A stretch of DNA of 32,000 nucleotides from Acaryochloris marina S15 (GTDB taxonomy: Bacteria > Cyanobacteriota > Cyanobacteriia > Thermosynechococcales > Thermosynechococcaceae): assembly GCF_018336915.1 (NCBI RefSeq), contig NZ_CP064923.1, forward strand, positions 5,550,001 to 5,582,000. The letters are read 5' to 3'. The position numbers were made by a program, and so were the translations under genes. Below the pieces are notes generated by a model. It saw only the letters and a program-made list of their open reading frames with translations. It did no database searches and was not told where the DNA came from. Shown here one piece after another: positions 1 through 32,000 of the stretch; within the stretch, counting starts at the first letter, position 1, and each line of letters starts with the position of its first letter.

Positions 1-1
1 T

Positions 2-205
2 GATACAGACCATCGAAAATGCAAAATCTATGCGGATCGACCTCAGTTTTGCCGGGTAGAGCCGAAATCCTTTCAACGCATGTATGGCGTCGATCCTGAG
101 GATTTGAGTGACTTTGCGATCGCATGTTGTCGCCAACAAATCGATGCCATTTACGGTGACCGCAGCTTAGAAAGCATCCGGTTTGAACGTGAGATCGGGT
201 TCTAG
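2..205 (+). CDS. C-terminal part of a YkgJ/UPF0153-like cysteine-cluster protein (5' end lies outside the window)
   Basis: Frame 2 is open from the window edge to TAG at 203-205 and reads ...DHRKCKIYADRPQFCRVEPKSFQRMYGVDPEDLSDFAIACCRQQIDAIYGDRSLESIRFEREIGF*. The C-K-I-Y-x-x-R-P-x-x-C-R pattern is typical of this family. It is absent from the ORF track because it has no start codon in the window. Confidence 0.5.
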   Translation, partial: DTDHRKCKIYADRPQFCRVEPKSFQRMYGVDPEDLSDFAIACCRQQIDAIYGDRSLESIRFEREIGF

Positions 206-223
206 CTCCCCCTTCCAGGCATA

Positions 224-640
224 ATGGGGCTAGTCAACTGCGATGTGAAGGTAGTCGCAGGTCCATTTTTGTTTAGGCTTACCGTGAGTGATATCAATTC
301 AGTCCCTGCTAATCATCAGGCTTCAAAACCAACGAATACTCAACAACCTGACCCCAGCAAAGGGTTCAGCAAGGAATTTGGGCTAGCCTTTGTCACGGTC
401 TTCCTAGCAGAACTAGGAGATAAAACTCAGTTGAGTACGCTATTGATGACTGCAGAGTCTCAATCGCCCTGGATTATTTTTTTGGGTGCTGCTGCTGCCT
501 TGATCACAACTAGCCTATTCGGGGTGATCATTGGCCAGTGGCTCGCTCGTCGGGTGTCAGCAGCGACACTCAATACCGTGACCGGTGCCAGCTTGTTGTT
601 CATTGCGGTCTTGCTGATTTGGGATACGGTACACCTCTAG
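224..640 (+). CDS. UPF0016 (TMEM165/GDT1/PAM71/Mnx) family cation transporter, single-repeat half 1
   Basis: It carries the signature E-x-G-D-K-T motif (FLAELGDKTQLSTL) followed by hydrophobic helices. A ~50-aa polar N-terminal extension makes the true start uncertain. It lies 19 nt upstream of a second single-repeat gene. Confidence 0.8.
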   Translation: MGLVNCDVKVVAGPFLFRLTVSDINSVPANHQASKPTNTQQPDPSKGFSKEFGLAFVTVFLAELGDKTQLSTLLMTAESQSPWIIFLGAAAALITTSLFGVIIGQWLARRVSAATLNTVTGASLLFIAVLLIWDTVHL

Positions 641-659
641 AACTCAGGAGCCAAGGCGA

Positions 660-947
660 ATGGATTGGAAGTTATTAGGGATCACTTTTGTCGTCGTGTT
701 TCTAGCGGAACTGGGCGATAAAAGTCAGTTGGCAGCCATTACTCTCAGCGGAAATTGCCAACATCCTCGGGCCATTTTTTTAGGCACATCCTCGGCACTT
801 ATCTTTGCCAGTTTGTTAGGTGTGTTGTTAGGAGAAGGGGTTGGCCAGTTGCTACCCACACAGCTTATGAAAGCAATTGCAGCCATTGGCTTTGCTCTCT
901 TAGGCATCTCGTTTTTATGGTCTCCGGCTGAAGCTGAAGCGGAATAA
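660..947 (+). CDS. UPF0016 (TMEM165/GDT1/PAM71/Mnx) family cation transporter, single-repeat half 2
   Basis: FLAELGDKSQLAAI motif and three hydrophobic segments in 95 aa. It is adjacent to and co-oriented with half 1. Confidence 0.85.
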   Translation: MDWKLLGITFVVVFLAELGDKSQLAAITLSGNCQHPRAIFLGTSSALIFASLLGVLLGEGVGQLLPTQLMKAIAAIGFALLGISFLWSPAEAEAE

Positions 948-974
948 TATCAACTCTCTGGTGGTTTGAAATAA

Positions 975-1508
975 ATGGCACCCTCAAAAACCAATCTCAC
1001 CACACTCAAACAACATCTCAAGCAAGCCTCAAAAGAGGAACTCACCGATGAGATTAGTGAGCTGTTTAAAACGTTTAAGTCCGTCAAAGAATATTATCAA
1101 CTCAAACTCAGCCCCGAAACTGAGCAGTATGTAGGGGAAAACTACAAACAAACCATCGAGCATGAATTTTTCCCGGCGCGGGGCTTTGGCAAAGCCCGAC
1201 TGTCAGTGGCCCGCAAAGCGGTGAATGACTACAAGAAAGTCTGCCGTGATCCCGCTGCTTTAGTGGACATGATGCTGTTCTACGTGGAACAGGGGGTTAA
1301 GTTTACCGATGCCTATGGCGATATTGATGAGCCCTTTTATAACAGCATGGAGAGCATGTTTGAGTCAGCCACTAAAGCCATTGCTAAATATGGCTTACAG
1401 GGTGTGGCAGAACGGCGATGTCGCACAATTGTGCAAGACACCTCACAAACGGGTTGGGGGTTTCACGATGCGCTTCGTGAGATATATCAAGCAACTTTCA
1501 GCAAATAG
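975..1508 (+). CDS. Hypothetical soluble protein (resembles the DUF6155 family from memory)
   Basis: 177-aa ORF with an ATG start and balanced composition. The motifs EFFPARGFGKARLSVARKAV and YGDIDEPFYNSMESMFE look conserved. It is preferred over the overlapping ORF at 1309-1650. Confidence 0.6.
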   Translation: MAPSKTNLTTLKQHLKQASKEELTDEISELFKTFKSVKEYYQLKLSPETEQYVGENYKQTIEHEFFPARGFGKARLSVARKAVNDYKKVCRDPAALVDMMLFYVEQGVKFTDAYGDIDEPFYNSMESMFESATKAIAKYGLQGVAERRCRTIVQDTSQTGWGFHDALREIYQATFSK

Positions 1509-1550
1509 AAGCCCAAACATGGTTCATTCCTTGTTTGTTAGTTCTGAGAA

Positions 1551-1790
1551 CTATGCCGACTGCTCAAAGTATTCTTCGGTCGTTTCTACCTGGAGAACCT
1601 CGCAGGCAATTTTATCGACCAGCAGGGCTGTAGAAAACTCACTGGAATAGACCTCTAAAATTGCTTGAGCCTGACAATCAAATAGAATTCGCTGCTGCTG
1701 AAAAACCACCTTTTCAAAATACCAATTCTGAATATTGGAGATGCGAATGATCTCAAGAAAAGGGGTTTGGTTGACATAGCTACACAGCAT
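1551..1790 (-). CDS. Hypothetical small protein (79 aa)
   Basis: The only support is an ORF in a lower-GC stretch, last in a co-oriented minus-strand series (nuclease, 1992-2342, this ORF). No motif was recognised. Confidence 0.3.
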   Translation of the reverse strand: MLCSYVNQTPFLEIIRISNIQNWYFEKVVFQQQRILFDCQAQAILEVYSSEFSTALLVDKIACEVLQVETTEEYFEQSA

Positions 1791-1991
1791 TGAATCAACA
1801 GCCTTATTTCAAATGGGTTTTAACTACTCAAACAGAAGCGCTTTGGGGACATTCTTCAACGATTAGGTATAGATCTATGAAAAGTGCAATAGATCTCACA
1901 GCAGACATCAGACTTCTCACTCGCCATCACTTTTGGCAGTAAAAACAGATTGTCAAGGTTCCTATCATATTCAGCCCCCATATACTTTTGA

Positions 1992-2342
1992 TTAACGGCT
2001 AAAGGTACTTTTGTAGACTCCTTTAAGCTGCTCATAATCTTGATTAAAACCAGATTTACGCAAAACTGCTAATCGTTTTTCTAGAGCAACTCTTGCATCA
2101 TCTCGGCTGATACTATCGATTTCTAAACTCAAATTAGACGAAGTCACGAGAAAAAAAAGTCTTTTGGCATACAAACTTGCAAATAGTGCACTTTGCGCAT
2201 CAATAACGCATAAATTCACCAGTAGGCCAAACACTGGATGAGATAAATAAGTTTCACCAACAACAGAGCTTGTGTCAGTAGGAAATACATTTTGGGAATG
2301 CTCTTGACTCACATTTTCCAAATGGTCCGAATAGCTAGACAT
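1992..2342 (-). CDS. Hypothetical protein (116 aa)
   Basis: The track ORF 1992-2606 has an implausible Cys/Arg-rich N-terminal half. The internal ATG at 2342 (MSSYSDHLENVSQ...) gives a compositionally normal 116-aa protein. No family was recognised. Confidence 0.4.
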   Translation of the reverse strand: MSSYSDHLENVSQEHSQNVFPTDTSSVVGETYLSHPVFGLLVNLCVIDAQSALFASLYAKRLFFLVTSSNLSLEIDSISRDDARVALEKRLAVLRKSGFNQDYEQLKGVYKSTFSR

Positions 2343-2581
2343 AGCGGTGTACCTAATAAGAGGTAAATGCCTAAGGCTTGTAGCCCATTGACATTGTGTA
2401 CATTGAGTTCGGGCAAATGAAAAATTTGGATTATTAGTGTGGTGGCATCCTAAGCTTTTGGGCACCACACTTCTGCATCTAAAGTTACGGATATATCGAA
2501 GACTGAAGTTAGAGGCATCATGATACCGTGACAAACTCACCCTAGCCCCAAGACAACTGCTACGGAAATCCGTACCTCTTC

Positions 2582-3370
2582 TCAACTGGCGGCCTGATAC
2601 GGGCAAAATCCTTGTTTACCAAACCCACAATAGGACTCACAGCGTTTATTCTGCCCCGGACGTTGTTCGACCCACTCGCCTTTTTTATGGGTTGTCATCC
2701 AGTCCTGAGCTGTGGCTTCCGAGTGGCATACTTTGAGGGCTGATTGGCGGCCTTTTTTCATCACGGCATAGGTGGTTGGGGTTGCCCAACGTTCTTCCGG
2801 TGAGCACATTGAAGGTGGCGTATCACCTTGAGCCGCTTGGTGGAGCTGGATGCGATCTCGCATATAATCCAAAGACTCAGCCTCAGACCATAAGGGCACC
2901 TCAATCACTTCCACAGGTTTTAAGCCATCTCTTTCATGGCGTGGCCCCCAATCGCGAAGCAGGGCCACAATTTGCAGCTTCTTTATTGTTGAAAGATGGG
3001 GAATCCCTGAGCCATCAATGGCGTTTTCCAACAAAAATCGATAGACATTCAGCTGTCGATCCCATTCCACTTTGCCCTCGGTCTTGGCAGATTTCACGGC
3101 CCATGAACTGGTGAATTTGTAATCCTGCAACAGGCCATCAGCGGTCACCACCAAATCCATATGACCCGAAATCCGAAAGCCATCCACCTCAGCAATAGCC
3201 TCCGTTTCTACATGCTCTTCCTCTGCTGCAAACTCTTCCAAAATCGAATGCATCAGGGTGCCATACAGGGGCCACAGTCGTTCTGATATATCTTCTTCTA
3301 GCTGATCACTGTATTGACGTCTCAACCAGGCAATTAGCGGCGCATCGATCAACTGGGTACAAGATAGATC
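2582..3370 (-). pseudogene. Cas4-like PD-(D/E)XK nuclease with a C-terminal Cys cluster: main body, separated from its first 29 codons by an IS insertion
   Basis: Nuclease core motif GHMDLVV...LLQDYKFTS (D...D-x-K). Cysteines in MCSPEE and CESYCGFGKQGFCPY suggest a Cas4/AddB-type Fe-S cluster. The reading frame stays open up to 3370 (DLSCTQLIDAPL...), where it meets the IS end and an in-frame TAG (complement of 3371-3373). It continues in frame with 5142-5228 once the IS and one TSD copy are removed. Confidence 0.8.
3363..3370. repeat. Target-site duplication GATAGATC (left copy)
   Basis: The identical 8-mer lies in direct orientation at 5134-5141, immediately outside the IS terminal inverted repeats. 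Confidence 0.8.
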
Positions 3371-5133
3371 CTACATTCAGCAGGCTAGCTAGCAGAGCAG
3401 ATAATATTTTTTACAGCCCTTCCCAAGGAACGGCAAGATAAGTTGCTGCCTGCTGTTGAGCTTGATGAGATGCTTGGCACCATCAAGCCAAACTAAATGG
3501 ACGGCCTGAAAGCATTGGAGAATCCAACGTAACGTAGGTTTCATAGTTTGTTTCCCCTTCTGATTAGGGAGAGTTGTTTGTACTTGTTCTAGTGCATTTC
3601 TTAACTGTCGTTGTCCTAAGCTGTAGACCATCAAACACAAGGCCATGATCATGGCTAAGGCAGCGATACGCCGAGGTGTCTTCAGGAAAACACTAGAGGC
3701 AAAGAAGAGTGGATCTTTGATAAAGCGAAAGCCTCCTTCACACGCCTGCTGGTTCTTATACTCGCGCAGAATATCATCATTGCTCCATTGCTCTTGTTCC
3801 AAGAGATTGGTGGCTAAGATGAAACGACCTGCTTGCCGCCGATAGCGTTCGATGACTGGCTCATTGAGGGTTAAGGTAGCCTCAATAGAATAGGTGTAGT
3901 GAGTCACAACCGTTGCTTTTGTCGGTCGTCCAGCCTTTGAATAATGAGGTTTTTTGTGGATTTTGAGATCGTCAAGGGTGTGATACCTGAGGATTTTGCC
4001 AAAATCTTGGGCTGCAGCTAAAGCATCTGCAGGGCACAAGAAGGTCTGTTTGCAGAGGGTTTTAAGTGCAGTAGTTTTTTGGCTAAACGCCTGATCAATC
4101 CGCTTTTGCACTTGTTTGAGTCCAGAGTCTCTGCGAGCTTTACTTTCAACCACCAGCCACCGTTGTTGAATCTCTCCATAGGTACTACATACTTCGACAA
4201 AGCTATAGCCGTTGAGAGCACTGGGGTGAAACTGTGAACCCGGCAGCCCTTGTAATAAGTCTTGGGCTGCCGTTGAACTTGCTGGAACTCGGCTAATCCA
4301 AGATGTACTTCCTAATGCTTGCAGATTGTCGGCACTGTAGAGGGCACTATCAGCAACAATCACCTCTGGCTGTTGCTGACTCCACTGTTGCTTAAATTCA
4401 TGGATGATAGGCACAAACGTACTTTTGTCCGCATCATTACCGTTGCCCACTTGTAAAAATAAAGGAATACCCCCGTCCCCACTCACCAGTAGGTTCAATA
4501 CAAACTGCTTGAGATCACGACGATTGTCCCGTGAGTAGCCGTAGGTGATTTTCACGGGTATCGGCTCCTCTGATTCAGCCAGTGCAGGGGAGGGGGACTC
4601 AGGTGCAGAGGGGGATTCGTCTGACGCCTCAACCTGTGGTTTATCTAAGTATTGCCCCTCAACACTAAGGCTTGTCGCATCTAGATGCGCACACCTTAGA
4701 GCTACATCGAATTTCTGAACGACTGCCATTGCCACATGGATAAATATCTGGGTCACACCATAGGCATAGAGCTTGTCGAGGACTCGACCGATACGGGTAT
4801 CGTTGAGGTGCTCTGGCAGTACACCTTGACCGAGTAAGTGCTCGGTTGCTTTGCTTTCGAAAAACTCACTAAATAAGTACAATGGAGCACTCAAAAAGCC
4901 CATACCATTTAGAATCAGGGCTTTGACAACTTGACCACAACTAACATTCTCTTGCTCGTGAGTACCTAATAATCGATCCACTATTTCGACAATGCCGATC
5001 TCATCGACGATACCGGCAATAATACCGAGATGGTCAATATCCTGAACGTCTATCTCTTGAGGTGAATACATGGACTTGCGTTGAGAGACAACCTCAAAAT
5101 TATCCCTTGATGGTTAGTACCTGCTGAATGTCG
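3371..5133 (-). mobile_element. IS1634-family (IS4 superfamily) insertion sequence, ~1763 bp, apparently intact
   Basis: Terminal inverted repeats are CTACATTCAGCAGG (3371-3384) and the reverse complement of 5120-5133 (CGACATTCAGCAGG), matching 13/14. A subterminal GATAAT(A)TTTT match sits 16 nt further in at both ends. There is a single 560-aa transposase ORF and perfect 8-bp flanking direct repeats. Confidence 0.85.
3389..5071 (-). CDS. IS1634-family DDE transposase
   Basis: The 560-aa ORF has an N-terminus (IDHLGIIAGIVDEIGIVEIVD...GMGFLSAPLYLF) typical of the DUF4277 + DDE(IS4) architecture of IS1634-group transposases. It fills the space between the IRs. Confidence 0.85.
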   Translation of the reverse strand: MYSPQEIDVQDIDHLGIIAGIVDEIGIVEIVDRLLGTHEQENVSCGQVVKALILNGMGFLSAPLYLFSEFFESKATEHLLGQGVLPEHLNDTRIGRVLDKLYAYGVTQIFIHVAMAVVQKFDVALRCAHLDATSLSVEGQYLDKPQVEASDESPSAPESPSPALAESEEPIPVKITYGYSRDNRRDLKQFVLNLLVSGDGGIPLFLQVGNGNDADKSTFVPIIHEFKQQWSQQQPEVIVADSALYSADNLQALGSTSWISRVPASSTAAQDLLQGLPGSQFHPSALNGYSFVEVCSTYGEIQQRWLVVESKARRDSGLKQVQKRIDQAFSQKTTALKTLCKQTFLCPADALAAAQDFGKILRYHTLDDLKIHKKPHYSKAGRPTKATVVTHYTYSIEATLTLNEPVIERYRRQAGRFILATNLLEQEQWSNDDILREYKNQQACEGGFRFIKDPLFFASSVFLKTPRRIAALAMIMALCLMVYSLGQRQLRNALEQVQTTLPNQKGKQTMKPTLRWILQCFQAVHLVWLDGAKHLIKLNSRQQLILPFLGKGCKKYYLLC

Positions 5134-5228
5134 GATAGATCTGCCTTCCCCACAGAATGATGAGCATTTTGCCACTCCACAGCCCGATATAAGGGCATGG
5201 GCAAATTCAACTTGTTGGTGAGTTTCAT
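5134..5228 (-). pseudogene. 5' fragment of the PD-(D/E)XK nuclease gene (29 codons + TSD copy), orphaned by the IS
   Basis: Read on the minus strand from the ATG at 5228: MKLTNKLNLPMPLYRAVEWQNAHHSVGKA, then GATCTATC (the TSD). Joining to 3362 and below gives ...GKADLSCTQLIDAPLIAWL..., an uninterrupted 291-aa ORF. Confidence 0.8.
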
Positions 5229-5354
5229 TTAATAGGTATAAGAATGTTAGGTGTATTGCGTGAAGGCAAATCGCCACTATTGTAAGGTTGAAAGTCGGAT
5301 AGACGAATCGGTCAACGACGACCGAACCAAAGCCTGAGCATCTCAGCAAGGTAA

Positions 5355-6173
5355 GTGATGACGATGAAAATTAGTGAACTGATTGAGTGGTTTGAAAGCT
5401 GGGCTAACCCGTCCTGGCAGGAGAAGTGGGATAACTGTGGTTGGCAGATTGAACCGGGGATTTTGGATCAACCGGCTCGGGTACTGGTCTGTTTAACGCC
5501 AACCTTAGCGGTGATGGAAGAAGCGATCGCACTTCAGCAGCAGAACACACCTATTAATTTAATTTTTGCCCATCATCCCTTAATTTTTGGCCCTCTGAAG
5601 TCAGTACAAAAGGGCGATTCCATTGGCGATATGGTTCGCCTCTCCATCACTCATCAGATTGGGGTTTACAGTGCCCATACCAATTTTGATCAAGTCGCAG
5701 ATGGCACAGCAGATGTATTGTCTCAACTCTTAGAGCTGCAAAATGCCGAACCCGTAGAACCAACCCAAGATGGCCTGGGATACGGTCGCGTCGGCAATCT
5801 TAAACCCGCTCTAACACTGCAACAGCTCCTCGCCAACATTCAAGCTACTCTGAAGCCTACCGATTTATTGGTATCACCCACAGCAGATCGACAGCAGTCT
5901 ATTGAACGGGTCGCAGTACTCGGAGGGTCTGGAGCTAGCTATATCTCAGCCGTGAGCCAAACAGGTGCCCAGGCATATCTGACTTCGGACTGTAAGTTTC
6001 ATCAATTTCAAGAGAGTCGCGATCGCAACCTGATTCTGATTGATGCTGGACATTATGCGACAGAGCGGCCTGCCTGTGAACGCTTAGCCCAAAAATTTAC
6101 CAACAAGGGAGTGGAATGGGCGCAACTGAGCCAGTCAGACGAAGATTTCCGCAATTTTTGGGCTGCCAACTAG
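5355..6173 (+). CDS. Nif3-like dinuclear metal centre protein (YbgI/GTP cyclohydrolase 1 type 2 homologue)
   Basis: Motifs LIFAHHPLIF, AHTNFD and IDAGHYATERP. The length (~270 aa) is typical. The start could be 5355, 5358 or 5364. Confidence 0.85.
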   Translation: MMTMKISELIEWFESWANPSWQEKWDNCGWQIEPGILDQPARVLVCLTPTLAVMEEAIALQQQNTPINLIFAHHPLIFGPLKSVQKGDSIGDMVRLSITHQIGVYSAHTNFDQVADGTADVLSQLLELQNAEPVEPTQDGLGYGRVGNLKPALTLQQLLANIQATLKPTDLLVSPTADRQQSIERVAVLGGSGASYISAVSQTGAQAYLTSDCKFHQFQESRDRNLILIDAGHYATERPACERLAQKFTNKGVEWAQLSQSDEDFRNFWAAN

Positions 6174-6206
6174 AAGGACCAACAATACAACTGCCACAGT
6201 TTTGAG

Positions 6207-6662
6207 ATGAAACAGGTTTGCCAAATTTATAGGCAACTCCCTACAAAACTCACCAACAGCATTGAGATAGTCGGTATCGTCATTGGGCTGTTGATGATGG
6301 TGATACTGGCAAACATAGCTGCAGATGGTTCGGTATTGGCCTTGATCATCTTGTCTCTCGTTACCCTGGCCCTTATCAGCGCTCAGCCTCTCCAGCATTG
6401 GCAGAAACGACGACATGCCCAAAAGCAGTACAAACTGCGTCAGAAAAGGGTTGATCAGCTACTGGCAGGACGATCCCGAGCAGACATTTTGAAGGCATCA
6501 CCTTTCAGTTATGGTCGTTGGCCCGATGGTGACGACACTTACGTAATTGATGATCGGAGGATAGGTAAGATTATTCACCAAGTCTGGAGTCCAGCAGAAG
6601 CAGAGTTATGGATCTTAGAGCAAACGTTACATGAAGAAGAAAACGGCGACGAAAGAAAATAA
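6207..6662 (+). CDS. Hypothetical membrane protein (two predicted TM helices + charged C-terminal domain)
   Basis: 151-aa ORF with the hydrophobic stretch IVGIVIGLLMMVILANIAADGSVLALIILSLVTLALISA followed by a basic region. It is preferred over the antisense ORF 6135-6422. No family was recognised. Confidence 0.5.
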   Translation: MKQVCQIYRQLPTKLTNSIEIVGIVIGLLMMVILANIAADGSVLALIILSLVTLALISAQPLQHWQKRRHAQKQYKLRQKRVDQLLAGRSRADILKASPFSYGRWPDGDDTYVIDDRRIGKIIHQVWSPAEAELWILEQTLHEEENGDERK

Positions 6663-6997
6663 GCACACCACGCCTATACAGTTGATTCAACGTTGCTAAT
6701 ACCAATAAGCATCAAAAAGTGTAATTTTGATTTGCTATGAAACTTTGCCAACAAAGGGTTTTACAAATTTTATGATTACGCTTTTAGGCTCAAATTGGTA
6801 TAACCTCAACCTTGATGGATTCAACCCTAGTTCCTTCAATTGGGCTATCACTGCCATACCGTCATCAGAGATAGGCTCAATCAACTTACCCATACATTCA
6901 AGTTTGTTGACCCCGCTTCTGAGCTAAGCTAGTAATGCTTATACACCGCTCGACGACATATATCGGTCGTCGTTTATTGATTTAAAGGAGACAGCAC

Positions 6998-8305
6998 GTG
7001 GTCAGGATTCTCCGGTTGTCAGAGATGACATCTGAAGAACTCGCTTCCATCAAACGACGGGCCGAGTTAGATATTGAACAGGCGCTAGCTGTCGCCAAAG
7101 AAGTCATTGACGAGATTCGCGCTGACGGTGATCAGGGCGTGATCAAATACGTCCGCAAATTTGATTTTCCCGGTGCCACAACCGAAAATCTGAAAGTGAC
7201 CGAAGCCGAATTTGCCGTTGCCCGCGAGCAAGTCGAGCCCGAAATCAAAGCCGCGATTGAGCAAGCCTATCGCAACATCAAAGAAGTGCACGAACGGCAA
7301 ATGCCAGAAGAAGTGCAGCTTGCCGAAATCGATGGCGGCGTCTTTGCTGGGGAAAAAGTCACCCCTATTGCCAGTGCTGGACTATATGTGCCTCGGGGTA
7401 AAGGCTCCTTTCCCTCAGTGATGCTGATGCTCAGCGTGCCAGCGGTCGTAGCCGGAGTGGAAAGAATTGTTGTCTGTACACCACCGGACAAAAACGGCAC
7501 CGTAGAGCCTGCCTCTCTTGTCGCAGCTGAACTGGCAGGCGTGAAAGATGTATACAAATTAGGCGGCATCCAAGCAATCGCAGGCATGGCGATCGGTACT
7601 GACACAGTACCCAAAGTCGATAAAATCACTGGACCTTGCAACGTCTATGGCTCCGCCGCCAAGCGCCTGCTCTACGGCACCGTTGATGTTGGCTTACCCG
7701 CTGGTCCTAGTGAATCGATTATTCTTACGGACGAAACCACTGACCCCCGGATTGCAGCCTTAGATCTGCTGGTAGAAGCAGAGCATGGTCCCGACTCGGC
7801 AGGCTTACTGGTTACCCACAGCGAAGACCTAGCCAAGGCCGCGTCCAAACATGCAGACGACTATATGCAGCAGTTGCCTGAATGGCGCAAAAACTTCTGT
7901 CAGAAGGGCCTGTCTTCTTATGGCGGTATTATTCTCACCTCCAGCCTGGAAGAATCGATTGATTTCCTCAACGATTATGCCCCTGAGCATTTAGAAGTTC
8001 TGGTACAAGACCCCCTCAGCGTTCTCGGCAAAATCAAGAATGCTGGTGAAATTCTCCTCGGTCCCTATACCCCCATTCCAACGGCCAACTACTGCATTGG
8101 CGTCAACGCCATTCTGCCTACGGGAGGCTTTGCTCGCTCCTACTCGGCGGTATCGGTATACGACTTTCTCAAGCGCACTGGCATTGGTTATTTAACAAAA
8201 GAAGGCTTTGATCGCTTGGGCCATACGGCTCAAACCTTGGCGGAGCATGAAGACTTCCCGGCCCATGCCATGGCCATTCGTGAGCGTAAGAACCTGCTCC
8301 CGTAA
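6998..8305 (+). CDS. hisD: Histidinol dehydrogenase
   Basis: Full-length 435-aa match to the HisD pattern (YVPRGKGSFPS, KITGPCNVY, EAEHGPDS, APEHLE). The GTG start is preceded by AAGGAG 7 nt upstream. Confidence 0.95.
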   Translation: MVRILRLSEMTSEELASIKRRAELDIEQALAVAKEVIDEIRADGDQGVIKYVRKFDFPGATTENLKVTEAEFAVAREQVEPEIKAAIEQAYRNIKEVHERQMPEEVQLAEIDGGVFAGEKVTPIASAGLYVPRGKGSFPSVMLMLSVPAVVAGVERIVVCTPPDKNGTVEPASLVAAELAGVKDVYKLGGIQAIAGMAIGTDTVPKVDKITGPCNVYGSAAKRLLYGTVDVGLPAGPSESIILTDETTDPRIAALDLLVEAEHGPDSAGLLVTHSEDLAKAASKHADDYMQQLPEWRKNFCQKGLSSYGGIILTSSLEESIDFLNDYAPEHLEVLVQDPLSVLGKIKNAGEILLGPYTPIPTANYCIGVNAILPTGGFARSYSAVSVYDFLKRTGIGYLTKEGFDRLGHTAQTLAEHEDFPAHAMAIRERKNLLP

Positions 8306-8324
8306 GGGGCGGTGGAGGGTTACC

Positions 8325-9548
8325 GTGTCCGATCAACTCCTGTATCAGATTCAGACGTTACAGTTTTCTGATCAGGCAGCGGCGAATGCCCTGCTGAAGG
8401 ACTTCGTCAATGACAATTTCCCTTTCAATGTGGAGCAGGTACAGGTACGTCCTTCGGCGGTATCCCTTAACTCCATTAATGGATTTCTGCATACCGTGGA
8501 AGGAGACAAACTGTTCTTCAAAACCCACGTTGAACCCCAAAGCCTGATTCATGAGTATTACAACTCCACGATCATGGCAGAGGCAGGCTATCCCATTATT
8601 CAGCCCATTTTTAGCTCAACAGAATGGGGTAAGCAGCTGCTGGTCTATGAGTTTTTTGAATCCCCATCTCTGTTTGATGTGGCTCGTCAGATTGAAACGG
8701 GACAGCGAGGCGGAGCTGACCAGATTATTGCCCTGCAGGAAAAAGCAGACCAAGACCTGTGGGCCATCTATCAGCAAACCCTGCAGCCTTTATCAGCCGA
8801 AGACCATGCCGAAGTCCCCATTCACCAACTGTTTGTCCATCGCCTAGTCGGAGGACGATATCACGAGTTTTACGCAGGCAAAGAAGTCAAGCTACCAGAA
8901 CACACCCTGAACTTTGACCCACTCGCTCAACTAACCTGGCAGATTAATGGCATACCTTACCAAGACACCCTAGCTGACATTATTCAAACAGCCAGTCAAA
9001 AGCTTGTCCCAACCTCTACTCCCTCTGTTGTCGGTCATGGTGATGCTCATAATGGCAATGTGTTCGTAGATGAAGACGCAGAAACCCTGATCTATTTTGA
9101 TCCTGCCTTTGCCGGACGGCATTCACCCTTTTTAGATCTAACGAAGCCGATCTTCCATAACGTATTTGCGATTTGGCTGTATTTCCCCCAAGAGATCGCC
9201 AAAGACCTATCCATTAACTTAGAGATCTCAGCAGACCAGATCCAAGTGGATCATGATTTTCGACCATCAGCTATACGTCTAAGATTCCTGCAATCAAAGC
9301 TCATGCATGTACTCCAGCCCTTGCTTGAGCGCCTAAAAGCTTCTGGTCAACTCCCTGAAACCTGGCGACAGGAACTCAAGTTGGCACTGTTTTGCTGTCC
9401 TTTTTTAACCATGAACCTCTGCGATACCCAACGCTTTCCGCCAGAAATTACGCTACTGGGCTTATCCCTAGCAGTAGAAATGGGCAGTTCTAGCACCTCC
9501 CAGAACCAGAGCATTTTAGATACTGCCCTGGACCAACTCAACATATAA
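8325..9548 (+). CDS. APH/choline-kinase-like phosphotransferase family protein
   Basis: Catalytic-loop motif HGDAHNGNVF followed by IYFDPAF (a DFG-like D). The track ORF starts at 8208 inside hisD. The GTG at 8325 is in frame, follows a GGAGGG Shine-Dalgarno at 8314-8319, and lies 19 nt after the hisD stop. Confidence 0.75.
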   Translation: MSDQLLYQIQTLQFSDQAAANALLKDFVNDNFPFNVEQVQVRPSAVSLNSINGFLHTVEGDKLFFKTHVEPQSLIHEYYNSTIMAEAGYPIIQPIFSSTEWGKQLLVYEFFESPSLFDVARQIETGQRGGADQIIALQEKADQDLWAIYQQTLQPLSAEDHAEVPIHQLFVHRLVGGRYHEFYAGKEVKLPEHTLNFDPLAQLTWQINGIPYQDTLADIIQTASQKLVPTSTPSVVGHGDAHNGNVFVDEDAETLIYFDPAFAGRHSPFLDLTKPIFHNVFAIWLYFPQEIAKDLSINLEISADQIQVDHDFRPSAIRLRFLQSKLMHVLQPLLERLKASGQLPETWRQELKLALFCCPFLTMNLCDTQRFPPEITLLGLSLAVEMGSSSTSQNQSILDTALDQLNI

Positions 9549-9592
9549 GCCCTAAGTTAGGCTTCAATTGGCCGTCAATTCGGAATCAACCC

Positions 9593-10150
9593 ATGCCGAA
9601 GTTTCCCAAGTTGCAGTGTAAGCGCGGCATTCTACGAATGGCAACAGAAGATGATATTGATGCCATCCTGAGGTATTTCATCGTTAATCAAGACCATTTA
9701 GCCCCCTTTGAGCCGATTAAACCGGTGGAGTTTTATACACCCAACTTTTGGCGGGTATTGATTCGCGATCGCACCCATGCATTCCTCAACGATCAAGGCA
9801 TCAAGTTCTTCCTGTTTGATCGGCACAATCCCCAGCAGATTATTGCGGCTATCAACTTCTCAAATGTAGTGCGAGGGGCATTTCAGTCCTGCACCTTAGG
9901 CTTTAGTATTGCCGACCAATATCAAGGTCAAGGCTATATGGCCGAGTCGATACCTGTTGCGATCGCATACCTCTTCTCTGACCTCAACTTGCACCGGATT
10001 ATGGCAGCCTATATGCCCCATAACCAACGTAGCGGCAGACTCCTCCGACGATTAGGCTTTCAACTGGAAGGATATGCCCCTAGATACCTCTGCATTAACG
10101 GGATATGGCAAGACCATATGCTCACTAGCCTCATCAACACTAATATTTAG
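9593..10150 (+). CDS. GNAT family N-acetyltransferase (RimJ/RimL-like)
   Basis: QGQGYMAES acetyl-CoA-binding-type motif, a RLGFQLEG tail and a length of 185 aa. Confidence 0.8.
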   Translation: MPKFPKLQCKRGILRMATEDDIDAILRYFIVNQDHLAPFEPIKPVEFYTPNFWRVLIRDRTHAFLNDQGIKFFLFDRHNPQQIIAAINFSNVVRGAFQSCTLGFSIADQYQGQGYMAESIPVAIAYLFSDLNLHRIMAAYMPHNQRSGRLLRRLGFQLEGYAPRYLCINGIWQDHMLTSLINTNI

Positions 10151-10230
10151 ATTTTATTTAGATCCGGCAGTCACCAAACCGAAAAGGACGTGGGCACAAT
10201 AAAGGTAGCTATTGTCATGGAAGTTCGACG

Positions 10231-10253
10231 GGGGGCGCAAGCCCCTTTTTTTT
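10231..10253 (+). terminator. Rho-independent terminator downstream of the GNAT gene
   Basis: GGGGC-GCAA-GCCCC hairpin (GNRA-type tetraloop) followed by eight T residues (10246-10253). Confidence 0.75.
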
Positions 10254-10288
10254 ATAGAATTAGACCATAAACACAACTGAAAATCTTG

Positions 10289-10357
10289 TGAAGTTATTTT
10301 GAAGCGTCAAGCTCTCTACAACAAATTTTATTCTTTTGAAAGTTCAAAATAACTTCA
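10289..10357. repeat. 15-bp perfect inverted repeat (TGAAGTTATTTTGAA / TTCAAAATAACTTCA) with a 39-nt spacer
   Basis: The arms lie at 10289-10303 and 10343-10357 in an AT-rich intergenic region. AAAATCTTG recurs nearby at 10280 and 10393. Confidence 0.6.
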
Positions 10358-10561
10358 ACTATCTCTCACGTAATTGAGATATTAGCCTTCACAAAATCTT
10401 GAGATTTTTCCTATCGTTTTGCTACACATGCGATAGAAACTACAGTTAGAAACCTTGGGATCTTTATCCTCAAAGTTTTAAACAATAATTATTTAATATT
10501 TACTACAGAAAAGATGTCTGTTTCCATAAGAAATGGGGCATTATCTAATCAATTAGTCTCC

Positions 10562-10592
10562 AAATAAAAACCCAGCACGGGGGGTGCTGGGT
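10562..10592 (-). terminator. Rho-independent terminator on the minus strand
   Basis: Perfect 9-bp stem ACCCAGCAC / GTGCTGGGT (10570-10578 / 10584-10592) with a 5-nt G loop. On the minus strand it is followed by TTTTTATTT (complement of 10562-10570). Confidence 0.6.
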
Positions 10593-10610
10593 CGATATGG
10601 GAGGTATTGG

Positions 10611-10652
10611 AACCCTCTGGATGAGTGAATGCATCGCATCCGAGGGTTTTTT
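10611..10652 (+). terminator. Rho-independent terminator on the plus strand
   Basis: Stem AACCCTC(T)GGATG ... CATCCGAGGGTT (10611-10623 / 10637-10648) has 12 bp with one bulge and runs into TTTTTT (10647-10652). Confidence 0.6.
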
Positions 10653-10928
10653 ATGGCATGAATTAACTAGTTGTTTATACTCTAACCAATCTTCCAAACC
10701 CAGACCTGAGAAGAACTACGGAATTATTATTTCTGTTACCAAAAAACCTCCAGTAAATACACCCACATTTACTTTCGCTCTATCGAATAGAAGTCATAAC
10801 AGCCATAACAGAAACGGAACTTTAGACAGAAATTTATAATATTCACAACAACTTCATAGGGCAATAAGTGCACGCCCCTCCTGATACGCTGAAATGAATC
10901 CATTCAAAGTTTTTATGGCAGAGCAGAT

Positions 10929-12356
10929 ATGGAAACGCAAACCGATTCCAATCCGAGCAACTTAGATATTCAATTCAATTTTTGGCAACAGTGGTATCCA
11001 GTCGCTCCCTTAGAAGACTTAGATCCACAGCGCCCCACTGCCATTACGTTATTAGGGCAACATTTTGTTATTTGGCAACCCAAGCATTCTGACCAATATC
11101 TAGTATTTCAAGATCTGTGCTCCCACCGCTTAGCTCCCCTCAGTGAAGGTCGCATTGACGAGCAAACCGGTCAGCTCATGTGTAGCTATCACGGTTGGCA
11201 ATTTGATCAAGAAGGTCTTTGCACCCACATTCCTCAAGCTGAAGCAGTCACCCCTAAGCAGGGACAGCTGTACTGCGTTACTGCTGTCCCCACTCAAGCG
11301 CAAAGTGGACTGTTGTGGGTATGGCCAGATCCAGACACCCGAGAAATTGCTGCCACACAACCTTTGCCTCTCTCCCCCCTCATTAATGCTGACCAAAACT
11401 TTGTCTGGTCCTCTGTCATGAGAGATTTGGCCTATGATTGGCAAACGTTAGTTGAAAACGTCTCTGACCCGAGTCACGTTCCCTTTGCCCATCATGGTGT
11501 CCAAGGCAATCGCAACCAAGCCGCTCCTATCCCTATGGAGGTTCTGACCTCCACCCCAGAGCTAATTGAAGTCTTGACCACGGGGAAGTTCGCCACCACA
11601 ATCACCTTTCAACCGCCCTGCCGCTTGGAATATCAATTTTCTATCGGTGAAGGGAAACAAGCAGCTATGGTCACCTACTGTATTCCCATTGCCCCAGGTC
11701 GATCTCGCATCGTAGCCCTGTTTGCACGCAATTTTGCCACAGGTCTCATGAAAGTGCTTCCTCGCTGGGTAGAGCATATGAAAAACCGCAATCCAGTGCT
11801 GGATGGCGACATGATTTTGTTACGTGCCCAAGAAAAACAGCTTCTTCAGCACACCCAAACCCAAAATTGGCAAACCGCCTACAAGCTCCCCACCAGTGCG
11901 GATCGTCTCGTGATTGAATATCGGCGATGGTTCGAAAAGTATAGTCACGGACAAATTCCTTGGGGATCTGCTGATGGGCAGATTTTCGTTGCTTCCAACA
12001 ACTATGACTATTTACAACCTCTAGGAGAGAAGCGACCTCAAATTCTGGATCGATATCATCAACACACCTTGATCTGTAGTAGCTGTCGACGAGCGTTGAG
12101 CAGAATCAAGCTATTGCAAAAGATTTTGGTAGCTGTCTTTGCGATCGCAATCAGTGGAACAGCAATCTTGCCTGATTCTTTACTCCCTTCCCGCCATAAG
12201 ATTGTGCATCTAAATATCATTGAAATTCTTATTTATCAAGAATCTGAATACCCAATCTTATGCTGGGATGGGAGTAAGAGTGACGTGGGGGATTCCCATG
12301 GTTCTCATAGGGCTTCTAGGGTTAGGGATCTATTATGGGTTGAAATATTGGCTTAA
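10929..12356 (+). CDS. PaO/Tic55-type Rieske [2Fe-2S] non-haem-iron oxygenase; the 3' end appears frame-disrupted
   Basis: Rieske motif CSHRLAPLSEG...CSYHGWQF, mononuclear iron region DPSHVPFAHHG and the PaO-family C-terminal CxxC (CSSCRRAL). After residue ~418 the translation becomes atypical (HKIVHLNIIEILIYQESEYPILCWDG...), while the +1 frame carries a TM helix and a ...KYWLKPRFYFVDYIHAHH tail. Confidence 0.85.
   Translation: METQTDSNPSNLDIQFNFWQQWYPVAPLEDLDPQRPTAITLLGQHFVIWQPKHSDQYLVFQDLCSHRLAPLSEGRIDEQTGQLMCSYHGWQFDQEGLCTHIPQAEAVTPKQGQLYCVTAVPTQAQSGLLWVWPDPDTREIAATQPLPLSPLINADQNFVWSSVMRDLAYDWQTLVENVSDPSHVPFAHHGVQGNRNQAAPIPMEVLTSTPELIEVLTTGKFATTITFQPPCRLEYQFSIGEGKQAAMVTYCIPIAPGRSRIVALFARNFATGLMKVLPRWVEHMKNRNPVLDGDMILLRAQEKQLLQHTQTQNWQTAYKLPTSADRLVIEYRRWFEKYSHGQIPWGSADGQIFVASNNYDYLQPLGEKRPQILDRYHQHTLICSSCRRALSRIKLLQKILVAVFAIAISGTAILPDSLLPSRHKIVHLNIIEILIYQESEYPILCWDGSKSDVGDSHGSHRASRVRDLLWVEILA
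12183..12274. repeat. AT-rich palindromic (MITE-like) element inside the 3' end of the Rieske gene
   Basis: Imperfect 22-nt inverted repeats: CTCCCTTCCCGCCATAAGATTG (12183-12204) against the reverse complement of 12253-12274 (CTCCCATCCCAGCATAAGATTG). They match 19/22, including a perfect 10-mer CATAAGATTG. An inner ATTCTT/AAGAAT pair is also present. The exact boundaries are uncertain. Confidence 0.55.
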
Positions 12357-12399
12357 ACCCAGATTTTATTTTGTGGATTATATCCATGCACATCACTGA
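12214..12399 (+). other. Displaced native C-terminal coding segment of the Rieske/PaO gene (+1 frame relative to 10929)
   Basis: Open frame reading ...AGMGVRVTWGIPMVLIGLLGLGIYYGLKYWLKPRFYFVDYIHAHH* (TGA at 12397-12399). It encodes a hydrophobic helix plus an aromatic tail, as expected for membrane-anchored PaO-family proteins. Confidence 0.6.
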
Positions 12400-13024
12400 T
12401 CAATCGATTTTTAGATAAAAGCCTTGGAAACACTCTGTCCATAAGTGTTTTCAAAGCTATTTTGTACAACGTTACACCAACCGTTAGAGTTCAGTGAACG
12501 ATAGAACCTGCCTACCCGTGAACTGAATTCCATCGACCTAACAACCAAAAGATACAGGTTTATGGCCAAGAGTTATTACCACAAAAAGTTTTACAAGATA
12601 AGAACCTTTATAGTTATTTCATTGATTCATATTAATTTATATGAAATATTACCGATTTCTTCGTGCAGATTTAATTTGGTAGTCTATTGACAACCAAATC
12701 TTCCAAAACTGGGTCTATTGTAACTTCCACAACATTTATGAGGAAGAAATTTCAGCCCTTTCATAAATATATTCTTTAGATTAAAATCTTGACTAAAATG
12801 CAGAGTATTGCGAATGAGATCGCACGATCAGCTCAGCTGCCATAACGGGGATCAAATTCTTACAATCTTTACAAGGAAAAGCTTACAAGGATTATTATCG
12901 GTATTACAATTTATATGTAAAGAACTGTATTGAGTCCTAGCTATGTAAACCATGAGTATTAAGTATTTTTTCTTAGCCTGTTTGAGCTGAGTGGAAGGAT
13001 ATACTTCTAGAACAGAAACGCTTG

Positions 13025-13486
13025 ATGTTGTTGAGGTCGCGTATGGATTCGCCCCCTCCTATGTTGTTTGCGTCAGTCACAGCCTTTTCGATGACGCTAG
13101 CTGTATTCCTTTACATAGGACTTGGTGTACTAGGGATTACCCTACGAAGATTGCGACTCCGTCACGGTGAAGCTTCTTGGGGATGGTTACGTTATATCCA
13201 CTATGGATTGGGTATCACACTAGTACTGACAATTTTAGAATTAATGACCATCGGTATTTTAGGTGCCTCCACTTATGAAGGAACCTCCGGTCATTCATCT
13301 CACTTACCTGCTGGCCTATTGGTCGCTGGTTTAACCCTTGCTTCTGCTTGGGCCGCCAGTCGTGTGCATCCCAAGCGTCCTTGGGCTCGTCCACTCCACG
13401 TCAGCATTAATGGCATGCTTTTTCTAGCCTTAACCGCCGTGTCTTGGACAGGCTGGTCCGTGCTTCAGAACTATTTGCCTCAGTAA
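13025..13486 (+). CDS. Integral membrane protein, ~4 TM helices (possibly DUF4079 / cytochrome b561-like)
   Basis: Four hydrophobic segments with His residues at helix ends. I prefer the ATG at 13025 to the TTG at 13022 used by the track. The family assignment is tentative. Confidence 0.6.
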   Translation: MLLRSRMDSPPPMLFASVTAFSMTLAVFLYIGLGVLGITLRRLRLRHGEASWGWLRYIHYGLGITLVLTILELMTIGILGASTYEGTSGHSSHLPAGLLVAGLTLASAWAASRVHPKRPWARPLHVSINGMLFLALTAVSWTGWSVLQNYLPQ

Positions 13487-13510
13487 CCTCTGATTCATAA
13501 TCGAGTCGAC

Positions 13511-13544
13511 AGTACGCAGCATTTGCTGCGTACTCTGTTTTCTT
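13511..13544 (+). terminator. Rho-independent terminator after the membrane-protein gene
   Basis: Perfect 10-bp stem AGTACGCAGC / GCTGCGTACT with an ATTT loop, followed by CTGTTTTCTT. It ends immediately before the ATG of the next gene (13545). Confidence 0.6.
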
Positions 13545-13976
13545 ATGCAAACACTAAGTGGTCGCTGTCTCTGCGAAGGGATAGCTTATGAGATTTCAGG
13601 CGAACTGGGTCCCATTTTTAACTGTCATTGCTCAAAATGCAGGCGCTGGCATGGAGCTGCTTTTCGCACCCGAGCCACCATTACCACTCAGCAATTTAAG
13701 TGGATTAAAGGTGAAGACTTACTGTCTCGCTACCATTCTTCCGAGTTTGTAGTGAAGCATTTTTGTTCTGTCTGTGGCTCCAATCTCATCAGCACCTATG
13801 ACAATGCGCCTGATAAGATCGGTATTCCATTAGGCGGGCTAGATCAAGCGCCTCACAATGCACCAGAGGGACACATTTACGTGGGGTCTAAATCTCCTTG
13901 GTTCACCATTACAGATGACCTCCCCCAGCACGATATCTGGCCAGGCAGCCATGCCAAAGTCCGTGAGACCCGATAA
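13545..13976 (+). CDS. GFA (glutathione-dependent formaldehyde-activating / CENP-V) family protein
   Basis: Zinc-binding cysteine pattern C-x-C ... CHCSKCRRWHGAAF ... FCSVCGSNL over 143 aa. Confidence 0.85.
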   Translation: MQTLSGRCLCEGIAYEISGELGPIFNCHCSKCRRWHGAAFRTRATITTQQFKWIKGEDLLSRYHSSEFVVKHFCSVCGSNLISTYDNAPDKIGIPLGGLDQAPHNAPEGHIYVGSKSPWFTITDDLPQHDIWPGSHAKVRETR

Positions 13977-14002
13977 GCGCTCTCTCGCGAACATCTCACA
14001 GG

Positions 14003-14635
14003 CTAGGCAGTCGGTTCAGTGCCCTGCCAACGCTGAAGTGGCACACAATCTATCCCGAGTTGATCTAAAGCTCGAGCTACCACAAAGTCTGCCAAGTCTT
14101 CGATGGTTTGGGGGTTGTGGTACCAAGCAGGAATCGCAGGCACAATCCGGGCTCCAGCCTCTGCCAAAGTAGTCAGATTTCGCAGGTGAATCAGGCTAAA
14201 GGGGGTTTCTCTAGGCACGATCACTAAAGGGCGTCGTTCCTTCAGGTGAACATCGGCCGTCCGTTCTAATAGGCTAGAACTGAGACCCGCAGCAATTTTA
14301 GCCACCGTACTCATACTGCAAGGAATCACCAGCATCCCCAGGGTGCGAAAGGAGCCGCTGGCAATCCCTGCACCGACGTTAGTGGCGGCATGGCAGGTTA
14401 ACTTCCCACCCCATTCATCGGCTTGCTGACGCCAAAATTGCTCTTGCTTACCGGGATCAGCGGGCATACGAATATTTTGCTCGGCTTGCCAAACCTGGTA
14501 AGTGGCCTTAGAAGCCACCAGTTCAATCGAATAATTTGCTCGGAGCAAGAACTTAATCGTGCGTACAGCATAGAGTAATCCTGATGCACCAGAAACGCCT
14601 AAAGTAACGGGTAGCGGTGAGTTAGAGTGAGACAC
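14003..14635 (-). CDS. ubiX: Flavin prenyltransferase UbiX
   Basis: GVSGASG nucleotide-binding start, PCSMSTVAKIAAG and KERRPLVIVPRETP motifs over 210 aa. Confidence 0.9.
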   Translation of the reverse strand: MSHSNSPLPVTLGVSGASGLLYAVRTIKFLLRANYSIELVASKATYQVWQAEQNIRMPADPGKQEQFWRQQADEWGGKLTCHAATNVGAGIASGSFRTLGMLVIPCSMSTVAKIAAGLSSSLLERTADVHLKERRPLVIVPRETPFSLIHLRNLTTLAEAGARIVPAIPAWYHNPQTIEDLADFVVARALDQLGIDCVPLQRWQGTEPTA

Positions 14636-14826
14636 AAGCGTAGGTTATAAAAGAGTGGTATTTCGCCTTAGCGGAACGTTTTATTATAACGTTGATACTC
14701 TGTATTCCTCACAGAGAGAGCGATCCCCAACCTAGACCCTATTCCGTTTGCAGAATCAGTACCATAGGATTACCAGAGAATAGAGCAAGCCTTCCATAAA
14801 CGCAGCTTGGCACGAAGGATCCCAGA

Positions 14827-15306
14827 GTGAACAAAACTCTTTTTTCATCCAAAGGCTTAACCCTTCTAAGTTGGCTATTTTGGATGGCGATAATGGTTCA
14901 ATTTTCTACCCAGCGATGGGGGGGTGAACAAACCCAATCCATTCTGACAGCGCTTCTAAATTTGAGTGTGCCAGCTCTGCTCAATGGGCTTAGCCCAGAG
15001 CAATTGCACACCTTGAACTTTATCGTTCGCAAGGGTGCTCATTTGACGGAATATGCCATTCTCACCACCCTTTGCTTCACAATGGGGACATTCGGGTTCC
15101 AAAAGCCTTGGAAATCAGTCTTACCCTTTGCAGTCCTAGGTTCAGCACTCTTTGCGATCACTGATGAAATCCATCAGAATTTTGTCCCGAATCGCGGTGC
15201 TTCTCCTATAGATGTGCTGATTGATATTACCGGTGCATTGATTGCAGTCAGCTTGATTAGTCTTTGGAAGACTCGTTTTCAACCCAATCCCCCACAAAAC
15301 CTATGA
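14827..15306 (+). CDS. VanZ family membrane protein
   Basis: RKGAHLTEYAIL and DEIHQNFVPNRGASPIDVLIDITGALIA motifs. GTG start. The stop overlaps the next gene's ATG (ATGA at 15303-15306). Confidence 0.8.
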   Translation: MNKTLFSSKGLTLLSWLFWMAIMVQFSTQRWGGEQTQSILTALLNLSVPALLNGLSPEQLHTLNFIVRKGAHLTEYAILTTLCFTMGTFGFQKPWKSVLPFAVLGSALFAITDEIHQNFVPNRGASPIDVLIDITGALIAVSLISLWKTRFQPNPPQNL

Positions 15307-15663
15307 CGGTTACTCAGTTATTACATACAGCCTTGCTCGTGCAGGATTTAGAGCGATCTCGGCAGTTTTATGGCGAGGTGTTGGGATTAACGGAATGTCC
15401 CCGTCCATTTGATTTTCCAGGGGCTTGGTATCAAATCGGCCCTCAGCAACTGCACGTCATGGTGTCCCCCGATTATGTCGCCCGACAGGCCAATCAAGAA
15501 CGATGGGGACGCAATCGCCATGTGGCCCTGGCAGTCTCTGATCTAGAAGACTGTCAAACCCAGTTAACGGCAGCTGGAGTAACCTATCAATTAAGCCATT
15601 CGGGCCGAGCTGCTTTATTTGTGCACGATCCAGATGGCAATATTATTGAGCTGAGTCAAGTCG

Positions 15664-15686
<23 letters not shown>
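15303..15686 (+). CDS. VOC (glyoxalase/bleomycin-resistance/dioxygenase) family protein
   Basis: LLHTALLVQDLERSRQFYGEVLGL ... HVALAV ... FVHDPDGNIIEL is the classic VOC fold signature. The internal ATG at 15303 is chosen over the track start at 15264, which lies inside vanZ. Confidence 0.8.
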
Positions 15687-19037
<3,351 letters not shown>

Positions 19038-19060
19038 CGCAGATCCAACTCAAACCCTAT

Positions 19061-19546
19061 CTACGAACCAGAGGTCAATAATGCTACCGCATAAGCGCAA
19101 ATTCCCTGCTCTTGTCCTACAGGCCCCAGTTTTTCATTCGTTGTGGCTTTTATACCTATTAAATCAGGACTGAGATTCAAGGTTTTGCTAATGCGATCGC
19201 GCATTGCATTGATATGAGGTTTCAGCTTGGGACGCTCTGCCACCACCACCGAGTCAATATTACCAATCTGCCAGCCTCGATCCAGAATCAACTGGTGTAC
19301 CTGTTCCAGCAATTTCAGACTATCTGCCCCTGCCCATTGAGGATCCGTTGGCGGAAAATAATGGCCAATATCGCCTAAACTCAAGGCTCCTAACAGGGCA
19401 TCCATAATTGCATGGGTCAACACATCCGCATCACTATGGCCTTTCAAGCCTAGAGAATGCTCAATTTGAACTCCCCCAAGAATCAACGGGCGATCTTCAA
19501 CCAGTTGATGGATATCGTAACCATTACCAATACGGATGGATGTCAT
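19061..19546 (-). CDS. ispF: 2-C-methyl-D-erythritol 2,4-cyclodiphosphate synthase
   Basis: [12 protein letters not shown] and [12 protein letters not shown] motifs over 161 aa. It lies 23 nt upstream of the ROK gene on the same strand. Confidence 0.95.
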
Positions 19547-19827
19547 AGTCTCGCTACAGGAATGAATTGAAAAACGGCCCAGTGCTCTCGTACCATACTA
19601 TGACGGCACCTCTGACAGAAAGAGTCGTTGGGCTGCAAAGACATCCTTTTGGGAGGGAAGAACCATCGATCGTCCACCCTCCATAACCGTTACACCAGCC
19701 TAGGTCACTCTTTAGGATTGGAACAGGTTCCCAGGGTCACCGTCTAAACAATCAACACGTTATGCCCAAAAAGCATACCTACTCAGTTCCCCTACAGTTA
19801 CTGTTATTGTTTTTCAAATCACAACTT

Positions 19828-20334
19828 ATGCAAAAATTTCTGCTTTTTTCATCCATACTTCTAGCCCCTTTAGCAGCTACCCCAGTGCTGCATGCTCAGG
19901 AAACGGTTTCTCACCTTCCCCTTCCCTATGCTCAACCCTTAGTCATCGCTCAAGACGCAGTAAAAGCCGACCCCTTCTTTTTGACCCGTGCCAAGAATCT
20001 GGCACGGCAAGCAGCCGAACGAGAAAACGGTGGCCTTAGTCAGTACCGGGCTGAAACATCGATGTATGGCCCTGCCATCGATTCCCCTCATGTCGAGAAT
20101 GAAGATGGCAGTGTCACCTTCTCCTTCAAAGGGGGTGCTCCTGGGTTTGTTTCCCCGACTCTAGAAACAGTAGCCACCGTTGCTCCTGCAGGCATCGTTA
20201 CGATCGGTTACAACGGTCCCATTCGTCCCGCAGCCGCTCAGCCCTCCGAGCCTGACCCTACCCCGGCAGCCCCAGCTTCCATTCCCCAGGTTCCATCTCA
20301 AATTATTGACCAAATCAAAGATTTAGTTGAATAG
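19828..20334 (+). CDS. Secreted hypothetical protein with one copy of an unassigned ~87-aa domain
   Basis: The internal ATG at 19828 gives the signal-peptide-like N-terminus MQKFLLFSSILLAPLAATPVLHAQ. The domain DPFFLTRAKNLARQAAERENGGL...GGAPGFV...YNGPIRP spans 19969-20229. Confidence 0.7.
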   Translation: MQKFLLFSSILLAPLAATPVLHAQETVSHLPLPYAQPLVIAQDAVKADPFFLTRAKNLARQAAERENGGLSQYRAETSMYGPAIDSPHVENEDGSVTFSFKGGAPGFVSPTLETVATVAPAGIVTIGYNGPIRPAAAQPSEPDPTPAAPASIPQVPSQIIDQIKDLVE

Positions 20335-20503
20335 ACGCCTTATCCATCGGATCTAGCGAAAGAACGCAGAACAACGCGTTTCTATCACCAGCCATCTGAA
20401 TTCATCGCCCCCACAGATAGGCATCCCAGACGATAGCCTATGGGTGTTTTCTGCCTTTACTATGGGCAGATGGTTTTGTTTATCTCTCTTTAGGGTTGTG
20501 TCT

Positions 20504-21484
20504 ATGCGCCAGTTTGTTGCTTTTTCAAAGGTTTTATTGCTTCCCCTTTGTTTGGGAATAGGGCAGGTAGCGGTCTATGCCCAATCCTTACCCTCCGTCA
20601 CTCCTCCTCCTCAAGCCACAGATCCCTTTTTCCTGACCCGGGCAAAGAACCTAGCCAGACAAGCAGCCGAACGACAAAATGGGGGTCTCAGACTTTATCG
20701 TGCAGAAGCTGCCATGTATGGGCCTGCCATAGATGCGCCCAGTCAACAGAATTCCGACGGCAGCGTCACCTTTACCTTCAAAGGCGGAGCACCTGGCTTC
20801 GTCACGCCCACAGTAGAGACTATCGCGACCGTTACCCCCCAAGGATTAGTCAGTCTCCAATACAACGGTCCTTTACGCTCTGTTGCCCTTGCCAAGGTCA
20901 AGCCCACCCCCTCTCAAACTCAAGAGCCAACACAACCCCTTAATCAATCGACCAACTCCTTAGAAAAGCCTGTTTTAATCCCTAGCTCCCAACCCTTACT
21001 GCCTAATTCATCTCCACCCTTACCCGCTCAGCCAAAGGCACCAAGCACTCGCCCTCCCAGCTCTGGCCTACCCACTCTACAGCCAGCACCCGTCATCCCC
21101 CCCAGGCAAACATTGCCACCTATCGCGACACAGCCAACACCTGCTATTACCCCCCAGAGCACTCCCAGCCGCCCAGTTCAGACCTCACCAGCATCTATCC
21201 AAAACACATCTATCCAAAACGCTGATTTCTTTCTCTCTCGCGCCAAAAACTTGGCTAGGCAAGCCGCTATCAACGCTAACGGGGGTTTAGCCCAGTATCG
21301 ACCTGAAACTTCAATGTTTGGTCCTGCTGCTGGCACCCCACATCAAAAAAATCAAGATGGCAGTATCACCTTTAGATTCCAAGGAGGAGTCCCTGGCTAT
21401 CGCAATCCCACTGTAGAATCTGTGGTCACAGTGACCCAAAATAGCACTGTCACTGTTACGTATAATGGCCCCATTCGACCATAG
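20504..21484 (+). CDS. Secreted hypothetical protein with two copies of the same ~87-aa domain separated by a Pro/Ser/Gln-rich linker
   Basis: The ATG at 20504 gives the signal peptide MRQFVAFSKVLLLPLCLGIGQVAVYAQ. Domain copies lie at 20621-20881 and 21224-21481. The linker at 20882-21220 is ~30% proline. Confidence 0.7.
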   Translation: MRQFVAFSKVLLLPLCLGIGQVAVYAQSLPSVTPPPQATDPFFLTRAKNLARQAAERQNGGLRLYRAEAAMYGPAIDAPSQQNSDGSVTFTFKGGAPGFVTPTVETIATVTPQGLVSLQYNGPLRSVALAKVKPTPSQTQEPTQPLNQSTNSLEKPVLIPSSQPLLPNSSPPLPAQPKAPSTRPPSSGLPTLQPAPVIPPRQTLPPIATQPTPAITPQSTPSRPVQTSPASIQNTSIQNADFFLSRAKNLARQAAINANGGLAQYRPETSMFGPAAGTPHQKNQDGSITFRFQGGVPGYRNPTVESVVTVTQNSTVTVTYNGPIRP

Positions 21485-21609
21485 GCGCTGCCATTCTGAC
21501 AAACCTAGGGCAAGCAGCTGCACAAACATCAGCAACGGGGTAAGTTCTCCTAGTAAATGGGTAAACTAGGACATATCAGACAAAAAATTTATTGTTAAGG
21601 ATAAGTAGC

Positions 21610-22056
21610 ATGGGTTTGAGCTTCAAGCACTGGAGTGGGGGTATAGCACTAGCCACCTTGATTCTGACAGGGAATGGCGTTGCACTAGCTCAAGAAGTTG
21701 ATCCTCTCGATCGGCCATTACGTCAACCCACCATATCTGAAACGCTGGATCGGCAGTCCAACCTCGATAGTTACTGGGAAGATGAGTCCCTCGGAGGGGA
21801 TGCTAAGTTTCTTTTCAGTGTGGGTACACCAGAAGGAGCCATTCGAAGCGCTGCTGAGCGTGTTGAAGTGATCTACAAAGATTTACTACAGCAGCAAGAT
21901 GATGATTTCCCCACCGTTCGCACCCGCGATTTAGCCAATCCTTACGCAACATCATTGCTAGAACTGCAAAGCCTATCAGGCATTGGGAACTCTGAACCCG
22001 AGTCTACTCCCCAATATATTCCTGCTGTAGCCCCTGCTGTTCCTGCGCTTTGGTAG
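21610..22056 (+). CDS. Secreted hypothetical protein
   Basis: The ATG at 21610 gives MGLSFKHWSGGIALATLILTGNGVALAQ, which is signal-peptide-like. The mature part is acidic. No family was recognised. Confidence 0.55.
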   Translation: MGLSFKHWSGGIALATLILTGNGVALAQEVDPLDRPLRQPTISETLDRQSNLDSYWEDESLGGDAKFLFSVGTPEGAIRSAAERVEVIYKDLLQQQDDDFPTVRTRDLANPYATSLLELQSLSGIGNSEPESTPQYIPAVAPAVPALW

Positions 22057-22089
22057 AAAGTAAAGCCAAACTAATTCTCAAAATCCAGA

Positions 22090-22138
22090 ATAGCTAAAGC
22101 GCCCAACTTGCATCTCACAAGTTGGGCGCTTTAGCTAT
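22090..22138. other. Perfect 21-bp stem / 7-nt loop hairpin between a convergent CDS and the tRNA
   Basis: ATAGCTAAAGCGCCCAACTTG (22090-22110), loop CATCTCA, then CAAGTTGGGCGCTTTAGCTAT (22118-22138). It sits 33 nt after the 21610-22056 stop and 9 nt beyond the tRNA 3' end. No canonical U-tract follows on either strand. Confidence 0.7.
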
Positions 22139-22147
22139 TGAAATCAA

Positions 22148-22220
22148 TCCAGGGTGCAGGAGTTGAACCTGCCTAGGGCGAATTATGAGTTCGCTGCCTC
22201 AACCGCTCGGCCAACCCTGG
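22148..22220 (-). tRNA. tRNA with anticodon CAU (elongator Met, or Ile2 if lysidine-modified), 73 nt, no encoded CCA
   Basis: Hand-folded from the reverse complement: acceptor CCAGGGT/ACCCTGG (7 bp), D-arm GCCG-AGCGGTTG-AGGC, anticodon arm GCGAA-CTCATAA-TTCGC, 5-nt variable loop CCTAG, T-arm GCAGG-TTCAACT-CCTGC, discriminator A. It is not initiator-like: it has a 1-72 pair and no GGG/CCC in the anticodon stem. Confidence 0.85.
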
Positions 22221-22233
22221 CTAAATAGCAGTT

Positions 22234-22262
22234 CTTATATCGTTTGGGATATGACTGTGCAA
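22234..22262 (-). promoter_or_regulatory. Candidate sigma-70-type promoter for the tRNA
   Basis: On the minus strand TTGCAC (22262-22257), a 17-nt spacer, then TATAAG (22239-22234). The -10 element ends 13 nt upstream of the mature tRNA 5' end. Confidence 0.45.
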
Positions 22263-22447
22263 TGCAGTTGAACAGTTTATCTACTTTCAACCACAGAATC
22301 CAGTGAAAATACCAGAATGACTATAGCACTATCCCCTAAGTTATATTATTACTGAATCTGGAAGTCATTTTTATATGCACGTCCTGGTATTGCGCTCAGA
22401 TAAAGCGTCTAAAGACATAGCTCTACTTTTTAACTTGATTCAAACGT

Positions 22448-23179
22448 GTGATCTTGGCAAAAGCGAATAAGGCCTCAACCAACAAACCCCGAAATCGATT
22501 CAAGATTGATCCATCTATCAAACGCACAGTATTACTCCTACTGTTTATGTTGATAGTCGGATCCATCTGTGGTGCCGTAGGTTATGTGTTCGCCCGTCAA
22601 TCTTTAAAAGGCATTACACAACCTGCCACAAACCCATTTCTGAAGGAGTCTGACGATTTAGATCGTCGCCCACGCCAAGGGGCCGATTTTCTTAACGAGA
22701 AAGACCTAATTGCCAAAGTTAAGTCTCAGACTAACGGTGCCAATATCGCCAAAGAGAAACAAAAAACAGCACCCAAACCGAAGAAACCCAAATCTTCTGA
22801 CACCAAAAAGGATCAAAAATCACAGCCGAAGTCTCTCCCGATCAAAGTCAACAATCAGGGAATGAACTTTGAGGTCAAGTCTTTAGCCCGTGAGGATGAT
22901 ACGCTCATCCTTAACGTTGCCTTACAGAACAGTAGCGATGACACAATTCAGTTTGTCTATACTTTTTTAGATATTACTGACGATCAAGGGCAAGCCTTGT
23001 TCTCAGAAATTCGAGGGTTACCAACTGAGTTTAAACCTAAAGGAGAAATCTTCTTTGGCACAATCAAAATCTTGGATGTTCCGCCGGAAACCGTTGAAAA
23101 AGTCTCGATTTCCTTAAACGACTATCCTGACCAGAACGTCAAACTAGACATTCAAAATATCCCAGTCGCTGATGAGTAA
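22448..23179 (+). CDS. Membrane-anchored hypothetical protein with a Lys-rich linker and a C-terminal beta-rich domain (DUF4352-like?)
   Basis: Single TM helix (VLLLLFMLIVGSICGAVGYVF), a linker KEKQKTAPKPKKPKSSDTKKDQKSQPK, then a ~110-aa domain. GTG start per the track; the start is uncertain. Confidence 0.55.
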   Translation: MILAKANKASTNKPRNRFKIDPSIKRTVLLLLFMLIVGSICGAVGYVFARQSLKGITQPATNPFLKESDDLDRRPRQGADFLNEKDLIAKVKSQTNGANIAKEKQKTAPKPKKPKSSDTKKDQKSQPKSLPIKVNNQGMNFEVKSLAREDDTLILNVALQNSSDDTIQFVYTFLDITDDQGQALFSEIRGLPTEFKPKGEIFFGTIKILDVPPETVEKVSISLNDYPDQNVKLDIQNIPVADE

Positions 23180-23227
23180 GCGCCGATGGCACATGTCTCA
23201 TAGGGGGCTGGCAAAATCGCGGCTGGT

Positions 23228-24691
23228 ATGACTCCACTCCCACTGCTTTTCTACTGGGCACAGCTCAGTACTCCCCGATTTTCTGATCAATTTCCAGTAC
23301 TGAGTGTGCCTGAAATTGGATCGCGGTTGTTAGCCATTGCAGCCTTGATTATCATCAATGGTTTTTTTGTCACAGCTGAGTTTTCGATCGTTGCTGTTCG
23401 TCGCTCCCGCATCAATCAGTTAGTCCAAGAGGGAGATACTCAAGCCAAGTTAGTTCAGCAACTCCAGCAGGATATTGCTCGGTTGCTTTCAACGACTCAA
23501 ATTGGGATTACCTTGTCTAGCTTAGCCTTAGGCTGGATAGGCGAACATACTGTCGCCGTGCTGATTATCTCGTGGTTACGACAGAGTGCTCTCTCCAACT
23601 CAACTCAAGTATTTATCGCCCATACCCTAGCCATTCCCACAGCCTTTTTGGTCATTGCTTATCTGCAAATTGTGCTAGGGGAGTTATGCCCAAAAGCCCT
23701 CGCCTTACTCTATTCAGAAGAACTCGCTCGATTTTTAGGTCCGACTAGCCTAACGATTGCAAGGCTGTTTAACCCATTAATCTGGATTCTCAACCAATCC
23801 ACTCGGTGCTTGCTCGGCATGGCTGGCATTGAATACTCAGATCGAGATTGGTATCACCAAGTCACCCCAGAAGAGCTGCAGTTAATGATTGCAACCTCCA
23901 CGGAATCCACCGGATTAGAAGCTGACGAAAGAGAGTTACTCACCAATGTCTTCGAGTTTGCAGATGTCTTGGTGGAAGAAGTGATGATTCCTCGCACCCG
24001 TATTGACGCGTTGGAAGAATCTGTGACCTTTCAAATGCTGCTAGAAGAGGTAGCCCGGTCTGGCCATAACTATTATCCAGTTATCGGAGAGTCTTTGGAC
24101 GATATTCGCGGTATTGTTCGCTTCAAAGAGCTAGCCGTTGCTTTTGCTAAAGGAGACCTCCAAAATGACACCTCAATCAAGGCATGGGTACAAACAGCTT
24201 GGTTCGTTCCTGAAGGCACCTTGATCAATGAGGTGCTGCAGCTCATGCAGAAATATCACCTAGATATTGTCATGGTGAGGGAAGAAGAGGTCAATGGTAC
24301 CGCGGGTTTGGTCACCTTGAATGATCTCGTTCATGAAATCATCGGTGGCGATGATGCAGCTGGCCATGATTCCACTCCTCCCATTCAAGAGTTAGATAAT
24401 CATACGTTCATCGTCCAGGCTCAAACAGACTTAGATGAAGTAAATGAGAATTTAGGGCTAGAGTTGCCTATTGTTGATGATTATCAAACCTTGGGCGGGT
24501 TTTTACTGTTTCAGCTGCAAAAGCTACCTCTCCCAGGAGAAGTTCACCACTTGTATAACCTAGAGTTCACGATCATCTCTACAGATGGTCCTCGTCTTGA
24601 CCAAATCCAAATCCATAAATTAGAACTCGGAATCCGCTCAGATCTACCGACCCATTTGGGCACAACGACTGATAGTACTCCCAACAATTAG
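23228..24691 (+). CDS. CNNM/DUF21-CBS-CorC_HlyC family protein (hemolysin-family / putative Mg2+/Co2+ efflux)
   Basis: N-terminal four-helix DUF21 region, a tandem CBS region (VMIPRTRIDAL ... YPVIGESLDDIRGIV ... DIVMVREEEVNGTAGLVTLNDLV) and a CorC_HlyC-type C-terminus. Confidence 0.85.
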   Translation: MTPLPLLFYWAQLSTPRFSDQFPVLSVPEIGSRLLAIAALIIINGFFVTAEFSIVAVRRSRINQLVQEGDTQAKLVQQLQQDIARLLSTTQIGITLSSLALGWIGEHTVAVLIISWLRQSALSNSTQVFIAHTLAIPTAFLVIAYLQIVLGELCPKALALLYSEELARFLGPTSLTIARLFNPLIWILNQSTRCLLGMAGIEYSDRDWYHQVTPEELQLMIATSTESTGLEADERELLTNVFEFADVLVEEVMIPRTRIDALEESVTFQMLLEEVARSGHNYYPVIGESLDDIRGIVRFKELAVAFAKGDLQNDTSIKAWVQTAWFVPEGTLINEVLQLMQKYHLDIVMVREEEVNGTAGLVTLNDLVHEIIGGDDAAGHDSTPPIQELDNHTFIVQAQTDLDEVNENLGLELPIVDDYQTLGGFLLFQLQKLPLPGEVHHLYNLEFTIISTDGPRLDQIQIHKLELGIRSDLPTHLGTTTDSTPNN

Positions 24692-24828
24692 GGGGACATC
24701 CTAGCCTATTGGCCCATAAAAATGGTCGAGAAAAAGTTCTCGATAACGACTTGTAAATACAGCGCTATCGAGGAAATGAAGGTGGCTTAAAGCCTTATGG
24801 CAATATCAATTAGAGCCAGTCGCTCTAA

Positions 24829-25128
24829 CTAAGCTGTACCAGTAAAAACTACTTCAGGAAAGCGCGCTTTTGCCTCAGTGAGTGGGCGTCGACGTCCTTC
24901 TTCTTGCCAGTAGTTAATGACTTCTGTGGCTTTGTTAAGGATAGAGATTCGCTCAACTTCATCAATCCAGGTTTTTTTCTCTAATTCAGTTTTGAGATTT
25001 TCCCAGGCATCGTTTCGAGGCCAAAAGAAGTAAGAAGTTAGGGGACTACTCCCGTTGCCAACCACTTGATCCACTGCTAAGGCAACGTTTTCATCAAGCC
25101 AGAGCACTTTAAGAATAAACTTTGACAA
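24829..25128 (-). CDS. ycf65: Ycf65 / plastid-specific 30S ribosomal protein 3 (PSRP-3) homologue
   Basis: [45 protein letters not shown]... matches the conserved Ycf65 sequence. I place the start at TTG 25128, which has a GGAGG Shine-Dalgarno 5 nt upstream (complement of 25134-25138). This gives the usual 99 aa rather than the 114-aa track ORF. Confidence 0.85.
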
Positions 25129-25250
25129 TCTGCCTCCTAAAACTGAAAAAAAATTATCACTACAGCCCTCCATTATAGTTGATAACTCTTTATCTCCATC
25201 AAAAGCTTTGAGATTTCCTTTGTTCAGTCCCCCAGAGATATTGGAGACTT

Positions 25251-25847
25251 TTAGATTCCACCCGCTGGCATACCGCCATGACTCCGCGGATCGTCTTGAT
25301 TCCCCCTGACTGCAGGTTGGAATATAGATGTTTGACCCATTGCTTTCGACGTTGGCAAAGTATCCTCAGCAACTAGCGCAGCTAAATTATCTGCCAAAAT
25401 CTGTCGAGGCTGTTGTCCCACTGAGCTCGCTAAGGCTTCACCGCTACCATCCAGATACACAAAATGGGGAATGCCATCAACGTCAAATTTGAGCACTTCA
25501 GGCAGCCACTTGCTGTTGTCAACGTTCAACATCACAAAATTAACTTGATCAGAAAATTCTTGCTTGAGGCTGTGCATATCATCAGCCATGGCCTGACAAC
25601 TCGTACACCAATTCGCATAGAACTCCATCAAGGTGGGTTTTTGATTCGTTAATGCGATTTCTATGGGGGTTGAATCAGCTGCTAGAGCTGATAAGGAAGG
25701 TTGTTCAGTTTGCTGGCGAGAACCGAAAAAGAGAGCGATACTGAGTGCGATCGCAACCATAGCAACCAAAAAATTTCTTAATCGTTGACTGGTCGTTGCT
25801 GTATCAGCCTCAGGATTGGACGGCATATCTGATGGATCTAAAGTCAT
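25251..25847 (-). CDS. txlA: Thioredoxin-like membrane-anchored protein (TxlA-type thiol:disulfide interchange)
   Basis: WCTSC redox motif in [15 protein letters not shown], one N-terminal TM helix ([16 protein letters not shown]) and a thioredoxin fold. The start is ambiguous (ATG at 25847, 25874 or 25880), and the far-upstream track start at 25958 is unlikely. Confidence 0.75.
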
Positions 25848-26216
25848 GAGGTATCCAAGGTTGTGACTAATCATTCCCATTCTCAGTTTAGTCATCCACT
25901 GGCTGAGTACACACATCTTTACCAAATAAAATCGAACCTTTGGCACTTTTGTCTTCATTTCCCTCGGTATCAGAGATTGAGACGGATCTCATACATTTTT
26001 CCGTACCCTAGCCAGTGATTTACCTCACAACTATCTATCTTCTAATCTTGTAATCTGCTAGATAATTTCCACAACAGCACTCACTCAATTCGATGTGGAA
26101 TCAATAGCGACCAGACAATGGTCAGTCAGAAGATCTCAGCATTTTCTCTCAAGCTAATTAATCAGCGTTTAGCAACTCTCAGAAAACATTTATAAGGGGA
26201 TTTAGGTGGGGGGCCT

Positions 26217-26879
26217 ATGAAACTTAAAAATCAGCAGATGCTACCGCTCGACGAGCAACTCCGTCAACTGGTCATAGAAGCCCGCCAATATCCCTCAGGC
26301 CATTTGAAACGAAAGCAATGTTTGACGCAGATTGTGCGACTGATTGAACAATCTCGTAAGCTCTGGCATGAACATACTCCTTACTATGAAGATGCCCTGC
26401 AGCAAACCTGGGTTTATTTTTGCCAAAATATTTGTGAAGCCGGTACTGGCGAACAATATGATCCCGACCGTAGTAGTGTCGTTACCTGGTTAAACCGATA
26501 TCTGAAATGGCGCTTACAAGACTTTCGCATTAACAAACAAAAGCACCTCGCAAGATATACCTCTAAAGCTCCTAGCGCCATCAACAAAAACCAAGACGTC
26601 ACGGATAATCTCGCTGCTCCTCCAGATACTCCCCCAATTTTGGAAACAACCCGTCATTGGGTGGAAACCGACCCCTCAGGTGAGTTAAGAAACGTTCATA
26701 TTCAAAACCGACCGGATGTCACCTGCCAAGTTTTACTATTAAGGCGTCTGCCACCGGAGCAAGGATGGGAAAAGGTTTCTGAAGAATTTGGCTTACCCAT
26801 TTCTACCCTGAGTAGTTTTTACCAACGACAATGTATGACCCGCTTGCGTAATTTTGGTCTGTCACAAGGATATCTATAA
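26217..26879 (+). CDS. Sigma-70-family-like protein (divergent region 2 + region 4 HTH)
   Basis: The region-2-like segment is YEDALQQTWVYFCQNI...SSVVTWLNRYLKWRLQDF. The region-4-like HTH is WEKVSEEFGLPISTLSSFYQRQCMTRLRNF. It is the first gene of a four-gene co-oriented cluster. Confidence 0.7.
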   Translation: MKLKNQQMLPLDEQLRQLVIEARQYPSGHLKRKQCLTQIVRLIEQSRKLWHEHTPYYEDALQQTWVYFCQNICEAGTGEQYDPDRSSVVTWLNRYLKWRLQDFRINKQKHLARYTSKAPSAINKNQDVTDNLAAPPDTPPILETTRHWVETDPSGELRNVHIQNRPDVTCQVLLLRRLPPEQGWEKVSEEFGLPISTLSSFYQRQCMTRLRNFGLSQGYL

Positions 26880-26902
26880 TAGAAGTTCCTGATTTTGACT
26901 CC

Positions 26903-27874
26903 ATGCTTCCCTTGATGAGCGATTCTTTAGCCTTACCCATTACCCTAACCGCGAGGCAAATAGCCCAAGGCTTTGGGCAACAGCAATCCACACCTGAGAA
27001 ATGCCAGCAAGTCTATCTCAACACCCTAGCGGTCCTTGCTGTTAAAGAGTATCTGGCATTGATGGAAATCCCCTGCAATCTGGAAGCTAGCGATAGCTGG
27101 AATCCAGTAGTGCGACTCTGTGCAGACGTTGCCGATCTCCTCATTCCGGGTATGGGCAGTTTAGAATGTCGCCCAATTTTACCTGGCACGCCTACCTGTC
27201 TCTTGCCCCCTGAAGTCTGGTCGGATCGCGTCGGTTATTTAGTTGTCGTCATTGATGATCAACAGCGGAGGGCTCGCATCCTAGGATTTACGCCCACTGC
27301 TCAAGCCGGTCAAATCGCCATAGAGCACTTACAACCCCTCGAATCCCTATTGGCTCATATTAGTGAATTCATGTTGGTAGACACCAAACCACCAACATTC
27401 GTTCAAACTGATCTGGGTCAATGGCTACAAGGTATCTTTAATCAAAGTTGGCAAGTAGTTGAAGACCTATTACAACCCTCAACCCGAGAGCCAGCATTTC
27501 ACTTTAGAAGTGCAGCCACAACGTCAACCGTTGAGCTAGATGACGATGCCGTTCAAATTAAGCGGGCCAAATTAGTCAAATTCAAAAATGATGCAGAAGA
27601 AATTCCCCTCGTCTTGATCATGAATCTTCTGCAAACTGAAACATATAGCCAGCGGATGCTCTGTGTTCAGCTCCGACCCGCAGGTCAATGCACATCATTA
27701 CCCGCTAATTTAGTGCTTAGGGTGCTGGACAACCAGCACAATACATTTTTAGAAGCCCAATCACGACAAGCGGACAACTACTTACAGCTTGAGTTCAGCG
27801 GATTACCAGGAGAACAGTTCCATCTCGATCTAGAGCAAGGCAACCACATCCTAACTGAAACATTTATTATTTAG
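26903..27874 (+). CDS. DUF1822 family protein (cyanobacteria-restricted, function unknown)
   Basis: The N-terminal LPITLTARQIAQGFGQQQSTPEKCQQVYLNTLAVLAVKEYLALMEIP is the characteristic DUF1822 opening. It starts 23 nt after the sigma-like gene. Confidence 0.75.
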   Translation: MLPLMSDSLALPITLTARQIAQGFGQQQSTPEKCQQVYLNTLAVLAVKEYLALMEIPCNLEASDSWNPVVRLCADVADLLIPGMGSLECRPILPGTPTCLLPPEVWSDRVGYLVVVIDDQQRRARILGFTPTAQAGQIAIEHLQPLESLLAHISEFMLVDTKPPTFVQTDLGQWLQGIFNQSWQVVEDLLQPSTREPAFHFRSAATTSTVELDDDAVQIKRAKLVKFKNDAEEIPLVLIMNLLQTETYSQRMLCVQLRPAGQCTSLPANLVLRVLDNQHNTFLEAQSRQADNYLQLEFSGLPGEQFHLDLEQGNHILTETFII

Positions 27875-27928
27875 AAATTTTTGCCCTGGCTGCATAGAAA
27901 GGAGATGCCTCTATAAAGAGAACAAGCC

Positions 27929-30900
27929 GTGGATAAATTAGTCGTATTGCGCATGGGAGAAGGTAGCTTTACACAGGGTTTTCCTGTGACCCTTCAAGTT
28001 GGCAAAGAAAACGACAGACCCTCGACTGAAATTGTTGGTTTTCTTCCTCCCAATCCTAATATTCCTCAGTATTATCAAGGGTGGCAAACGGCTTATCTCA
28101 ACTTGGGACTAACCACCCGTTTAGATGCTCCCACAGAACAATTAACCAACATCGATTGGCAAGAACTCCAAATCAACTGCGAACAGGCAGCCCACACACT
28201 TCATCATGCATTAGATCAATGGCTTCTAGCAGACCCCTTTCGACCTGTTCGGGATAAATGGCTGGAGCAACTTTCTCTACAAGATCACATCCGGATTATT
28301 TTGCAAACGGATAATCCGCAACTGCAGCGCTTACCCTGGCATCAGTGGGAACTTTTAACACGCTACCCCTTTGCCGAACTGGTCTTGAGTGCTCCAACCT
28401 ATGAAGGCATTCAGCGCCAATCTAGCTCCACTGCTGGCATCAAGATTCTTGCCATTTTGGGGAGTAGCCAAGGCATCAATACTCAAGCAGATCACGGGTT
28501 ACTGAATCAGCTTCCTAACGCAAATGTGACGTTTCTGGTAGAACCACAGCGGCAAGAACTCACCGATCAGCTATGGGATCAAAACTGGGATATTTTATTT
28601 TTCGCAGGCCATAGCCATAGCTCTAATCCCTGTGACACAGGCCATATTTGCCTCAATGCTCATGAAACACTGAATATCAATCAGCTGAAGTATGCTCTGC
28701 AGCAAGCCATTAGCAAAGGGTTACAGCTTGCTATTTTCAACTCTTGTGACGGTTTAGGACTCGCCCATCAACTGGCTGACATCCATCTGCCAGCCATGGT
28801 GATCATGCGCGAACCCATTCCTGATCAAGTAGCCCAATATTTTCTCAAGTACTTCTTAACTGCTTTTTCCAAAGGCAAACCTTTTCATTTAGCCGTCCGC
28901 GAAGCTCGGGAACGACTCCATGATCTTGAGCCTCATTTTCCATGTGCCACGTGGCTGCCGATTATTTGCCAAAATCCAGCCGAGATTCCACCCACATGGC
29001 AAAAGCTGAGTAAAAGTGATGGAGACGACTATTCTTTATGGCGCCATGACAATGACTCAGCAGCTCAAATCGTCACGATTGTCTTCACCGATTTAGTCAG
29101 CTCTACTGCCATTAAACAGGCTATGCCTGGCCTGGATGTCACAACCCGTAACCACCAGTATTACGACACAATTCTCCAACCCCACCGCCAACGCGTCACA
29201 GCTAGCTTAACGGCCTTTGGCGGTCGCTTGGTCAAAACAGAAGGGGATGGCTTTCTTATAAGCTTTCCAGGTGCCATGCAGGCTGCACAATGGTCCATCG
29301 CCCTGCAACAGCACCATGAACAAGATCCGATTACGACACCGTTTGGCCCCTTACAAGTCAGAATCGGTATGCATACAGGCAGCCCCTTATTGAAGGCTGA
29401 AGATCATGACTACATTGGCCAAGAAGTAGACTATGCCTATCGCATTTCTGACTTAGCTGATGGTGGACAAATCCTACTGTCAGAAGTCTCAGCCGTGTTG
29501 CTGCGCAATGCAGGCCTAACGGATATTACGGTGTATGACCATGACCATTGCTCCCTCAAAGGAATCGGCTGTGTACCTGTTTTCGAAATTCTCTGGGACA
29601 ATCGGCAACCCCGTCCGGTGCGAGATACACCATCCACGGTCTCGAATTCTCGCCATCAAGACCGACAGTCACCGGAAGTAGAACAAACTTTGCCAACTGC
29701 TGTGGCACCAATTGTTGCGGAACTGCCTCTAGAAAAAGTATCTCTCTTTTCTAAAGTTCACCGTTTTTGTCGCCGTCCTCTTTTATCCGCCTTGCCTACC
29801 AGTCTATGTTTGACAGCTGCCATTATTGGCATTCGAGGGCTAGGCATTCTACAGCCCATAGAGTTTTGGGCATTTGATCAGCTCCTGCGCCTCAGACCAA
29901 ATGAAGGTCCCGATCCCAGGCTATTAATTGTATTGGTCACGGATAAAGATATTCAGGCCCAAGGGGATCAGACGAAGCGGAGTTCTTTAAATGATCCAAC
30001 CCTGACTCGACTCCTGACTCAGTTAAACAAGGCTAAACCCCAGGCCATCGGCTTAGACATTTACAGAGATTTTACCGTTGATCCGAACTACCCCCAACTC
30101 GCGACCCAACTCAAGAACAATGAGCGCTTAGTAGTTCCCTGTAAAGGGAGTGATTCATCCAGTAATACAGATGGCATCGCGCCTCCAACTGAAGTACAAG
30201 CACCCAATCGCATCGGTTTTACAGATTTTATCGAAGATGGAGATGGGGTGTTACGCCGACATATCCTTCATATGAACCATGAGCCTGCCTCTCCCTGTCA
30301 AGCGTCTTTCTCCTTCGGTTCTCTGTTAGCCTTCCATTACTTGGAACAGCAGTCACCCCAGACATTTTCCCTCAAGTTTGCTGAACCCGAAGGCCACCCC
30401 TTGGAGTTGCAGGTTCAAACGGATCAACCTGGTACCGGAACAACACGAACCACAATCTTTAAACAACTACAGCCCCATGGCGGCTATCAAGGGATTAACG
30501 ATGACCGCATGAGAGGCTTGCAATTAATGCTAAATTATCGAGCCTTAAAGAGACCGACAGACATTGCCAAAACGGTAACTTTGGAGCAAGTACTGGCGGG
30601 ACAAGTTAATGCCAATGCGATTAAAGACAAGGTTGTTTTAGTGGGAGTCCAAGCGAGTGGATCTGGAGATTTTTGGTCTACTCCCTACGGTGCTGGCCCC
30701 ACTCAGAAGGTGGCAGGTGTTTTTGTGCAGGCTCATATGGCCAGTCAGATCATCAGTGCCGTTGAAGATCAACGTTCCTGCTTCAAAATATGGCCTCAAT
30801 GGGCTGATGGTCTTTGGATCTGGGGCTGGGCAATGATGGGCGGCATCGTTGCTATTGTCTTCAAACTCACAACTCGCACCGGTGTGATCAGCACTGTTTT

Positions 30901-31051
30901 AGTGAGTGGATTGTTCAGCCTCTGTTTATGGGGCCTGATACAGGCCATCTGGATGCCGCTCATACCGTCCCTGATAGCTTTTGTCATCACGACCGTTGCG
31001 GTGCTGTTAGTGCGCACCAAAAAAATTGATCATGATCATCCAGCTTCTTAA
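27929..31051 (+). CDS. Multidomain membrane protein: N-terminal CHAT (caspase-like) protease domain, class III nucleotide cyclase domain, TM helix, CHASE2 sensor domain, three C-terminal TM helices
   Basis: GTG start. CHAT core spans ~aa 170-350 with the His/Cys dyad FFAGH(228)SH (28610-28612) and IFNSC(273)DG (28745-28747). The cyclase spans ~aa 381-556 (VTIVFTDLVSST, VKTEGDGFLISF, VRIGMHTG, GQEVDYAYRISDLADGGQILLS). TM1 is aa 617-640. CHASE2 spans ~aa 641-955 (LRLRPNEGPDPRLLIVLVTDKDI, AIGLDIYRD, GFTDFIEDGDGVLRR, VVLVGVQA). The C-terminal TM helices are aa 958-1028. Confidence 0.8.
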   Translation: MDKLVVLRMGEGSFTQGFPVTLQVGKENDRPSTEIVGFLPPNPNIPQYYQGWQTAYLNLGLTTRLDAPTEQLTNIDWQELQINCEQAAHTLHHALDQWLLADPFRPVRDKWLEQLSLQDHIRIILQTDNPQLQRLPWHQWELLTRYPFAELVLSAPTYEGIQRQSSSTAGIKILAILGSSQGINTQADHGLLNQLPNANVTFLVEPQRQELTDQLWDQNWDILFFAGHSHSSNPCDTGHICLNAHETLNINQLKYALQQAISKGLQLAIFNSCDGLGLAHQLADIHLPAMVIMREPIPDQVAQYFLKYFLTAFSKGKPFHLAVREARERLHDLEPHFPCATWLPIICQNPAEIPPTWQKLSKSDGDDYSLWRHDNDSAAQIVTIVFTDLVSSTAIKQAMPGLDVTTRNHQYYDTILQPHRQRVTASLTAFGGRLVKTEGDGFLISFPGAMQAAQWSIALQQHHEQDPITTPFGPLQVRIGMHTGSPLLKAEDHDYIGQEVDYAYRISDLADGGQILLSEVSAVLLRNAGLTDITVYDHDHCSLKGIGCVPVFEILWDNRQPRPVRDTPSTVSNSRHQDRQSPEVEQTLPTAVAPIVAELPLEKVSLFSKVHRFCRRPLLSALPTSLCLTAAIIGIRGLGILQPIEFWAFDQLLRLRPNEGPDPRLLIVLVTDKDIQAQGDQTKRSSLNDPTLTRLLTQLNKAKPQAIGLDIYRDFTVDPNYPQLATQLKNNERLVVPCKGSDSSSNTDGIAPPTEVQAPNRIGFTDFIEDGDGVLRRHILHMNHEPASPCQASFSFGSLLAFHYLEQQSPQTFSLKFAEPEGHPLELQVQTDQPGTGTTRTTIFKQLQPHGGYQGINDDRMRGLQLMLNYRALKRPTDIAKTVTLEQVLAGQVNANAIKDKVVLVGVQASGSGDFWSTPYGAGPTQKVAGVFVQAHMASQIISAVEDQRSCFKIWPQWADGLWIWGWAMMGGIVAIVFKLTTRTGVISTVLVSGLFSLCLWGLIQAIWMPLIPSLIAFVITTVAVLLVRTKKIDHDHPAS

Positions 31052-31082
31052 ATCCTCATCCCCAGTAAAGGAGATTTCGTTT

Positions 31083-31931
31083 ATGCTGACTGCCCAACCT
31101 TTTTCTCGATCAATGCTGCTAACCTTAGCAGTTTGTACCATGGCAAGTGCAGGACTTTCTGGGCGCACACCCCATGTAATGGCCATGCATCAGCACCACC
31201 ATCTGACCTTTACCATGCCAACTCCCCCCAGCGACCCCGGCGCCCCGACCGGTCGGCGTGAAGGTGGAAGCAGTCGTGGCGATAAAATTTACACTTTATG
31301 TAAGACGGAAGCAGAAGCAGCCAACAAACAATGTGCAACGTCCCGATTAACCGCTCTAGTACCTGAAATTGATGCAGAAAAACAGATCTGGGGGCTGACA
31401 ACAGCTGATCACCCGGAATTCCTCTTCTACTTATCGAAGTTCAGAACCCCAGAACAACCCCAAACCACACGCCTGAACATTGAATTCGTCTTGCAAGACG
31501 AGAACGATCAATACGTCCACAAAACCCGTTTTGCTTTACCGTTGACGGAAGGTGGCATCATTCGTATTCCTATTCCTGCAAACCGAGATCCTTTACAGGT
31601 GGGCAAGCGATATACCTGGACGCTTTTGACAAAATTCGGACCGAACGAGACCAATTATGTACACGGCAGAATCTACCGTGTACAGATGGACACCCAACGC
31701 CAGCAGCAATTGCCAACAGCTTCCCCCTTGAAGCGTTTGGAAATCTATTTGGAAGAAGGCTTATGGTTCGATGCAATTTCGATGTTGGTTGATTTAAAGC
31801 AAGATGCTCCCCAAGATCTAACGCTGATCTCAAAATGGAACAGTTTGTTAGACAATATCAATCTCAAAGAACTGGCCACTGAACCCATGCTGTCCTGTTG
31901 TACCCCTGAACCCCATTTATCCCTCAAATAA
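31083..31931 (+). CDS. DUF928 domain protein, secreted
   Basis: The ATG at 31083 is preceded by AAGGAG (31068-31073). It has a signal-peptide-like N-terminus MLTAQPFSRSMLLTLAVCTMASAG. The DUF928 hallmark PPSDPGAPTGRREGGSSRGD is followed by LTALVP...WGLTTADHPEFLFYL...EFVLQDEND...GKRYTW. The track start at 31026 overlaps the previous gene. Confidence 0.75.
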   Translation: MLTAQPFSRSMLLTLAVCTMASAGLSGRTPHVMAMHQHHHLTFTMPTPPSDPGAPTGRREGGSSRGDKIYTLCKTEAEAANKQCATSRLTALVPEIDAEKQIWGLTTADHPEFLFYLSKFRTPEQPQTTRLNIEFVLQDENDQYVHKTRFALPLTEGGIIRIPIPANRDPLQVGKRYTWTLLTKFGPNETNYVHGRIYRVQMDTQRQQQLPTASPLKRLEIYLEEGLWFDAISMLVDLKQDAPQDLTLISKWNSLLDNINLKELATEPMLSCCTPEPHLSLK

Positions 31932-32000
31932 TCAGGTCTTTGATGATGCCTGATTATGGCTGTTGATAAACCGTTAGGAATAAGACAGGGTTTGAGTCTT

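Follow-up and report, generated by a model that had tools for sequence, protein, structure and literature searches.

Organization of the locus

The stretch of DNA analyzed here (hereafter, the window) comprises 32,000 nucleotides from Acaryochloris marina S15. Within it, a nuclease gene on the minus strand is present as two fragments separated by an insertion sequence (IS), with pipX on its downstream side and a NIF3-type gene on its upstream side. The features of the locus are as follows.

1992..2342, minus strand: pipX, 116 aa, intact (PF12058, 4.7e-32; NF045912 match)
2582..3369, minus strand: 3' part of the split nuclease gene, codons ~30-291 plus stop, with an in-frame TAG (3371-3373) before the fragment
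3364..3369, strandless: target-site duplication, copy 1, ATAGAT (one copy in the empty sites of L006, L041-L050, L001, and L014)
3370..5134, minus strand (transposase orientation): IS1634-family insertion sequence, 1765 bp, with ends as in six other copies
3370..3384, plus strand: terminal inverted repeat on the transposase 3' side, CCTACATTCAGCAGG, a 14/15 match with the other end
3389..5071, minus strand: intact 560-aa transposase gene, DUF4277 plus DDE_Tnp_1
5120..5134, minus strand: terminal inverted repeat on the transposase 5' side, CCGACATTCAGCAGG as read on the minus strand
5135..5140, strandless: target-site duplication, copy 2, ATAGAT
5135..5228, minus strand: 5' part of the split nuclease gene, covering codons 1 to ~31, which now runs into the IS and ends at a TAA (5100-5102)
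5355..6173, plus strand: NIF3/DUF34 gene (PF01784, 1.4e-65), divergent from the nuclease gene and the upstream limit of the conserved locus

The pipX gene, whose product is a nitrogen-regulation co-activator, lies 239 nt downstream of the nuclease stop codon on the same strand, and throughout Acaryochloris the nuclease gene is found directly upstream of pipX and co-oriented with it. The wider neighborhood (hisD, NIF3, nuclease, pipX, DUF1830, GDT1, ycf12, and recJ) is likewise conserved in the genus, its gene order being constant from strains that are 99% identical to species that are ~84% identical at the nucleotide level. An identical PipX protein is encoded on 22 contigs of related strains.

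The insertion sequence and its ends

The single ORF of the element encodes a transposase that scored 391.1 bits (residues 9-550) against the NCBIfam equivalog model for the IS1634 family (NF033559), well past the cut-off of 100, and that gave Pfam profile matches to DUF4277 in its N-terminal part (PF14104; residues 8-115, 1e-43) and to DDE_Tnp_1 (PF01609; residues 178-481, 6.8e-9). IS1634 elements are IS4-related DDE elements of 1500-2000 bp, with ends of the form C-----YT and AT-rich duplications of 5-6 bp (De Palmenaer et al. 2008, PMC2266710). The window element, with one ORF, a length of 1765 bp, C-----YT ends, and a 6-bp AT-rich duplication, differs from these in nothing of substance, and its transposition chemistry is predicted. 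Members of the family further have a modified YREK motif, usually without the arginine, in the C1 region. The 14-nt terminal repeats of the window element, CTACATTCAGCAGG and CGACATTCAGCAGG, agree except at one position (13/14), and the terminal-repeat motif occurs at only two sites in the 32-kb window, both of which are IS ends (0.13 sites expected by chance). The family assignment, the 13/14 terminal repeats, and the intact transposase ORF, all of which had been read from the bare sequence in the original prediction, were thereby borne out.

The element is multi-copy. Its transposase is 100% identical to P0121, a protein recorded in A. marina S15 under at least four GenBank accessions, and their 90% cluster contains further full-length variants and fragments. 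A scan of the genome collection with the transposase returned no relatives, leaving the IS absent among GTDB representatives under the patterns used, and an exact-protein look-up of the window transposase and P0121 in the contig index gave no match.

The two sides of the element are bordered by a perfect 8-bp direct repeat, GATAGATC (3363-3370 and 5134-5141), which had been taken in full as the target-site duplication of a 1763-bp IS at 3371-5133. The repeat itself is present as described; the assignment of its outermost bases, however, changes when other copies of the IS are compared. Six such copies (L035-L040) have ends identical to those in the window, including the outer C and G, and lie in unrelated flanks. 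Because the ends stay the same while the flanks differ, the repeat represents target DNA rather than a part of the IS, as the original prediction had proposed; and because the six copies carry the extra C and G at their ends, the IS extends over 3370-5134 (1765 bp) and the duplication is 6 bp. The base outside CGACATTC is always C and that outside GAATGTAG is always G, in all six copies as well as in the contigs, whatever the flank, and collapsed-repeat contigs of the IS measure 1765-1767 bp. Further, the pMB06 copy is bordered by a perfect 6-bp duplication (TTCCAT), as is the NIES-2412 copy (ATATAA), so that under an 8-bp model both would have to be mismatched, and precisely at the two outermost bases; in one metagenomic copy (L036), the flanking duplication is absent. 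The ends CCTACATT and CCGACATT agree with the family consensus C-----YT, which fits CCTACATT but not CTACATTC (PMC2266710). Longer and variable duplications, of 8-514 bp, have been reported for IS1634 and IS1549 (PMC2266710), and the 8-bp repeat in the window is perfect, but in light of the six other copies we rejected an 8-bp duplication as very unlikely. The comparison of copies thus shows the outer C and G to be part of the IS, and the target duplication to be ATAGAT.

The interrupted gene and its empty sites

On the minus strand, an ATG at 5228 opens MKLTNKLNLPMPLYRAVEWQNAHHSVGKA, a stretch of 29 codons that leads into the right-hand repeat. Joining the fragments in silico, by removal of 3371-5133 and one repeat copy, restored, as had been predicted, an unbroken ORF of 291 codons; the IS sits after codon ~31. 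The rebuilt ORF is the same under the 6-bp and the 8-bp definitions. In the present state, the N-terminal ORF (5100-5228) encodes 42 aa, of which 32 are native and 10 are IS-encoded before the TAA, and an exact look-up of this truncated product found no match. On the other side, the in-frame TAG that the original prediction had placed at the IS end was found at 3371-3373, and the two ORFs that it had named, one of 99 aa across the junction (5050-5349) and one TTG-initiated remnant (2582-3352), do appear in the program-made list of ORFs.

When searched as one protein of 291 aa, the rebuilt ORF matched 454 proteins at E<=1e-3, and its homologues align end to end across the junction at up to 90-91% identity; the best full-length one is 90% identical (P0001, 291 aa), followed by 83%, 73%, 67%, and lower. 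At the nucleotide level, the gene is intact in ten close Acaryochloris assemblies (97.9-99.7% identity within the gene); in all ten of these strains, which share an identical PipX, the 876-nt ORF has no stops and contains the single-copy site GGCAGATCTATCTTGTACC. The gene is also intact and syntenic, with a single-copy empty site, in A. marina MBIC11017 (NC_009925.1) and in the more distant L001 and L002. The empty sites of all compared strains consist of GGCAGATCTATCTTGTACC or a close variant, in the order NIF3, nuclease, pipX, and DUF1830. In contig L006, which is 99.05% identical to the left flank of the window and 96.8% identical to the right flank, the two flank alignments share exactly 8 bases (6980-6987 of L006). 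Two of the tests that the original prediction had named, the comparisons with full-length homologues and with related genomes, thus show that the 29 codons and the body form a single gene, and the third, on the ends of other IS copies, also came out in its favor.

A RecB/Cas4-fold nuclease of a phage-related family

The 3' fragment contains a PD-(D/E)XK core, which in a 17-sequence alignment comprises Asp101, Asp112-x-Lys114, and Gln135-x3-Tyr139; Asp101, Asp112, Lys114, and Gln135 are invariant, and Tyr139 is at least 90% conserved. Four cysteines (218, 273, 277, and 285) are also invariant in this alignment, with a spacing of C-x54-C-x3-C-x7-C, and the nuclease core and C-terminal Cys cluster noted earlier are therefore both present. 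The protein matches PF12705 (PDDEXK_1) with 27.5 bits (residues 82-146; cut-off 22) and, in two stretches, the phage family phrog_2139 "exonuclease" with an E-value of 4.4e-32 (112 bits; best stretch, residues 83-278), a label that is an annotation name for a putative activity. An AF2 model of the nuclease (pLDDT 90.7) found its best PDB fold match in 4ic1, SSO0001 (E 1.4e-8, TMt 0.62-0.66, ~225 aligned columns), followed by human EXO5 and RecE; its best viral fold match was a PD-(D/E)XK protein of a Delftia phage (TMq 0.75). The solved structures are linked to the nuclease by fold comparison only, and a PDB sequence-profile search with the nuclease alignment returned chance-level matches only (e.g., SDHAF2, E ~0.02).

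SSO0001, the closest structural match, is the Cas4 of S. solfataricus; the PDB title gives SSO0001 only. The window nuclease shares with it the RecB-type D, D-x-K, and Q-x3-Y motifs, and its four conserved cysteines would be consistent with an Fe-S cluster. The canonical Cas4 Cys triad, however, is C-x2-C-x5-C, whereas in the window nuclease the first conserved cysteine (Cys218) follows the catalytic core instead of being N-terminal, and an alpha/beta insert of ~50 residues separates it from the other three; the protein is also ~90 residues longer. It scored 15.8 bits against Cas4 TIGR00372 (cut-off 65), as well as against the PADLOC Cas4 model, and we found no cas domains in the scanned ORFs or the syntenic annotation and no CRISPR-like array in the 32 kb. 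A CRISPR-associated Cas4 was rejected on these grounds; of the "Cas4-like" label in the original prediction, the fold and the motifs stand, but not membership of the Cas4 family or a cas context. The nuclease domains of human EXO5, RecE, and AddB-AdnAB have the same RecB-like fold, with significant fold matches, and several of these proteins are Fe-S-bearing 5' end-processing enzymes, but their identity to the window nuclease is 11-14%, their TM-scores are low (0.35-0.46), and their domain contexts differ. By homology, we infer that the intact protein would be a metal-dependent exonuclease that processes DNA ends, probably with a Cys-bound Fe-S cluster.

Further close counterparts are the PHROG 2139 phage exonucleases (e.g., of Pelagibacter phage Baldr, Leptospira phage LE3/LE4, and Delftia phage RG-2014), which show 31-36% identity to the nuclease over the full length, the full-length structural match given above, and the same invariant residues and Cys pattern. 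Unlike these, the gene in Acaryochloris stands alone at a syntenic chromosomal site, with no adjoining annealing protein or replication module. The gene might be read as having been left behind by a prophage or a different mobile island, since its family is mainly phage-borne (with full-length homologues in pelagiphage, Leptospira, Planktothrix, and Synechococcus phages), many of its relatives lie on contigs of 35-40 kb, and its distribution among genome representatives is patchy. However, the housekeeping neighborhood from hisD to recJ, with its order kept down to ~84% nucleotide identity, and a window with no phage genes led us to reject this reading as highly improbable. The resemblance to phage and recombination-type exonucleases noted in the original prediction holds for the family, but the gene itself is chromosomal and stably syntenic across Acaryochloris. 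We favor a nuclease that derives from, or is shared with, phage replication and recombination modules and that appears to have been kept as a host gene across Acaryochloris.

Authenticity and age of the insertion

We put at about 95% the probability that an IS1634-family element of 1765 bp transposed into codon ~31 of a chromosomal, single-copy Acaryochloris gene for a 291-aa RecB/Cas4-fold nuclease with four conserved cysteines, in a strain identical or nearly identical to that sequenced in SRR12447961; none of the results contradicts this core reading. A multi-copy IS breaks short-read assemblies and could, in principle, have been placed wrongly into an intact gene. The target, however, is duplicated exactly at both junctions, as real transposition predicts, and an independent short-read Logan contig (SRR12447961_661) contains the gene-IS junction, being 100% identical to window positions 1-3393 and ending 24 nt inside the IS. 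That it stops there is expected, because a multi-copy repeat should break a short-read assembly at this point. The HisD-side contig from the same run (L007) likewise matches the window at 100% identity, and we regard the likelihood of an assembly artefact as practically negligible.

The age of the event was judged from the comparison with sister strains and from the identity of the IS copies at the protein level. Since the sister strains are still intact at the locus, and since the IS is intact and currently multi-copy, the insertion appears evolutionarily recent, with a predicted date after the split from strains that are 98-99.7% identical at the locus; the perfect repeat, the intact transposase, and the empty sites of close strains agree with the recency put forward in the original prediction. 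The accompanying claim, that lesions beyond the insertion are absent, stands as far as stops and frameshifts are concerned, of which there are none, but not for missense changes: two of these, G80E and P216S, are private to the window allele and lie at sites that cyanobacterial homologues conserve, and none of its private changes is synonymous. Either decay has begun or the allele had been impaired before, and the counts are too small to choose. The missense changes would fit an older insertion, or a gene already in decay, in which the IS marks a dispensable pseudogene and is not the cause of the loss. Across 11 alleles there are ~22 nonsynonymous versus ~19 synonymous sites, and some changes affect family-invariant residues in other strains (E84K and R272H in L044; R223C in L050), which suggests only moderate constraint in the clade. 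Against such a reading, the rebuilt ORF differs from its closest intact counterpart by 3 of 876 nt (99.7% identity), the ORF is open in all ten close strains, the duplicated target shows no mismatch, and the intact transposase has identical counterparts in other copies. We consider an older insertion or earlier decay unlikely and retain a recent event.

Consequences and significance

In the proposed course of events, the DDE transposase would have made a 6-bp staggered cut in the AT-rich ATAGAT, with the target doubled on repair. The insertion leaves the nuclease gene in two parts, an N-terminal stub of 42 aa and a 3' body that has no start codon and follows an in-frame TAG. As this body lacks the invariant N-terminal residues Thr4, Asn5, Leu9, Pro10, Ala16, and Thr34, the nuclease is almost certainly null in this strain, as judged from the sequence. 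We infer that its loss is tolerated and that the strain represents a natural knockout.

A more far-reaching reading takes the nuclease, with its non-canonical Cys arrangement, to be a phage exonuclease domesticated for a role in the host, maybe co-transcribed with pipX, and holds that the IS, besides making it null, alters PipX expression through read-out from the co-oriented transposase gene or through polarity. We consider this combination quite unlikely. A consensus scan for promoters and terminators (1900-5450) gave counts not above the shuffled expectation and is uninformative on read-out into pipX, and a literature search on pipX-nuclease synteny and on IS1634 in Acaryochloris found nothing relevant.

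The disruption is an ordinary strain-specific gene knockout; it is ordinary biology and challenges no current idea. For annotation, the two fragments are to be recorded as one IS-disrupted pseudogene, with an IS of 1765 bp and a duplication of 6 bp. For an IS-rich genus, the locus adds one more datable, strain-specific transposition event. Beside the intact sister strains, it further offers a natural knockout of a Cas4-fold nuclease that is conserved but uncharacterized; the pairing could help to find the role of the nuclease and to see whether it has an effect on pipX expression.

Boundaries and copies of the inserted element

GATAGATC is present twice in the window (3363-3370 and 5134-5141), and the DNA between both repeats has CTACATTCAGCAGG at its start and the reverse complement of CGACATTCAGCAGG at its end (13/14 match); at up to two mismatches, the window contains this 14-mer terminal motif nowhere else, against 0.13 occurrences expected by chance. 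The original prediction had placed an IS1634-family element at 3371-5133, between 8-bp target duplications. Six other copies were compared, namely those on plasmid pMB06 of Acaryochloris sp. 'Moss Beach' (L035, 99.4% identical), in NIES-2412 (L040), in JGI metagenome 3300027509 at 625-2387 (L036, 98.3% identical), and in three collapsed-repeat contigs of 1765-1767 bp (L037-L039). On the transposase strand, all six carry a C directly before CGACATTC and a G directly after GAATGTAG, whatever their flank, and these outer bases therefore belong to the element, which speaks against an 8-bp duplication and a 1763-bp element. The corrected features are as follows.

3370-5134, IS of 1765 bp with terminal inverted repeats CCTACATTCAGCAGG and CCGACATTCAGCAGG (14/15)
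3389-5071, minus strand, transposase ORF of 560 aa, NCBIfam NF033559 'IS1634 family transposase' at 391 bits (cut-off 100)

With these ends, the target duplications are perfect and 6 bp long in the window (ATAGAT), in pMB06 (TTCCAT), and in NIES-2412 (ATATAA), and the apparent 8-bp repeat is due to a target that had G-ATAGAT-C at this place by chance. The predicted inverted repeats, flanking repeat, and intact transposase thus stand, with only the duplication length and the outer coordinates amended. In length, ends, and duplication, the element agrees with what has been published for IS1634-family members, namely 1500-2000 bp, C-----YT termini, and AT-rich duplications of 5-6 bp (De Palmenaer et al. 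2008, PMC2266710). The metagenomic copy L036 has no flanking target duplication (TTTTAA vs ATAAAT), possibly through recombination between copies or chimeric metagenome assembly.

The transposase also matches Pfam DUF4277 (1e-43) and DDE_Tnp_1 (7e-9) and is identical to the cluster representative P0121, an 'IS1634 family transposase' of Acaryochloris marina that is listed under at least four GenBank accessions and is also found on a 5.88-Mb contig. Another member of this cluster names A. marina S15 as its strain, and the 90% cluster also holds full-length variants and truncated fragments from S15, Acaryochloris sp. 'Moss Beach', and A. marina NIES-2412. The IS is therefore a multi-copy element, with activity in the genus that is current or ended only recently. 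P0245 (568 aa, UniRef n=4), an S15 variant in the P0121 cluster, is extended at its C-terminus by 8 residues (…LLCYRSTDKDP); those copies have therefore lost the usual stop codon, which lies 18 nt from the IS end, and translation in them would continue towards or beyond that end.

The interrupted gene and its empty site in relatives

On the minus strand, an ATG at 5228 opens 29 codons leading into the right repeat, and removal of 3371-5133 together with one repeat copy restores an uninterrupted 291-codon ORF (876 nt), which is unchanged whether the 8-bp or the 6-bp definition is used. As the locus now stands, the 5' piece continues for 10 codons into the IS, up to a TAA at 5100-5102 (product of 42 aa), and an in-frame TAG lies ahead of the 3' piece. 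All features described in the original prediction lie where it had put them, including two ORFs in the mechanical ORF list.

3371-3373, minus strand, in-frame TAG
5050-5349, spurious junction ORF of 99 aa
2582-3352, TTG-initiated remnant ORF

At E<=1e-3, 454 proteins are homologous to the rebuilt one, the best of which are 90% (P0001, 291 aa), 83%, and 73% identical, all at full length, and their alignment is gap-free through residues 25-40, junction included. At the loci encoding P0001 (L001 and L002) and a second homologue, P0002 (L005), the gene is intact, with a divergent NIF3 gene on one side and co-oriented pipX and DUF1830 genes on the other, as in the window; in the DNA alignment, each has a single GATCTATC (GATCTCTC in L005). 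L006, a locus reached via the window's exact HisD sequence, shares 99.05% identity with window 1-3370 and 96.8% with 5134-6161, and its two alignments share exactly 8 bases, i.e., a clean empty site. The uninterrupted site expected in sister strains, GGCAGATCTATCTTGTACC, was found in ten assemblies with the window's exact PipX, all of which contain an intact 876-nt ORF with no stops (97.9-99.7% nucleotide identity); the gene is also intact and syntenic in A. marina MBIC11017 (NC_009925.1). Calls of 281 aa in some assemblies reflect the caller picking a Met11 start, the upstream ATG being there in all. The predicted disruption thus withstood comparison with homologues across the junction, with the continuous gene in relatives, and with the ends of other IS copies.

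Reality, age, and consequences of the insertion

That the insertion is real in the source strain is supported by an independent short-read contig, SRR12447961_661 (L051), which carries the gene-IS junction and breaks inside the repeat, as a true multi-copy insertion would lead one to expect: it matches window 1-3393 at 100% identity and stops after 24 nt of the IS. A second contig of this run (L007) is 100% identical to window 6772-12209.

A recent event, as had been proposed, agrees with the perfect duplication, with an intact transposase identical to other copies, with the nearest intact allele (L047) differing from the rebuilt one at only 3/876 nt, and with the absence of the insertion from the 10 close strains. 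The accompanying claim of no further lesions holds for stop codons and frameshifts in the rebuilt ORF, but not for missense changes: among 11 alleles, the window's has two private substitutions, G80E and P216S, and no private synonymous change. Both positions are conserved among cyanobacterial homologues, and P216 lies two residues ahead of the invariant Cys218. This pattern fits relaxed selection after disruption, albeit in small numbers; other strains among the 11 alleles also carry missense changes at invariant positions, and the variable sites comprise roughly 22 nonsynonymous and 19 synonymous ones.

The DDE-transposase element went in through a 6-bp staggered target cut and split the nuclease gene. 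Since any 3' product would start at Leu36 (TTG) or later, without the invariant N-terminal residues, this strain is almost certainly null for the nuclease, whose loss appears to be tolerated. Downstream by 239 nt and co-oriented, pipX remains intact, with the sequence it has in sister strains. Its expression could in principle be altered by polarity or by transcripts that run out of the co-oriented transposase gene; a consensus scan of 1900-5450 for promoters and terminators gave counts not above shuffled expectation and is uninformative on this point.

Family and fold of the nuclease

The rebuilt nuclease matches Pfam PDDEXK_1 (27.5 bits, cut-off 22) and PHROG 2139 'exonuclease' (4e-32). Its invariant residues include H70, E84, D101, D112, K114, Q135, N137, C218, C273, C277, and C285, with Y139 conserved in at least 90%; the conserved residues comprise the RecB-type D, D-x-K, and Q-x3-Y motifs plus four cysteines. 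A confident AlphaFold2 model from a 17-sequence alignment (pLDDT 90.7, pTM 0.83) has as its best PDB match 4ic1, SSO0001 (E 1.4e-8, TMt 0.62-0.66), the Cas4 of S. solfataricus; human EXO5, RecE, and the nuclease domains of AdnAB, AddAB, and RecBCD come next. In a viral structure library, the best match is full-length, to a Delftia phage PD-(D/E)XK protein (TMq 0.75), ahead of phage 'Cas4-like' proteins and exonucleases, and tblastn located full-length homologues of 31-36% identity in Pelagibacter, Leptospira, Planktothrix, and Synechococcus phages.

The predicted label, a Cas4-like PD-(D/E)XK protein of phage or recombination type, is therefore fair for fold and family, but membership in Cas4 is ruled out: Cas4 models score 15.8 bits against a threshold of 65, and the similarity is one of fold only. 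Unlike in canonical Cas4, the first conserved Cys comes after the catalytic core. Between this Cys and the C-x3-C-x7-C triad lies an alpha/beta insert of roughly 50 residues (about 225-266), which is missing from one homologue, P0022. The window contains no cas genes or CRISPR arrays. We infer that the uninterrupted protein works as a metal-dependent exonuclease on DNA ends and probably carries an Fe-S cluster.

Distribution and neighboring features

In the set of species representatives, members of the cyanobacterial clade (>=56% identity) occur in several Acaryochloris, a Leptolyngbyaceae MAG, a Gloeobacterales MAG, and another cyanobacterial MAG, with more distant relatives scattered over phyla. 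Linkage to pipX was observed only in Acaryochloris, within which the nuclease gene is a stable, syntenic chromosomal gene. The Acaryochloris sp. CRU_2_0 MAG has two copies on separate contigs (L010 and L011, 77% and 79% identical to the query); on L011, a DUF6155 fragment and GDT1 follow directly, with no pipX or DUF1830 detected in between. In Acaryochloris sp. 'Moss Beach' (L041, CP071717.1), recJ at 8795-11240, a few genes from the nuclease locus, appears frameshifted: pieces of 606 and 254 aa lie in different frames, and alignment to L049 shows one gap, whereas the gene has 806-813 aa in the other strains. It could be a true pseudogene, or the long-read assembly could be in error here.

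Elsewhere in the window, a 92-bp element at 12183-12274, present there as a single copy, is missing from the otherwise 98-99% identical L006. With terminal inverted repeats CTCCCTTCCCGCCATAAGATTG and CTCCCATCCCAGCATAAGATTG (19/22) and a duplicated TA on its flanks, it resembles a MITE that has landed close to the 3' end of a 475-aa Rieske/PaO-like ORF (10929-12356), altering the C-terminus of that ORF. The stretch between NIF3 and hisD (6161-6896; ORF 6207-6662, 151 aa) does not align with L006 though both flanks do, and L007 also breaks within it, at 6772; the small ORFs in this stretch vary among related strains, which have one of 147-151 aa on one strand, one of 106 aa on the opposite strand, or one of 117-120 aa, none with a recorded Pfam hit. 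A three-ORF cluster at 26217-31051, unrelated to the insertion, encodes a 220-aa protein without a Pfam hit, a DUF1822 protein, and a 1040-aa CHAT/adenylate-guanylate cyclase/CHASE2 protein.

In summary, the disruption amounts to an ordinary knockout by an IS, specific to this strain, in a cyanobacterial genus rich in such elements; its main uses are in annotation and as a naturally occurring nuclease mutant.

Follow-up and report, generated by a model that had tools for sequence, protein, structure and literature searches.

How does a gene for a Rieske oxygenase come to carry its C-terminal end in a different reading frame from the rest of the protein? This question is raised by a locus in the 32-kb stretch of DNA analyzed here (the window), the host of which belongs to the Acaryochloris marina complex. 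Among named strains, 'Moss Beach' carries the closest relative of the gene. The original prediction, made from the letters of this DNA, was that a MITE-like element had been inserted into the gene and had either pseudogenised it or remodelled its C-terminus, with a sequencing or assembly frameshift and a recoding RNA structure as alternatives.

The main open reading frame (10929-12356) encodes a protein of 475 amino acids with significant matches to the Pfam domains Rieske (PF00355, E = 2.3e-22) and PaO (PF08417, E = 2.6e-24), in agreement with the predicted PaO-type Rieske oxygenase that extends through the CxxC motif and a first hydrophobic helix. All of these features are located in codons 1-418 (10929-12182, plus strand), which also include the mononuclear-iron motif and are 98% identical to the intact homologue P0001. 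The mononuclear-iron motif, ENVSDPSHVPFAHH, was read directly from the translation. The Rieske motif of the window reads CSHR...CSYH, with a Ser in place of the usual Pro. This P65S exchange affects the C-P-H part of the motif, in which Pro is found in 127 of 129 full-length homologues.

Downstream of codon 418, the frame continues into a tail (LPSRHKIV...WVEILA, 12183-12356, plus strand) of 57 new residues and a stop codon. About 30 of these codons are derived from the inserted element, and the remainder come from translation of the original 3′ end in the wrong frame. The native 3′ end itself is found in the +1 frame at 12277-12399 (plus strand) as 40 codons (RVTWGIPMVLIGLLGLGIYYGLKYWLKPRFYFVDYIHAHH) and a stop codon, within an open reading frame (12220-12399) that contains ...AGMGVRVTWGIPMVLIGLLGLGIYYGLKYWLKPRFYFVDYIHAHH before its stop. 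It encodes a second membrane helix and a conserved aromatic tail, and orthologues align to this +1 tail and not to that of the main frame, as had been anticipated. The aromatic-xxDY motif at the C-terminus is present in 123 of the 129 full-length homologues, and CxxC in all of them. The read-through tail shows no second hydrophobic peak, and no protein sharing words with it was found in a collection of 5.8 billion proteins; an exact-product look-up likewise found no record of the 475-aa protein in other assemblies.

Removal of 94 nt, that is, of the 92-nt element and one TA, restores a protein of 458 amino acids with the junction ...AILPDSLRVTWG... and the C-terminus PDSLRVTWGIPMV...FYFVDYIHAHH, which agrees with the orthologues. 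This repaired protein is identical to the intact 458-aa P0001 at 448 of 458 positions, including the junction PDSLRVTWG. The claim that excision restores the gene and its reading frame thus holds, while the length (∼91 nt) and the junction (PDSL-VRVTWG) originally given for it had to be corrected. Because 94 is 1 mod 3, translation crosses the element and enters the former 3′ end in the wrong frame. An uninterrupted open frame for the native tail persists, and it differs by three nucleotides from the allele of the 98%-identical relative L004. Judged from these comparisons, the gene is by descent a member of the PaO/LLS1-type family, with a predicted present product that retains the catalytic domains, CxxC, and helix 1, and from which helix 2 and the FYFVDY tail are missing.

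The inserted element occupies 12183-12274 (no strand assigned). It is a non-coding, AT-rich, and hairpin-forming sequence of 92 nt, CTCCCTTCCCGCCATAAGATTG...CAATCTTATGCTGGGATGGGAG, with the ends CTCCC...GGGAG. Its terminal inverted repeats were found as originally described, at 12183-12204 (plus strand) and 12253-12274 (minus strand) with 19 of 22 positions matching, and the three mismatches between the arms recur unchanged in a second copy (see below). A repeat search of the window extended the arms to 30 nt with 83% complementarity (12180-12209 and 12248-12277). The 25-nt arm, allowing up to three mismatches, occurs at two sites in the window and at no others, and matched in none of 100 shuffled sequences. 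The predicted hairpin has a folding energy of -38.5 kcal/mol (z = -3.6), which was equalled by none of 200 shuffles. The GC content of the element is 38%, compared with 47% for the window. At 92 nt, the element falls far below the length of a transposase gene and has no coding capacity for one. A 37-nt inverted match between 12119-12155 and 25740-25776 was also considered as a possible paralogue; it was dismissed as a chance likeness of hydrophobic stretches sharing GCGATCGC, and the second stretch is part of an unrelated 235-aa open reading frame.

Comparison with the empty site in L004 (...GATTCTTTAAGAGTG...) defines the insertion precisely. The filled site of the window reads ...GATTCTT-TA-(92 nt)-TA-AGAGTG..., and the empty site ...GATTCTT-TA-AGAGTG.... 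Based on the one TA in L004, the two copies of the target-site duplication in the window (again without assigned strand) are located at 12181-12182 and 12275-12276. The empty sites of L034 and L036 also carry a single TA, and none of the three shows a footprint. The insert is likewise missing from L043, which carries the MBIC11017-type allele, and from all other orthologues recovered, which span 98% to 61% identity and extend to other genera. The site is therefore polymorphic, filled in the window and empty at the same position in the relatives examined. Since the TA duplication is perfect and pS relative to the empty-site relative is 0.02, we infer that the insertion was recent.

A second copy of the element was identified in Acaryochloris sp. 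IP29b_bin.137 (L003, 3952-4043), where it is intergenic, flanked by TA, and identical to the window copy at 85 of 92 positions (92%). Hence, the palindrome is neither unique to this locus nor conserved in position, two possibilities that had been named as arguments against a mobile element. With one copy in each of two genomes, these are the two copies of the exact MITE that we found: GTDB species-representative genomes contained none beyond that in L003, a scan of metagenomes gave no copy, and a blastn search of the PLSDB plasmids with the element gave no match. A search for copies inside called open reading frames, using the 45-aa peptide encoded by the MITE, also found nothing. Two further small TA-flanked elements (L012, 201 nt; L026, ∼95 nt) share the same terminus. 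The terminal-repeat pattern gave 29 matches in metagenomes, most of which lack a preceding TA and seem unrelated.

The ends of the element connect it to ISAcma32, an IS630-family insertion sequence of the same host species complex, which is found on plasmid pREB3 of A. marina MBIC11017 (NC_009928.1) and in MBIC10699. Its right end, as reverse complement, is CTCCCTTCCCGCCATAAGATTATGG; the left arm of the MITE matches the first 21 nt of this sequence and 23 of its first 25 nt, so that the terminus CTCCCTTCCCGCCATAAGATT is identical in both elements over 21 nt. The pREB3 copy of ISAcma32 is also TA-flanked and is annotated with an IS630-like transposase. It differs from the MITE in its size of 1161 bp and in its two-ORF (frameshifted) transposase with HTH and DDE parts, in contrast to 92 bp without coding capacity. 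Moreover, both arms of the MITE resemble the right end of the insertion sequence and not its left end. Beyond the terminal 21-23 nt the interiors are unrelated, and the MITE is therefore no simple deletion derivative of ISAcma32. In two metagenome loci (L011 and L016), the same terminus adjoins fragments of IS630 transposases (Pfam DDE_3 and HTH_33; NCBIfam IS630). No copy of ISAcma32 is present within the 32-kb window.

Taken together, the termini identical to those of ISAcma32, the TA flanks, and the second copy identify the element as an IS630-type MITE. We therefore regard the insertion of a 92-nt MITE of the IS630/Tc1-mariner type at a TA in the Rieske oxygenase gene as the explanation of this locus, with a probability of about 0.88. 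This bears out the MITE-like insertion of the original prediction, now that an empty site with a single TA in a near-identical relative and ends matching an IS630-family element are at hand. By this reading, a transposase of the ISAcma32 type, supplied in trans, would act on the terminal repeats of the MITE, which would then jump into the TA dinucleotide at codons 418-419 of the 458-codon PaO-family gene. Reading would run through the open element and give the 475-aa product with its foreign tail of 57 residues. The shared terminal repeats suggest that an ISAcma32-like transposase acting in trans probably moved the element. IS630 elements are transcribed, and insertion sequences highly active, in A. 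marina CCMEE 5410 (PMC8763236). As a side observation, the insertion is clean and datable: both its filled and its empty site are available, along with a candidate source of transposase.

In kind, the element is ordinary. It shares small size, terminal inverted repeats, TA duplication, hairpin potential, presence/absence polymorphism, and insertion into genes with the MITEs derived from IS630/Tc1-mariner elements in other bacteria, including cyanobacteria. The classical MITE families differ in having tens to hundreds of copies, compared with the two copies in two genomes found here. All of the shared features just listed are also those of plant Stowaway MITEs, and their terminus CTCCCTCCGT likewise starts with CTCCC, a mere resemblance. 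A search of the accessible literature found no description of MITEs in Acaryochloris, so that such an element has apparently gone unreported there for this genus.

Could the frameshift be absent from the organism altogether? As a general possibility, a sequencing or assembly artefact would fit the fact that the exact 475-aa product is on record in no other assembly. A discrete block of 94 nt with inverted ends of 22-30 nt and a perfect TA duplication is nevertheless unlike an indel error, and this block has a homologue in another genome, while its ends are related to those of a real insertion sequence; we consider an artefact very improbable. Still less credence can be given to recoding, in which the hairpin would cause ribosomes to shift frame or to bypass the 94 nt, with continued production of the native C-terminus. 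The stability of the hairpin and the survival of the native tail as an open frame with three nucleotide changes would be in keeping with this. However, the insert is missing from every other orthologue examined and thus is no conserved feature of the gene, and the same element occupies an intergenic site in L003. Furthermore, the would-be take-off codon TTA is not followed by a stop and has no matching landing codon (junction GAG TAA GAG), and an Rfam scan of 11900-12700 revealed no family, with a chance match to mir-5470 at 19.9 bits versus a gathering score of 98. The element could also be ancestral at this site and have been excised precisely from the relatives, as is possible for cut-and-paste elements. 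This would require many precise excisions instead of one insertion, given that all recovered orthologues from 98% to 61% identity, other genera included, are without the insert, and the empty sites show a single clean TA without footprint; a history of this kind is hardly to be expected.

More weight is due to the question of what the insertion did to the protein. The C-terminus may have been remodelled without loss of function, leaving a working one-helix oxygenase with a new 57-residue tail and an insertion that is neutral or adaptive. In favor of this explanation, everything from the Rieske to the CxxC part and helix 1 stays in frame, the reading frame used runs open through the element without an immediate stop, and no additional frameshift or stop is found upstream of it. 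We nevertheless consider it unlikely: the segment that was lost, helix 2 and FYFVDY, is the one retained in 123 of 129 homologues, nothing related to the new tail was found among 5.8 billion proteins, the near-invariant Pro of the Rieske motif is replaced by Ser, and outright null alleles in close relatives (see below) indicate that loss is tolerated. The replacement of the second helix and aromatic tail by 57 unrelated residues agrees with the pseudogenised or C-terminally remodelled gene that had been proposed, and of the two outcomes we favor the former: the allele of the window is probably a loss-of-function or strongly impaired one. The annotated 475-aa product is an artefact of the insertion and a warning for annotation.

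Two further lesions were identified in automatically generated Logan assemblies of close relatives, which belong to the runs SRR17348481, SRR17348486, and SRR17348487. In L047, a CAA>TAA exchange converts codon 50 into a stop (Q50*), and L034 and L035, the contigs of which are not identical to each other, both carry a GAA>TAA exchange (E94*) plus a deletion of 87 nt. Because these are two further independent null alleles, the gene looks dispensable in this shallow clade. Among the orthologues compared, pN/pS was 0.17-0.19 when stop codons were skipped and the insert of the window was removed, from which we infer long-term purifying selection on the gene. Two observations that could have indicated relaxed selection or decay of the window allele were rejected as evidence, namely its pN/pS of 0.47 versus a pooled value of 0.13 and an excess of window-specific substitutions (14 versus 4) in a relative-rate count. 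A cluster of substitutions at 11945-11995 agrees with the MBIC11017 allele and therefore looks like recombination. Similar asymmetries are found in flanking 1-kb bins, and several neighboring genes show similar ratios, on tiny counts.

The identity of the target gene follows from comparison with A. marina MBIC11017. ABW27904.1 falls into the cluster of P0001 (90% identity), and the repaired protein of the window is identical to ABW27904.1 at 407 of 458 positions (89%). We assigned this accession to AM1_2905 by calibrating accessions against the locus tags of neighbors (ABW27900.1 is AM1_2901, ABW27905.1 is AM1_2906, and ABW27909.1 corresponds approximately to AM1_2910). Gene order is common to L043 and the window, with identical synteny of hisD, a phosphotransferase gene, a GNAT gene, the oxygenase gene, and genes encoding DUF4079 and GFA proteins. 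Like AM1_2905 and other oxygenases of the PaO/LLS1/Tic55 type, the protein combines Rieske and PaO domains with a D-x2-H-x4-H iron motif and a C-terminal CxxC. The window allele differs from AM1_2905 in the foreign tail that takes the place of the second membrane helix and FYFVDY, and in the Ser of its C-P-H motif. By sequence and gene order, the interrupted gene is thus the orthologue of AM1_2905.

This assignment makes the target gene matter more than the mobile element, which is routine as another small IS630-type MITE in a genus with very active insertion sequences. Among 23 oxygenase candidates for chlorophyll d synthase, AM1_2905 is the sole one in the "unique core", that is, the only candidate that all A. 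marina genomes contain and the outgroups lack (Miller et al. 2022, PMC8949462). A paper of late 2025 still described the chlorophyll d-producing enzyme of Acaryochloris as unknown (PMC12629889). The breakage of the gene in the strain of the window and in three other assemblies means that "core" status hides non-functional alleles. In the A. marina strains described, chlorophyll d is made at normal levels, a normal Chl d:Chl a ratio corresponding to more than 90% Chl d, and genetics is difficult in this organism. The lesions differ from each other, with the MITE in the window, Q50* in one relative, and E94* plus the 87-nt deletion in two relatives. On balance, we lean slightly toward the view that the orthologue of AM1_2905 has been inactivated on three or more separate occasions, that normal chlorophyll d in these strains would remove AM1_2905 from the candidates, and that the recurrence would point to relaxed or even positive selection for loss of the gene. 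The alleles would represent natural knock-outs, and the candidate could be tested, with no need for genetics, by measuring pigments in existing cultures.

Both reading frames of the original prediction are present. The main-frame ORF (10929-12356) encodes 475 amino acids in which Pfam recognises a Rieske (E 2.3e-22) and a PaO (E 2.6e-24) domain, and the displaced C-terminus lies in a +1-frame ORF that ends at 12399 and includes ...VRVTWGIPMVLIGLLGLGIYYGLKYWLKPRFYFVDYIHAHH followed by the stop. The AT-rich insert with inverted repeats was likewise recovered. A repeat search returned two inverted arms of 30 nt (12180-12209 and 12248-12277) that are 83% complementary, and a 25-nt arm with up to three mismatches occurs at these two sites only in the 32-kb window (matched by 0 of 100 shuffles). 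A long hairpin is predicted for this stretch (-38.5 kcal/mol, z = -3.6; none of 200 shuffles was as stable), and the GC content of the element is 38% compared with 47% for the window. The ends read TA-CTCCC...GGGAG-TA, placing 92 nt (12183-12274) between two TA dinucleotides.

Excising the element together with one TA yields a 458-aa protein with the C-terminus ...AILPDSLRVTWGIPMVLIG...FYFVDYIHAHH. The gene is thus restored as foreseen, but by removal of 94 nt (1 mod 3) and not of ~91 nt. Among 5.8 billion proteins, we found P0001, which is exactly 458 aa long, 98% identical, and carries the same junction, PDSLRVTWG, as the repaired product. Farther orthologues (81-61% identity) share this architecture, and alignment of both frames to the orthologues identified the FYFVDY-type end as the native C-terminus. 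The locus encoding P0001 (L004, Logan assembly, SRR12447963) can be aligned with the window base by base up to the insert on either side. Its sequence is ...CCTGATTCTT-TA-AGAGTGACG..., with a single TA in place of the two TAs and the 92 nt between them in the window, and the site is also empty in three more relatives. The window and L004 are a textbook filled-/empty-site pair with TA target duplication. Together with ends common with ISAcma32, an IS630-family insertion sequence of A. marina, this bears out the suggested MITE-like insertion.

Two alternatives raised at the outset, a sequencing or assembly frameshift and an RNA structure that promotes recoding, fared less well. Neither the structure of the insert nor its homologues are compatible with a sequencing artefact. 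Recoding or ribosomal bypass of the insert is not supported, as the insert is missing from every other orthologue examined, the junction has neither a stop codon nor a matched codon pair, and an Rfam scan gave no family match. An ancestral element that was precisely excised in the relatives would be unparsimonious in view of the clean single-TA sites in all of them.

The insertion leaves residues 1-418 of the product native, and with them the Rieske and PaO domains, the iron motif ENVSDPSHVPFAHH, CxxC, and helix 1. The residues that follow (419-475) are new: ~30 codons stem from the element and the others from the former 3' end, now translated in the wrong frame. With the 40 lost residues, the gene product is deprived of its second hydrophobic peak and its aromatic tail, so that the read-through product has one hydrophobic peak only. 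In 129 full-length homologues, the CxxC motif is present in all and the aromatic tail motif in 123. Because this conserved C-terminal module is gone, we infer that function of the window allele would be lost or strongly impaired; a functional remodelled protein with the new tail seems unlikely to us. Codon 65 (11121-11123) has also changed from Pro to Ser in the C-P-H Rieske ligand motif, a position that is Pro in 127 of 129 homologues, and among close relatives only the window allele carries Ser.

Relative to L004, pN/pS is 0.47 for the window gene and 0.13 for the pooled neighboring genes. Window-specific substitutions number 14 versus 4 for L004, compared with 50 versus 48 in the flanking 10 kb, where single 1-kb bins are equally asymmetric. 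A cluster of 8-9 changes at 11945-11995, which sets the window apart from the closest relatives, matches the allele of A. marina MBIC11017 (KYSHGQIPWGSADGQI; SHGQIPWGSADGQI). It is therefore most likely a short recombined stretch within the gene, close upstream of the insertion, and the figures above do not amount to evidence of relaxed selection on the window allele.

Divergence from the 98%-identical L004 is very patchy across the window (~5355-8305, 14003-14635, and 18153-19037), which looks like recombination tracts. Synonymous divergence is 0.26 for hisD, 0.16 for the NIF3-like gene, 0.14 for the flavoprotein gene, 0.07 for ROK, and 0.00-0.04 for other genes; 6161-6877 gave no megablast alignment to L004. 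A 1755-bp IS1634-family insertion sequence (3371-5125; 560-aa transposase, NF033559, E 8e-117) has 14-nt inverted ends and lies between 8-bp GATAGATC direct repeats (3363-3370 and 5126-5133), a target duplication. It is missing from L004 and interrupts a PD-(D/E)XK-domain gene whose uninterrupted counterpart in that relative encodes 281 aa. A 251-nt segment is present three times in 19969-21471 (61-70% identical, spaced by 600-650 nt), within hypothetical ORFs 19762-20334 and 20444-21484; the copies could represent paralogous domains or genes in tandem. A perfect 22-nt inverted repeat with a 7-nt loop (22089-22139), just after ORF 21592-22056, looks like a terminator.

A second complete copy of the MITE came to light in Acaryochloris sp. 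IP29b_bin.137 (L003, 3952-4043) when a single genome from each bacterial species was scanned for the terminal pattern. This copy, likewise flanked by TA, agrees with the window copy at 85/92 positions and is intergenic, downstream of a LysR-type ORF. The same three arm-to-arm differences occur in both copies and are therefore family features and not decay. Several cyanobacterial metagenome contigs contain the 21-24-nt terminus, preceded by TA every time; in two of them (L016 and L011) it directly adjoins transposase fragments (Pfam DDE_3 and HTH_33; NCBIfam IS630). Small TA-flanked elements with a CTCCC(T/A)TCCCGCCATAAGATTACCTA terminus were found in two further such contigs (L012, 2570-2770, 201 nt; L026, ~2000-2098, ~95 nt). 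Their interiors are unrelated despite the common terminus, and this group of IS630 ends seems to serve several MITE lineages. On Brasilonema pBOCT2 (L042, 763-2224) and in L011 (~1010-1270), IS630 relatives with a terminus of this kind have ~260 extra non-coding nt that separate the transposase stop codon from the outer terminal repeat. An inner repeat-like sequence adjoins the stop codon in L011, and the extra segment could represent a small element, either nested or adjacent.

A tblastn search of plasmids with one metagenome transposase fragment recovered ISAcma32, annotated as IS630-like, on A. marina MBIC11017 pREB3 and an MBIC10699 plasmid. The reverse complement of its right end, CTCCCTTCCCGCCATAAGATTATGG, equals the MITE left arm over the first 21 nt and over 23 of the first 25. 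The pREB3 copy is TA-flanked like the MITE but measures 1161 bp versus 92 nt, and no similarity was found between the interiors. These comparisons support a MITE with ISAcma32-type ends, which an ISAcma32-type transposase would mobilise in trans. A. marina has many IS elements, IS630 members among them, and they are transcribed (PMC8763236).

The family looks low-copy in the collections covered, where MITE families commonly have many copies: the window copy and the L003 copy from the species-level scan are the only two of this element, no exact copy was found in plasmids or metagenomes (the latter held related termini only), and the MITE-encoded peptide is absent from all called proteins searched. 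Its small size, lack of coding capacity, terminal inverted repeats, TA duplication, and insertion polymorphism, together with ends that also occur on an autonomous IS of the same host, all fit an IS630/Tc1-mariner-type MITE. The element is thus one more MITE of known type and not a new kind.

The P0001 cluster contains 458-aa proteins from A. marina MBIC11017 (ABW27904.1), CCMEE 5410, 'Moss Beach' (the nearest named protein, 447/458), and NIES-2412. Locus tags were calibrated by exact look-ups of neighboring genes in the MBIC11017-type contig L043: ABW27900.1 is AM1_2901, ABW27905.1 is AM1_2906, and ABW27909.1 clusters with a same-length entry labelled AM1_2910. ABW27904.1 is therefore AM1_2905. 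The window and L043 share the gene order hisD, phosphotransferase, GNAT, oxygenase gene, DUF4079, GFA, flavoprotein, VanZ.

Other disrupted alleles of the AM1_2905 orthologue, in close relatives, were read from automatic assemblies. Two non-identical contigs, L034 (SRR17348487, ~1230-1460) and L035 (SRR17348486, ~150-385), share GAA>TAA at residue 94 (E94*) and an 87-nt in-frame deletion; assembly error is less likely for this lesion because two different assemblies have it in common. A third contig, L047 (SRR17348481, ~2720-3030), has CAA>TAA at residue 50 (Q50*). Including the MITE allele, the sequences indicate three recent disruptions that arose independently within a shallow clade. For the deeper A. 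marina radiation, pN/pS is 0.17-0.19, so the gene has long been a working gene. Among 23 oxygenase candidates for the chlorophyll d synthase, Miller et al. 2022 (PMC8949462) highlighted AM1_2905 as the sole member of the A. marina 'unique core', which is present in every A. marina genome and absent from the outgroups. The Chl d synthase was still called unknown in November 2025 (PMC12629889). The main value of the insertion lies in the gene it hit: it provides a natural insertion allele of a published candidate gene for chlorophyll d, to which the relatives add nonsense alleles.

Follow-up and report, generated by a model that had tools for sequence, protein, structure and literature searches.

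An undescribed 87-residue cyanobacterial domain in tandem genes for predicted exported proteins of Acaryochloris marina S15

Described exported modules and the Acaryochloris locus

The nearest described counterparts of the proteins considered here are the PepSY accessory proteins (DbfQ, PA2658/PA2659 of P. aeruginosa, UipA and lanpepsy), which are small and Sec-exported and carry a helix-on-sheet domain, once or several times, without catalytic residues. DbfQ, a Sec-exported PepSY protein of V. cholerae that is encoded beside a two-component system, binds the sensor domain of the neighbouring kinase (PMC12714742), and PepSY proteins have also been linked to metal binding (PMC12714742; PMC9988556). 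A second point of comparison is provided by the cystatin-like proteins, in which one helix crosses a four-stranded antiparallel sheet, and which also occur as tandem copies (in latexin and phytocystatin). LysM, SPOR and SLH modules form a third, being found as one to three small modules behind a signal peptide with Pro/Ser/Thr-rich linkers. The domain described below would share these respective features, but it is approximately 30 residues longer than PepSY, and its helix and sheet are joined by a conserved loop of 20 residues; its RAKNLARQAA-x3-NGGL-x2-YR motif has no counterpart in cystatin-like proteins; and it resembles LysM, SPOR and SLH modules in neither sequence nor fold.

The window analysed here (a 32,000-nucleotide stretch of the A. 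marina S15 genome) contains two tandem genes that a first-pass annotation, made from the DNA sequence, had described as carrying three diverged copies of a secreted domain. All three copies are present where it had placed them and align with one another without gaps. Its boundaries for copies 1 and 2 were exact, and that of copy 3 is better drawn at 21221–21481 (87 aa), beginning 3 nt upstream of the start originally given. The features of the locus are as follows:

19828–20334, forward strand: gene 1, an open reading frame of 168 aa encoding a signal peptide, a short spacer, one domain copy and a Pro-rich tail
19828–19896, forward strand: Sec/SPI signal peptide of gene 1, predicted from sequence, MQKFLLFSSILLAPLAATPVLHA followed by QE
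19969–20229, forward strand: domain copy 1 (87 aa), in gapless alignment with copies 2 and 3
20230–20331, forward strand: C-terminal tail of gene 1 (34 aa), a Pro/Ala-rich spacer ending in PSQIIDQIKDLVE
20504–21484, forward strand: gene 2, an open reading frame of 326 aa encoding a signal peptide, copy 2, a 113-aa linker and copy 3
20504–20581, forward strand: Sec/SPI signal peptide of gene 2, predicted from sequence, MRQFVAFSKVLLLPLCLGIGQVAVYA followed by QS
20621–20881, forward strand: domain copy 2 (87 aa), nearest to copy 1 (75% amino acid identity)
20882–21220, forward strand: inter-domain linker (113 aa), recognized by composition
21221–21481, forward strand: domain copy 3 (87 aa), the most divergent copy, of the 'second-domain' type
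21610–22056, forward strand: gene 3 (148 aa), a neighbouring predicted secreted orphan without the 87-aa domain

The products of genes 1 and 2 correspond exactly to QUY42464.1/WP_249369621.1 (A. marina S15) and QUY42465.1/WP_212663631.1, respectively. RefSeq begins the three genes at ATG 19828, ATG 20504 and ATG 21610 (168, 326 and 148 aa). An upstream ATG at 19762 would extend gene 1 to 190 aa, but its orthologues begin at the equivalent of 19828. The motif PSQIIDQIKDLVE at the end of the gene 1 tail is kept in all of those orthologues. In gene 2, where copy 3 runs to the stop codon, the linker that had been estimated at ~113 aa is exactly that length. It is composed of 25% Pro (61% Pro, Ser, Thr and Gln combined) and displays indels among orthologues, and the linker of a modelled two-domain homologue has a pLDDT below 50; the gene 2 linker is probably disordered. 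The description of gene 3 as an orphan also stands, in that its homologues form 18 clusters, each at least 58% identical, of which all the named ones are from Acaryochloris. Within that genus gene 3 is kept beside gene 1, which it adjoins directly at two loci (L008 and L010) where gene 2 is missing.

Divergence, selection and spread of the domain

At the protein level, copies 1 and 2 are 75% identical, copies 1 and 3 are 63% identical, and copies 2 and 3 are 57% identical (65, 55 and 50 identical residues out of 87, whereas shuffled sequences gave 6 on average and never more than 17); the corresponding DNA identities are 69%, 61% and 59%. The nearest relatives of copy 2 are gene-1-type domains and the first domains of two-domain proteins, and those of copy 3 are the second domains of such proteins. 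As originally read from the DNA, 10 of the first 13 codons differ between copies 1 and 2, and all 10 differences are synonymous. For the paralogous copies pS is 0.76–0.80, corresponding to saturation of synonymous sites, with pN/pS values of 0.21, 0.31 and 0.37 and bootstrap upper bounds that are all below 0.5.

Because this saturation precludes the calculation of dN/dS between the copies that had been suggested at the outset, orthologues were used instead. They yield values far below 1, both for whole genes (0.07–0.09 for gene 1, 0.13–0.15 for gene 2 and 0.10–0.17 for gene 3) and for the domains (0.007–0.075 overall; 0.007–0.027 for copy 1, 0.016–0.041 for copy 2 and 0.05–0.075 for copy 3). 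Outside the domains, in the linker, tail and signal peptides, the range is 0.15–0.36 (0.15–0.17 for the gene 1 tail and 0.23–0.36 for the gene 2 linker), such that domain values are approximately ten-fold below those of the linker. Saturated synonymous sites and low orthologue dN/dS together support the earlier proposal of an old duplication, with the domain copies under strong purifying selection.

Homologues of the domain form 313 clusters at 50% identity and were found in Cyanobacteriota only, among the named members and the genome matches listed (80 of 215). The 216 proteins analysed contain one to three copies each, and in 153 of them (71%) the last domain ends no more than 3 residues from the C-terminus. 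Thirteen positions are invariant over 54 aligned domain instances from several cyanobacterial families. The motifs initially regarded as invariant fared differently at this scale: across the family, invariance or near-invariance is confined to the RAKNLARQAA core, the NGG turn and G60/P63, and conservation of the FFL prefix and of the complete GGxPG motif does not reach beyond close relatives. Fusion partners are varied and were each encountered once: Calx-beta repeats (P0216, a giant surface-type protein of 2729 aa with the domain at its extreme C-terminus), TPR repeats and a Trypsin_2 peptidase (P0173, with the domain copy at its N-terminus), pentapeptide repeats, SYLF/Ysc84, and a borderline BsuPI proteinase-inhibitor domain (P0089; 23.2 bits against a cutoff of 22.9).

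Scans of window genes 1–4 against Pfam and NCBIfam returned no family, those of all 54 domain instances at E-values up to 10 returned scattered sub-threshold matches only, and a PDB sequence-profile search with the domain matched no chain. In the literature on the MBIC11017 locus tags and on A0238/B1XMR3, nothing was found beyond a single proteomic study (PMC7880944). The domain had originally been left without a family; it has no curated model, and we conclude that it is an undescribed, cyanobacteria-restricted family.

Several sub-threshold labels were considered and set aside. Seven homologues (P0026, P0031, P0034, P0036, P0040, P0051 and P0080) are named 'purine nucleoside permease' (NUP) in RefSeq or GenBank, and a NUP-type name is the functional description given to the Synechococcus sp. 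PCC 7002 homologue SYNPCC7002_A0238 (P0387; ACA98250.1) in a published lumen proteome (PMC7880944). The name goes back to a sub-threshold match and is an annotation artefact. The best-scoring homologue, P0051, reaches 16.7 bits against a cutoff of 27 for PF06516, over 70 of 313 profile positions (135–204); neither the window proteins nor the other homologues of that name match at E-values up to 1, and one of the 54 domain instances does so (E = 0.007). These are soluble repeat proteins with no membrane span beyond the signal peptide. As a family assignment NUP is refuted, we regard a permease as wholly improbable, and the NUP annotations, including that of A0238, should be dropped.

The domain also shares with the single-stranded DNA-binding protein gp2.5 of phage T7 (PF21265) a local motif, in which a helix is followed by Y..E..M....(D/E)N.DG..TF.F(K/R). 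Two distant family members score 27–29 bits against that profile and 11 of the 54 domains match at E-values up to 10, but the match is partial (63 of 169 positions), and against the cutoff of 27 the window's gene 1 protein reaches 13.1 bits and its copy 1 reaches 14.3. Unlike gp2.5, the window proteins are predicted to be exported; their predicted fold is not an OB barrel, and gp2.5 is absent among the structural hits described below. For PepSY (PF03413), none of the 54 instances matches at E-values up to 10, and alignment by hhalign of the family profile (A1) to five PepSY domains (from 9vy3, 4exr and 2lra; a shallow profile) gave a probability of 0.4% and an E-value of 0.16.

Export and location

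The first-pass annotation had recognized signal-peptide-like N-termini on the two genes, and these are indeed visible, at starts that RefSeq also uses, as an n-h-c arrangement ending in a small-x-small motif followed by Gln. Predicted cleavage sites are LHA/Q for gene 1, VYA/Q for gene 2 and ALA/Q for gene 3. These assignments were made with a crude heuristic (an h-region plus small-x-small), by which 182 of 202 full-length family members (~90%) are positive; the window proteins display the n-h-c layout by this heuristic, with neither a lipobox nor a twin-arginine motif. In the gene 2 signal peptide, inspection of the sequence likewise revealed no twin-arginine motif, and its LPLC segment is unlike a lipobox.

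Direct evidence of export comes from A0238, which contains a signal peptide and three domain copies (each with an E-value of ~1e-40). It was labelled in both replicates of a PsbU-APEX2 experiment and in neither cytoplasmic GFP-APEX2 sample, with an enrichment of 6.02 (PMC7880944). Its computed mass (35.705 kDa) and its cleavage site (NQA/QT at 44/45) agree with the supplement to that study, in which SignalP 5.0 assigned to the long annotated start a Sec/SPI site at 44–45 with a probability of 0.33 and a second SignalP 5.0 prediction column reads 'OTHER' (PMC7880944). This family member therefore sits outside the cytoplasm. The lumen-targeted APEX2 label places it in the thylakoid lumen and/or the periplasm and does not single out the envelope or sheath; lumen and periplasm are inseparable here because the APEX2 list also holds periplasmic and plasma-membrane proteins, the relevance of which its authors considered unclear (PMC7880944). 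By homology with A0238, the window proteins would likewise be extracytoplasmic.

A0238 is thus both expressed and exported in its host. Synechococcus sp. PCC 7002 is genetically tractable, so the function of the protein can be tested directly. One of the many function-unknown lumen or periplasm proteins of cyanobacteria now belongs to a compact, strongly constrained family.

The original annotation had suggested a binding module of the cell envelope. One form of it would be an anchor for peptidoglycan, an outer-membrane component or exopolysaccharide, with repeats providing avidity as in LysM or SPOR proteins. The beads-on-a-string arrangement of one to three copies with Pro/Ser/Thr/Gln-rich linkers is consistent with this idea, as is the finding that 71% of members (the Calx-beta protein P0216 among them) carry the domain at their very C-terminus, and the invariant Asn, Arg, Gln and Tyr residues would be typical of sugar-binding sites. 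The domain nevertheless bears no likeness to any known carbohydrate- or peptidoglycan-binding fold, its sole localization is from a lumen-targeted probe, and no cell-wall or polysaccharide gene recurs nearby (among 82 clustered loci and four complete-genome neighbourhoods). We consider such an anchor unlikely.

Predicted fold, gene neighbourhood and candidate partners

An AlphaFold2 model of copy 1 (pLDDT 93, pTM 0.83) consists of a helix (H7–24) and four strands. A model of a two-domain homologue exceeds a pLDDT of 90 in each domain but has a pTM of 0.45, which suggests that the domains are independent modules; rigid packing of the tandem domains as a pseudo-dimer is unsupported at that value. 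Each copy would fold on its own, its N-terminal helix packed against an antiparallel sheet of four strands in the alpha-beta(4) manner of cystatins and prodomains, with a long, highly conserved loop (NGGL..YR.E..M.GP) connecting helix to sheet. By helical periodicity, N15, R18 and Q19 would lie on the face of the helix opposite its Ala-rich packing face and so be exposed at the surface, but they could be structural instead.

The structural search proposed in the first-pass annotation thus produced a confident fold and no significant match to any known family: with both models, every Foldseek E-value exceeded 0.01, and the single-domain model had no match below 0.09 in the PDB and BFVD. The top three PDB matches of the two-domain model were phytocystatin (2mzv), the fungalysin prodomain (4k90_B; E-value 0.013, probability 0.89) and latexin (1wnh), with E-values of 0.012–0.016, probabilities of 0.63–0.89 and TM scores of 0.20–0.25; the vibriolysin FTP-PepSY propeptide (3nqz_A) followed at an E-value of 0.13. 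The best TM match of the single-domain model was again 4k90_B (TMq 0.51, rmsd 3.1 over 81 columns), and its matches to cystatins (including sialostatin L2, 3mwz and 3lh4, and the phytocystatin 2mzv) had TMq values of 0.40–0.43. Stand-alone PepSY structures were absent from the top 50 matches. Type IV pilin and BamE appeared as weak single-domain matches (TMq ~0.3); both readings were rejected, since the matches did not recur with the second model and the proteins begin with ordinary Sec signal peptides rather than prepilin leaders or lipoboxes. The similarity to cystatin-like inhibitors and prodomains, although sub-significant (E-values of 0.012–1.3; single-domain TMq no higher than 0.51), is mutually consistent between models. 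The fold may be new, rather than that of a divergent cystatin or PepSY domain.

These matches raise the possibility of a cystatin-, latexin- or prodomain-like inhibitor that restrains lumenal or periplasmic proteases, with tandem copies acting as in multi-domain cystatins and latexin. The top matches of both models are protease inhibitors and prodomains (2mzv, 4k90_B, 1wnh and 3nqz_A; 3mwz and 3lh4), the P0173 fusion to Trypsin_2 and the borderline BsuPI domain of P0089 point in the same direction, and the compartment that contains A0238 holds at least 10 proteases (PMC7880944). However, alpha-beta(4) is simple and common as topologies go; the cystatin motifs (N-terminal Gly, QxVxG and PW) are absent from the family consensus and invariant columns, and conserved residues fall in the helix and the helix–sheet loop rather than in hairpin loops. 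Among the 313 clusters each of these fusions occurs once, and no protease gene recurs as a neighbour in the 82-locus clustering or the four genomes. Protease inhibition is accordingly an improbable reading in our estimation.

A more specific partner is suggested by gene order elsewhere. At 12 loci in other cyanobacteria, a two-domain member lies 6–353 bp downstream, on the same strand, of an orthologous, two-TM, RppB-like sensor kinase, reminiscent of the position of DbfQ beside its two-component system; in PCC 6312 the family gene is immediately preceded by a response regulator. RppB is named for regulating photosynthesis- and pigment-related genes. The kinase aligns end to end with RppB/NrsS at 306 bits, below the RppB equivalog cutoff of 400, and after RppB/NrsS it matches the heavy-metal sensor kinase subfamily TIGR01386 best. 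When the neighbours at 82 loci were clustered de novo, the kinase/HemJ/QueE block alone emerged, and because HemJ belongs to that block, the adjacency may be inherited synteny of one ancestral arrangement. Neither the window nor most family loci have this sensor-kinase neighbour, the four complete-genome neighbourhoods have nothing in common, and domain identities give weak support for gene 2 as an orthologue of the kinase-linked genes.

The relationship of this kinase to metal sensors bears on a further possibility, that the domain binds a metal or cofactor outside the cytoplasm, either to buffer it or to serve a kinase of the heavy-metal type as co-sensor (compare CopM-CopRS, UipA and lanpepsy). 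Candidate ligands would be the invariant M37, Y31 and N25, the highly conserved E34, and position 38, where many members from beyond the Acaryochloris clade have His (..E..MHGP..); the metal links of PepSY proteins are also suggestive (PMC12714742; PMC9988556). In window copies 1, 2 and 3, however, the His of MHGP is replaced by Tyr, Tyr and Phe, respectively, and one Met and no Cys per domain leave no obvious place for a metal. The kinase is under the RppB cutoff, and no metal-transport genes are nearby in the four genome neighbourhoods. Metal binding therefore seems to us quite unlikely.

An exported, non-enzymatic binding or regulatory module is the best reading of genes 1 and 2, and one that we hold tentatively; a non-catalytic binding role is the most reasonable reading of the domain. 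The analysis shows the repeat, its pattern of selection, a confident fold model, a restricted distribution and the export of one homologue; that the domain is not catalytic, that it binds, and what it binds are matters that we infer. After cleavage by signal peptidase, the modules would reside in the thylakoid lumen, the periplasm or both, as beads on flexible Pro/Ser/Thr/Gln-rich linkers. Each would most likely bind and modulate the extracytoplasmic part of another protein, as PepSY-type accessories do, and additional copies would provide avidity or bridging. The weak inhibitor/prodomain fold similarity and the kinase neighbour make a protein a likelier partner than a polymer of the envelope; lead candidates would be the RppB-like sensor kinase and an extracytoplasmic protease.

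The conserved position behind the RppB-like kinase offers a concrete partner hypothesis. In its most specific form, which we consider unlikely, the domain would be a cyanobacteria-specific lumenal or periplasmic co-sensor that docks on the extracytoplasmic loop of the kinase and supplies or gates its input signal, and that has been duplicated and uncoupled from the kinase in Acaryochloris; were the location truly the thylakoid lumen, such a co-sensor would mean that signals arise inside it. If the kinase link is true, the recently described logic by which a small periplasmic protein gates a kinase would extend to cyanobacteria, by way of an unrelated domain; should it be false, a tidy new domain of unknown function remains. 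In the window itself, the neighbours of genes 1 and 2 (ispF, a ROK kinase, CTP synthase, gene 3, gene 4 and CNNM) are conserved within Acaryochloris only.

A constrained domain in three copies

Genes 1 and 2 carry an ancient and real repeat of a strongly constrained domain behind Sec-type leaders, and a homologue of the domain is exported. The first-pass annotation had reported three copies in two tandem genes; this finding is real and was described correctly. The open reading frames listed from the raw sequence, and the 87-residue units that they contain, are as follows:

19828-20334, + strand, gene 1
19969-20229, + strand, domain copy 1
20504-21484, + strand, gene 2, in tandem with gene 1
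20621-20881, + strand, domain copy 2
21221-21481, + strand, domain copy 3
21610-22056, + strand, gene 3, after gene 2

The three copies align without gaps, with protein identities of 75% (copies 1 and 2), 63% (1 and 3) and 57% (2 and 3) and corresponding DNA identities of 69%, 61% and 59%. The pairs share 65, 55 and 50 of 87 residues, where 5000 shuffles gave 6 on average and never more than 17. The codon comparison made earlier was exact (10 of the first 13 codons differ between copies 1 and 2, all 10 synonymously), as was the length of the gene 2 inter-domain linker, which is 113 aa and 61% Pro, Ser, Thr and Gln. All three genes begin, at starts that agree with RefSeq, with the signal-peptide-like sequence noted previously, in which a short n-region with basic residues leads into a hydrophobic h-region and a small-x-small site precedes a Gln (predicted by eye on the sequence as LHA|Q, VYA|Q and ALA|Q for genes 1, 2 and 3). 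Exact A. marina S15 matches to the three proteins (QUY42464.1, QUY42465.1 and QUY42466.1) are each annotated ‘hypothetical protein’, and the locus is syntenic with strains CCMEE 5410 and MBIC11017.

Synonymous sites are saturated between the paralogous copies (pS 0.76–0.80), so that a true dN/dS between them is not obtainable; their pN/pS is 0.21–0.37, with bootstrap upper limits below 0.5. We therefore turned to orthologues from other Acaryochloris genomes, for which whole-gene dN/dS is far below 1 (0.07–0.09 for gene 1, 0.13–0.15 for gene 2 and 0.10–0.17 for gene 3), in agreement with the old duplication and protein-level constraint proposed from the codons. When the genes were partitioned, the three domain units gave 0.007–0.075, against 0.15–0.36 for the signal peptides, linker and gene 1 tail, and indels were confined to regions outside the domains; constraint thus falls mainly on the repeat unit.

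Copy 2 is nearest to gene-1-type domains and to the first domains of two-domain proteins, and copy 3 to the second domains of such proteins, indicating that the two-domain architecture is older and that gene 1 arose later, by copying of the first domain. Genes 1 and 2 stand in tandem only within the A. marina clade and in a single Acaryochloridaceae MAG. At two loci from Acaryochloris MAGs (L008 and L010, about 5650-8000) gene 2 is absent and gene 3 comes directly after gene 1; either an insertion in the A. marina clade brought gene 2 here, or those two lineages lost it.

All gene 1 orthologues keep the final 13 residues, PSQIIDQIKDLVE (20293-20331, + strand), behind a variable Pro-rich spacer, and these residues occur in no other family member; judged from sequence, they may form a short docking helix. 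A terminator-like hairpin with a T-rich tail (20450-20470, + strand), within the 169-bp gap between genes 1 and 2, suggests separate transcripts; the region has no more of these sites than shuffled sequence does.

Family, distribution and database names

The earlier failure to place the domain in any family held: Pfam and NCBIfam scans of the gene 1 and gene 2 proteins gave no match, and the PDB holds no sequence relative. The family is undescribed but of a familiar type, that of small exported helix-on-sheet accessory modules, and it is restricted to cyanobacteria. A word-seeded search of 5.8 billion proteins returned 75 relatives, all named ones cyanobacterial. In an alignment of 54 domain instances, 13 positions are invariant and the consensus reads RAKNLARQAAE..NGGL..YRAE..M.GP...N.DGS.TFTF.GG.PG...T.ESVVTV...G.V.V.YNGP.R. 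The profile of this alignment, searched exhaustively with HMMER against 1.84 billion representatives, gave 313 clusters at E≤1e-3 (210 at E≤1e-10), of which the best 150 were inspected. A scan at one genome per species gave 215 relatives, the best 80 of which are all labelled Cyanobacteriota (Acaryochloridaceae, Thermosynechococcaceae, Leptolyngbyaceae, Coleofasciculaceae, Microcoleus, Tychonema, Roseofilum and others). Copy number was one in 139, two in 73 and three in 4 of the 216 family proteins analysed, and in 71% of them the last domain ends within 3 residues of the C-terminus. An N-terminus resembling a signal peptide is present in about 90% of full-length members; additional domains are rare and heterogeneous.

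Several homologues bear the database name ‘purine nucleoside permease’. This name is an artefact: the best homologue carrying it scores 16.7 bits against Pfam NUP (cutoff 27; 70 of 313 positions), and the window proteins and the other permease-named homologues scanned gave zero NUP matches. A literature search on the name led to a proximity-labelling study of the thylakoid lumen of Synechococcus sp. PCC 7002, in which A0238, described as a purine nucleoside permease without a Synechocystis homologue, is among 123 proteins enriched by PsbU-APEX2 (PMC7880944). It was present in both PsbU-APEX2 replicates and in neither cytoplasmic GFP-APEX2 sample (mean enrichment 6.02), and the supplement lists it as UniProt B1XMR3, 35.705 kDa, with a SignalP site NQA-QT at 44-45 (PMC7880944). 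The PCC 7002 family member, ACA98250.1 (P0387), has 332 aa, a computed mass of 35.705 kDa and NQA|QT at 44/45, and consists of a signal peptide and three tandem domain copies (E about 1e-40 each). A0238 is thus ACA98250.1, which means that expression and an extracytoplasmic location are shown for one family member. The authors state that their list also includes periplasmic and plasma-membrane proteins, with unclear meaning (PMC7880944), so that lumen and periplasm are not separable for A0238. Through this protein, the function of the domain is now directly testable.

A family member also stands at L052 6001-6246. Its contig, 8.9 kb long and from a soil MAG, was binned as Candidatus Sericytochromatia, which lacks thylakoids, and the adjoining genes are uninformative. 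If correct, this binning argues against a strictly lumenal role.

A relationship to the phage T7 gp2.5 SSB family of Pfam was rejected: two distant family members (P0036 and P0040) just reach its gathering score, at 27–29 bits, because of a common local motif (Y..E..M....DNGDG..TF.FK). The match stands in public precomputed Pfam tables and could seed further misannotation.

Predicted fold, sensor kinase and possible partners

AlphaFold2 gave a confident model from the 54-sequence alignment (pLDDT 93, pTM 0.83), comprising a helix (residues 7–24), an irregular loop of 20 residues in which most invariant positions fall, and then four strands. Foldseek searches with this single-domain model, a check proposed in the first-pass annotation, found nothing significant in PDB or BFVD; the best TM score was to a fungalysin prodomain (4k90_B; TMq 0.51, rmsd 3.1, 81 columns), and cystatins gave TMq 0.40–0.43. 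A compact two-domain homologue was modeled independently: its domains are confident, its linker is disordered and pTM is 0.45, as expected for independent beads; modeling thus shows a domain predicted to fold independently. The top three PDB matches of the two-domain model (phytocystatin 2mzv, fungalysin prodomain 4k90_B and latexin 1wnh; E 0.012–0.016) are all tandem cystatin-fold protease inhibitors or prodomains, followed by a vibriolysin FTP-PepSY propeptide (E 0.13). These matches, which lie below significance, would fit an alpha-beta(4) fold class of the cystatin/prodomain-like type. Profile-profile comparison with PepSY domains from solved structures was negative (probability 0.4%).

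Helical periodicity would place the invariant polar residues N15, R18 and Q19 on the side away from the Ala-rich face, which must pack on the sheet; this suggests a conserved exposed surface adjoining the conserved loop. We infer that the domain is a non-catalytic binding module; its 87 residues include no Cys, and His at one variable position only. Binding of a metal or cofactor is a live alternative, as is binding of an envelope polymer, along the lines of the envelope binding proposed earlier. Most likely the partner is a protein, either a sensor kinase or a protease.

Neighbors of the window genes are conserved within the genus only, and neither neighbor clustering at 82 loci nor four complete-genome neighborhoods revealed a universal partner gene. 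At 12 distinct loci, an orthologous two-TM histidine kinase is followed 6–353 bp downstream, on the same strand, by a two-domain member; the kinase lies just upstream of the family match at about 6001 in each:

L012, L013, L015, L016, L019, L022 (=L086), L028, L031, L033, L034, L051, L069

These loci come from Acaryochloridaceae, Thermosynechococcaceae, Petrachloros, Stenomitos and Lyngbya confervoides. Their kinases are 61–89% identical to one another and align end to end with the RppB/NrsS model (306 bits, under the equivalog cutoff of 400). HemJ lies directly upstream, forming a same-strand block HemJ, kinase, two-domain member, which may derive from one ancestral arrangement with HemJ travelling along. 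QueE and QueC are often found downstream of this block on the opposite strand. In PCC 6312 the upstream neighbor of the family member is a NarL-type response regulator. A precedent for such a pairing is V. cholerae DbfQ, a Sec-exported PepSY protein that binds the sensor domain of its neighboring kinase; PepSY-kinase adjacency is strongly enriched across bacteria (PMC12714742). The kinase is absent from most family loci, the window included, and orthology of gene 2 to the kinase-linked genes could not be shown firmly.

Gene 3 and other features of the window

Gene 3, previously called an orphan, is a true genus-restricted one: its homologues form 18 clusters, all named ones Acaryochloris. Immediately past it, on the opposite strand, is tRNA-Met(CAT). 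Between the two lies a perfect 12-bp inverted repeat, GCGCCCAACTTG / CAAGTTGGGCGC, which could be a terminator common to both, and which the consensus terminator scan missed because no T-run follows it. The features downstream of gene 3 are:

about 22101-22137, 12-bp inverted repeat
22148-22220, − strand, tRNA-Met(CAT)
22448-23179, + strand, gene 4, 243 aa (210 aa with a later start)

The gene 4 protein starts with a membrane anchor, continues through a Lys-rich spacer and ends in a beta-rich domain, with weak matches to DUF3426 and SLAP-like families only; gene 4 follows gene 3 in 7 of 7 Acaryochloris-clade loci with that flank and precedes a CNNM/CorC transporter gene.

ARAGORN reported an unusually long, 92-nt tRNA-Gly(GCC) (8880-8971, − strand) inside a long ORF (8208-9548, + strand); the tRNA call is probably false, unless it is the ORF that is spurious. 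Between its MOSC and CTP synthase genes, CCMEE 5410 has two extra − strand genes (L001 3165-4442; a Uma2-family gene and one for a 188-aa protein) that are absent from the same interval of the window (16326-16452). A DUF1822 gene followed by one for a ∼1040-aa protein (26903-31051, + strand) forms a conserved pair unrelated to the repeat domain; the CCMEE 5410 counterpart of the larger protein has CHAT, CHASE2 and guanylate-cyclase domains.

Follow-up and report, generated by a model that had tools for sequence, protein, structure and literature searches.

A cyanobacterial operon combines a membrane sensor carrying a caspase-like protease with a small sigma-factor-like protein

Introduction

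Bacteria can respond to an extracytoplasmic signal by proteolysis that sets a group 4 sigma factor free, as in the RseA-DegS-RseP and RsiW systems (summarised in PMC10028731). In type III-E CRISPR Craspase the CHAT protease Csx29 cleaves Csx30, an inhibitor of an ECF sigma factor, and cleavage of this partner relieves the inhibition (PMC10028731; PMC9825189). Closest to the present locus are the "EACC2-caspase" genes of Kaur, Iyer, Burroughs and Aravind (eLife 2021;10:e70394; PMC8195603), which have variable C-termini, including CHASE2, and adjoin genes for an ECF sigma factor and DUF1822. That study was computational only and lists the neighbourhood type in its source data; it annotates the DUF1822 proteins as TPR- or TRADD-N-containing and proposes that a stimulus activates an autopeptidase, leading to sigma-driven transcription (PMC8195603).

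Here we analyse a four-gene cluster of Acaryochloris marina S15 in a 32,000-nt stretch of DNA (the window). A sequence-only reading of the window had stated that no mechanism was described for this gene combination, a claim that falls, since Kaur et al. (PMC8195603) had catalogued the class and proposed a sensor-caspase-ECF sigma logic for it. By its sequence, the A. marina locus belongs to their "EACC2-caspase / ECF-like sigma / DUF1822" class, as a CHASE2 variant with an inserted cyclase.

Results

The four genes (Table 1) are a real cyanobacterial operon, whose products include a membrane sensor that bears a caspase-like protease and a small sigma-factor-like protein. ORF analysis places them co-oriented on the + strand with spacings of 23, 54 and 31 nt, the operon-like arrangement already seen in the sequence-only reading, and gene calls made independently on identical public contigs reproduced their coordinates and starts. 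The 258-nt divergent intergenic region of that reading holds for the longest upstream ORF, but not for the public gene calls, in which the divergent thioredoxin-like gene starts later and the region would measure 369 nt. Members of the Acaryochloris clade share conserved blocks in it, around 26014-26070 and directly before the ATG. We found neither a convincing sigma-70 consensus nor a family-wide dyad motif in this region, and a search upstream of the sigma genes for a conserved ECF-type promoter gave none. The suggestion that the cluster might continue past 31956 was overturned by contig extension: the + strand ORF opening there has fewer than 40 codons, and a convergent DUF1835 gene (431 aa in gene calls on the extended contigs) fills the space. 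The four-gene cluster ends here, because this convergent gene comes next.

Table 1. Features of the A. marina locus, in window coordinates
Feature	Position	Strand	Basis or remark
Divergent intergenic region, presumed promoter and 5' leader	25959-26216		258 nt back to longest upstream ORF
Divergent ECF-like sigma-70-family protein, 220 aa	26217-26879	+	weak TIGR02937 match, Foldseek, AF2
Its domains: sigma2-like aa 11-115; disordered linker 116-133; sigma4-like HTH 140-217			
DUF1822 protein, soluble, 323 aa	26903-27874	+	Pfam PF08852, E=6e-68
Its domains: N-terminal alpha/beta 9-160; C-terminal beta-sandwich 218-322			AF2
Disordered, insertion-prone loop, aa 194-212; candidate cleavage or docking site	27482-27538	+	pLDDT <50
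Near-invariant R202 codon	27506-27508	+	97% conserved over 149 representatives; flanking positions variable
Membrane protein, 1040 aa, GTG start: EACC2-like, CHAT, class III cyclase, TM, CHASE2, 3 TM	27929-31051	+	Pfam, public gene calls
EACC2-like N-terminal module, aa 1 to about 67	27929-28129	+	invariant G12, G17, F18, P40, W52, Y56
CHAT caspase-like protease domain, aa 68-334	28130-28930	+	PF12770, E=2e-14
CHAT dyad, His228 and Cys273	28610-28612; 28745-28747	+	H228 in FFAGHS, C273 in FNSCDGLG
Class III nucleotidyl cyclase domain, aa 380-545, lineage-specific insertion	29066-29563	+	PF00211 Guanylate_cyc, E=3e-9
TM helix 1, aa about 617-644, cytoplasm to periplasm	29777-29860	+	hydropathy scan
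CHASE2 extracytoplasmic sensor, Pfam envelope aa 629-973	29813-30847	+	PF05226, E=5e-62; TM segments on both sides
Three C-terminal TM helices, aa about 962-1028, then short basic cytoplasmic tail	30812-31012	+	hydropathy scan
DUF928 protein, 282 aa, secreted or periplasmic	31083-31931	+	PF06051, E=2e-47
DUF1835 gene 3' end, convergent; downstream boundary, outside the system	31974-32000	-	gene call on extended contigs L001-L004; PF08874, E=4e-11

The domain calls made from the sequence alone for DUF1822, CHAT, the cyclase, CHASE2 and DUF928 were borne out by profile searches, in which all five exceeded the Pfam gathering cut-offs. The CHAT dyad, read earlier as intact, is invariant in an alignment of 26 homologues. 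We equate the module that precedes CHAT with EACC2 of Kaur et al., judging by homologous Fischerella proteins that carry the label EACC2+CASPASE+CHASE2. A hydropathy scan agrees with the proposed membrane topology and predicts that CHASE2 is periplasmic, with CHAT and cyclase in the cytoplasm. The cyclase, whose nearest solved relative is the adenylyl cyclase Ma1120 (E=2e-12), retains both metal-binding Asp, the Lys/Asp and the Arg, while Asp replaces the canonical Asn; the core of the enzyme is conserved and is being maintained by selection. The domain is restricted to L006-L010, L016 and L126, which comprise members of the Acaryochloris clade and a single metagenome contig.

The sigma assignment is the weak point. 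The 220-aa protein matched no sigma domain in a Pfam search, its match to TIGR02937 (E=0.014, 15 bits) lies below the cut-off of 42.9, and a profile search of the PDB gave RpoE/SigE as best at E=0.16. The family-level evidence is better: 8 of 26 members match TIGR02937, the best at 8e-6. The AF2 model (pLDDT 79.7) comprises sigma2, linker and sigma4, and Foldseek placed ECF sigma factors on top (1or7_A at probability 0.98; SigH, SigL and AlgU; SigC, with sigma2 TM 0.69). Thus the earlier call of a sigma-70-family protein with a region-4 HTH is supported by modelled fold and family, but not by the protein's own profile matches, which stay under every curated threshold. The hydropathy scan showed no TM segment. 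In other loci DUF1822 is preceded by different sigma-70-family proteins with Sigma70_r4 above cut-off, and the sigma-DUF1822 pairing is therefore robust; fusions of the two were sought and not found.

DUF1822 itself also lacks a TM segment in the hydropathy scan; its sequence matches the A. marina S15 protein at 100% identity. Its AF2 model (pLDDT 85.1) is free of repeats, and comparison with solved structures by sequence and fold returned only generic beta-sandwich matches, none of them Csx30-like or anti-sigma. The loop at aa 194-212 is where split matches and HEAT inserts map, and it tolerates large insertions. R202 within it could be a binding residue instead of a P1 site.

For DUF928, AAGGAG precedes the ATG at 31083, the start also given by public contigs; the longest ORF opens with TTG at 31026. 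The signal peptide proposed earlier matches a hydrophobic, signal-peptide-like N-terminus at aa 11-25 in the hydropathy scan.

Co-occurrence of the four families across cyanobacteria was confirmed in two independently anchored synteny censuses, one anchored on the sigma gene in genomes and the other on DUF928 in metagenomes. All four families stand in order in 38 of 56 sigma-anchored genome loci, from many cyanobacterial orders, and this synteny is maintained also without the cyclase, which is missing from 33 of the 38 complete loci. DUF1822 is retained beside non-CHASE2 variants of the EACC2-CHAT proteins. DUF928 lies directly downstream of CHASE2 in 38 of 41 DUF928-anchored loci, including those where the CHASE2 gene has no CHAT, and four non-CHASE2 variants are without it. 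Its presence tracks CHASE2 rather than CHAT, and this gene linkage supports DUF928 as a partner of CHASE2.

The four-gene module is also frequently linked to a two-partner secretion/TPR-CHAT gene set. ShlB, TPS or TPR-CHAT genes adjoin 22 of 80 sigma-anchored and about 25 of 41 DUF928-anchored loci. In Nostocales, inserted TPS and TPR-CHAT genes, co-oriented with their neighbours, separate the sigma gene from that for DUF1822; TPS is fused to TPR-CHAT in L076, and DUF928 adjoins TPR-CHAT and TPS without CHASE2 in L149, L162 and L165.

Discussion

Upon the observed gene structure, domains, catalytic residues, topology, synteny and sigma-like fold we build a scheme whose protein-protein steps are all inferred, as are its substrate, cue and regulon and the direction in which regulation runs. 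An extracytoplasmic cue would be detected by periplasmic CHASE2, with secreted DUF928 as co-receptor or ligand carrier. The signal would cross the membrane and activate the cytoplasmic CHAT protease, probably via induced dimerisation, which in Acaryochloris would also assemble the class III cyclase active sites and provide a second, cNMP output. CHAT would then act on soluble DUF1822, the putative holder or deliverer of the ECF-like sigma, with the disordered loop around Arg202 as candidate cleavage site. The freed sigma would direct RNA polymerase to a regulon that likely covers its own operon and also the two-partner-secretion/TPR-CHAT genes at loci that have them as neighbours. By analogy with Craspase-Csx30 a protease-gated sigma factor is plausible, and it is reasonable to hypothesise that DUF1822 may work as a cleavable anti-sigma of the Csx30 kind. 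Against the scheme count the sub-threshold sigma matches, a DUF1822 that is unlike Csx30 and any known anti-sigma domain, the failure to find sigma-DUF1822 fusions or a conserved ECF-type promoter, and the large insertions accepted by the R202 loop. For the scheme as a whole our preference is tentative, at somewhat less than an even chance.

The published proposal for the EACC2-caspase class (PMC8195603) is an autoproteolytic "effector-associated constant component" conflict system. C-terminal sensing would cause CHAT self-cleavage, so that EACC2 or the cytoplasmic module is released or activated; DUF1822, the TRADD-N protein of Kaur et al., would be an adaptor or switch and not a substrate, and the sigma would drive a downstream immune or programmed-cell-death transcriptional response. 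Kaur et al. prefer autoproteolysis over DUF1822 cleavage, against our scheme. A constant EACC2-CHAT part, which recurs joined to many different C-termini including TIR, Macro and NB-ARC, is typical of conflict systems, as are the arrays of paralogues in which EACC2-CHAT genes are found, and the class is enriched in multicellular cyanobacteria. However, no PADLOC defence model matched, the TRADD-N assignment of DUF1822 could not be reproduced in the present analysis, and gene calls on public contigs show housekeeping genes around the Acaryochloris copy and neither a mobile-element nor a defence-island setting. We consider a conflict system unlikely, though a serious contender.

The secretion linkage suggests that the operon may instead be a surface-signalling module regulating two-partner secretion, where CHASE2 and DUF928 would monitor ShlB/TPS/TPR-CHAT exoproteins, by their status or products, and the module would tune their expression in a way analogous to FecIR-type ECF systems, CHAT proteolysis being only one possible transduction step among several. 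The adjacent genes, the Nostocales insertions, the L076 fusion and the DUF928 loci without CHASE2 all favour it. The arm is, however, missing at many loci, and no shared promoter motif was found. At the A. marina locus no TPS arm lies within 10 kb downstream or in the upstream part of the window, an absence that also counts against the protease-gated scheme. As a separate account we judge this improbable; it is compatible with the protease-gated scheme and not exclusive of it.

Given that receptors pairing CHASE2 with a cyclase are an established class (Zhulin et al. 2003, cited in PMC8195603) and that the cyclase core is under selection, cNMP might be the main output, with CHAT a non-catalytic scaffold and the neighbours functionally independent; the invariant CHAT dyad and the synteny kept at the many cyclase-less loci make this very improbable. 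The reading that unrelated genes lie side by side by chance and that the sigma factor was mis-called could appeal to the sub-threshold sigma matches, but is effectively refuted by gene order kept in both censuses, and the fold evidence favours a sigma factor.

The locus has in common with the class of Kaur et al. the N-terminal constant module with caspase/CHAT, the CHASE2 C-terminus and the adjacent ECF sigma and DUF1822 genes, but in the A. marina copy a class III cyclase separates CHAT from the first TM helix, and their files contain no architecture string of this kind. We found no counterpart in their study for this insertion, for the tracking of CHASE2 by DUF928, which they do not name, or for the frequent two-partner secretion/TPR-CHAT linkage, which they do not describe for the EACC2-caspase module. 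The same holds for the modelled DUF1822: whereas theirs is TPR or TRADD-N, ours is predicted as alpha/beta plus beta-sandwich, with a disordered connecting loop and a near-invariant Arg.

Craspase (Cas7-11, TPR-CHAT Csx29, Csx30 and CASP-sigma/RpoE) likewise links a CHAT protease to an ECF-type sigma and an uncharacterised soluble partner. The A. marina locus, however, has no CRISPR effector, array or Csx31 equivalent, its CHAT is preceded by EACC2 instead of TPR, its input is a transmembrane CHASE2 sensor, and DUF1822 shows no detectable Csx30-like similarity among solved chains. With RseA-DegS-RseP and RsiW it would share the conversion of an extracytoplasmic signal by proteolysis into sigma release, but the candidate inhibitor is soluble, without TM segment or anti-sigma domain fold, and proteolysis would fall to a clan-CD cysteine protease in the cytoplasm, on one polypeptide with the sensor, instead of a site-1/site-2 pair. 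HetF, which acts in heterocyst differentiation and in cell division of Nostoc, is likewise a cyanobacterial CHAT protease, and its model NF045509 gave the only named NCBIfam CHAT match (E=1.6e-7, aa 193-328). At 30 bits this match falls far under the equivalog cut-off of 1200 bits, and the two proteins differ in architecture and gene context. With the CHASE2 receptor cyclases and kinases (Zhulin et al. 2003) the protein shares a TM-flanked CHASE2 coupled to a class III cyclase; its outputs lie N-terminal to the sensor, theirs C-terminal, and in A. marina the cyclase was added secondarily, within a restricted lineage, to a receptor that bears a protease.

Organization and conservation of the operon

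The four ORFs picked out by the sequence-only reading are present on the plus strand (table below), separated by 23, 54 and 31 nt and preceded by 258 nt to the longest divergent upstream ORF. Public contigs that encode an identical sigma-like protein carry identical gene calls; in these calls the divergent thioredoxin-like gene starts later, so that the intergenic region would be 369 nt. Acaryochloris marina S15 encodes the DUF1822 protein with 100% identity, and the sigma-like protein gives a 96% match in A. marina MBIC11017. The operon lies among housekeeping genes (CTP synthase, ROK, YgbB, CNNM, PSRP-3, thioredoxin-like, DUF1835 and helicase). A further suggestion, that the cluster might continue into a plus-strand ORF opening at 31956, did not hold: this ORF closes in fewer than 40 codons, and a convergent DUF1835 gene comes next, which rules it out as a fifth gene. 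The only Rfam family within the window is tRNA, and no CRISPR-related RNA families were seen there.

Features of the operon and of the rest of the window
Feature	Position	Strand	Details
Sigma-like gene	26217-26879	+	220 aa
DUF1822 gene	26903-27874	+	323 aa
EACC2-CHAT-cyclase-CHASE2 gene	27929-31051	+	1040 aa; GTG start
DUF928 gene	likely start ATG 31083	+	282 aa; AAGGAG before the ATG; longest ORF opens at TTG 31026
Block conserved in the Acaryochloris clade, divergent intergenic region	~26014-26070		AGTGATTTACCTCACA...TCTTGTAATCTGC.AGATAAT
Leader conserved in the Acaryochloris clade, directly before the sigma-like ATG	26190-26216		AAGGGGAnnTAGGTGGGTGGCCT
tRNA-Gly(GCC)	8880-8971	-	92 nt; ARAGORN call, unreported by Rfam at gathering score
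tRNA-Met	22148-22220	-	ARAGORN and Rfam
Low-GC stretch	10001-11000		0.387 (window background ~0.47)
Low-GC stretch	12001-13000		0.366

Scanning a single genome for each GTDB species returned 584 loci with relatives of the sigma-like protein, and the best 80 of these are all cyanobacterial. These 80 were surveyed with HMMs trained on the domains encoded in the window itself; 56 of them offer 6 kb or more of downstream sequence and were assessed. In 38 of the 56, DUF1822, CHAT, CHASE2 and DUF928 follow the sigma-like gene in the same order and on the same strand, so the gene combination read from one stretch of DNA recurs across cyanobacteria. Three of the remaining loci lack DUF928 only, three have DUF1822 only and one has CHAT without CHASE2; in 11 of the 56 none of the four partner families was found within 10 kb. 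DUF1822 lies downstream of the sigma-like gene in 45 of the 56 loci.

The loci without partners, and several others, are Nostocales with an expanded cluster, in which genes for an ShlB/FhaC-type transporter, an exoprotein with a two-partner-secretion (TPS) domain and a ~900-aa TPR-CHAT protein stand between the sigma and DUF1822 genes or after the sigma gene. One or the other of these arrangements is seen in L067, L070, L078, L083, L050, L063, L065 and L075 (L numbers denote homologous loci or contigs). A second, independent census started from DUF928 genes in metagenome contigs and could assess 41 loci; a CHASE2 gene lies directly upstream of DUF928 in 38 of them (33 EACC2-CHAT-CHASE2 fusions and five CHASE2 proteins without CHAT), and about 25 of the 41 have TPR-CHAT, ShlB or TPS genes nearby. 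One locus (L076:3133-8052, minus strand) encodes a 1640-aa ORF with a TPS secretion domain fused to TPR-CHAT, implying that TPR-CHAT proteins can be two-partner-secretion cargo. A metagenome contig (L151:2-8615) carries two sigma/DUF1822/CHAT-CHASE2 modules back to back. The window and the 10 kb beyond its downstream end contain neither the secretion arm nor a second copy of the system.

Upstream of the operon, sites matching the sigma-70 consensus are rarer than in shuffled sequence. Enrichment of k-mers and dyads upstream of 68 non-redundant sigma genes gave only HIP1 repeats and a motif restricted to Nostocales, which we discount since it is explained by relatedness; an ECF-type promoter cannot be claimed. 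Among Nostocales loci L048-L082, all close relatives, the motif TATTCTTGCT occurs at -26/-46 from the sigma-like start codon and could be a leader element or mere shared ancestry.

A probable divergent ECF-like sigma factor

Profile HMMs recovered DUF1822, CHAT, Guanylate_cyc, CHASE2 and DUF928 above their gathering scores, as the sequence-only reading had called them, whereas its sigma call stayed below cut-off. TIGR02937 matches the window protein at E=0.014 (15 bits against a cut-off of 42.9), the Pfam models Sigma70_r2 and Sigma70_r4 do not match it, and it falls short of all curated ECF sequence thresholds. The family to which it belongs comprises 1147 clusters at 90% identity, and its members are named sigma-70 family proteins by NCBI; TIGR02937 is matched by 8 of 26 members (best E=8e-6) and ECF SigK by 3 of 26. 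Compared with the PDB, the family profile finds RpoE/SigE best, with region 2 and region 4 positions aligned (E=0.16).

The AF2 model (pLDDT 79.7) has two helical domains with a disordered linker between them. Foldseek places ECF sigma factors at the top of its matches, E. coli sigmaE with a probability of 0.98, followed by M. tuberculosis SigH and SigL and by AlgU; the sigma2 domain of SigC superimposes with TM 0.69 and rmsd 3.7, at Foldseek E-values that are modest throughout (0.02 or higher). The model thus has the ECF fold, with sigma2 and sigma4 connected by a flexible linker and with neither sigma1.1 nor sigma3, and hydropathy gives no transmembrane segment. From the TIGR02937 matches within the family, the PDB profile comparison and the predicted fold we conclude that the protein is probably a divergent ECF-like sigma factor, even though it fails the sequence thresholds. 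This call is the weakest part of the observation. Three cysteines, C69, C73 and C206 (in FCQNICE and YQRQC), are invariant in 26 of 26 members, which is odd for a sigma factor, and may form a redox or metal site.

A predicted CHAT protease fused to a CHASE2 sensor

CHAT (PF12770) occupies aa 68-334 of the 1040-aa protein (E=2e-14, 53.9 bits against a cut-off of 24). The His/Cys dyad noticed in the sequence-only reading is intact: in 26 homologues from a wide range of orders neither His228 (FFAGHS) nor Cys273 (FNSCDGLG) varies, and with this catalytic dyad the domain appears to be a caspase-like protease of clan CD. Directly before CHAT the same 26 homologues share a conserved module of ~65 aa, which we take to be the EACC2 module of Kaur et al. 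2021 (eLife 10:e70394, PMC8195603); as there is no public EACC2 model, the identification is based on its position and on the labels that they gave to homologous Fischerella proteins. Full-coverage homologues of aa 2-350 end in CHASE2, PsbP_2, DUF8082, Macro, TIR, pentapeptide, TPR or NB-ARC, confirming the architecture that defines EACC2-caspases, a constant module with a variable C-terminus. The EACC2-CHAT alignment, used as a profile, found nothing meaningful in the PDB.

CHASE2 (PF05226) spans aa 629-973 (E=5e-62, 210 bits against a cut-off of 26.3). Hydropathy gives one transmembrane segment at ~617-644, before CHASE2, and three at 962-1028, after it; CHAT and the cyclase are therefore predicted to be cytoplasmic and CHASE2 periplasmic. 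The DUF928 protein (PF06051; E=2e-47, 161.6 bits against a cut-off of 26) has a hydrophobic, signal-peptide-like N-terminus and is predicted to be secreted. None of the four EACC2-CHAT variants without CHASE2 has a DUF928 neighbour and two of the four keep DUF1822, suggesting that the sigma factor and DUF1822 track EACC2-CHAT, and DUF928 tracks CHASE2. DUF1822 also adjoins CHAT variants in L167 and L169. The former (ENA ERZ5540422 contig) is a one-strand array of DUF1822, CHAT, two pentapeptide-repeat proteins, TIR-CHAT, CHAT-PsbP_2 and COP23, with a second DUF1822 gene further along. In Cyanobacteriota bacterium JS3 (L005/L030) the gene calls assign CHAT and CHASE2 to two overlapping genes; the assembly is MinION-only, and this is probably a frameshift artefact, not a true split.

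In the two censuses the putative class III cyclase domain (Guanylate_cyc, aa 380-545, E=3e-9) is an insertion confined to close Acaryochloris relatives (L006-L010, L016) and to a single metagenome contig (L126); no other locus has it, that of Acaryochloris sp. CRU_2_0 (L011) included. Among solved structures, the active adenylyl cyclase Ma1120 comes closest to it (E=2e-12). The inserted domain retains the two metal-binding Asp residues, the Lys/Asp pair for substrate specificity and the Arg, and the canonical transition-state Asn is replaced by an Asp that is invariant in the cyclase-bearing homologues; Ma1120 has Ala at this position. The metagenome variant (L126:1928-4858), the sole one outside Acaryochloridaceae, lies downstream of an ShlB gene, and its substrate-specifying residue is Glu in place of Lys, as in guanylyl cyclases.

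DUF1822 as a candidate protease target

The DUF1822 protein (Pfam E=6e-68) has no transmembrane segment by hydropathy. In its AF2 model (pLDDT 85.1) a disordered loop at 194-212 separates an alpha/beta domain at the N-terminus from a beta-sandwich at the C-terminus, and repeats are absent. Neither sequence profile nor fold finds a specific relative in the PDB, only generic beta-sandwich matches. Arg202, where the loop starts, is kept in 97% of 149 representatives (at most 50% identity), amid surroundings that vary and accept insertions; this pattern suggests that the loop is a candidate cleavage or docking site.

In their source data Kaur et al. 2021 (PMC8195603) tagged NCBI 'DUF1822 family proteins' as TRADD-N+TPRs. 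We did not reproduce the TRADD-N assignment: hhalign against an approximate sequence of human TRADD-N gave a probability of 0.2%, and no TRADD entry was among the top 50 Foldseek matches of the whole model. HEAT/Arm inserts of longer members account for the helical repeats that others saw, as in the ORFs of ~490-510 aa in L127 and L139, where the insert sits at the position of the disordered loop and the upstream gene encodes a 407-aa Sigma70_r4 protein instead of the 220-aa sigma-like type. Such long ORFs carry no sigma part, which disposes of them as sigma-DUF1822 fusions, and no such fusion occurs among 150 DUF1822 representatives. At loci where the sigma-like HMM is silent, DUF1822 is preceded by a gene for a 400-580-aa protein that passes the Pfam cut-off for Sigma70_r4, so that the sigma partners of DUF1822 come from at least two subfamilies. 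When the short family was compared with these longer proteins, profile to profile, only a weak alignment in region 4 resulted (probability 4%).

Proposed mechanism

At the protein level we infer a scheme of four steps, the best supported of those considered. CHASE2, together with DUF928, would detect an extracytoplasmic cue; the fused CHAT protease would be switched on, dimerization also assembling the cyclase; the protease would then act on DUF1822 or on itself; and the ECF-like sigma factor would be let go to transcribe its regulon. Cleavage by Csx29 of the sigma inhibitor Csx30 in Craspase, the type III-E CRISPR system, makes this a credible way of working.

A wider reading, which we hold to be rather unlikely, is that of a CRISPR-independent, cyanobacteria-wide pathway where a CHASE2 and DUF928 receptor activates the fused CHAT, and the cutting of DUF1822 in the loop with the conserved Arg sets free a dedicated ECF-like sigma factor. 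Such a pathway would activate sigma factors by a new route and represent the Craspase-Csx30-sigma logic in its ancestral or general form; under its control would be CHAT exoproteins, secreted by the two-partner route, that take part in conflict between cells or in multicellular behaviour.

The class is large: besides the 584 sigma-like loci in representative genomes, the sigma-like and EACC2-CHAT families each have more than 1000 clusters (90% identity), and the DUF1822 family has about 2500 at 50% identity. If the link from protease to sigma factor is true, a receptor-fused caspase-like protease joins the known routes of ECF sigma activation, two widespread DUFs (DUF1822 and DUF928) gain functions, and the Craspase-Csx30-sigma logic is present outside CRISPR. 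For a test, the Acaryochloris version is convenient: it is compact (four genes without the secretion arm), occurs in a cultured organism and brings a potential second readout, the cyclase. The analysis supplies a loop where cleavage may occur, a delimited cytoplasmic fragment and genes that may belong to the regulon; the module is of moderate interest, mainly for the tractable access it offers to a widespread putative protease-sigma pathway.

Relation to known systems

In Craspase Csx29 cleaves Csx30, which inhibits an ECF sigma factor (PMC10028731, PMC9825189). In contrast to Craspase, the present locus has neither a Cas7-11/gRAMP effector nor a CRISPR array, and neither the profile nor the model of DUF1822 finds a specific match, Csx30-like or other, among solved chains. 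Membership in Craspase fails on every structural criterion tested. PADLOC-DB 2.0 defence models gave zero matches to the four operon proteins at E<=0.01.

The sequence-only reading knew of no described mechanism for the gene combination; Kaur et al. 2021 (PMC8195603) had already catalogued the class, and the homologue search places the operon within it. They defined EACC2-caspases whose variable C-termini include CHASE2 and whose genes adjoin those for an ECF sigma factor and DUF1822. The present operon type is among their source data, where it comprises a TPR-CHAT gene and, as its fourth gene, a DUF928-like one, and they proposed that a stimulus activates an autopeptidase, with a sigma factor as the last step. 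Our literature search found no experimental work on the EACC2-caspase class. In the text and searchable supplements of Kaur et al. 2021 we found no class III cyclase insertion, DUF928 name or specific linkage of DUF928 to CHASE2, frequent two-partner-secretion arm or structural model of DUF1822. With the EACC2-caspase systems the operon shares the constant module and CHAT, the variable C-termini and the DUF1822 neighbour. It is a real and conserved module, with a predicted role in signalling, and a variant of a computationally known class, not categorically new.

Follow-up and report, generated by a model that had tools for sequence, protein, structure and literature searches.

How would a membrane receptor pass a signal to two enzymatic domains that lie in front of its CHASE2 sensor, and is one of these domains, a class III nucleotidyl cyclase with Asp in the place of the transition-state Asn, an active enzyme? 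Both questions are raised by one gene in the window, that is, the whole stretch of 32,000 nucleotides of Acaryochloris marina S15 DNA analysed here. Canonical CHASE2 receptors, as Zhulin and co-workers are said to have described them in 2003, run from a transmembrane (TM) helix through CHASE2 and three further TM helices to the output domain. The reading that we favour, if by no great measure, is that of a four-pass EACC2-caspase (CHAT) receptor with a periplasmic CHASE2 sensor and an adenylate cyclase inserted in its tether, acting within a four-gene cluster by the mechanism proposed below.

All three Pfam matches in the receptor exceed their gathering scores: CHAT (PF12770) at aa 68-334 (E 2.4e-14, 53.9 bits, cut-off 24), Guanylate_cyc (PF00211) at aa 380-545 (E 3.1e-9, 37.1 bits, cut-off 21.9) and CHASE2 (PF05226) at aa 629-973 (E 4.9e-62, 210 bits, cut-off 26.3, profile positions 3-257 of 257). 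The start and length of the open reading frame (ORF) agree with those of homologues starting MxKLVV. Pfam, hydropathy and an AlphaFold2 (AF2) model with a mean pLDDT of 85 bear out the order given in the preliminary description, namely CHAT, cyclase, TM helix, CHASE2 and three TM helices, and the residues named there (H228, C273, D388, K436, D440, D494, D501 and R505) all stand at the positions given for them. Coordinates of the features are collected in Table 1.

Table 1. Features of the receptor gene and its cluster, in positions of the window.
Feature	Residues	Position	Strand	Basis or remark
Sigma-70/ECF-like gene, first in cluster	220 aa	26217..26879	+	NCBI name on identical protein
DUF1822 gene; TPR or TRADD-N+TPR adaptor (2021 nomenclature)	323 aa	26903..27874	+	Pfam E 6e-68, full-length
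Receptor ORF, EACC2-CHAT-cyclase-TM-CHASE2-3TM	1040 aa	27929..31051	+	GTG start
Conserved alpha+beta N-terminal domain, probable EACC2	aa 1-165	27929..28423	+	AF2, invariant residues, architecture as in PMC8195603
CHAT (caspase-like) protease core	aa 166-360	28424..29008	+	Pfam CHAT
CHAT residue	His228	28610-28612	+	Putative dyad
CHAT residue	Cys273	28745-28747	+	Putative dyad
Flexible linker 1	aa 361-379	29009..29065	+	pLDDT <50 at 363-378; sequence and length variable
Class III nucleotidyl cyclase domain	aa 380-560	29066..29608	+	Pfam Guanylate_cyc; phmmer and Foldseek to Ma1120
Cyclase residue	D388	29090-29092	+	Conservation
Cyclase residue	K436	29234-29236	+	Conservation
Cyclase residue	D440	29246-29248	+	Conservation
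Cyclase residue	D494	29408-29410	+	Conservation
Cyclase residue	D501	29429-29431	+	Conservation
Cyclase residue	Y504	29438-29440	+	Conservation
Cyclase residue	R505	29441-29443	+	Conservation
Disordered tether, cyclase to TM1	aa 561-616	29609..29776	+	pLDDT <50 at 569-604
TM1	aa 617-640	29777..29848	+	Hydropathy peak 617-644; AF2 helix 618-637; 5 K/R just upstream
CHASE2 domain, predicted periplasmic	aa 641-956	29849..30796	+	Pfam CHASE2, 210 bits
Three C-terminal TM helices and 8-aa tail	aa 957-1032	30797..31024	+	Hydropathy, AF2
DUF928 gene, signal-peptide-like N-terminus	282 aa	31083..31931	+	Pfam DUF928 E 2e-47

The TM helix proposed at aa 617-640 and the extracytoplasmic placement of CHASE2 likewise agree with hydropathy, K/R counts and the AF2 model. 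Five K+R residues precede TM1 and three lie in the C-terminal tail; the TM2-TM3 loop has two and the TM3-TM4 loop none, a distribution that fits a predicted topology with the N-terminus in, CHASE2 out and the C-terminus in. The last three helices (957-978, 982-1004 and 1011-1032 in both hydropathy and AF2) leave a tail that is very short, as described, although of 8 residues and not about 12. By hydropathy, the positive-inside distribution and AF2, the receptor thus has the usual CHASE2 frame, one TM helix before and three after an extracytoplasmic domain; the classical C-terminal cytoplasmic output is absent, and the outputs are N-terminal. With this topology both enzymatic domains are attached to TM1, hence the signal must either cross TM1, as had been concluded earlier, or come from clustering, a route which that conclusion did not include. 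In the CHASE2 domain, Cys738 and Cys790 are invariant in the homologue alignment, which is compatible with a possible periplasmic disulfide.

Of the first 169 or so residues, initially left unrecognised, about 165 turn out to form a strongly conserved alpha+beta region across 120 homologues. In the AF2 model aa 1-165 comprise strands 3-9, 17-26 and 33-39 and helices 44-58 and 77-114, and W52, Y56, W98, L99, L115, R122, P136, W137 and E150 are invariant; scanned alone against Pfam, the segment gave no match. Its matching architecture and neighbours indicate that it is most likely EACC2 (PMC8195603). The Pfam CHAT envelope begins at aa 68, not at about aa 170 as was first suggested. His228 follows beta-strand 222-226 and Cys273 follows beta-strand 267-270 in the AF2 model, the motif GHS does not vary among 64, nor NSCDG among 62, diverse representatives of the module, and each of the two residues is present in 35/36 cyclase-bearing homologues. 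Searched against the PDB by sequence and by profile, the EACC2-CHAT region matched no CHAT structure, and the 50 matches listed, of 196 that Foldseek returned for the full-length receptor model at E<=0.001, were all cyclase domains.

The module formed by aa 1-360 was found in 2576 cluster representatives (50% identity clusters), 1577 of them at E<=1e-30, nearly always at the N-terminus and followed by variable C-termini. The CHAT profile matches all 126 module representatives, and CHASE2 is the commonest partner (40/126), other partners being WD40, pentapeptide, TPR, HEAT, Peripla_BP_6, trypsin and, as frequent alternatives, STAND NTPases (nSTAND1/NB-ARC/NACHT). The EACC2-caspase family is very large and occurs mainly in filamentous or multicellular cyanobacteria. 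The order with the protease N-terminal and CHASE2 C-terminal is shared by 120/120 closest homologues and had already been described in 2012 (PMC3501461) and in 2021 (PMC8195603). Hence, with CHASE2 also being the commonest partner of the module, this order is not the anomaly of an "inverted" receptor for which it had been taken. The literature searched yielded no experimental work on any EACC2-CHAT family member, and no functional work on the combination of CHASE2 with a CHAT domain or on sll1891/AM1_2926.

The window contains a complete conserved cluster, in which the receptor gene is the third, following a sigma-like gene and DUF1822 and preceding DUF928. The 220-aa product of the first gene is a probable sigma factor: the NCBI label for an identical protein is "sigma-70 family RNA polymerase sigma factor", and a gene near EACC2-caspase was called an ECF sigma factor (PMC8195603). 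Its family of 1781 members is without Pfam coverage; the protein had no match in Pfam or NCBIfam and nothing meaningful in the PDB sequence and profile searches. An hhalign comparison with an approximate RpoE sequence aligned the region-4 HTH only (E 0.014), and the best Foldseek match of its AF2 model (E 0.18) is below significance, 7/10 top matches being sigma factors. Such a gene lies within 6 kb upstream in 24/70 loci and within 2.5 kb in 16/70. Both the weakness of the assignment and the absence of the gene near most loci were counted against our proposal.

In 50/73 species loci the gene directly upstream of the receptor gene is DUF1822, and the PMC8195603 supplement enters DUF1822 proteins under the name TRADD-N+TPRs, upstream of EACC2+CASPASE+CHASE2; in one ORF (L077) a sigma-like domain and the C-terminal half of DUF1822 are fused. 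The DUF928 gene starts with the ATG at 31083, preceded by AAGGAG, and this start yields exactly the NCBI protein QUY42472.1. It is directly downstream in 61/66 CHASE2-type loci and in 0/4 non-CHASE2 loci, and its product is a probable periplasmic partner of the receptor. We found no cNMP-binding protein conserved near receptor loci; promoter and terminator predictions for the cluster did not exceed chance level, and Rfam and tRNA scans gave nothing related to it.

The segment from the cyclase tail through the linker and TM1 (aa 548-640) measures 48-96 residues in homologues, the linker itself varying from roughly 10 to 60 aa. As the cytoplasmic domains are carried on disordered linkers of variable length, induced proximity or dimerisation is a more likely route for the signal than a rigid helix. 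In this view DUF928 may present or modulate a periplasmic cue, and the cue would alter the oligomeric state or the packing of the CHASE2/TM bundle. The resulting proximity would activate CHAT, which would then cut itself and/or the DUF1822 adaptor and free the sigma-like factor or an EACC2 fragment. Class III cyclases need a head-to-tail dimer, and the same proximity could pair two cyclase domains into such a dimer, a cAMP pulse being the second output. With so long a disordered tether, CHASE2 might equally be a membrane anchor only. A search of the linkers for a conserved cleavage motif turned up the "PxPL(R/K)" tail behind the cyclase, which stand-alone cyclases also have; hence it is no evidence for a CHAT cleavage site and was discounted as such.

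The same cluster could be read as a conflict or programmed-death system, in which CHASE2 and perhaps the cyclase are sensors, CHAT frees EACC2 or cuts DUF1822/TRADD-N as a toxic or signalling effector, and the sigma factor is secondary. We hold this to be unlikely, although there is something to be said for it. The layout of a constant component, a protease and an interchangeable sensor is as shown for EACC1, where, experimentally, a latent pore-former is freed by its caspase-like protease (bioRxiv 10.1101/2025.11.14.688446); STAND NTPases are often the alternative partners, and the family is placed among apoptosis-like systems (PMC8195603). However, PADLOC gave no match for the four cluster proteins, so the locus is not classed as a catalogued defence system, and the genes around the cluster are housekeeping ones and form no defence island. 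Moreover, a periplasmic sensor of the small-molecule type with a tightly linked periplasmic DUF928 is more in keeping with sensing of the environment or of other cells than of phage, and EACC2 is without demonstrated effector activity.

As for the cyclase, its domain matches Ma1120 of Mycobacterium avium both in sequence (phmmer E 4e-12, identity 27-28%) and in fold (Foldseek TM 0.91, rmsd 1.9 A). In the HMMER alignment D501 is opposite Ala164 of Ma1120, and the register was checked by PDB point mutants (K101E = K436, D157G = D494, A167Y = Y504), which upholds the Asn-to-Asp change reported in the preliminary description. Ala164 is the position named as equivalent to the Asn, and Ma1120 is active with Ala164, A164N abolishing or strongly reducing the activity (PMC4215837). 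Thus, of the transition-state Asn-Arg pair the receptor keeps Arg505 and misses the Asn, and the active Ma1120 is also without the pair. Asp501 is present in 36/36 cyclase-bearing homologues, and stand-alone cyanobacterial cyclases at 51-58% identity carry the motif VDYAAR with the same Asp; judging from these alignments, it is a fixed trait of the cyclase clade and no sign of decay.

If the cyclase-homology domain were catalytically silent, it would serve as a nucleotide-binding or dimerisation module gating CHAT. The replacement of the Asn in all members would agree with this, as would two homologues with His for Arg505 and two in which the Lys/Asp pair is replaced (P0019, E/R; P0036, E/Y), and the domain sits exactly between the protease and the membrane, a useful spot for a dimerisation switch. 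On the other hand, the metal-binding D388 and D440 are each retained in 36/36 cyclase-bearing homologues and K436, D494 and R505 each in 34/36, the pattern that selection for catalysis, and not for binding alone, would be expected to leave; Ma1120, the closest solved relative, has activity although it lacks the Asn, and near-identical stand-alone domains have no protease to regulate. Silence of the domain is therefore an improbable reading. Retention of the catalytic residues together with the activity of Ma1120 weakens the earlier suggestion that Asp501 marks a non-catalytic module, and argues that the domain is probably an active adenylate cyclase and not a dead regulatory module.

The canonical Asn donates a hydrogen bond to the ribose ring oxygen, which an Asp carboxylate is unable to do; catalysis, if present, must hence differ in detail. 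It is a long shot that the Asp-for-Asn clade has altered chemistry (another nucleotide product or catalytic base) and that the receptor is a true dual-output device. If this were true, a caspase-like protease and a second-messenger synthase would both be turned on by one periplasmic signal. Cyanobacteria would then have an apoptosis-like protease pathway coupled to cyclic-nucleotide signalling, either through the messenger or through CHAT cutting the tethers to free the cyclase from the membrane.

The presence of a cyclase between the protease and the membrane is the sole unusual feature of the receptor. The insertion was observed in 2/75 species loci and in 6/150 cluster representatives, so the fusion of protease and cyclase is indeed as unusual as had been supposed, and we found no entry for an EACC2 protein with a cyclase in the supplementary tables of PMC8195603. 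That the ORF with three enzymatic domains results from mis-assembly or read-through of adjacent genes is practically out of the question and was refuted: nothing in its favour came up, 35 homologues have this architecture without interruption (42-99% identity; independent NCBI, JGI, ENA and Logan assemblies), and it is likewise present in Geitlerinema and Acaryochloridaceae genomes. In a rough neighbour-joining tree built from the non-cyclase columns only, 32/35 cyclase forms are on one side of a split, joined by 7 forms without a cyclase, suggesting a single main lineage in which the cyclase was lost in places, although the tree is too crude to settle the matter.

The receptor is therefore a new cyclase-bearing variant of a known family, whose base design is common in cyanobacteria and has been described by computation, and its architecture as such would not surprise specialists in the field. 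In this variant an easy enzymatic read-out (cAMP) would be physically tied to the same sensor and protease, and hence could be used to find the CHASE2/DUF928 signal and to follow the switching of the module. The variant also joins Ma1120 as a second example in nature of class III cyclases whose clade does without the "essential" Asn; in the variant a conserved acidic residue takes its place.

Among known systems, the module of EACC2, caspase and a variable C-terminus was catalogued in 2021 together with its sigma-factor and DUF1822 neighbours (Kaur, Iyer, Burroughs & Aravind, eLife, PMC8195603); the authors proposed a stimulus-induced autopeptidase activation working through TRADD-N and/or the ECF sigma factor, and counted the family with the apoptosis-like systems found in multicellular prokaryotes. 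Our receptor shares with their EACC2+caspase+CHASE2 proteins the constant alpha+beta domain, the caspase/CHAT domain, a CHASE2 with TM helices at the C-terminus, a DUF1822 gene as the direct upstream neighbour, the sigma-like gene and the cyanobacterial distribution, but adds a class III cyclase between the caspase and TM1. The linkage to DUF928 (61/66) is not named there, the downstream gene being given as "TM+beta_rich+TPRs". A Trichodesmium erythraeum metacaspase with a C-terminal CHASE2 and 1+3 TM helices (Asplund-Samuelsson et al., PLoS One 2012, PMC3501461) similarly has an N-terminal protease of the caspase superfamily in the cytoplasm and the sensor outside, although its protease is Peptidase_C14 (metacaspase) and not CHAT, and both EACC2 and the cyclase are absent.

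Canonical CHASE2 receptors, for example the Sinorhizobium meliloti adenylate cyclases with CHASE2 (PMC13001267), have the 1+3 TM frame as well, and their output can likewise be a class III cyclase; in our receptor, in contrast, the outputs precede TM1 and nothing lies beyond TM4. Its cyclase also belongs to another clade, the nearest relatives being stand-alone cyanobacterial cyclases and Ma1120/Rv1900c. Ma1120 (PDB 4wp9, 5d0e; PMC4215837), the best match in both sequence and fold, agrees with it in the Lys/Asp pair, the two metal Asp, the Arg and the missing canonical Asn; it differs in having Ala164 where the receptor has Asp501, and in being soluble and part of no receptor or protease.

A circuit of a CHAT protease and a sigma factor is known from type III-E CRISPR, namely Csx29-Csx30-RpoE (PMC10028731). 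Our cluster is not associated with CRISPR, shows no recognisable resemblance in sequence to Csx29 or Csx30, and has a membrane sensor and not RNA or cyclic oligoadenylate as its input. CalpL-CalpT-CalpS is a related Lon-SAVED circuit. The logic of the Csx29-Csx30-RpoE circuit and that of the cluster may nevertheless match, with a signal-activated protease cutting an adaptor that controls a co-encoded ECF-type sigma factor.

The receptor ORF encodes a cyclase-bearing variant of a known receptor-protease family that has been described by computation. An identical protein is found in public assemblies; Acaryochloris sp. 'Moss Beach' and A. marina have a 99% identical copy with the sole annotation 'CHASE2 domain-containing protein'. 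All three Pfam domains exceed the curated cut-offs, and in the AlphaFold2 model (120 homologues in the alignment, mean pLDDT 85) TM1 and the three C-terminal helices match the hydropathy peaks. Five K/R residues precede TM1, two lie in the loop between TM2 and TM3, none in that between TM3 and TM4, and the tail has three, hence the predicted topology has the N-terminus inside, CHASE2 outside, and the C-terminus inside. Thus, hydropathy, charge distribution and modeled helices agree with the 1+3 TM frame and the external CHASE2 proposed in the preliminary description, and every residue named there was found at its position. Cys738 and Cys790 of CHASE2 are invariant in 120 homologues, which would be compatible with a periplasmic disulfide.

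Positions of the features in the window, in the receptor, and in homologous loci
Feature	Position, nt	Residues, aa	Remark
Sigma-like gene	26217-26879		first in cluster
DUF1822	26903-27874		23-nt gap after sigma-like gene
Receptor	27929-31051 (+)		GTG start, 1040 aa; 54-nt gap after DUF1822
DUF928	31083 (ATG)-31931		AAGGAG site ahead; exact NCBI protein, 282 aa
CHAT		68-334	Pfam
Guanylate_cyc		380-545	Pfam
CHASE2		629-973	Pfam
Alpha+beta region		1-165	AlphaFold2 model
CHAT core		~171-350	AlphaFold2 model
Disordered linker		363-378	AlphaFold2 model
Cyclase fold		382-556	AlphaFold2 model
Disordered tether		569-604	AlphaFold2 model
TM1		618-637	AlphaFold2 model
CHASE2 domain		between TM1 and C-terminal helices	AlphaFold2 model
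Three C-terminal helices		957-978, 982-1004, 1011-1032	AlphaFold2 model
Tyr504	29438-29440	504	
Cys738	30140-30142	738	
Cys790	30296-30298	790	
Fusion ORF	L077:7131-8663		Floridaenema flaviceps
HemolysinCabind and TPS-domain genes	L003:10767-16373		Coleofasciculus sp. FACHB-64
DDE transposase gene	3389-5071 (-)		DUF4277 + DDE_Tnp_1
ORF containing tRNA call	8208-9548		
tRNA-Gly(GCC) call	8880-8971 (-)		ARAGORN, 92 nt
Low-GC stretch	10001-11000		GC 0.39
Rieske/PaO oxygenase gene	10929-12356		
Low-GC stretch	12001-13000		GC 0.37

In the model, His228 (in FFAGHS) and Cys273 (in FNSCDG) each follow a beta-strand. Neither motif varies in two samples of diverse module representatives (n = 64 and n = 62), this H and C are each retained in 35/36 proteins of the cyclase-bearing set, and Pfam CHAT matched all 126 module representatives scanned. 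No CHAT structure was present among the 50 matches listed by the fold search with the full-length model, all of them cyclase domains, nor was one found by PDB sequence and profile searches with the protease region.

The order of domains, with the output domains preceding CHASE2, had been regarded as inverted, and as an anomaly this does not hold. CHAT precedes CHASE2 in all 120 closest homologues, most of which are ~780-800 aa long and have no cyclase. A HMMER search with aa 1-370 against 1.84 billion cluster representatives yielded 2576 matches (1577 at E<=1e-30), and in most representatives the module occupies residues ~1-360 of proteins 373 to 1829 aa long. CHASE2 was detected by Pfam in 40 of 126 representatives, other partners being STAND NTPases, WD40, pentapeptide, TPR, HEAT, Peripla_BP_6, and trypsin. 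The architecture is that of the module described as 'EACC2 + caspase + variable C-terminus' by Kaur et al. 2021, who explicitly list CHASE2 with TM helices among the C-terminal options, the supplement giving 'TRADD-N+TPRs (DUF1822 family) -> EACC2+CASPASE+CHASE2+TM+TM' for Fischerella (PMC8195603). A protein that begins with a metacaspase and ends with CHASE2 in its 1+3 TM frame had been discussed in 2012 (PMC3501461), and the topology argument for that protein is the same as for the receptor. The preliminary description was right in its observations and only partly so in their interpretation.

The rare part of the receptor is the cyclase, and the fusion of a protease and a cyclase is indeed unusual, as had been suggested. 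Of the 120 nearest homologues, 35 carry the cyclase, as do 6/150 module representatives and 2/75 CHASE2-type loci from GTDB species genomes (one in Geitlerinema sp. BBD, the other in an Acaryochloridaceae MAG); an EACC2+caspase+cyclase entry was not found in the supplement of PMC8195603. In a crude NJ tree built from non-cyclase columns only, a split groups 32 of 35 cyclase forms together with seven cyclase-less ones, which suggests one main lineage with losses.

The best PDB match of the cyclase domain is Ma1120, an adenylyl cyclase of Mycobacterium avium (E 4e-12 by sequence; TM 0.91, rmsd 1.9 A by Foldseek with the receptor model). HMMER pairs G-Q-E-V-D501-Y-A-Y504-R505 of the receptor with G-R-N-V-A164-M-A-A167-R168, and the Ma1120 mutants in PDB independently check this register (K101E corresponds to K436, D157G to D494, A167Y to Y504). 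Ma1120 has Ala164 in place of the Asn from the Asn-Arg transition-state pair typical of most cyclases, and in its A164N mutant AC activity falls drastically and GC activity is lost altogether (PMC4215837). Thus, the Asn position was correctly assigned, the Asn-to-Asp change at 501 is real, and the loss of Asn does not mean an inactive enzyme in the Ma1120 branch. Either a modified enzyme or a regulatory module had been proposed from this change; the modified enzyme is the favoured reading.

Among 36 CHAT-cyclase-CHASE2 proteins (42-99% identical), D501 and the metal-binding D388 and D440 have no exceptions (36/36 each); K436 (Glu in two), D494 (Arg and Tyr), and R505 (His in two) are retained in 34/36. 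The V-D-Y-A/T-A-R motif also occurs in stand-alone cyanobacterial cyclases 51-58% identical to the receptor domain, and some of these related cyclases are fused to DUF8082 or a STAND-type P-loop; in remoter relatives the place of this Asp is taken by Phe, Gln, Val or Asn. Asp501 is therefore a clade trait under selection, and the change is a conserved feature, most likely compatible with cyclase activity. Given the K/D pair, the domain is probably an active adenylate cyclase with modified transition-state chemistry. Its substrate choice is not certain, since Tyr504, opposite Ala167 in the Ma1120 alignment, corresponds to a tyrosine of Cya2 which favours GTP and is reported to boost guanylate cyclase activity (PMC4215837). 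VDYAYR is the motif of the Acaryochloris subgroup, other homologues having Ala or Val in place of Tyr504, and hence the ATP/GTP preference may differ among cyclase-bearing relatives.

The receptor gene is third in a tight, co-directional cluster of sigma-like, DUF1822, receptor, and DUF928 genes, the DUF928 protein having a signal-peptide-like N-terminus. A TTG start for DUF928 (31026-31931 in the mechanical ORF list, overlapping the receptor 3' end) was rejected, as the ATG start gives the NCBI protein. In the 80 loci used for neighbour frequencies, DUF928 is immediately downstream of 61/66 CHASE2-type receptors and of 0/4 non-CHASE2 module genes, DUF1822 is immediately upstream in 50/73 cases, and the sigma-like gene is within 2.5 kb upstream in 16/70 and within 6 kb in 24/70. 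The upstream gene pair of the window recurs at the cyclase-bearing loci L001 and L002. In the Floridaenema flaviceps locus L077, a single 511-aa ORF between two EACC2-CHAT genes has a sigma-like part at aa 131-336, recognised by our own HMM, and at aa 401-510 the C-terminal half of DUF1822 (E 4.8e-17 by Pfam); this Rosetta-stone fusion hints at an interaction of the two proteins. The sigma-like family (1781 members) has no Pfam coverage; the name 'sigma factor' is given by NCBI and also in PMC8195603, where ECF sigma and DUF1822 are the named neighbours, and our own tests are only suggestive of this function.

PADLOC had no match among the cluster proteins, and the surrounding genes are housekeeping ones (PSRP-3, thioredoxin, CNNM/CorC transporter, CTP synthase, hisD). 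A DDE transposase gene also lies among housekeeping genes. Two stretches with a GC content below that of the window (~0.47) flank the Rieske/PaO oxygenase gene, and Rfam had no match in either. The tRNA-Gly(GCC) call inside an ORF is probably a false positive, since it has no Rfam confirmation at the gathering score. In other genomes, Nostoc spp. loci L008, L009, L010, L012, and L014 contain a second, divergently oriented DUF928 / CHAT-CHASE2 / DUF1822 / sigma-like copy less than 6 kb from the first, the paralogous clusters standing back to back. In locus L003, two HemolysinCabind and two TPS-domain (two-partner secretion) genes follow the cluster, which may connect it with proteins that are secreted or exposed at the surface.

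The tether between the cyclase and TM1 is flexible and varies from ~10 to 60 aa among homologues, hence rigid helical coupling through it is unlikely. Caspase-type proteases are activated by dimerisation, as are class III cyclases, and thus the simplest model is clustering. A signal would cause the CHASE2/TM bundles to cluster, possibly along with periplasmic DUF928, and the cytoplasmic modules would thereby come close to one another; this proximity would switch on proteolysis of the receptor itself and/or DUF1822, leading to control of the sigma-like factor, and would also let the cyclase domains dimerise. In its logic, such a relay would be similar to that of the Csx29-Csx30-RpoE and CalpL-CalpT-CalpS protease/sigma circuits and of protease-licensed EACC1 effectors, with family membership not being claimed for either.

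Follow-up and report, generated by a model that had tools for sequence, protein, structure and literature searches.

The window, the stretch of 32,000 nucleotides of Acaryochloris marina S15 DNA analysed here, carries a gene of the DUF928 family directly downstream of the gene for a membrane sensor with a CHASE2 domain. This arrangement raises the question of what a putatively exported DUF928 protein does beside such a receptor. The CHASE2 domain was described in 2003, and to our knowledge neither its ligand nor the way in which it is activated has been established since; neither was found in the literature searched. A search for papers combining "CHASE2" and "CHAT domain" returned none, and in the literature searched "DUF928" occurs in one paper only, with a mention of a single Nostoc cluster and of an acid-stress response of sll1891.

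The DUF928 gene and its operon

The DUF928 gene (31083..31931, + strand; ATG at 31083, TAA at 31929-31931) encodes a protein of 282 residues. The protein matches Pfam PF06051 (DUF928) at E=1.9e-47 and 161.8 bits, against a cut-off of 26, with aa 61-269 aligned to profile positions 2-184 of 184. Judged from its sequence, it is an ordinary member of a catalogued cyanobacterial family, and other Acaryochloris DUF928 proteins are 89-91% identical to it. The stop codon of the sensor gene (31049-31051) is separated from the DUF928 ATG by a 31-nt gap. As read from the sequence, this gap contains a Shine-Dalgarno element, AAGGAG (31068..31073, + strand), with the ATG 9 nt further on. The initial annotation had pointed out both the gap and the element, and each sequence feature that it described was indeed found at 31083-31931.

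The operon is made up of a sigma-like ORF, a DUF1822 gene, the sensor gene and the DUF928 gene, in this order, and the flanks of the locus hold housekeeping and unrelated genes. The first gene is an ORF of 220 aa (26217..26879, + strand), which is divergent, putatively ECF-sigma-like and belongs to a family conserved in 24 loci. It has no Pfam or NCBIfam match; the profile of its family resembles RpoE weakly (2q1z, E=0.031), and a single family member reaches Sigma70_r4_2 at 2.8e-5. BLASTP detected no similarity between this ORF and the 426-aa sigma-r4 protein that occupies the same position at other loci. The second gene (26903..27874, + strand; Pfam PF08852, E=6.3e-68) encodes the DUF1822 protein, which Kaur et al. 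describe as a TRADD-N/TPR protein, and a DUF1822 gene lies upstream of the CHAT-CHASE2 gene in 38 loci. None of the four operon proteins matched the anti-phage defence models of PADLOC.

The sensor (27929..31051, + strand; 1040 aa) consists, according to Pfam and topology, of a CHAT domain, a class III cyclase, a transmembrane (TM) helix, CHASE2 and three further TM helices. The Pfam matches are CHAT (PF12770, aa 68-334, 2.4e-14), Guanylate_cyc (3.1e-9) and CHASE2 (4.9e-62), and residues 1-67 lie N-terminal to the CHAT match. The TM helix at aa 617-635 follows the basic segment KVHRFCRR, and the three helices after CHASE2, the first at aa 962-980, lead into a basic cytoplasmic tail. CHASE2 is thus flanked by TM helices with positive-inside flanks, and the portion between TM 617-635 and TM 962-980 (aa ~640-955, 29846..30793, + strand) is predicted to be periplasmic; it is the proposed docking partner of DUF928. 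The fold of CHASE2 was considered as a clue to its ligand and set aside, as its AlphaFold2 model is confident (pLDDT 92) and has no neighbour in the PDB.

An AT-rich hairpin found by folding overlaps the DUF928 stop codon (31929..31956). It has the form TAATCAGG-N12-CCTGATTA, with -15.1 kcal/mol in a 61-nt context and z=-2.7 relative to shuffled sequences, and it carries no U-tract, as first described. It was not scored as terminator-like, and neither A. marina MBIC11017 nor two further Acaryochloris genomes conserve its sequence; on these two counts the idea of a conserved regulatory element was rejected. Transcription past the hairpin into another gene, which had been thought likely, is contradicted by the next gene, a DUF1835 gene encoded on the opposite strand. 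Its 3' end lies at 31974..32000 (- strand) and the gene runs past the window; on the longer contig L001 it occupies 7502-8797 of the minus strand (window position = L001 position + 24472), ending ~42 nt past the DUF928 stop codon. The operon therefore ends with DUF928, and the two convergent genes have the hairpin between them.

Predicted export, linker and conserved motif

The N-terminus of the DUF928 protein is predicted from hydropathy and the -3/-1 rule to be a Sec-type signal peptide (aa 1-23, 31083..31151, + strand). Its n-region is MLTAQPFSR, with R9, its h-region is MLLTLAVCTMA (aa 11-21, Kyte-Doolittle 2.19), and ASA then precedes the predicted cut before G. Signal-peptide-like N-termini of the same layout occur, by the same rules, in essentially all DUF928 relatives and pairs examined, and the signal peptide claimed in the initial annotation is supported at this rule-based level both here and in the relatives. 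Together with the predicted periplasmic location of CHASE2, it is consistent with the earlier proposal that the two share a compartment. Reading LAVC as a lipobox was rejected because C18 is not conserved, the A. marina orthologue having Val for this Cys; position -1 is also Val.

Next comes a variable Pro-rich linker. The His-rich stretch MAMHQHHHL that had been singled out is present at aa 33-41 (31179..31205, + strand; pLDDT <50); it is a lineage-specific linker restricted to close Acaryochloris relatives and not a feature of the family. The RGD tripeptide also turned out to be lineage-specific. Neither is conserved outside the Acaryochloris clade, and both were discarded as functional motifs.

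The linker is followed by the family signature PP-x-x-G-x-P-x-G-R-x-x-G-G-[GAS]-[ST]-R-G-x-C ... L-T-A-L-V-P (aa 48-94, 31224..31364, + strand), derived from column frequencies in 62 sequences; aa 48-67 of the window's protein are PPSDPGAPTGRREGGSSRGD. Among these 62 members, the motif columns stand at G.87, P.97, G.97, R.74, G.89, G.79, [ST].77, R.94, G.82 and C.94, and the P of the subsequent L-T-A-L-V-P at 1.0. The columns P55, G57, G61, R65, A91, V93 and P94 are invariant, and the window's protein carries all signature residues (aa 53-94, and EFVLQDE at aa 134-140). Hence, the importance that had been attached to the GRREGGSSRG region is borne out by conservation, this region being the best-conserved element of the family. 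In some members (L044, L062 and the Microcoleus group) the motif occurs two or three times in tandem.

The two cysteines, reported as 12 residues apart, are C73 and C84, which flank the 12-residue string CKTEAEAANKQC; the loop between them is an insertion in Acaryochloris DUF928 proteins. Two vicinal cysteines, C272 and C273 (CCTPE, 31896..31901, + strand), are found at the C-terminal end and in 24 of 59 partners. Mature DUF928 proteins mostly have two or four cysteines. An intermolecular disulfide through the C-terminal pair was rejected because the number is nearly always even and does not track the Cys counts of CHASE2.

Predicted fold

In the AlphaFold2 model, the body of the protein is a beta-sandwich (aa 89-199, 31347..31679, + strand; pLDDT mostly >90), which includes the invariant strand EFVLQDE (aa 134-140), followed by a five-helix TPR-like C-terminal domain (aa 204-266, 31692..31880, + strand; pLDDT 92-95). 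The motif region is modelled at moderate confidence only (pLDDT 53-75). A Foldseek search of the PDB with aa 89-199 retrieved only generic Ig/Fn3/CBM-like matches with E ~1e-4. These beta-sandwiches (the Fn3 domain of ScpA, a GH2 Ig-like domain, the porphyran-binding CBM 8wae) share a topology with the DUF928 body, but with query-normalised TM-scores of 0.2-0.3 and 8-18% identity the likeness is generic and a functional inference from it is not justified. No informative structural relative was found by Foldseek against the PDB, nor did a profile search of PDB sequences give any match. No catalytic fold was detected in the AlphaFold2 model or with Foldseek, and searches of NCBIfam and PADLOC for a functional analogue gave no match. 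The Ig-like sandwich and the TPR-like helices are predicted to form a fold of the binding-module type, in line with a partner role.

Linkage of DUF928 to CHASE2 across genomes

About 100 loci were compared overall. A 28-sequence DUF928 alignment contained no conserved stretch, and loci were collected with the peptide [IAV]EFVLQDE from a 17-sequence subset. In the loci obtained in this way, which are biased toward members keeping the EFVLQDE strand, a CHASE2 gene is directly adjacent on the same strand in 55 of 59 cases. Of the four exceptions, two lie at contig edges; the other two are L015, where DUF928 adjoins a two-partner-secretion (TPS) gene, and L065, where it adjoins a response regulator and a kinase. 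The partner architectures, checked with Pfam, are CHAT-CHASE2, CHAT-cyclase-CHASE2, CHASE2-cyclase, CHASE2-GGDEF-EAL (with DUF928 upstream), Pkinase-CHASE2, TIR-CHASE2 and one with an unknown N-terminal module. A CHAT-CHASE2/DUF928 pair is also carried by pCC7120alpha of Nostoc PCC 7120. The linkage of DUF928 follows CHASE2 and not the output module. A TPR-CHAT protease is encoded with two-partner-secretion exoproteins beside about a third of the DUF928 loci.

The linkage can also be read from the CHASE2 side. In 33 cyanobacterial plasmid records, a DUF928 match lies within ~1.5 kb of the CHASE2 gene in ~20 and within 2-14 kb in ~5 more, and two apparent negatives have an upstream, sub-threshold DUF928-like ORF with the beta-sandwich only and the SRGC core kept. 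Three of four chromosomal CHASE2 genes picked by CHASE2 similarity alone adjoin DUF928. A lack of enrichment of DUF928 beside CHASE2, named beforehand as a refuting condition, is decisively contradicted from both sides, by the 55 of 59 loci and by most of the independently sampled CHASE2 genes. Receptors with no detectable DUF928 are a Nostoc CHASE2-PAS-GGDEF protein and the product of a Gloeothece CHASE2 gene that is followed by a response regulator gene. CHASE2 is also found outside cyanobacteria. Therefore, DUF928 is not universally required.

The two genes are tightly packed, with a median gap of 26.5 nt and overlaps in 13 of 48 pairs, nine of them by 4 nt. Distance matrices of DUF928 and CHASE2 are strongly correlated (Mantel r=0.84 for 59 pairs, a value that none of 2000 permutations reached), a correlation that, like the adjacency, would also follow from simple operon co-inheritance. 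Paralogous DUF928-CHASE2 pairs within one genome are as distant from each other as are different classes. The family counts 6,902 clusters at 50% identity, and among the best 150 hits listed nearly every protein stands alone, with a length of 240-360 aa; this near-absence of fusions fits a separate subunit.

A proposed periplasmic partner of the CHASE2 receptor

These observations make it fairly probable that DUF928 serves in the periplasm as an accessory or co-sensor subunit of the CHASE2 receptor whose gene immediately precedes its own. The role of periplasmic partner is the most likely one because of the near-constant adjacency to CHASE2, whatever the output of the sensor; co-diversification, the predicted compartment and the fold point the same way, binding itself being deduced from genomic context. 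That DUF928 is exported and cleaved and that it physically contacts CHASE2 are steps that we infer, as is the direction in which it regulates the receptor. The protein would be co-transcribed with the sensor, probably translated in step with it and exported via Sec, after which its signal peptide would be cut off and its disulfides formed in the periplasm. The mature protein would present a flexible Pro-rich linker, a G-R-x-x-G-G-S-S-R-G...C segment pinned to the Ig-like beta-sandwich and a TPR-like tail. It may bind the periplasmic CHASE2 either as a co-receptor presenting a stimulus or by keeping the receptor in one particular signalling state for as long as DUF928 is not removed by a stimulus. 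In this manner DUF928 would control how active the cytoplasmic part of the sensor is. At this locus that part comprises the CHAT protease and the nucleotide cyclase, and the DUF1822 and sigma-like proteins would probably form a transcriptional branch downstream of it.

Adjacency to CHASE2 might instead reflect a shared island, DUF928 serving a two-partner-secretion/CHAT module as a periplasmic chaperone, substrate or inhibitor of an exported TPR-CHAT protease or of TpsA. TPR-CHAT genes are indeed present in 22 DUF928 loci, TPR-CHAT proteins carry N-terminal export or anchor segments, and TPS-domain genes are present in 12 loci. Moreover, the DUF928 gene next to a TPS gene in L015 has no CHASE2 neighbour, and in Nostoc punctiforme pNPUN03 and in Pseudanabaena DUF928 lies several kb from CHASE2, inside TPS/CHAT/ShlB clusters. 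However, both kinds of gene are far rarer beside DUF928 than CHASE2 is, and the DUF928-CHASE2 pair persists with neither TPS nor TPR-CHAT genes in the examined flanks of the window locus, of the Microcoleus CHASE2-cyclase loci and of A. thomasi. We consider this explanation improbable.

DUF928 could also be the precursor of a signal, a periplasmic protease excising the Arg/Gly-rich N-terminal segment as a peptide ligand of CHASE2. The position of the most conserved element behind a variable Pro-rich linker, its conserved Arg residues, which would suit Arg-specific proteases, and its tandem copies in some members, as peptide precursors often have, agree with such processing. Yet the ~200 residues after the motif, which a mere leader or carrier would not need, are strongly conserved (the EFVLQDE strand, Y177/W179 and the W228/W252 helices) and confidently folded. 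In addition, the Cys located two residues past the motif is 94% conserved and, in members with two cysteines, has the sandwich Cys as its sole possible partner, which would tether the motif; the operon also contains no dedicated peptide-processing or export genes. A precursor role thus appears unlikely.

A further reading, in which DUF928 is a protease-gated lock, the G-R-x-x-G-G-S-R-G segment being cut by an exported, caspase-like TPR-CHAT protease to release or activate the CHASE2 receptor, is quite improbable. If it were true, CHASE2 would report extracellular or periplasmic proteolysis, or contact-dependent secretion, rather than a small molecule, and two caspase-like proteases, one in the periplasm and one in the cytoplasm, would be coupled. 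Finally, we give little credence to DUF928 being a pathway output, that is, an envelope or periplasmic protein expressed via the sigma-like factor with no contact to CHASE2: its gene closes an operon that opens with a sigma-like ORF, and its generic binding-module fold could act on the envelope, but the pairing is kept where sigma and DUF1822 genes are both missing and across cyclase, GGDEF-EAL, kinase and TIR outputs, and the start/stop overlaps and strong co-diversification argue for a stoichiometric partner.

As the periplasmic partner, DUF928 would be a dedicated exported family for most of the sampled cyanobacterial CHASE2 receptors and would offer an experimental handle on CHASE2 signalling, as well as a working function for a large DUF. 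Even if the gene is an ordinary family member, the partnership is a largely unpublished lead.

Relationship with known systems

Exported, non-enzymatic proteins that act on the extracytoplasmic domain of a sensor are known from the ExoR-ExoS, LuxP-LuxQ, YycH/YycI-WalK and CpxP-CpxA pairs, and several of them are encoded beside the sensor. ExoR is built of TPR-like (Sel1) repeats. No relationship in sequence or fold to these proteins was found for DUF928, the receptor domain (CHASE2) and the outputs (protease, cyclases, kinase, TIR) are different, and the interaction of DUF928 is a proposed one.

Within its own family, the window's protein has the size, signal peptide, N-terminal motif and body of thousands of PF06051 relatives. 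Compared with other DUF928 proteins, those of the Acaryochloris clade add the His-rich linker and the C73-C84 loop and are devoid of the internal sandwich cysteine.

The closest described operons are the EACC2-caspase (CHAT) systems with an ECF sigma factor and DUF1822 (Kaur, Iyer, Burroughs, Aravind, eLife 2021; PMC8195603). The gene order is the same, with a putatively sigma-like ORF, DUF1822 and a caspase/CHAT protein with a C-terminal CHASE2; the CHAT domain and the DUF1822 gene immediately upstream were both identified in the window with Pfam, and the EACC2 domain itself, an alpha+beta domain N-terminal to the caspase domain, is a feature of the Kaur systems. An entry of supplementary file 17, "EACC2+CASPASE+CHASE2+TM+TM -> TM+beta_rich+TPRs", matches the DUF928 architecture, and the protein downstream of the CHASE2 gene is neither named nor discussed by these authors (PMC8195603). 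DUF928 would provide a previously unnoticed extracytoplasmic component for their caspase/TRADD-N/sigma "conflict" systems. Two differences stand out: the window sensor has an extra cyclase domain, seen in the Acaryochloris clade only among the loci compared, and the DUF928 link tracks CHASE2 itself, also outside caspase systems.

The DUF928 gene and its operon

The DUF928 gene (31083-31931, + strand) runs from ATG to TAA and encodes 282 aa. It is a regular member of DUF928, matched end to end by the Pfam model PF06051 (E=1.9e-47, 161.8 bits, gathering score 26), and its nearest relatives are Acaryochloris proteins (89-91% identity). The start codon lies 31 nt after the sensor stop codon, and AAGGAG is found 9 nt before the ATG. 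By rule, the N-terminus is predicted to be a Sec-type signal peptide: R9 makes the n-region basic, the hydrophobic core spans 11 residues (Kyte-Doolittle 2.19) and there is an ASA|G site. Next come a His-rich stretch at aa 33-41, the motif PPSDPGAPTGRREGGSSRGD at aa 48-67 and a Cys pair (C73/C84). The ORF, its Shine-Dalgarno sequence, these features and the hairpin discussed below are thus all present in the sequence as initially annotated.

The operon comprises, in order, a 220-aa ORF (26217-26879, +), a DUF1822 gene (26903-27874, +), the sensor gene with CHAT, class III cyclase and CHASE2 domains (27929-31051, +), and DUF928. In the sensor, KVHRFCRR precedes a transmembrane (TM) helix (aa 617-635); the CHASE2 portion (aa ~640-955) is predicted to lie outside, and after three more TM helices the protein closes with a basic tail. 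This predicted topology and the export signal of DUF928 therefore place CHASE2 and DUF928 in the same compartment, the periplasm. The combination of CHAT protease, class III nucleotide cyclase and CHASE2, in this order, was seen in five loci, all from the Acaryochloris clade; outside it, CHAT-CHASE2 proteins lack the cyclase.

In a longer contig carrying an identical gene, DUF1835 comes next in convergent orientation, with its end ~42 nt past the DUF928 stop. This makes DUF928 the final gene of the operon, with no read-through into a further gene expected. The two convergent genes flank the hairpin at 31929-31956 (-15.1 kcal/mol, z=-2.7), which other Acaryochloris genomes do not conserve and which has no terminator-like score. 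Of the points made in the initial annotation, the shared compartment, the link to CHASE2 and the weight given to the motif (see below) hold, but its proposed read-through must be dropped.

The 220-aa ORF matches no Pfam or NCBIfam model; its family holds the same operon position in 24 loci. Weak ECF-sigma signals (profile vs RpoE, E=0.031; one relative matching Sigma70_r4_2) mark it as, at most, a highly divergent ECF sigma. At other loci this position is occupied by a different 400-426-aa protein with Sigma70_r4.

Upstream of the operon, a divergent gene encodes a membrane-anchored thioredoxin-like protein (25251-25958, - strand), an arrangement also seen in A. thomasi (L004, 3035-3622) and the other Acaryochloris loci. 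It could reflect plain synteny or a tie to disulfide formation in the exported partner, DUF928. An IS-type transposase gene (DUF4277 + DDE_Tnp_1; 3389-5071, - strand) stands among housekeeping genes, namely hisD (6998-8305), a PaO-like Rieske oxygenase gene (10929-12356), and genes for CTP synthase (16326-18179) and a ROK kinase (18153-19037).

Conservation and predicted structure of DUF928

The family comprises 6,902 clusters at 50% identity (E<=1e-3); the best 150 matches listed consist almost entirely of stand-alone proteins (240-360 aa), plus a few tandem doubles. Conservation was examined in 62 members, taken from 59 genome loci plus several contigs of metagenomic origin. The N-terminal Arg/Gly-rich motif, to which the initial annotation drew attention, is the best-conserved part of the protein. 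It reads P-P-x-x-G(.87)-x-P(.97)-x-G(.97)-R(.74)-x-x-G(.89)-G(.79), then [GAS]-[ST](.77)-R(.94)-G(.82)-x-C(.94) and, after 5-8 residues, L(.97)-T-A(.98)-L-V-P(1.0). Further downstream, invariance extends to the strand EFVLQDE and to several Trp, Tyr and Gly residues. Only the Acaryochloris clade has the His-rich stretch, the RGD tripeptide and the C73-C84 loop. Some DUF928 proteins carry 2-3 tandem copies of the Pro-rich, Gly/Arg motif before the beta-sandwich (L044, 5992-6918; L062, 5593-6507; and, in the Microcoleus group, L002, 8001-8930).

All members start with a segment that is first basic and then hydrophobic, in most cases with an AXA-type site after it. The mature proteins mostly contain either two or four cysteines, and a C-terminal CC is present in 24 of 59, a content that would fit an oxidising compartment.

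In the AlphaFold2 model (mean pLDDT 76.7, pTM 0.75), residues 1-38 are disordered and the motif region has pLDDT values of 53-75, a moderate confidence. Most of a beta-sandwich (aa 89-199) and of a set of five TPR-like helices (aa 204-266) is modelled with pLDDT >90. Foldseek retrieved only generic Ig/Fn3/CBM-type sandwiches from the PDB (E ~1e-4, query TM-scores 0.2-0.3), and a profile search of PDB sequences gave no match. Since no catalytic fold is apparent in the model, DUF928 looks like a binding protein.

The CHASE2 and TM region of the sensor (29756-31048) was also modelled, with high confidence (pLDDT 92, pTM 0.91); Foldseek retrieved no PDB structure resembling it (best E 0.33, TM <=0.12). 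Many Asp, Arg and Tyr residues are invariant in this domain, for example in IGLDIYRD and GFSD..D.DG..RR.

Association of DUF928 with CHASE2

A scan of one genome per species gave 59 DUF928 loci, all cyanobacterial save one contig labelled Candidatus Gracilibacteria (L016, JAAUUT010000061.1). This contig, which carries a typical cyanobacterial sigma/DUF1822/CHAT-CHASE2/DUF928 operon, is probably mis-binned. With HMMs built from the window proteins and Pfam spot checks, a CHASE2 gene was found directly adjoining DUF928 on the same strand in 55 of the 59 loci; DUF928 genes are thus enriched beside CHASE2 genes, the opposite of what would have refuted the initial annotation. Two of the remaining four are at contig edges, one lies by a two-partner secretion (TPS) gene and one by a response regulator and kinase. 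The cytoplasmic modules of the CHASE2 partners vary widely: CHAT, CHAT with cyclase (Acaryochloris only), cyclase (Microcoleus), an N-terminal module of no assigned type, and, in Nostocales, GGDEF-EAL, where DUF928 is upstream.

The link is also visible from CHASE2. Among chromosomal look-ups picked on CHASE2 similarity alone, Ser/Thr-kinase-CHASE2 and TIR-CHASE2 genes each have DUF928 immediately downstream, as does a split CHAT/CHASE2; a CHASE2-PAS-GGDEF gene has no DUF928 neighbour. Among 33 cyanobacterial plasmid records with CHASE2, ~20 have a DUF928 match within ~1.5 kb and ~5 at 2-14 kb. In two apparent negatives, from Gloeothece verrucosa plasmids, an upstream 179-192-aa "hypothetical protein" overlapping the CHASE2 gene start (L072, 2828-3367; L073, 2840-3418) is a sub-threshold DUF928 (E=1e-4 and 5e-3), reduced to the sandwich with the SRGC core kept and the helical tail absent.

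The CHASE2-DUF928 gap has a median of 26.5 nt; the genes overlap in 13 of 48 pairs, by 4 nt in 9. The distance matrices of the two families correlate (r=0.84; 0/2000 permutations as high), and within a single genome, paralogous pairs differ as much as pairs of different classes do. Sequence comparison therefore indicates old pairs that diversified together.

A probable receptor role for DUF928

All partners have only one element in common, the CHASE2 ectodomain and its TM helices, and DUF928 appears exported. The most economical reading thus makes DUF928 a subunit of CHASE2 receptors in the periplasm, either co-receptor or regulatory lock. We hold this to be probable; binding, cleavage and regulatory direction are inferences.

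Membership of a TPS/TPR-CHAT module is unlikely. TPS-domain genes occur in 12 DUF928 loci, encoding filamentous-haemagglutinin-like exoproteins, and TPR-CHAT genes in 22 (L005, L017, L020, L028, L032, L034, L045, L048, L055, L060, L063, L067 and L069 are among the loci with such genes in their flanks); neither is present among the window genes checked. The basic, strongly hydrophobic N-terminal segment of the TPR-CHAT proteins (~870-990 aa) suggests exported or membrane-anchored caspase-like proteases. In a variant layout, on a Pseudanabaena sp. ABRG5-3 plasmid (L075) and Nostoc punctiforme pNPUN03 (L066), CHASE2 lies between ShlB/FhaC transporter and TpsA genes, with DUF928 several kb off in the same cluster, which hints at a functional tie of CHASE2/DUF928 with two-partner secretion. 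That DUF928 is a processed peptide signal is improbable, as is its being a mere output of the pathway.

The adjacent Cys would pin the conserved Arg/Gly-rich segment to the sandwich; the likely functional surface is this segment or the acidic strand EFVLQDE, or the two together. In the window operon, the CHASE2/DUF928 signal would control the cytoplasmic CHAT protease and cyclase, with DUF1822 and the sigma-like ORF as a downstream branch. An analogous branch was proposed for EACC2-caspase systems (Kaur et al., 2021; PMC8195603).

Comparison with known systems

The window operon probably belongs to the EACC2-caspase/DUF1822/sigma neighbourhoods that Kaur et al. (2021) described. In the supplementary table of that work, the downstream gene bears the label "TM+beta_rich+TPRs", in agreement with the DUF928 model; the text neither names nor discusses the protein. 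In the searchable literature, DUF928 is named in a single paper, which mentions one WD40/CHASE2/DUF928 cluster of Nostoc punctiforme. Periplasmic accessory proteins of sensors include ExoR, LuxP, YycH/I and CpxP. With no homology, these would be the closest functional analogues of DUF928. The family is already catalogued; as far as the searchable literature shows, what is largely unpublished is its general, output-independent partnership with CHASE2, which provides a useful lead.
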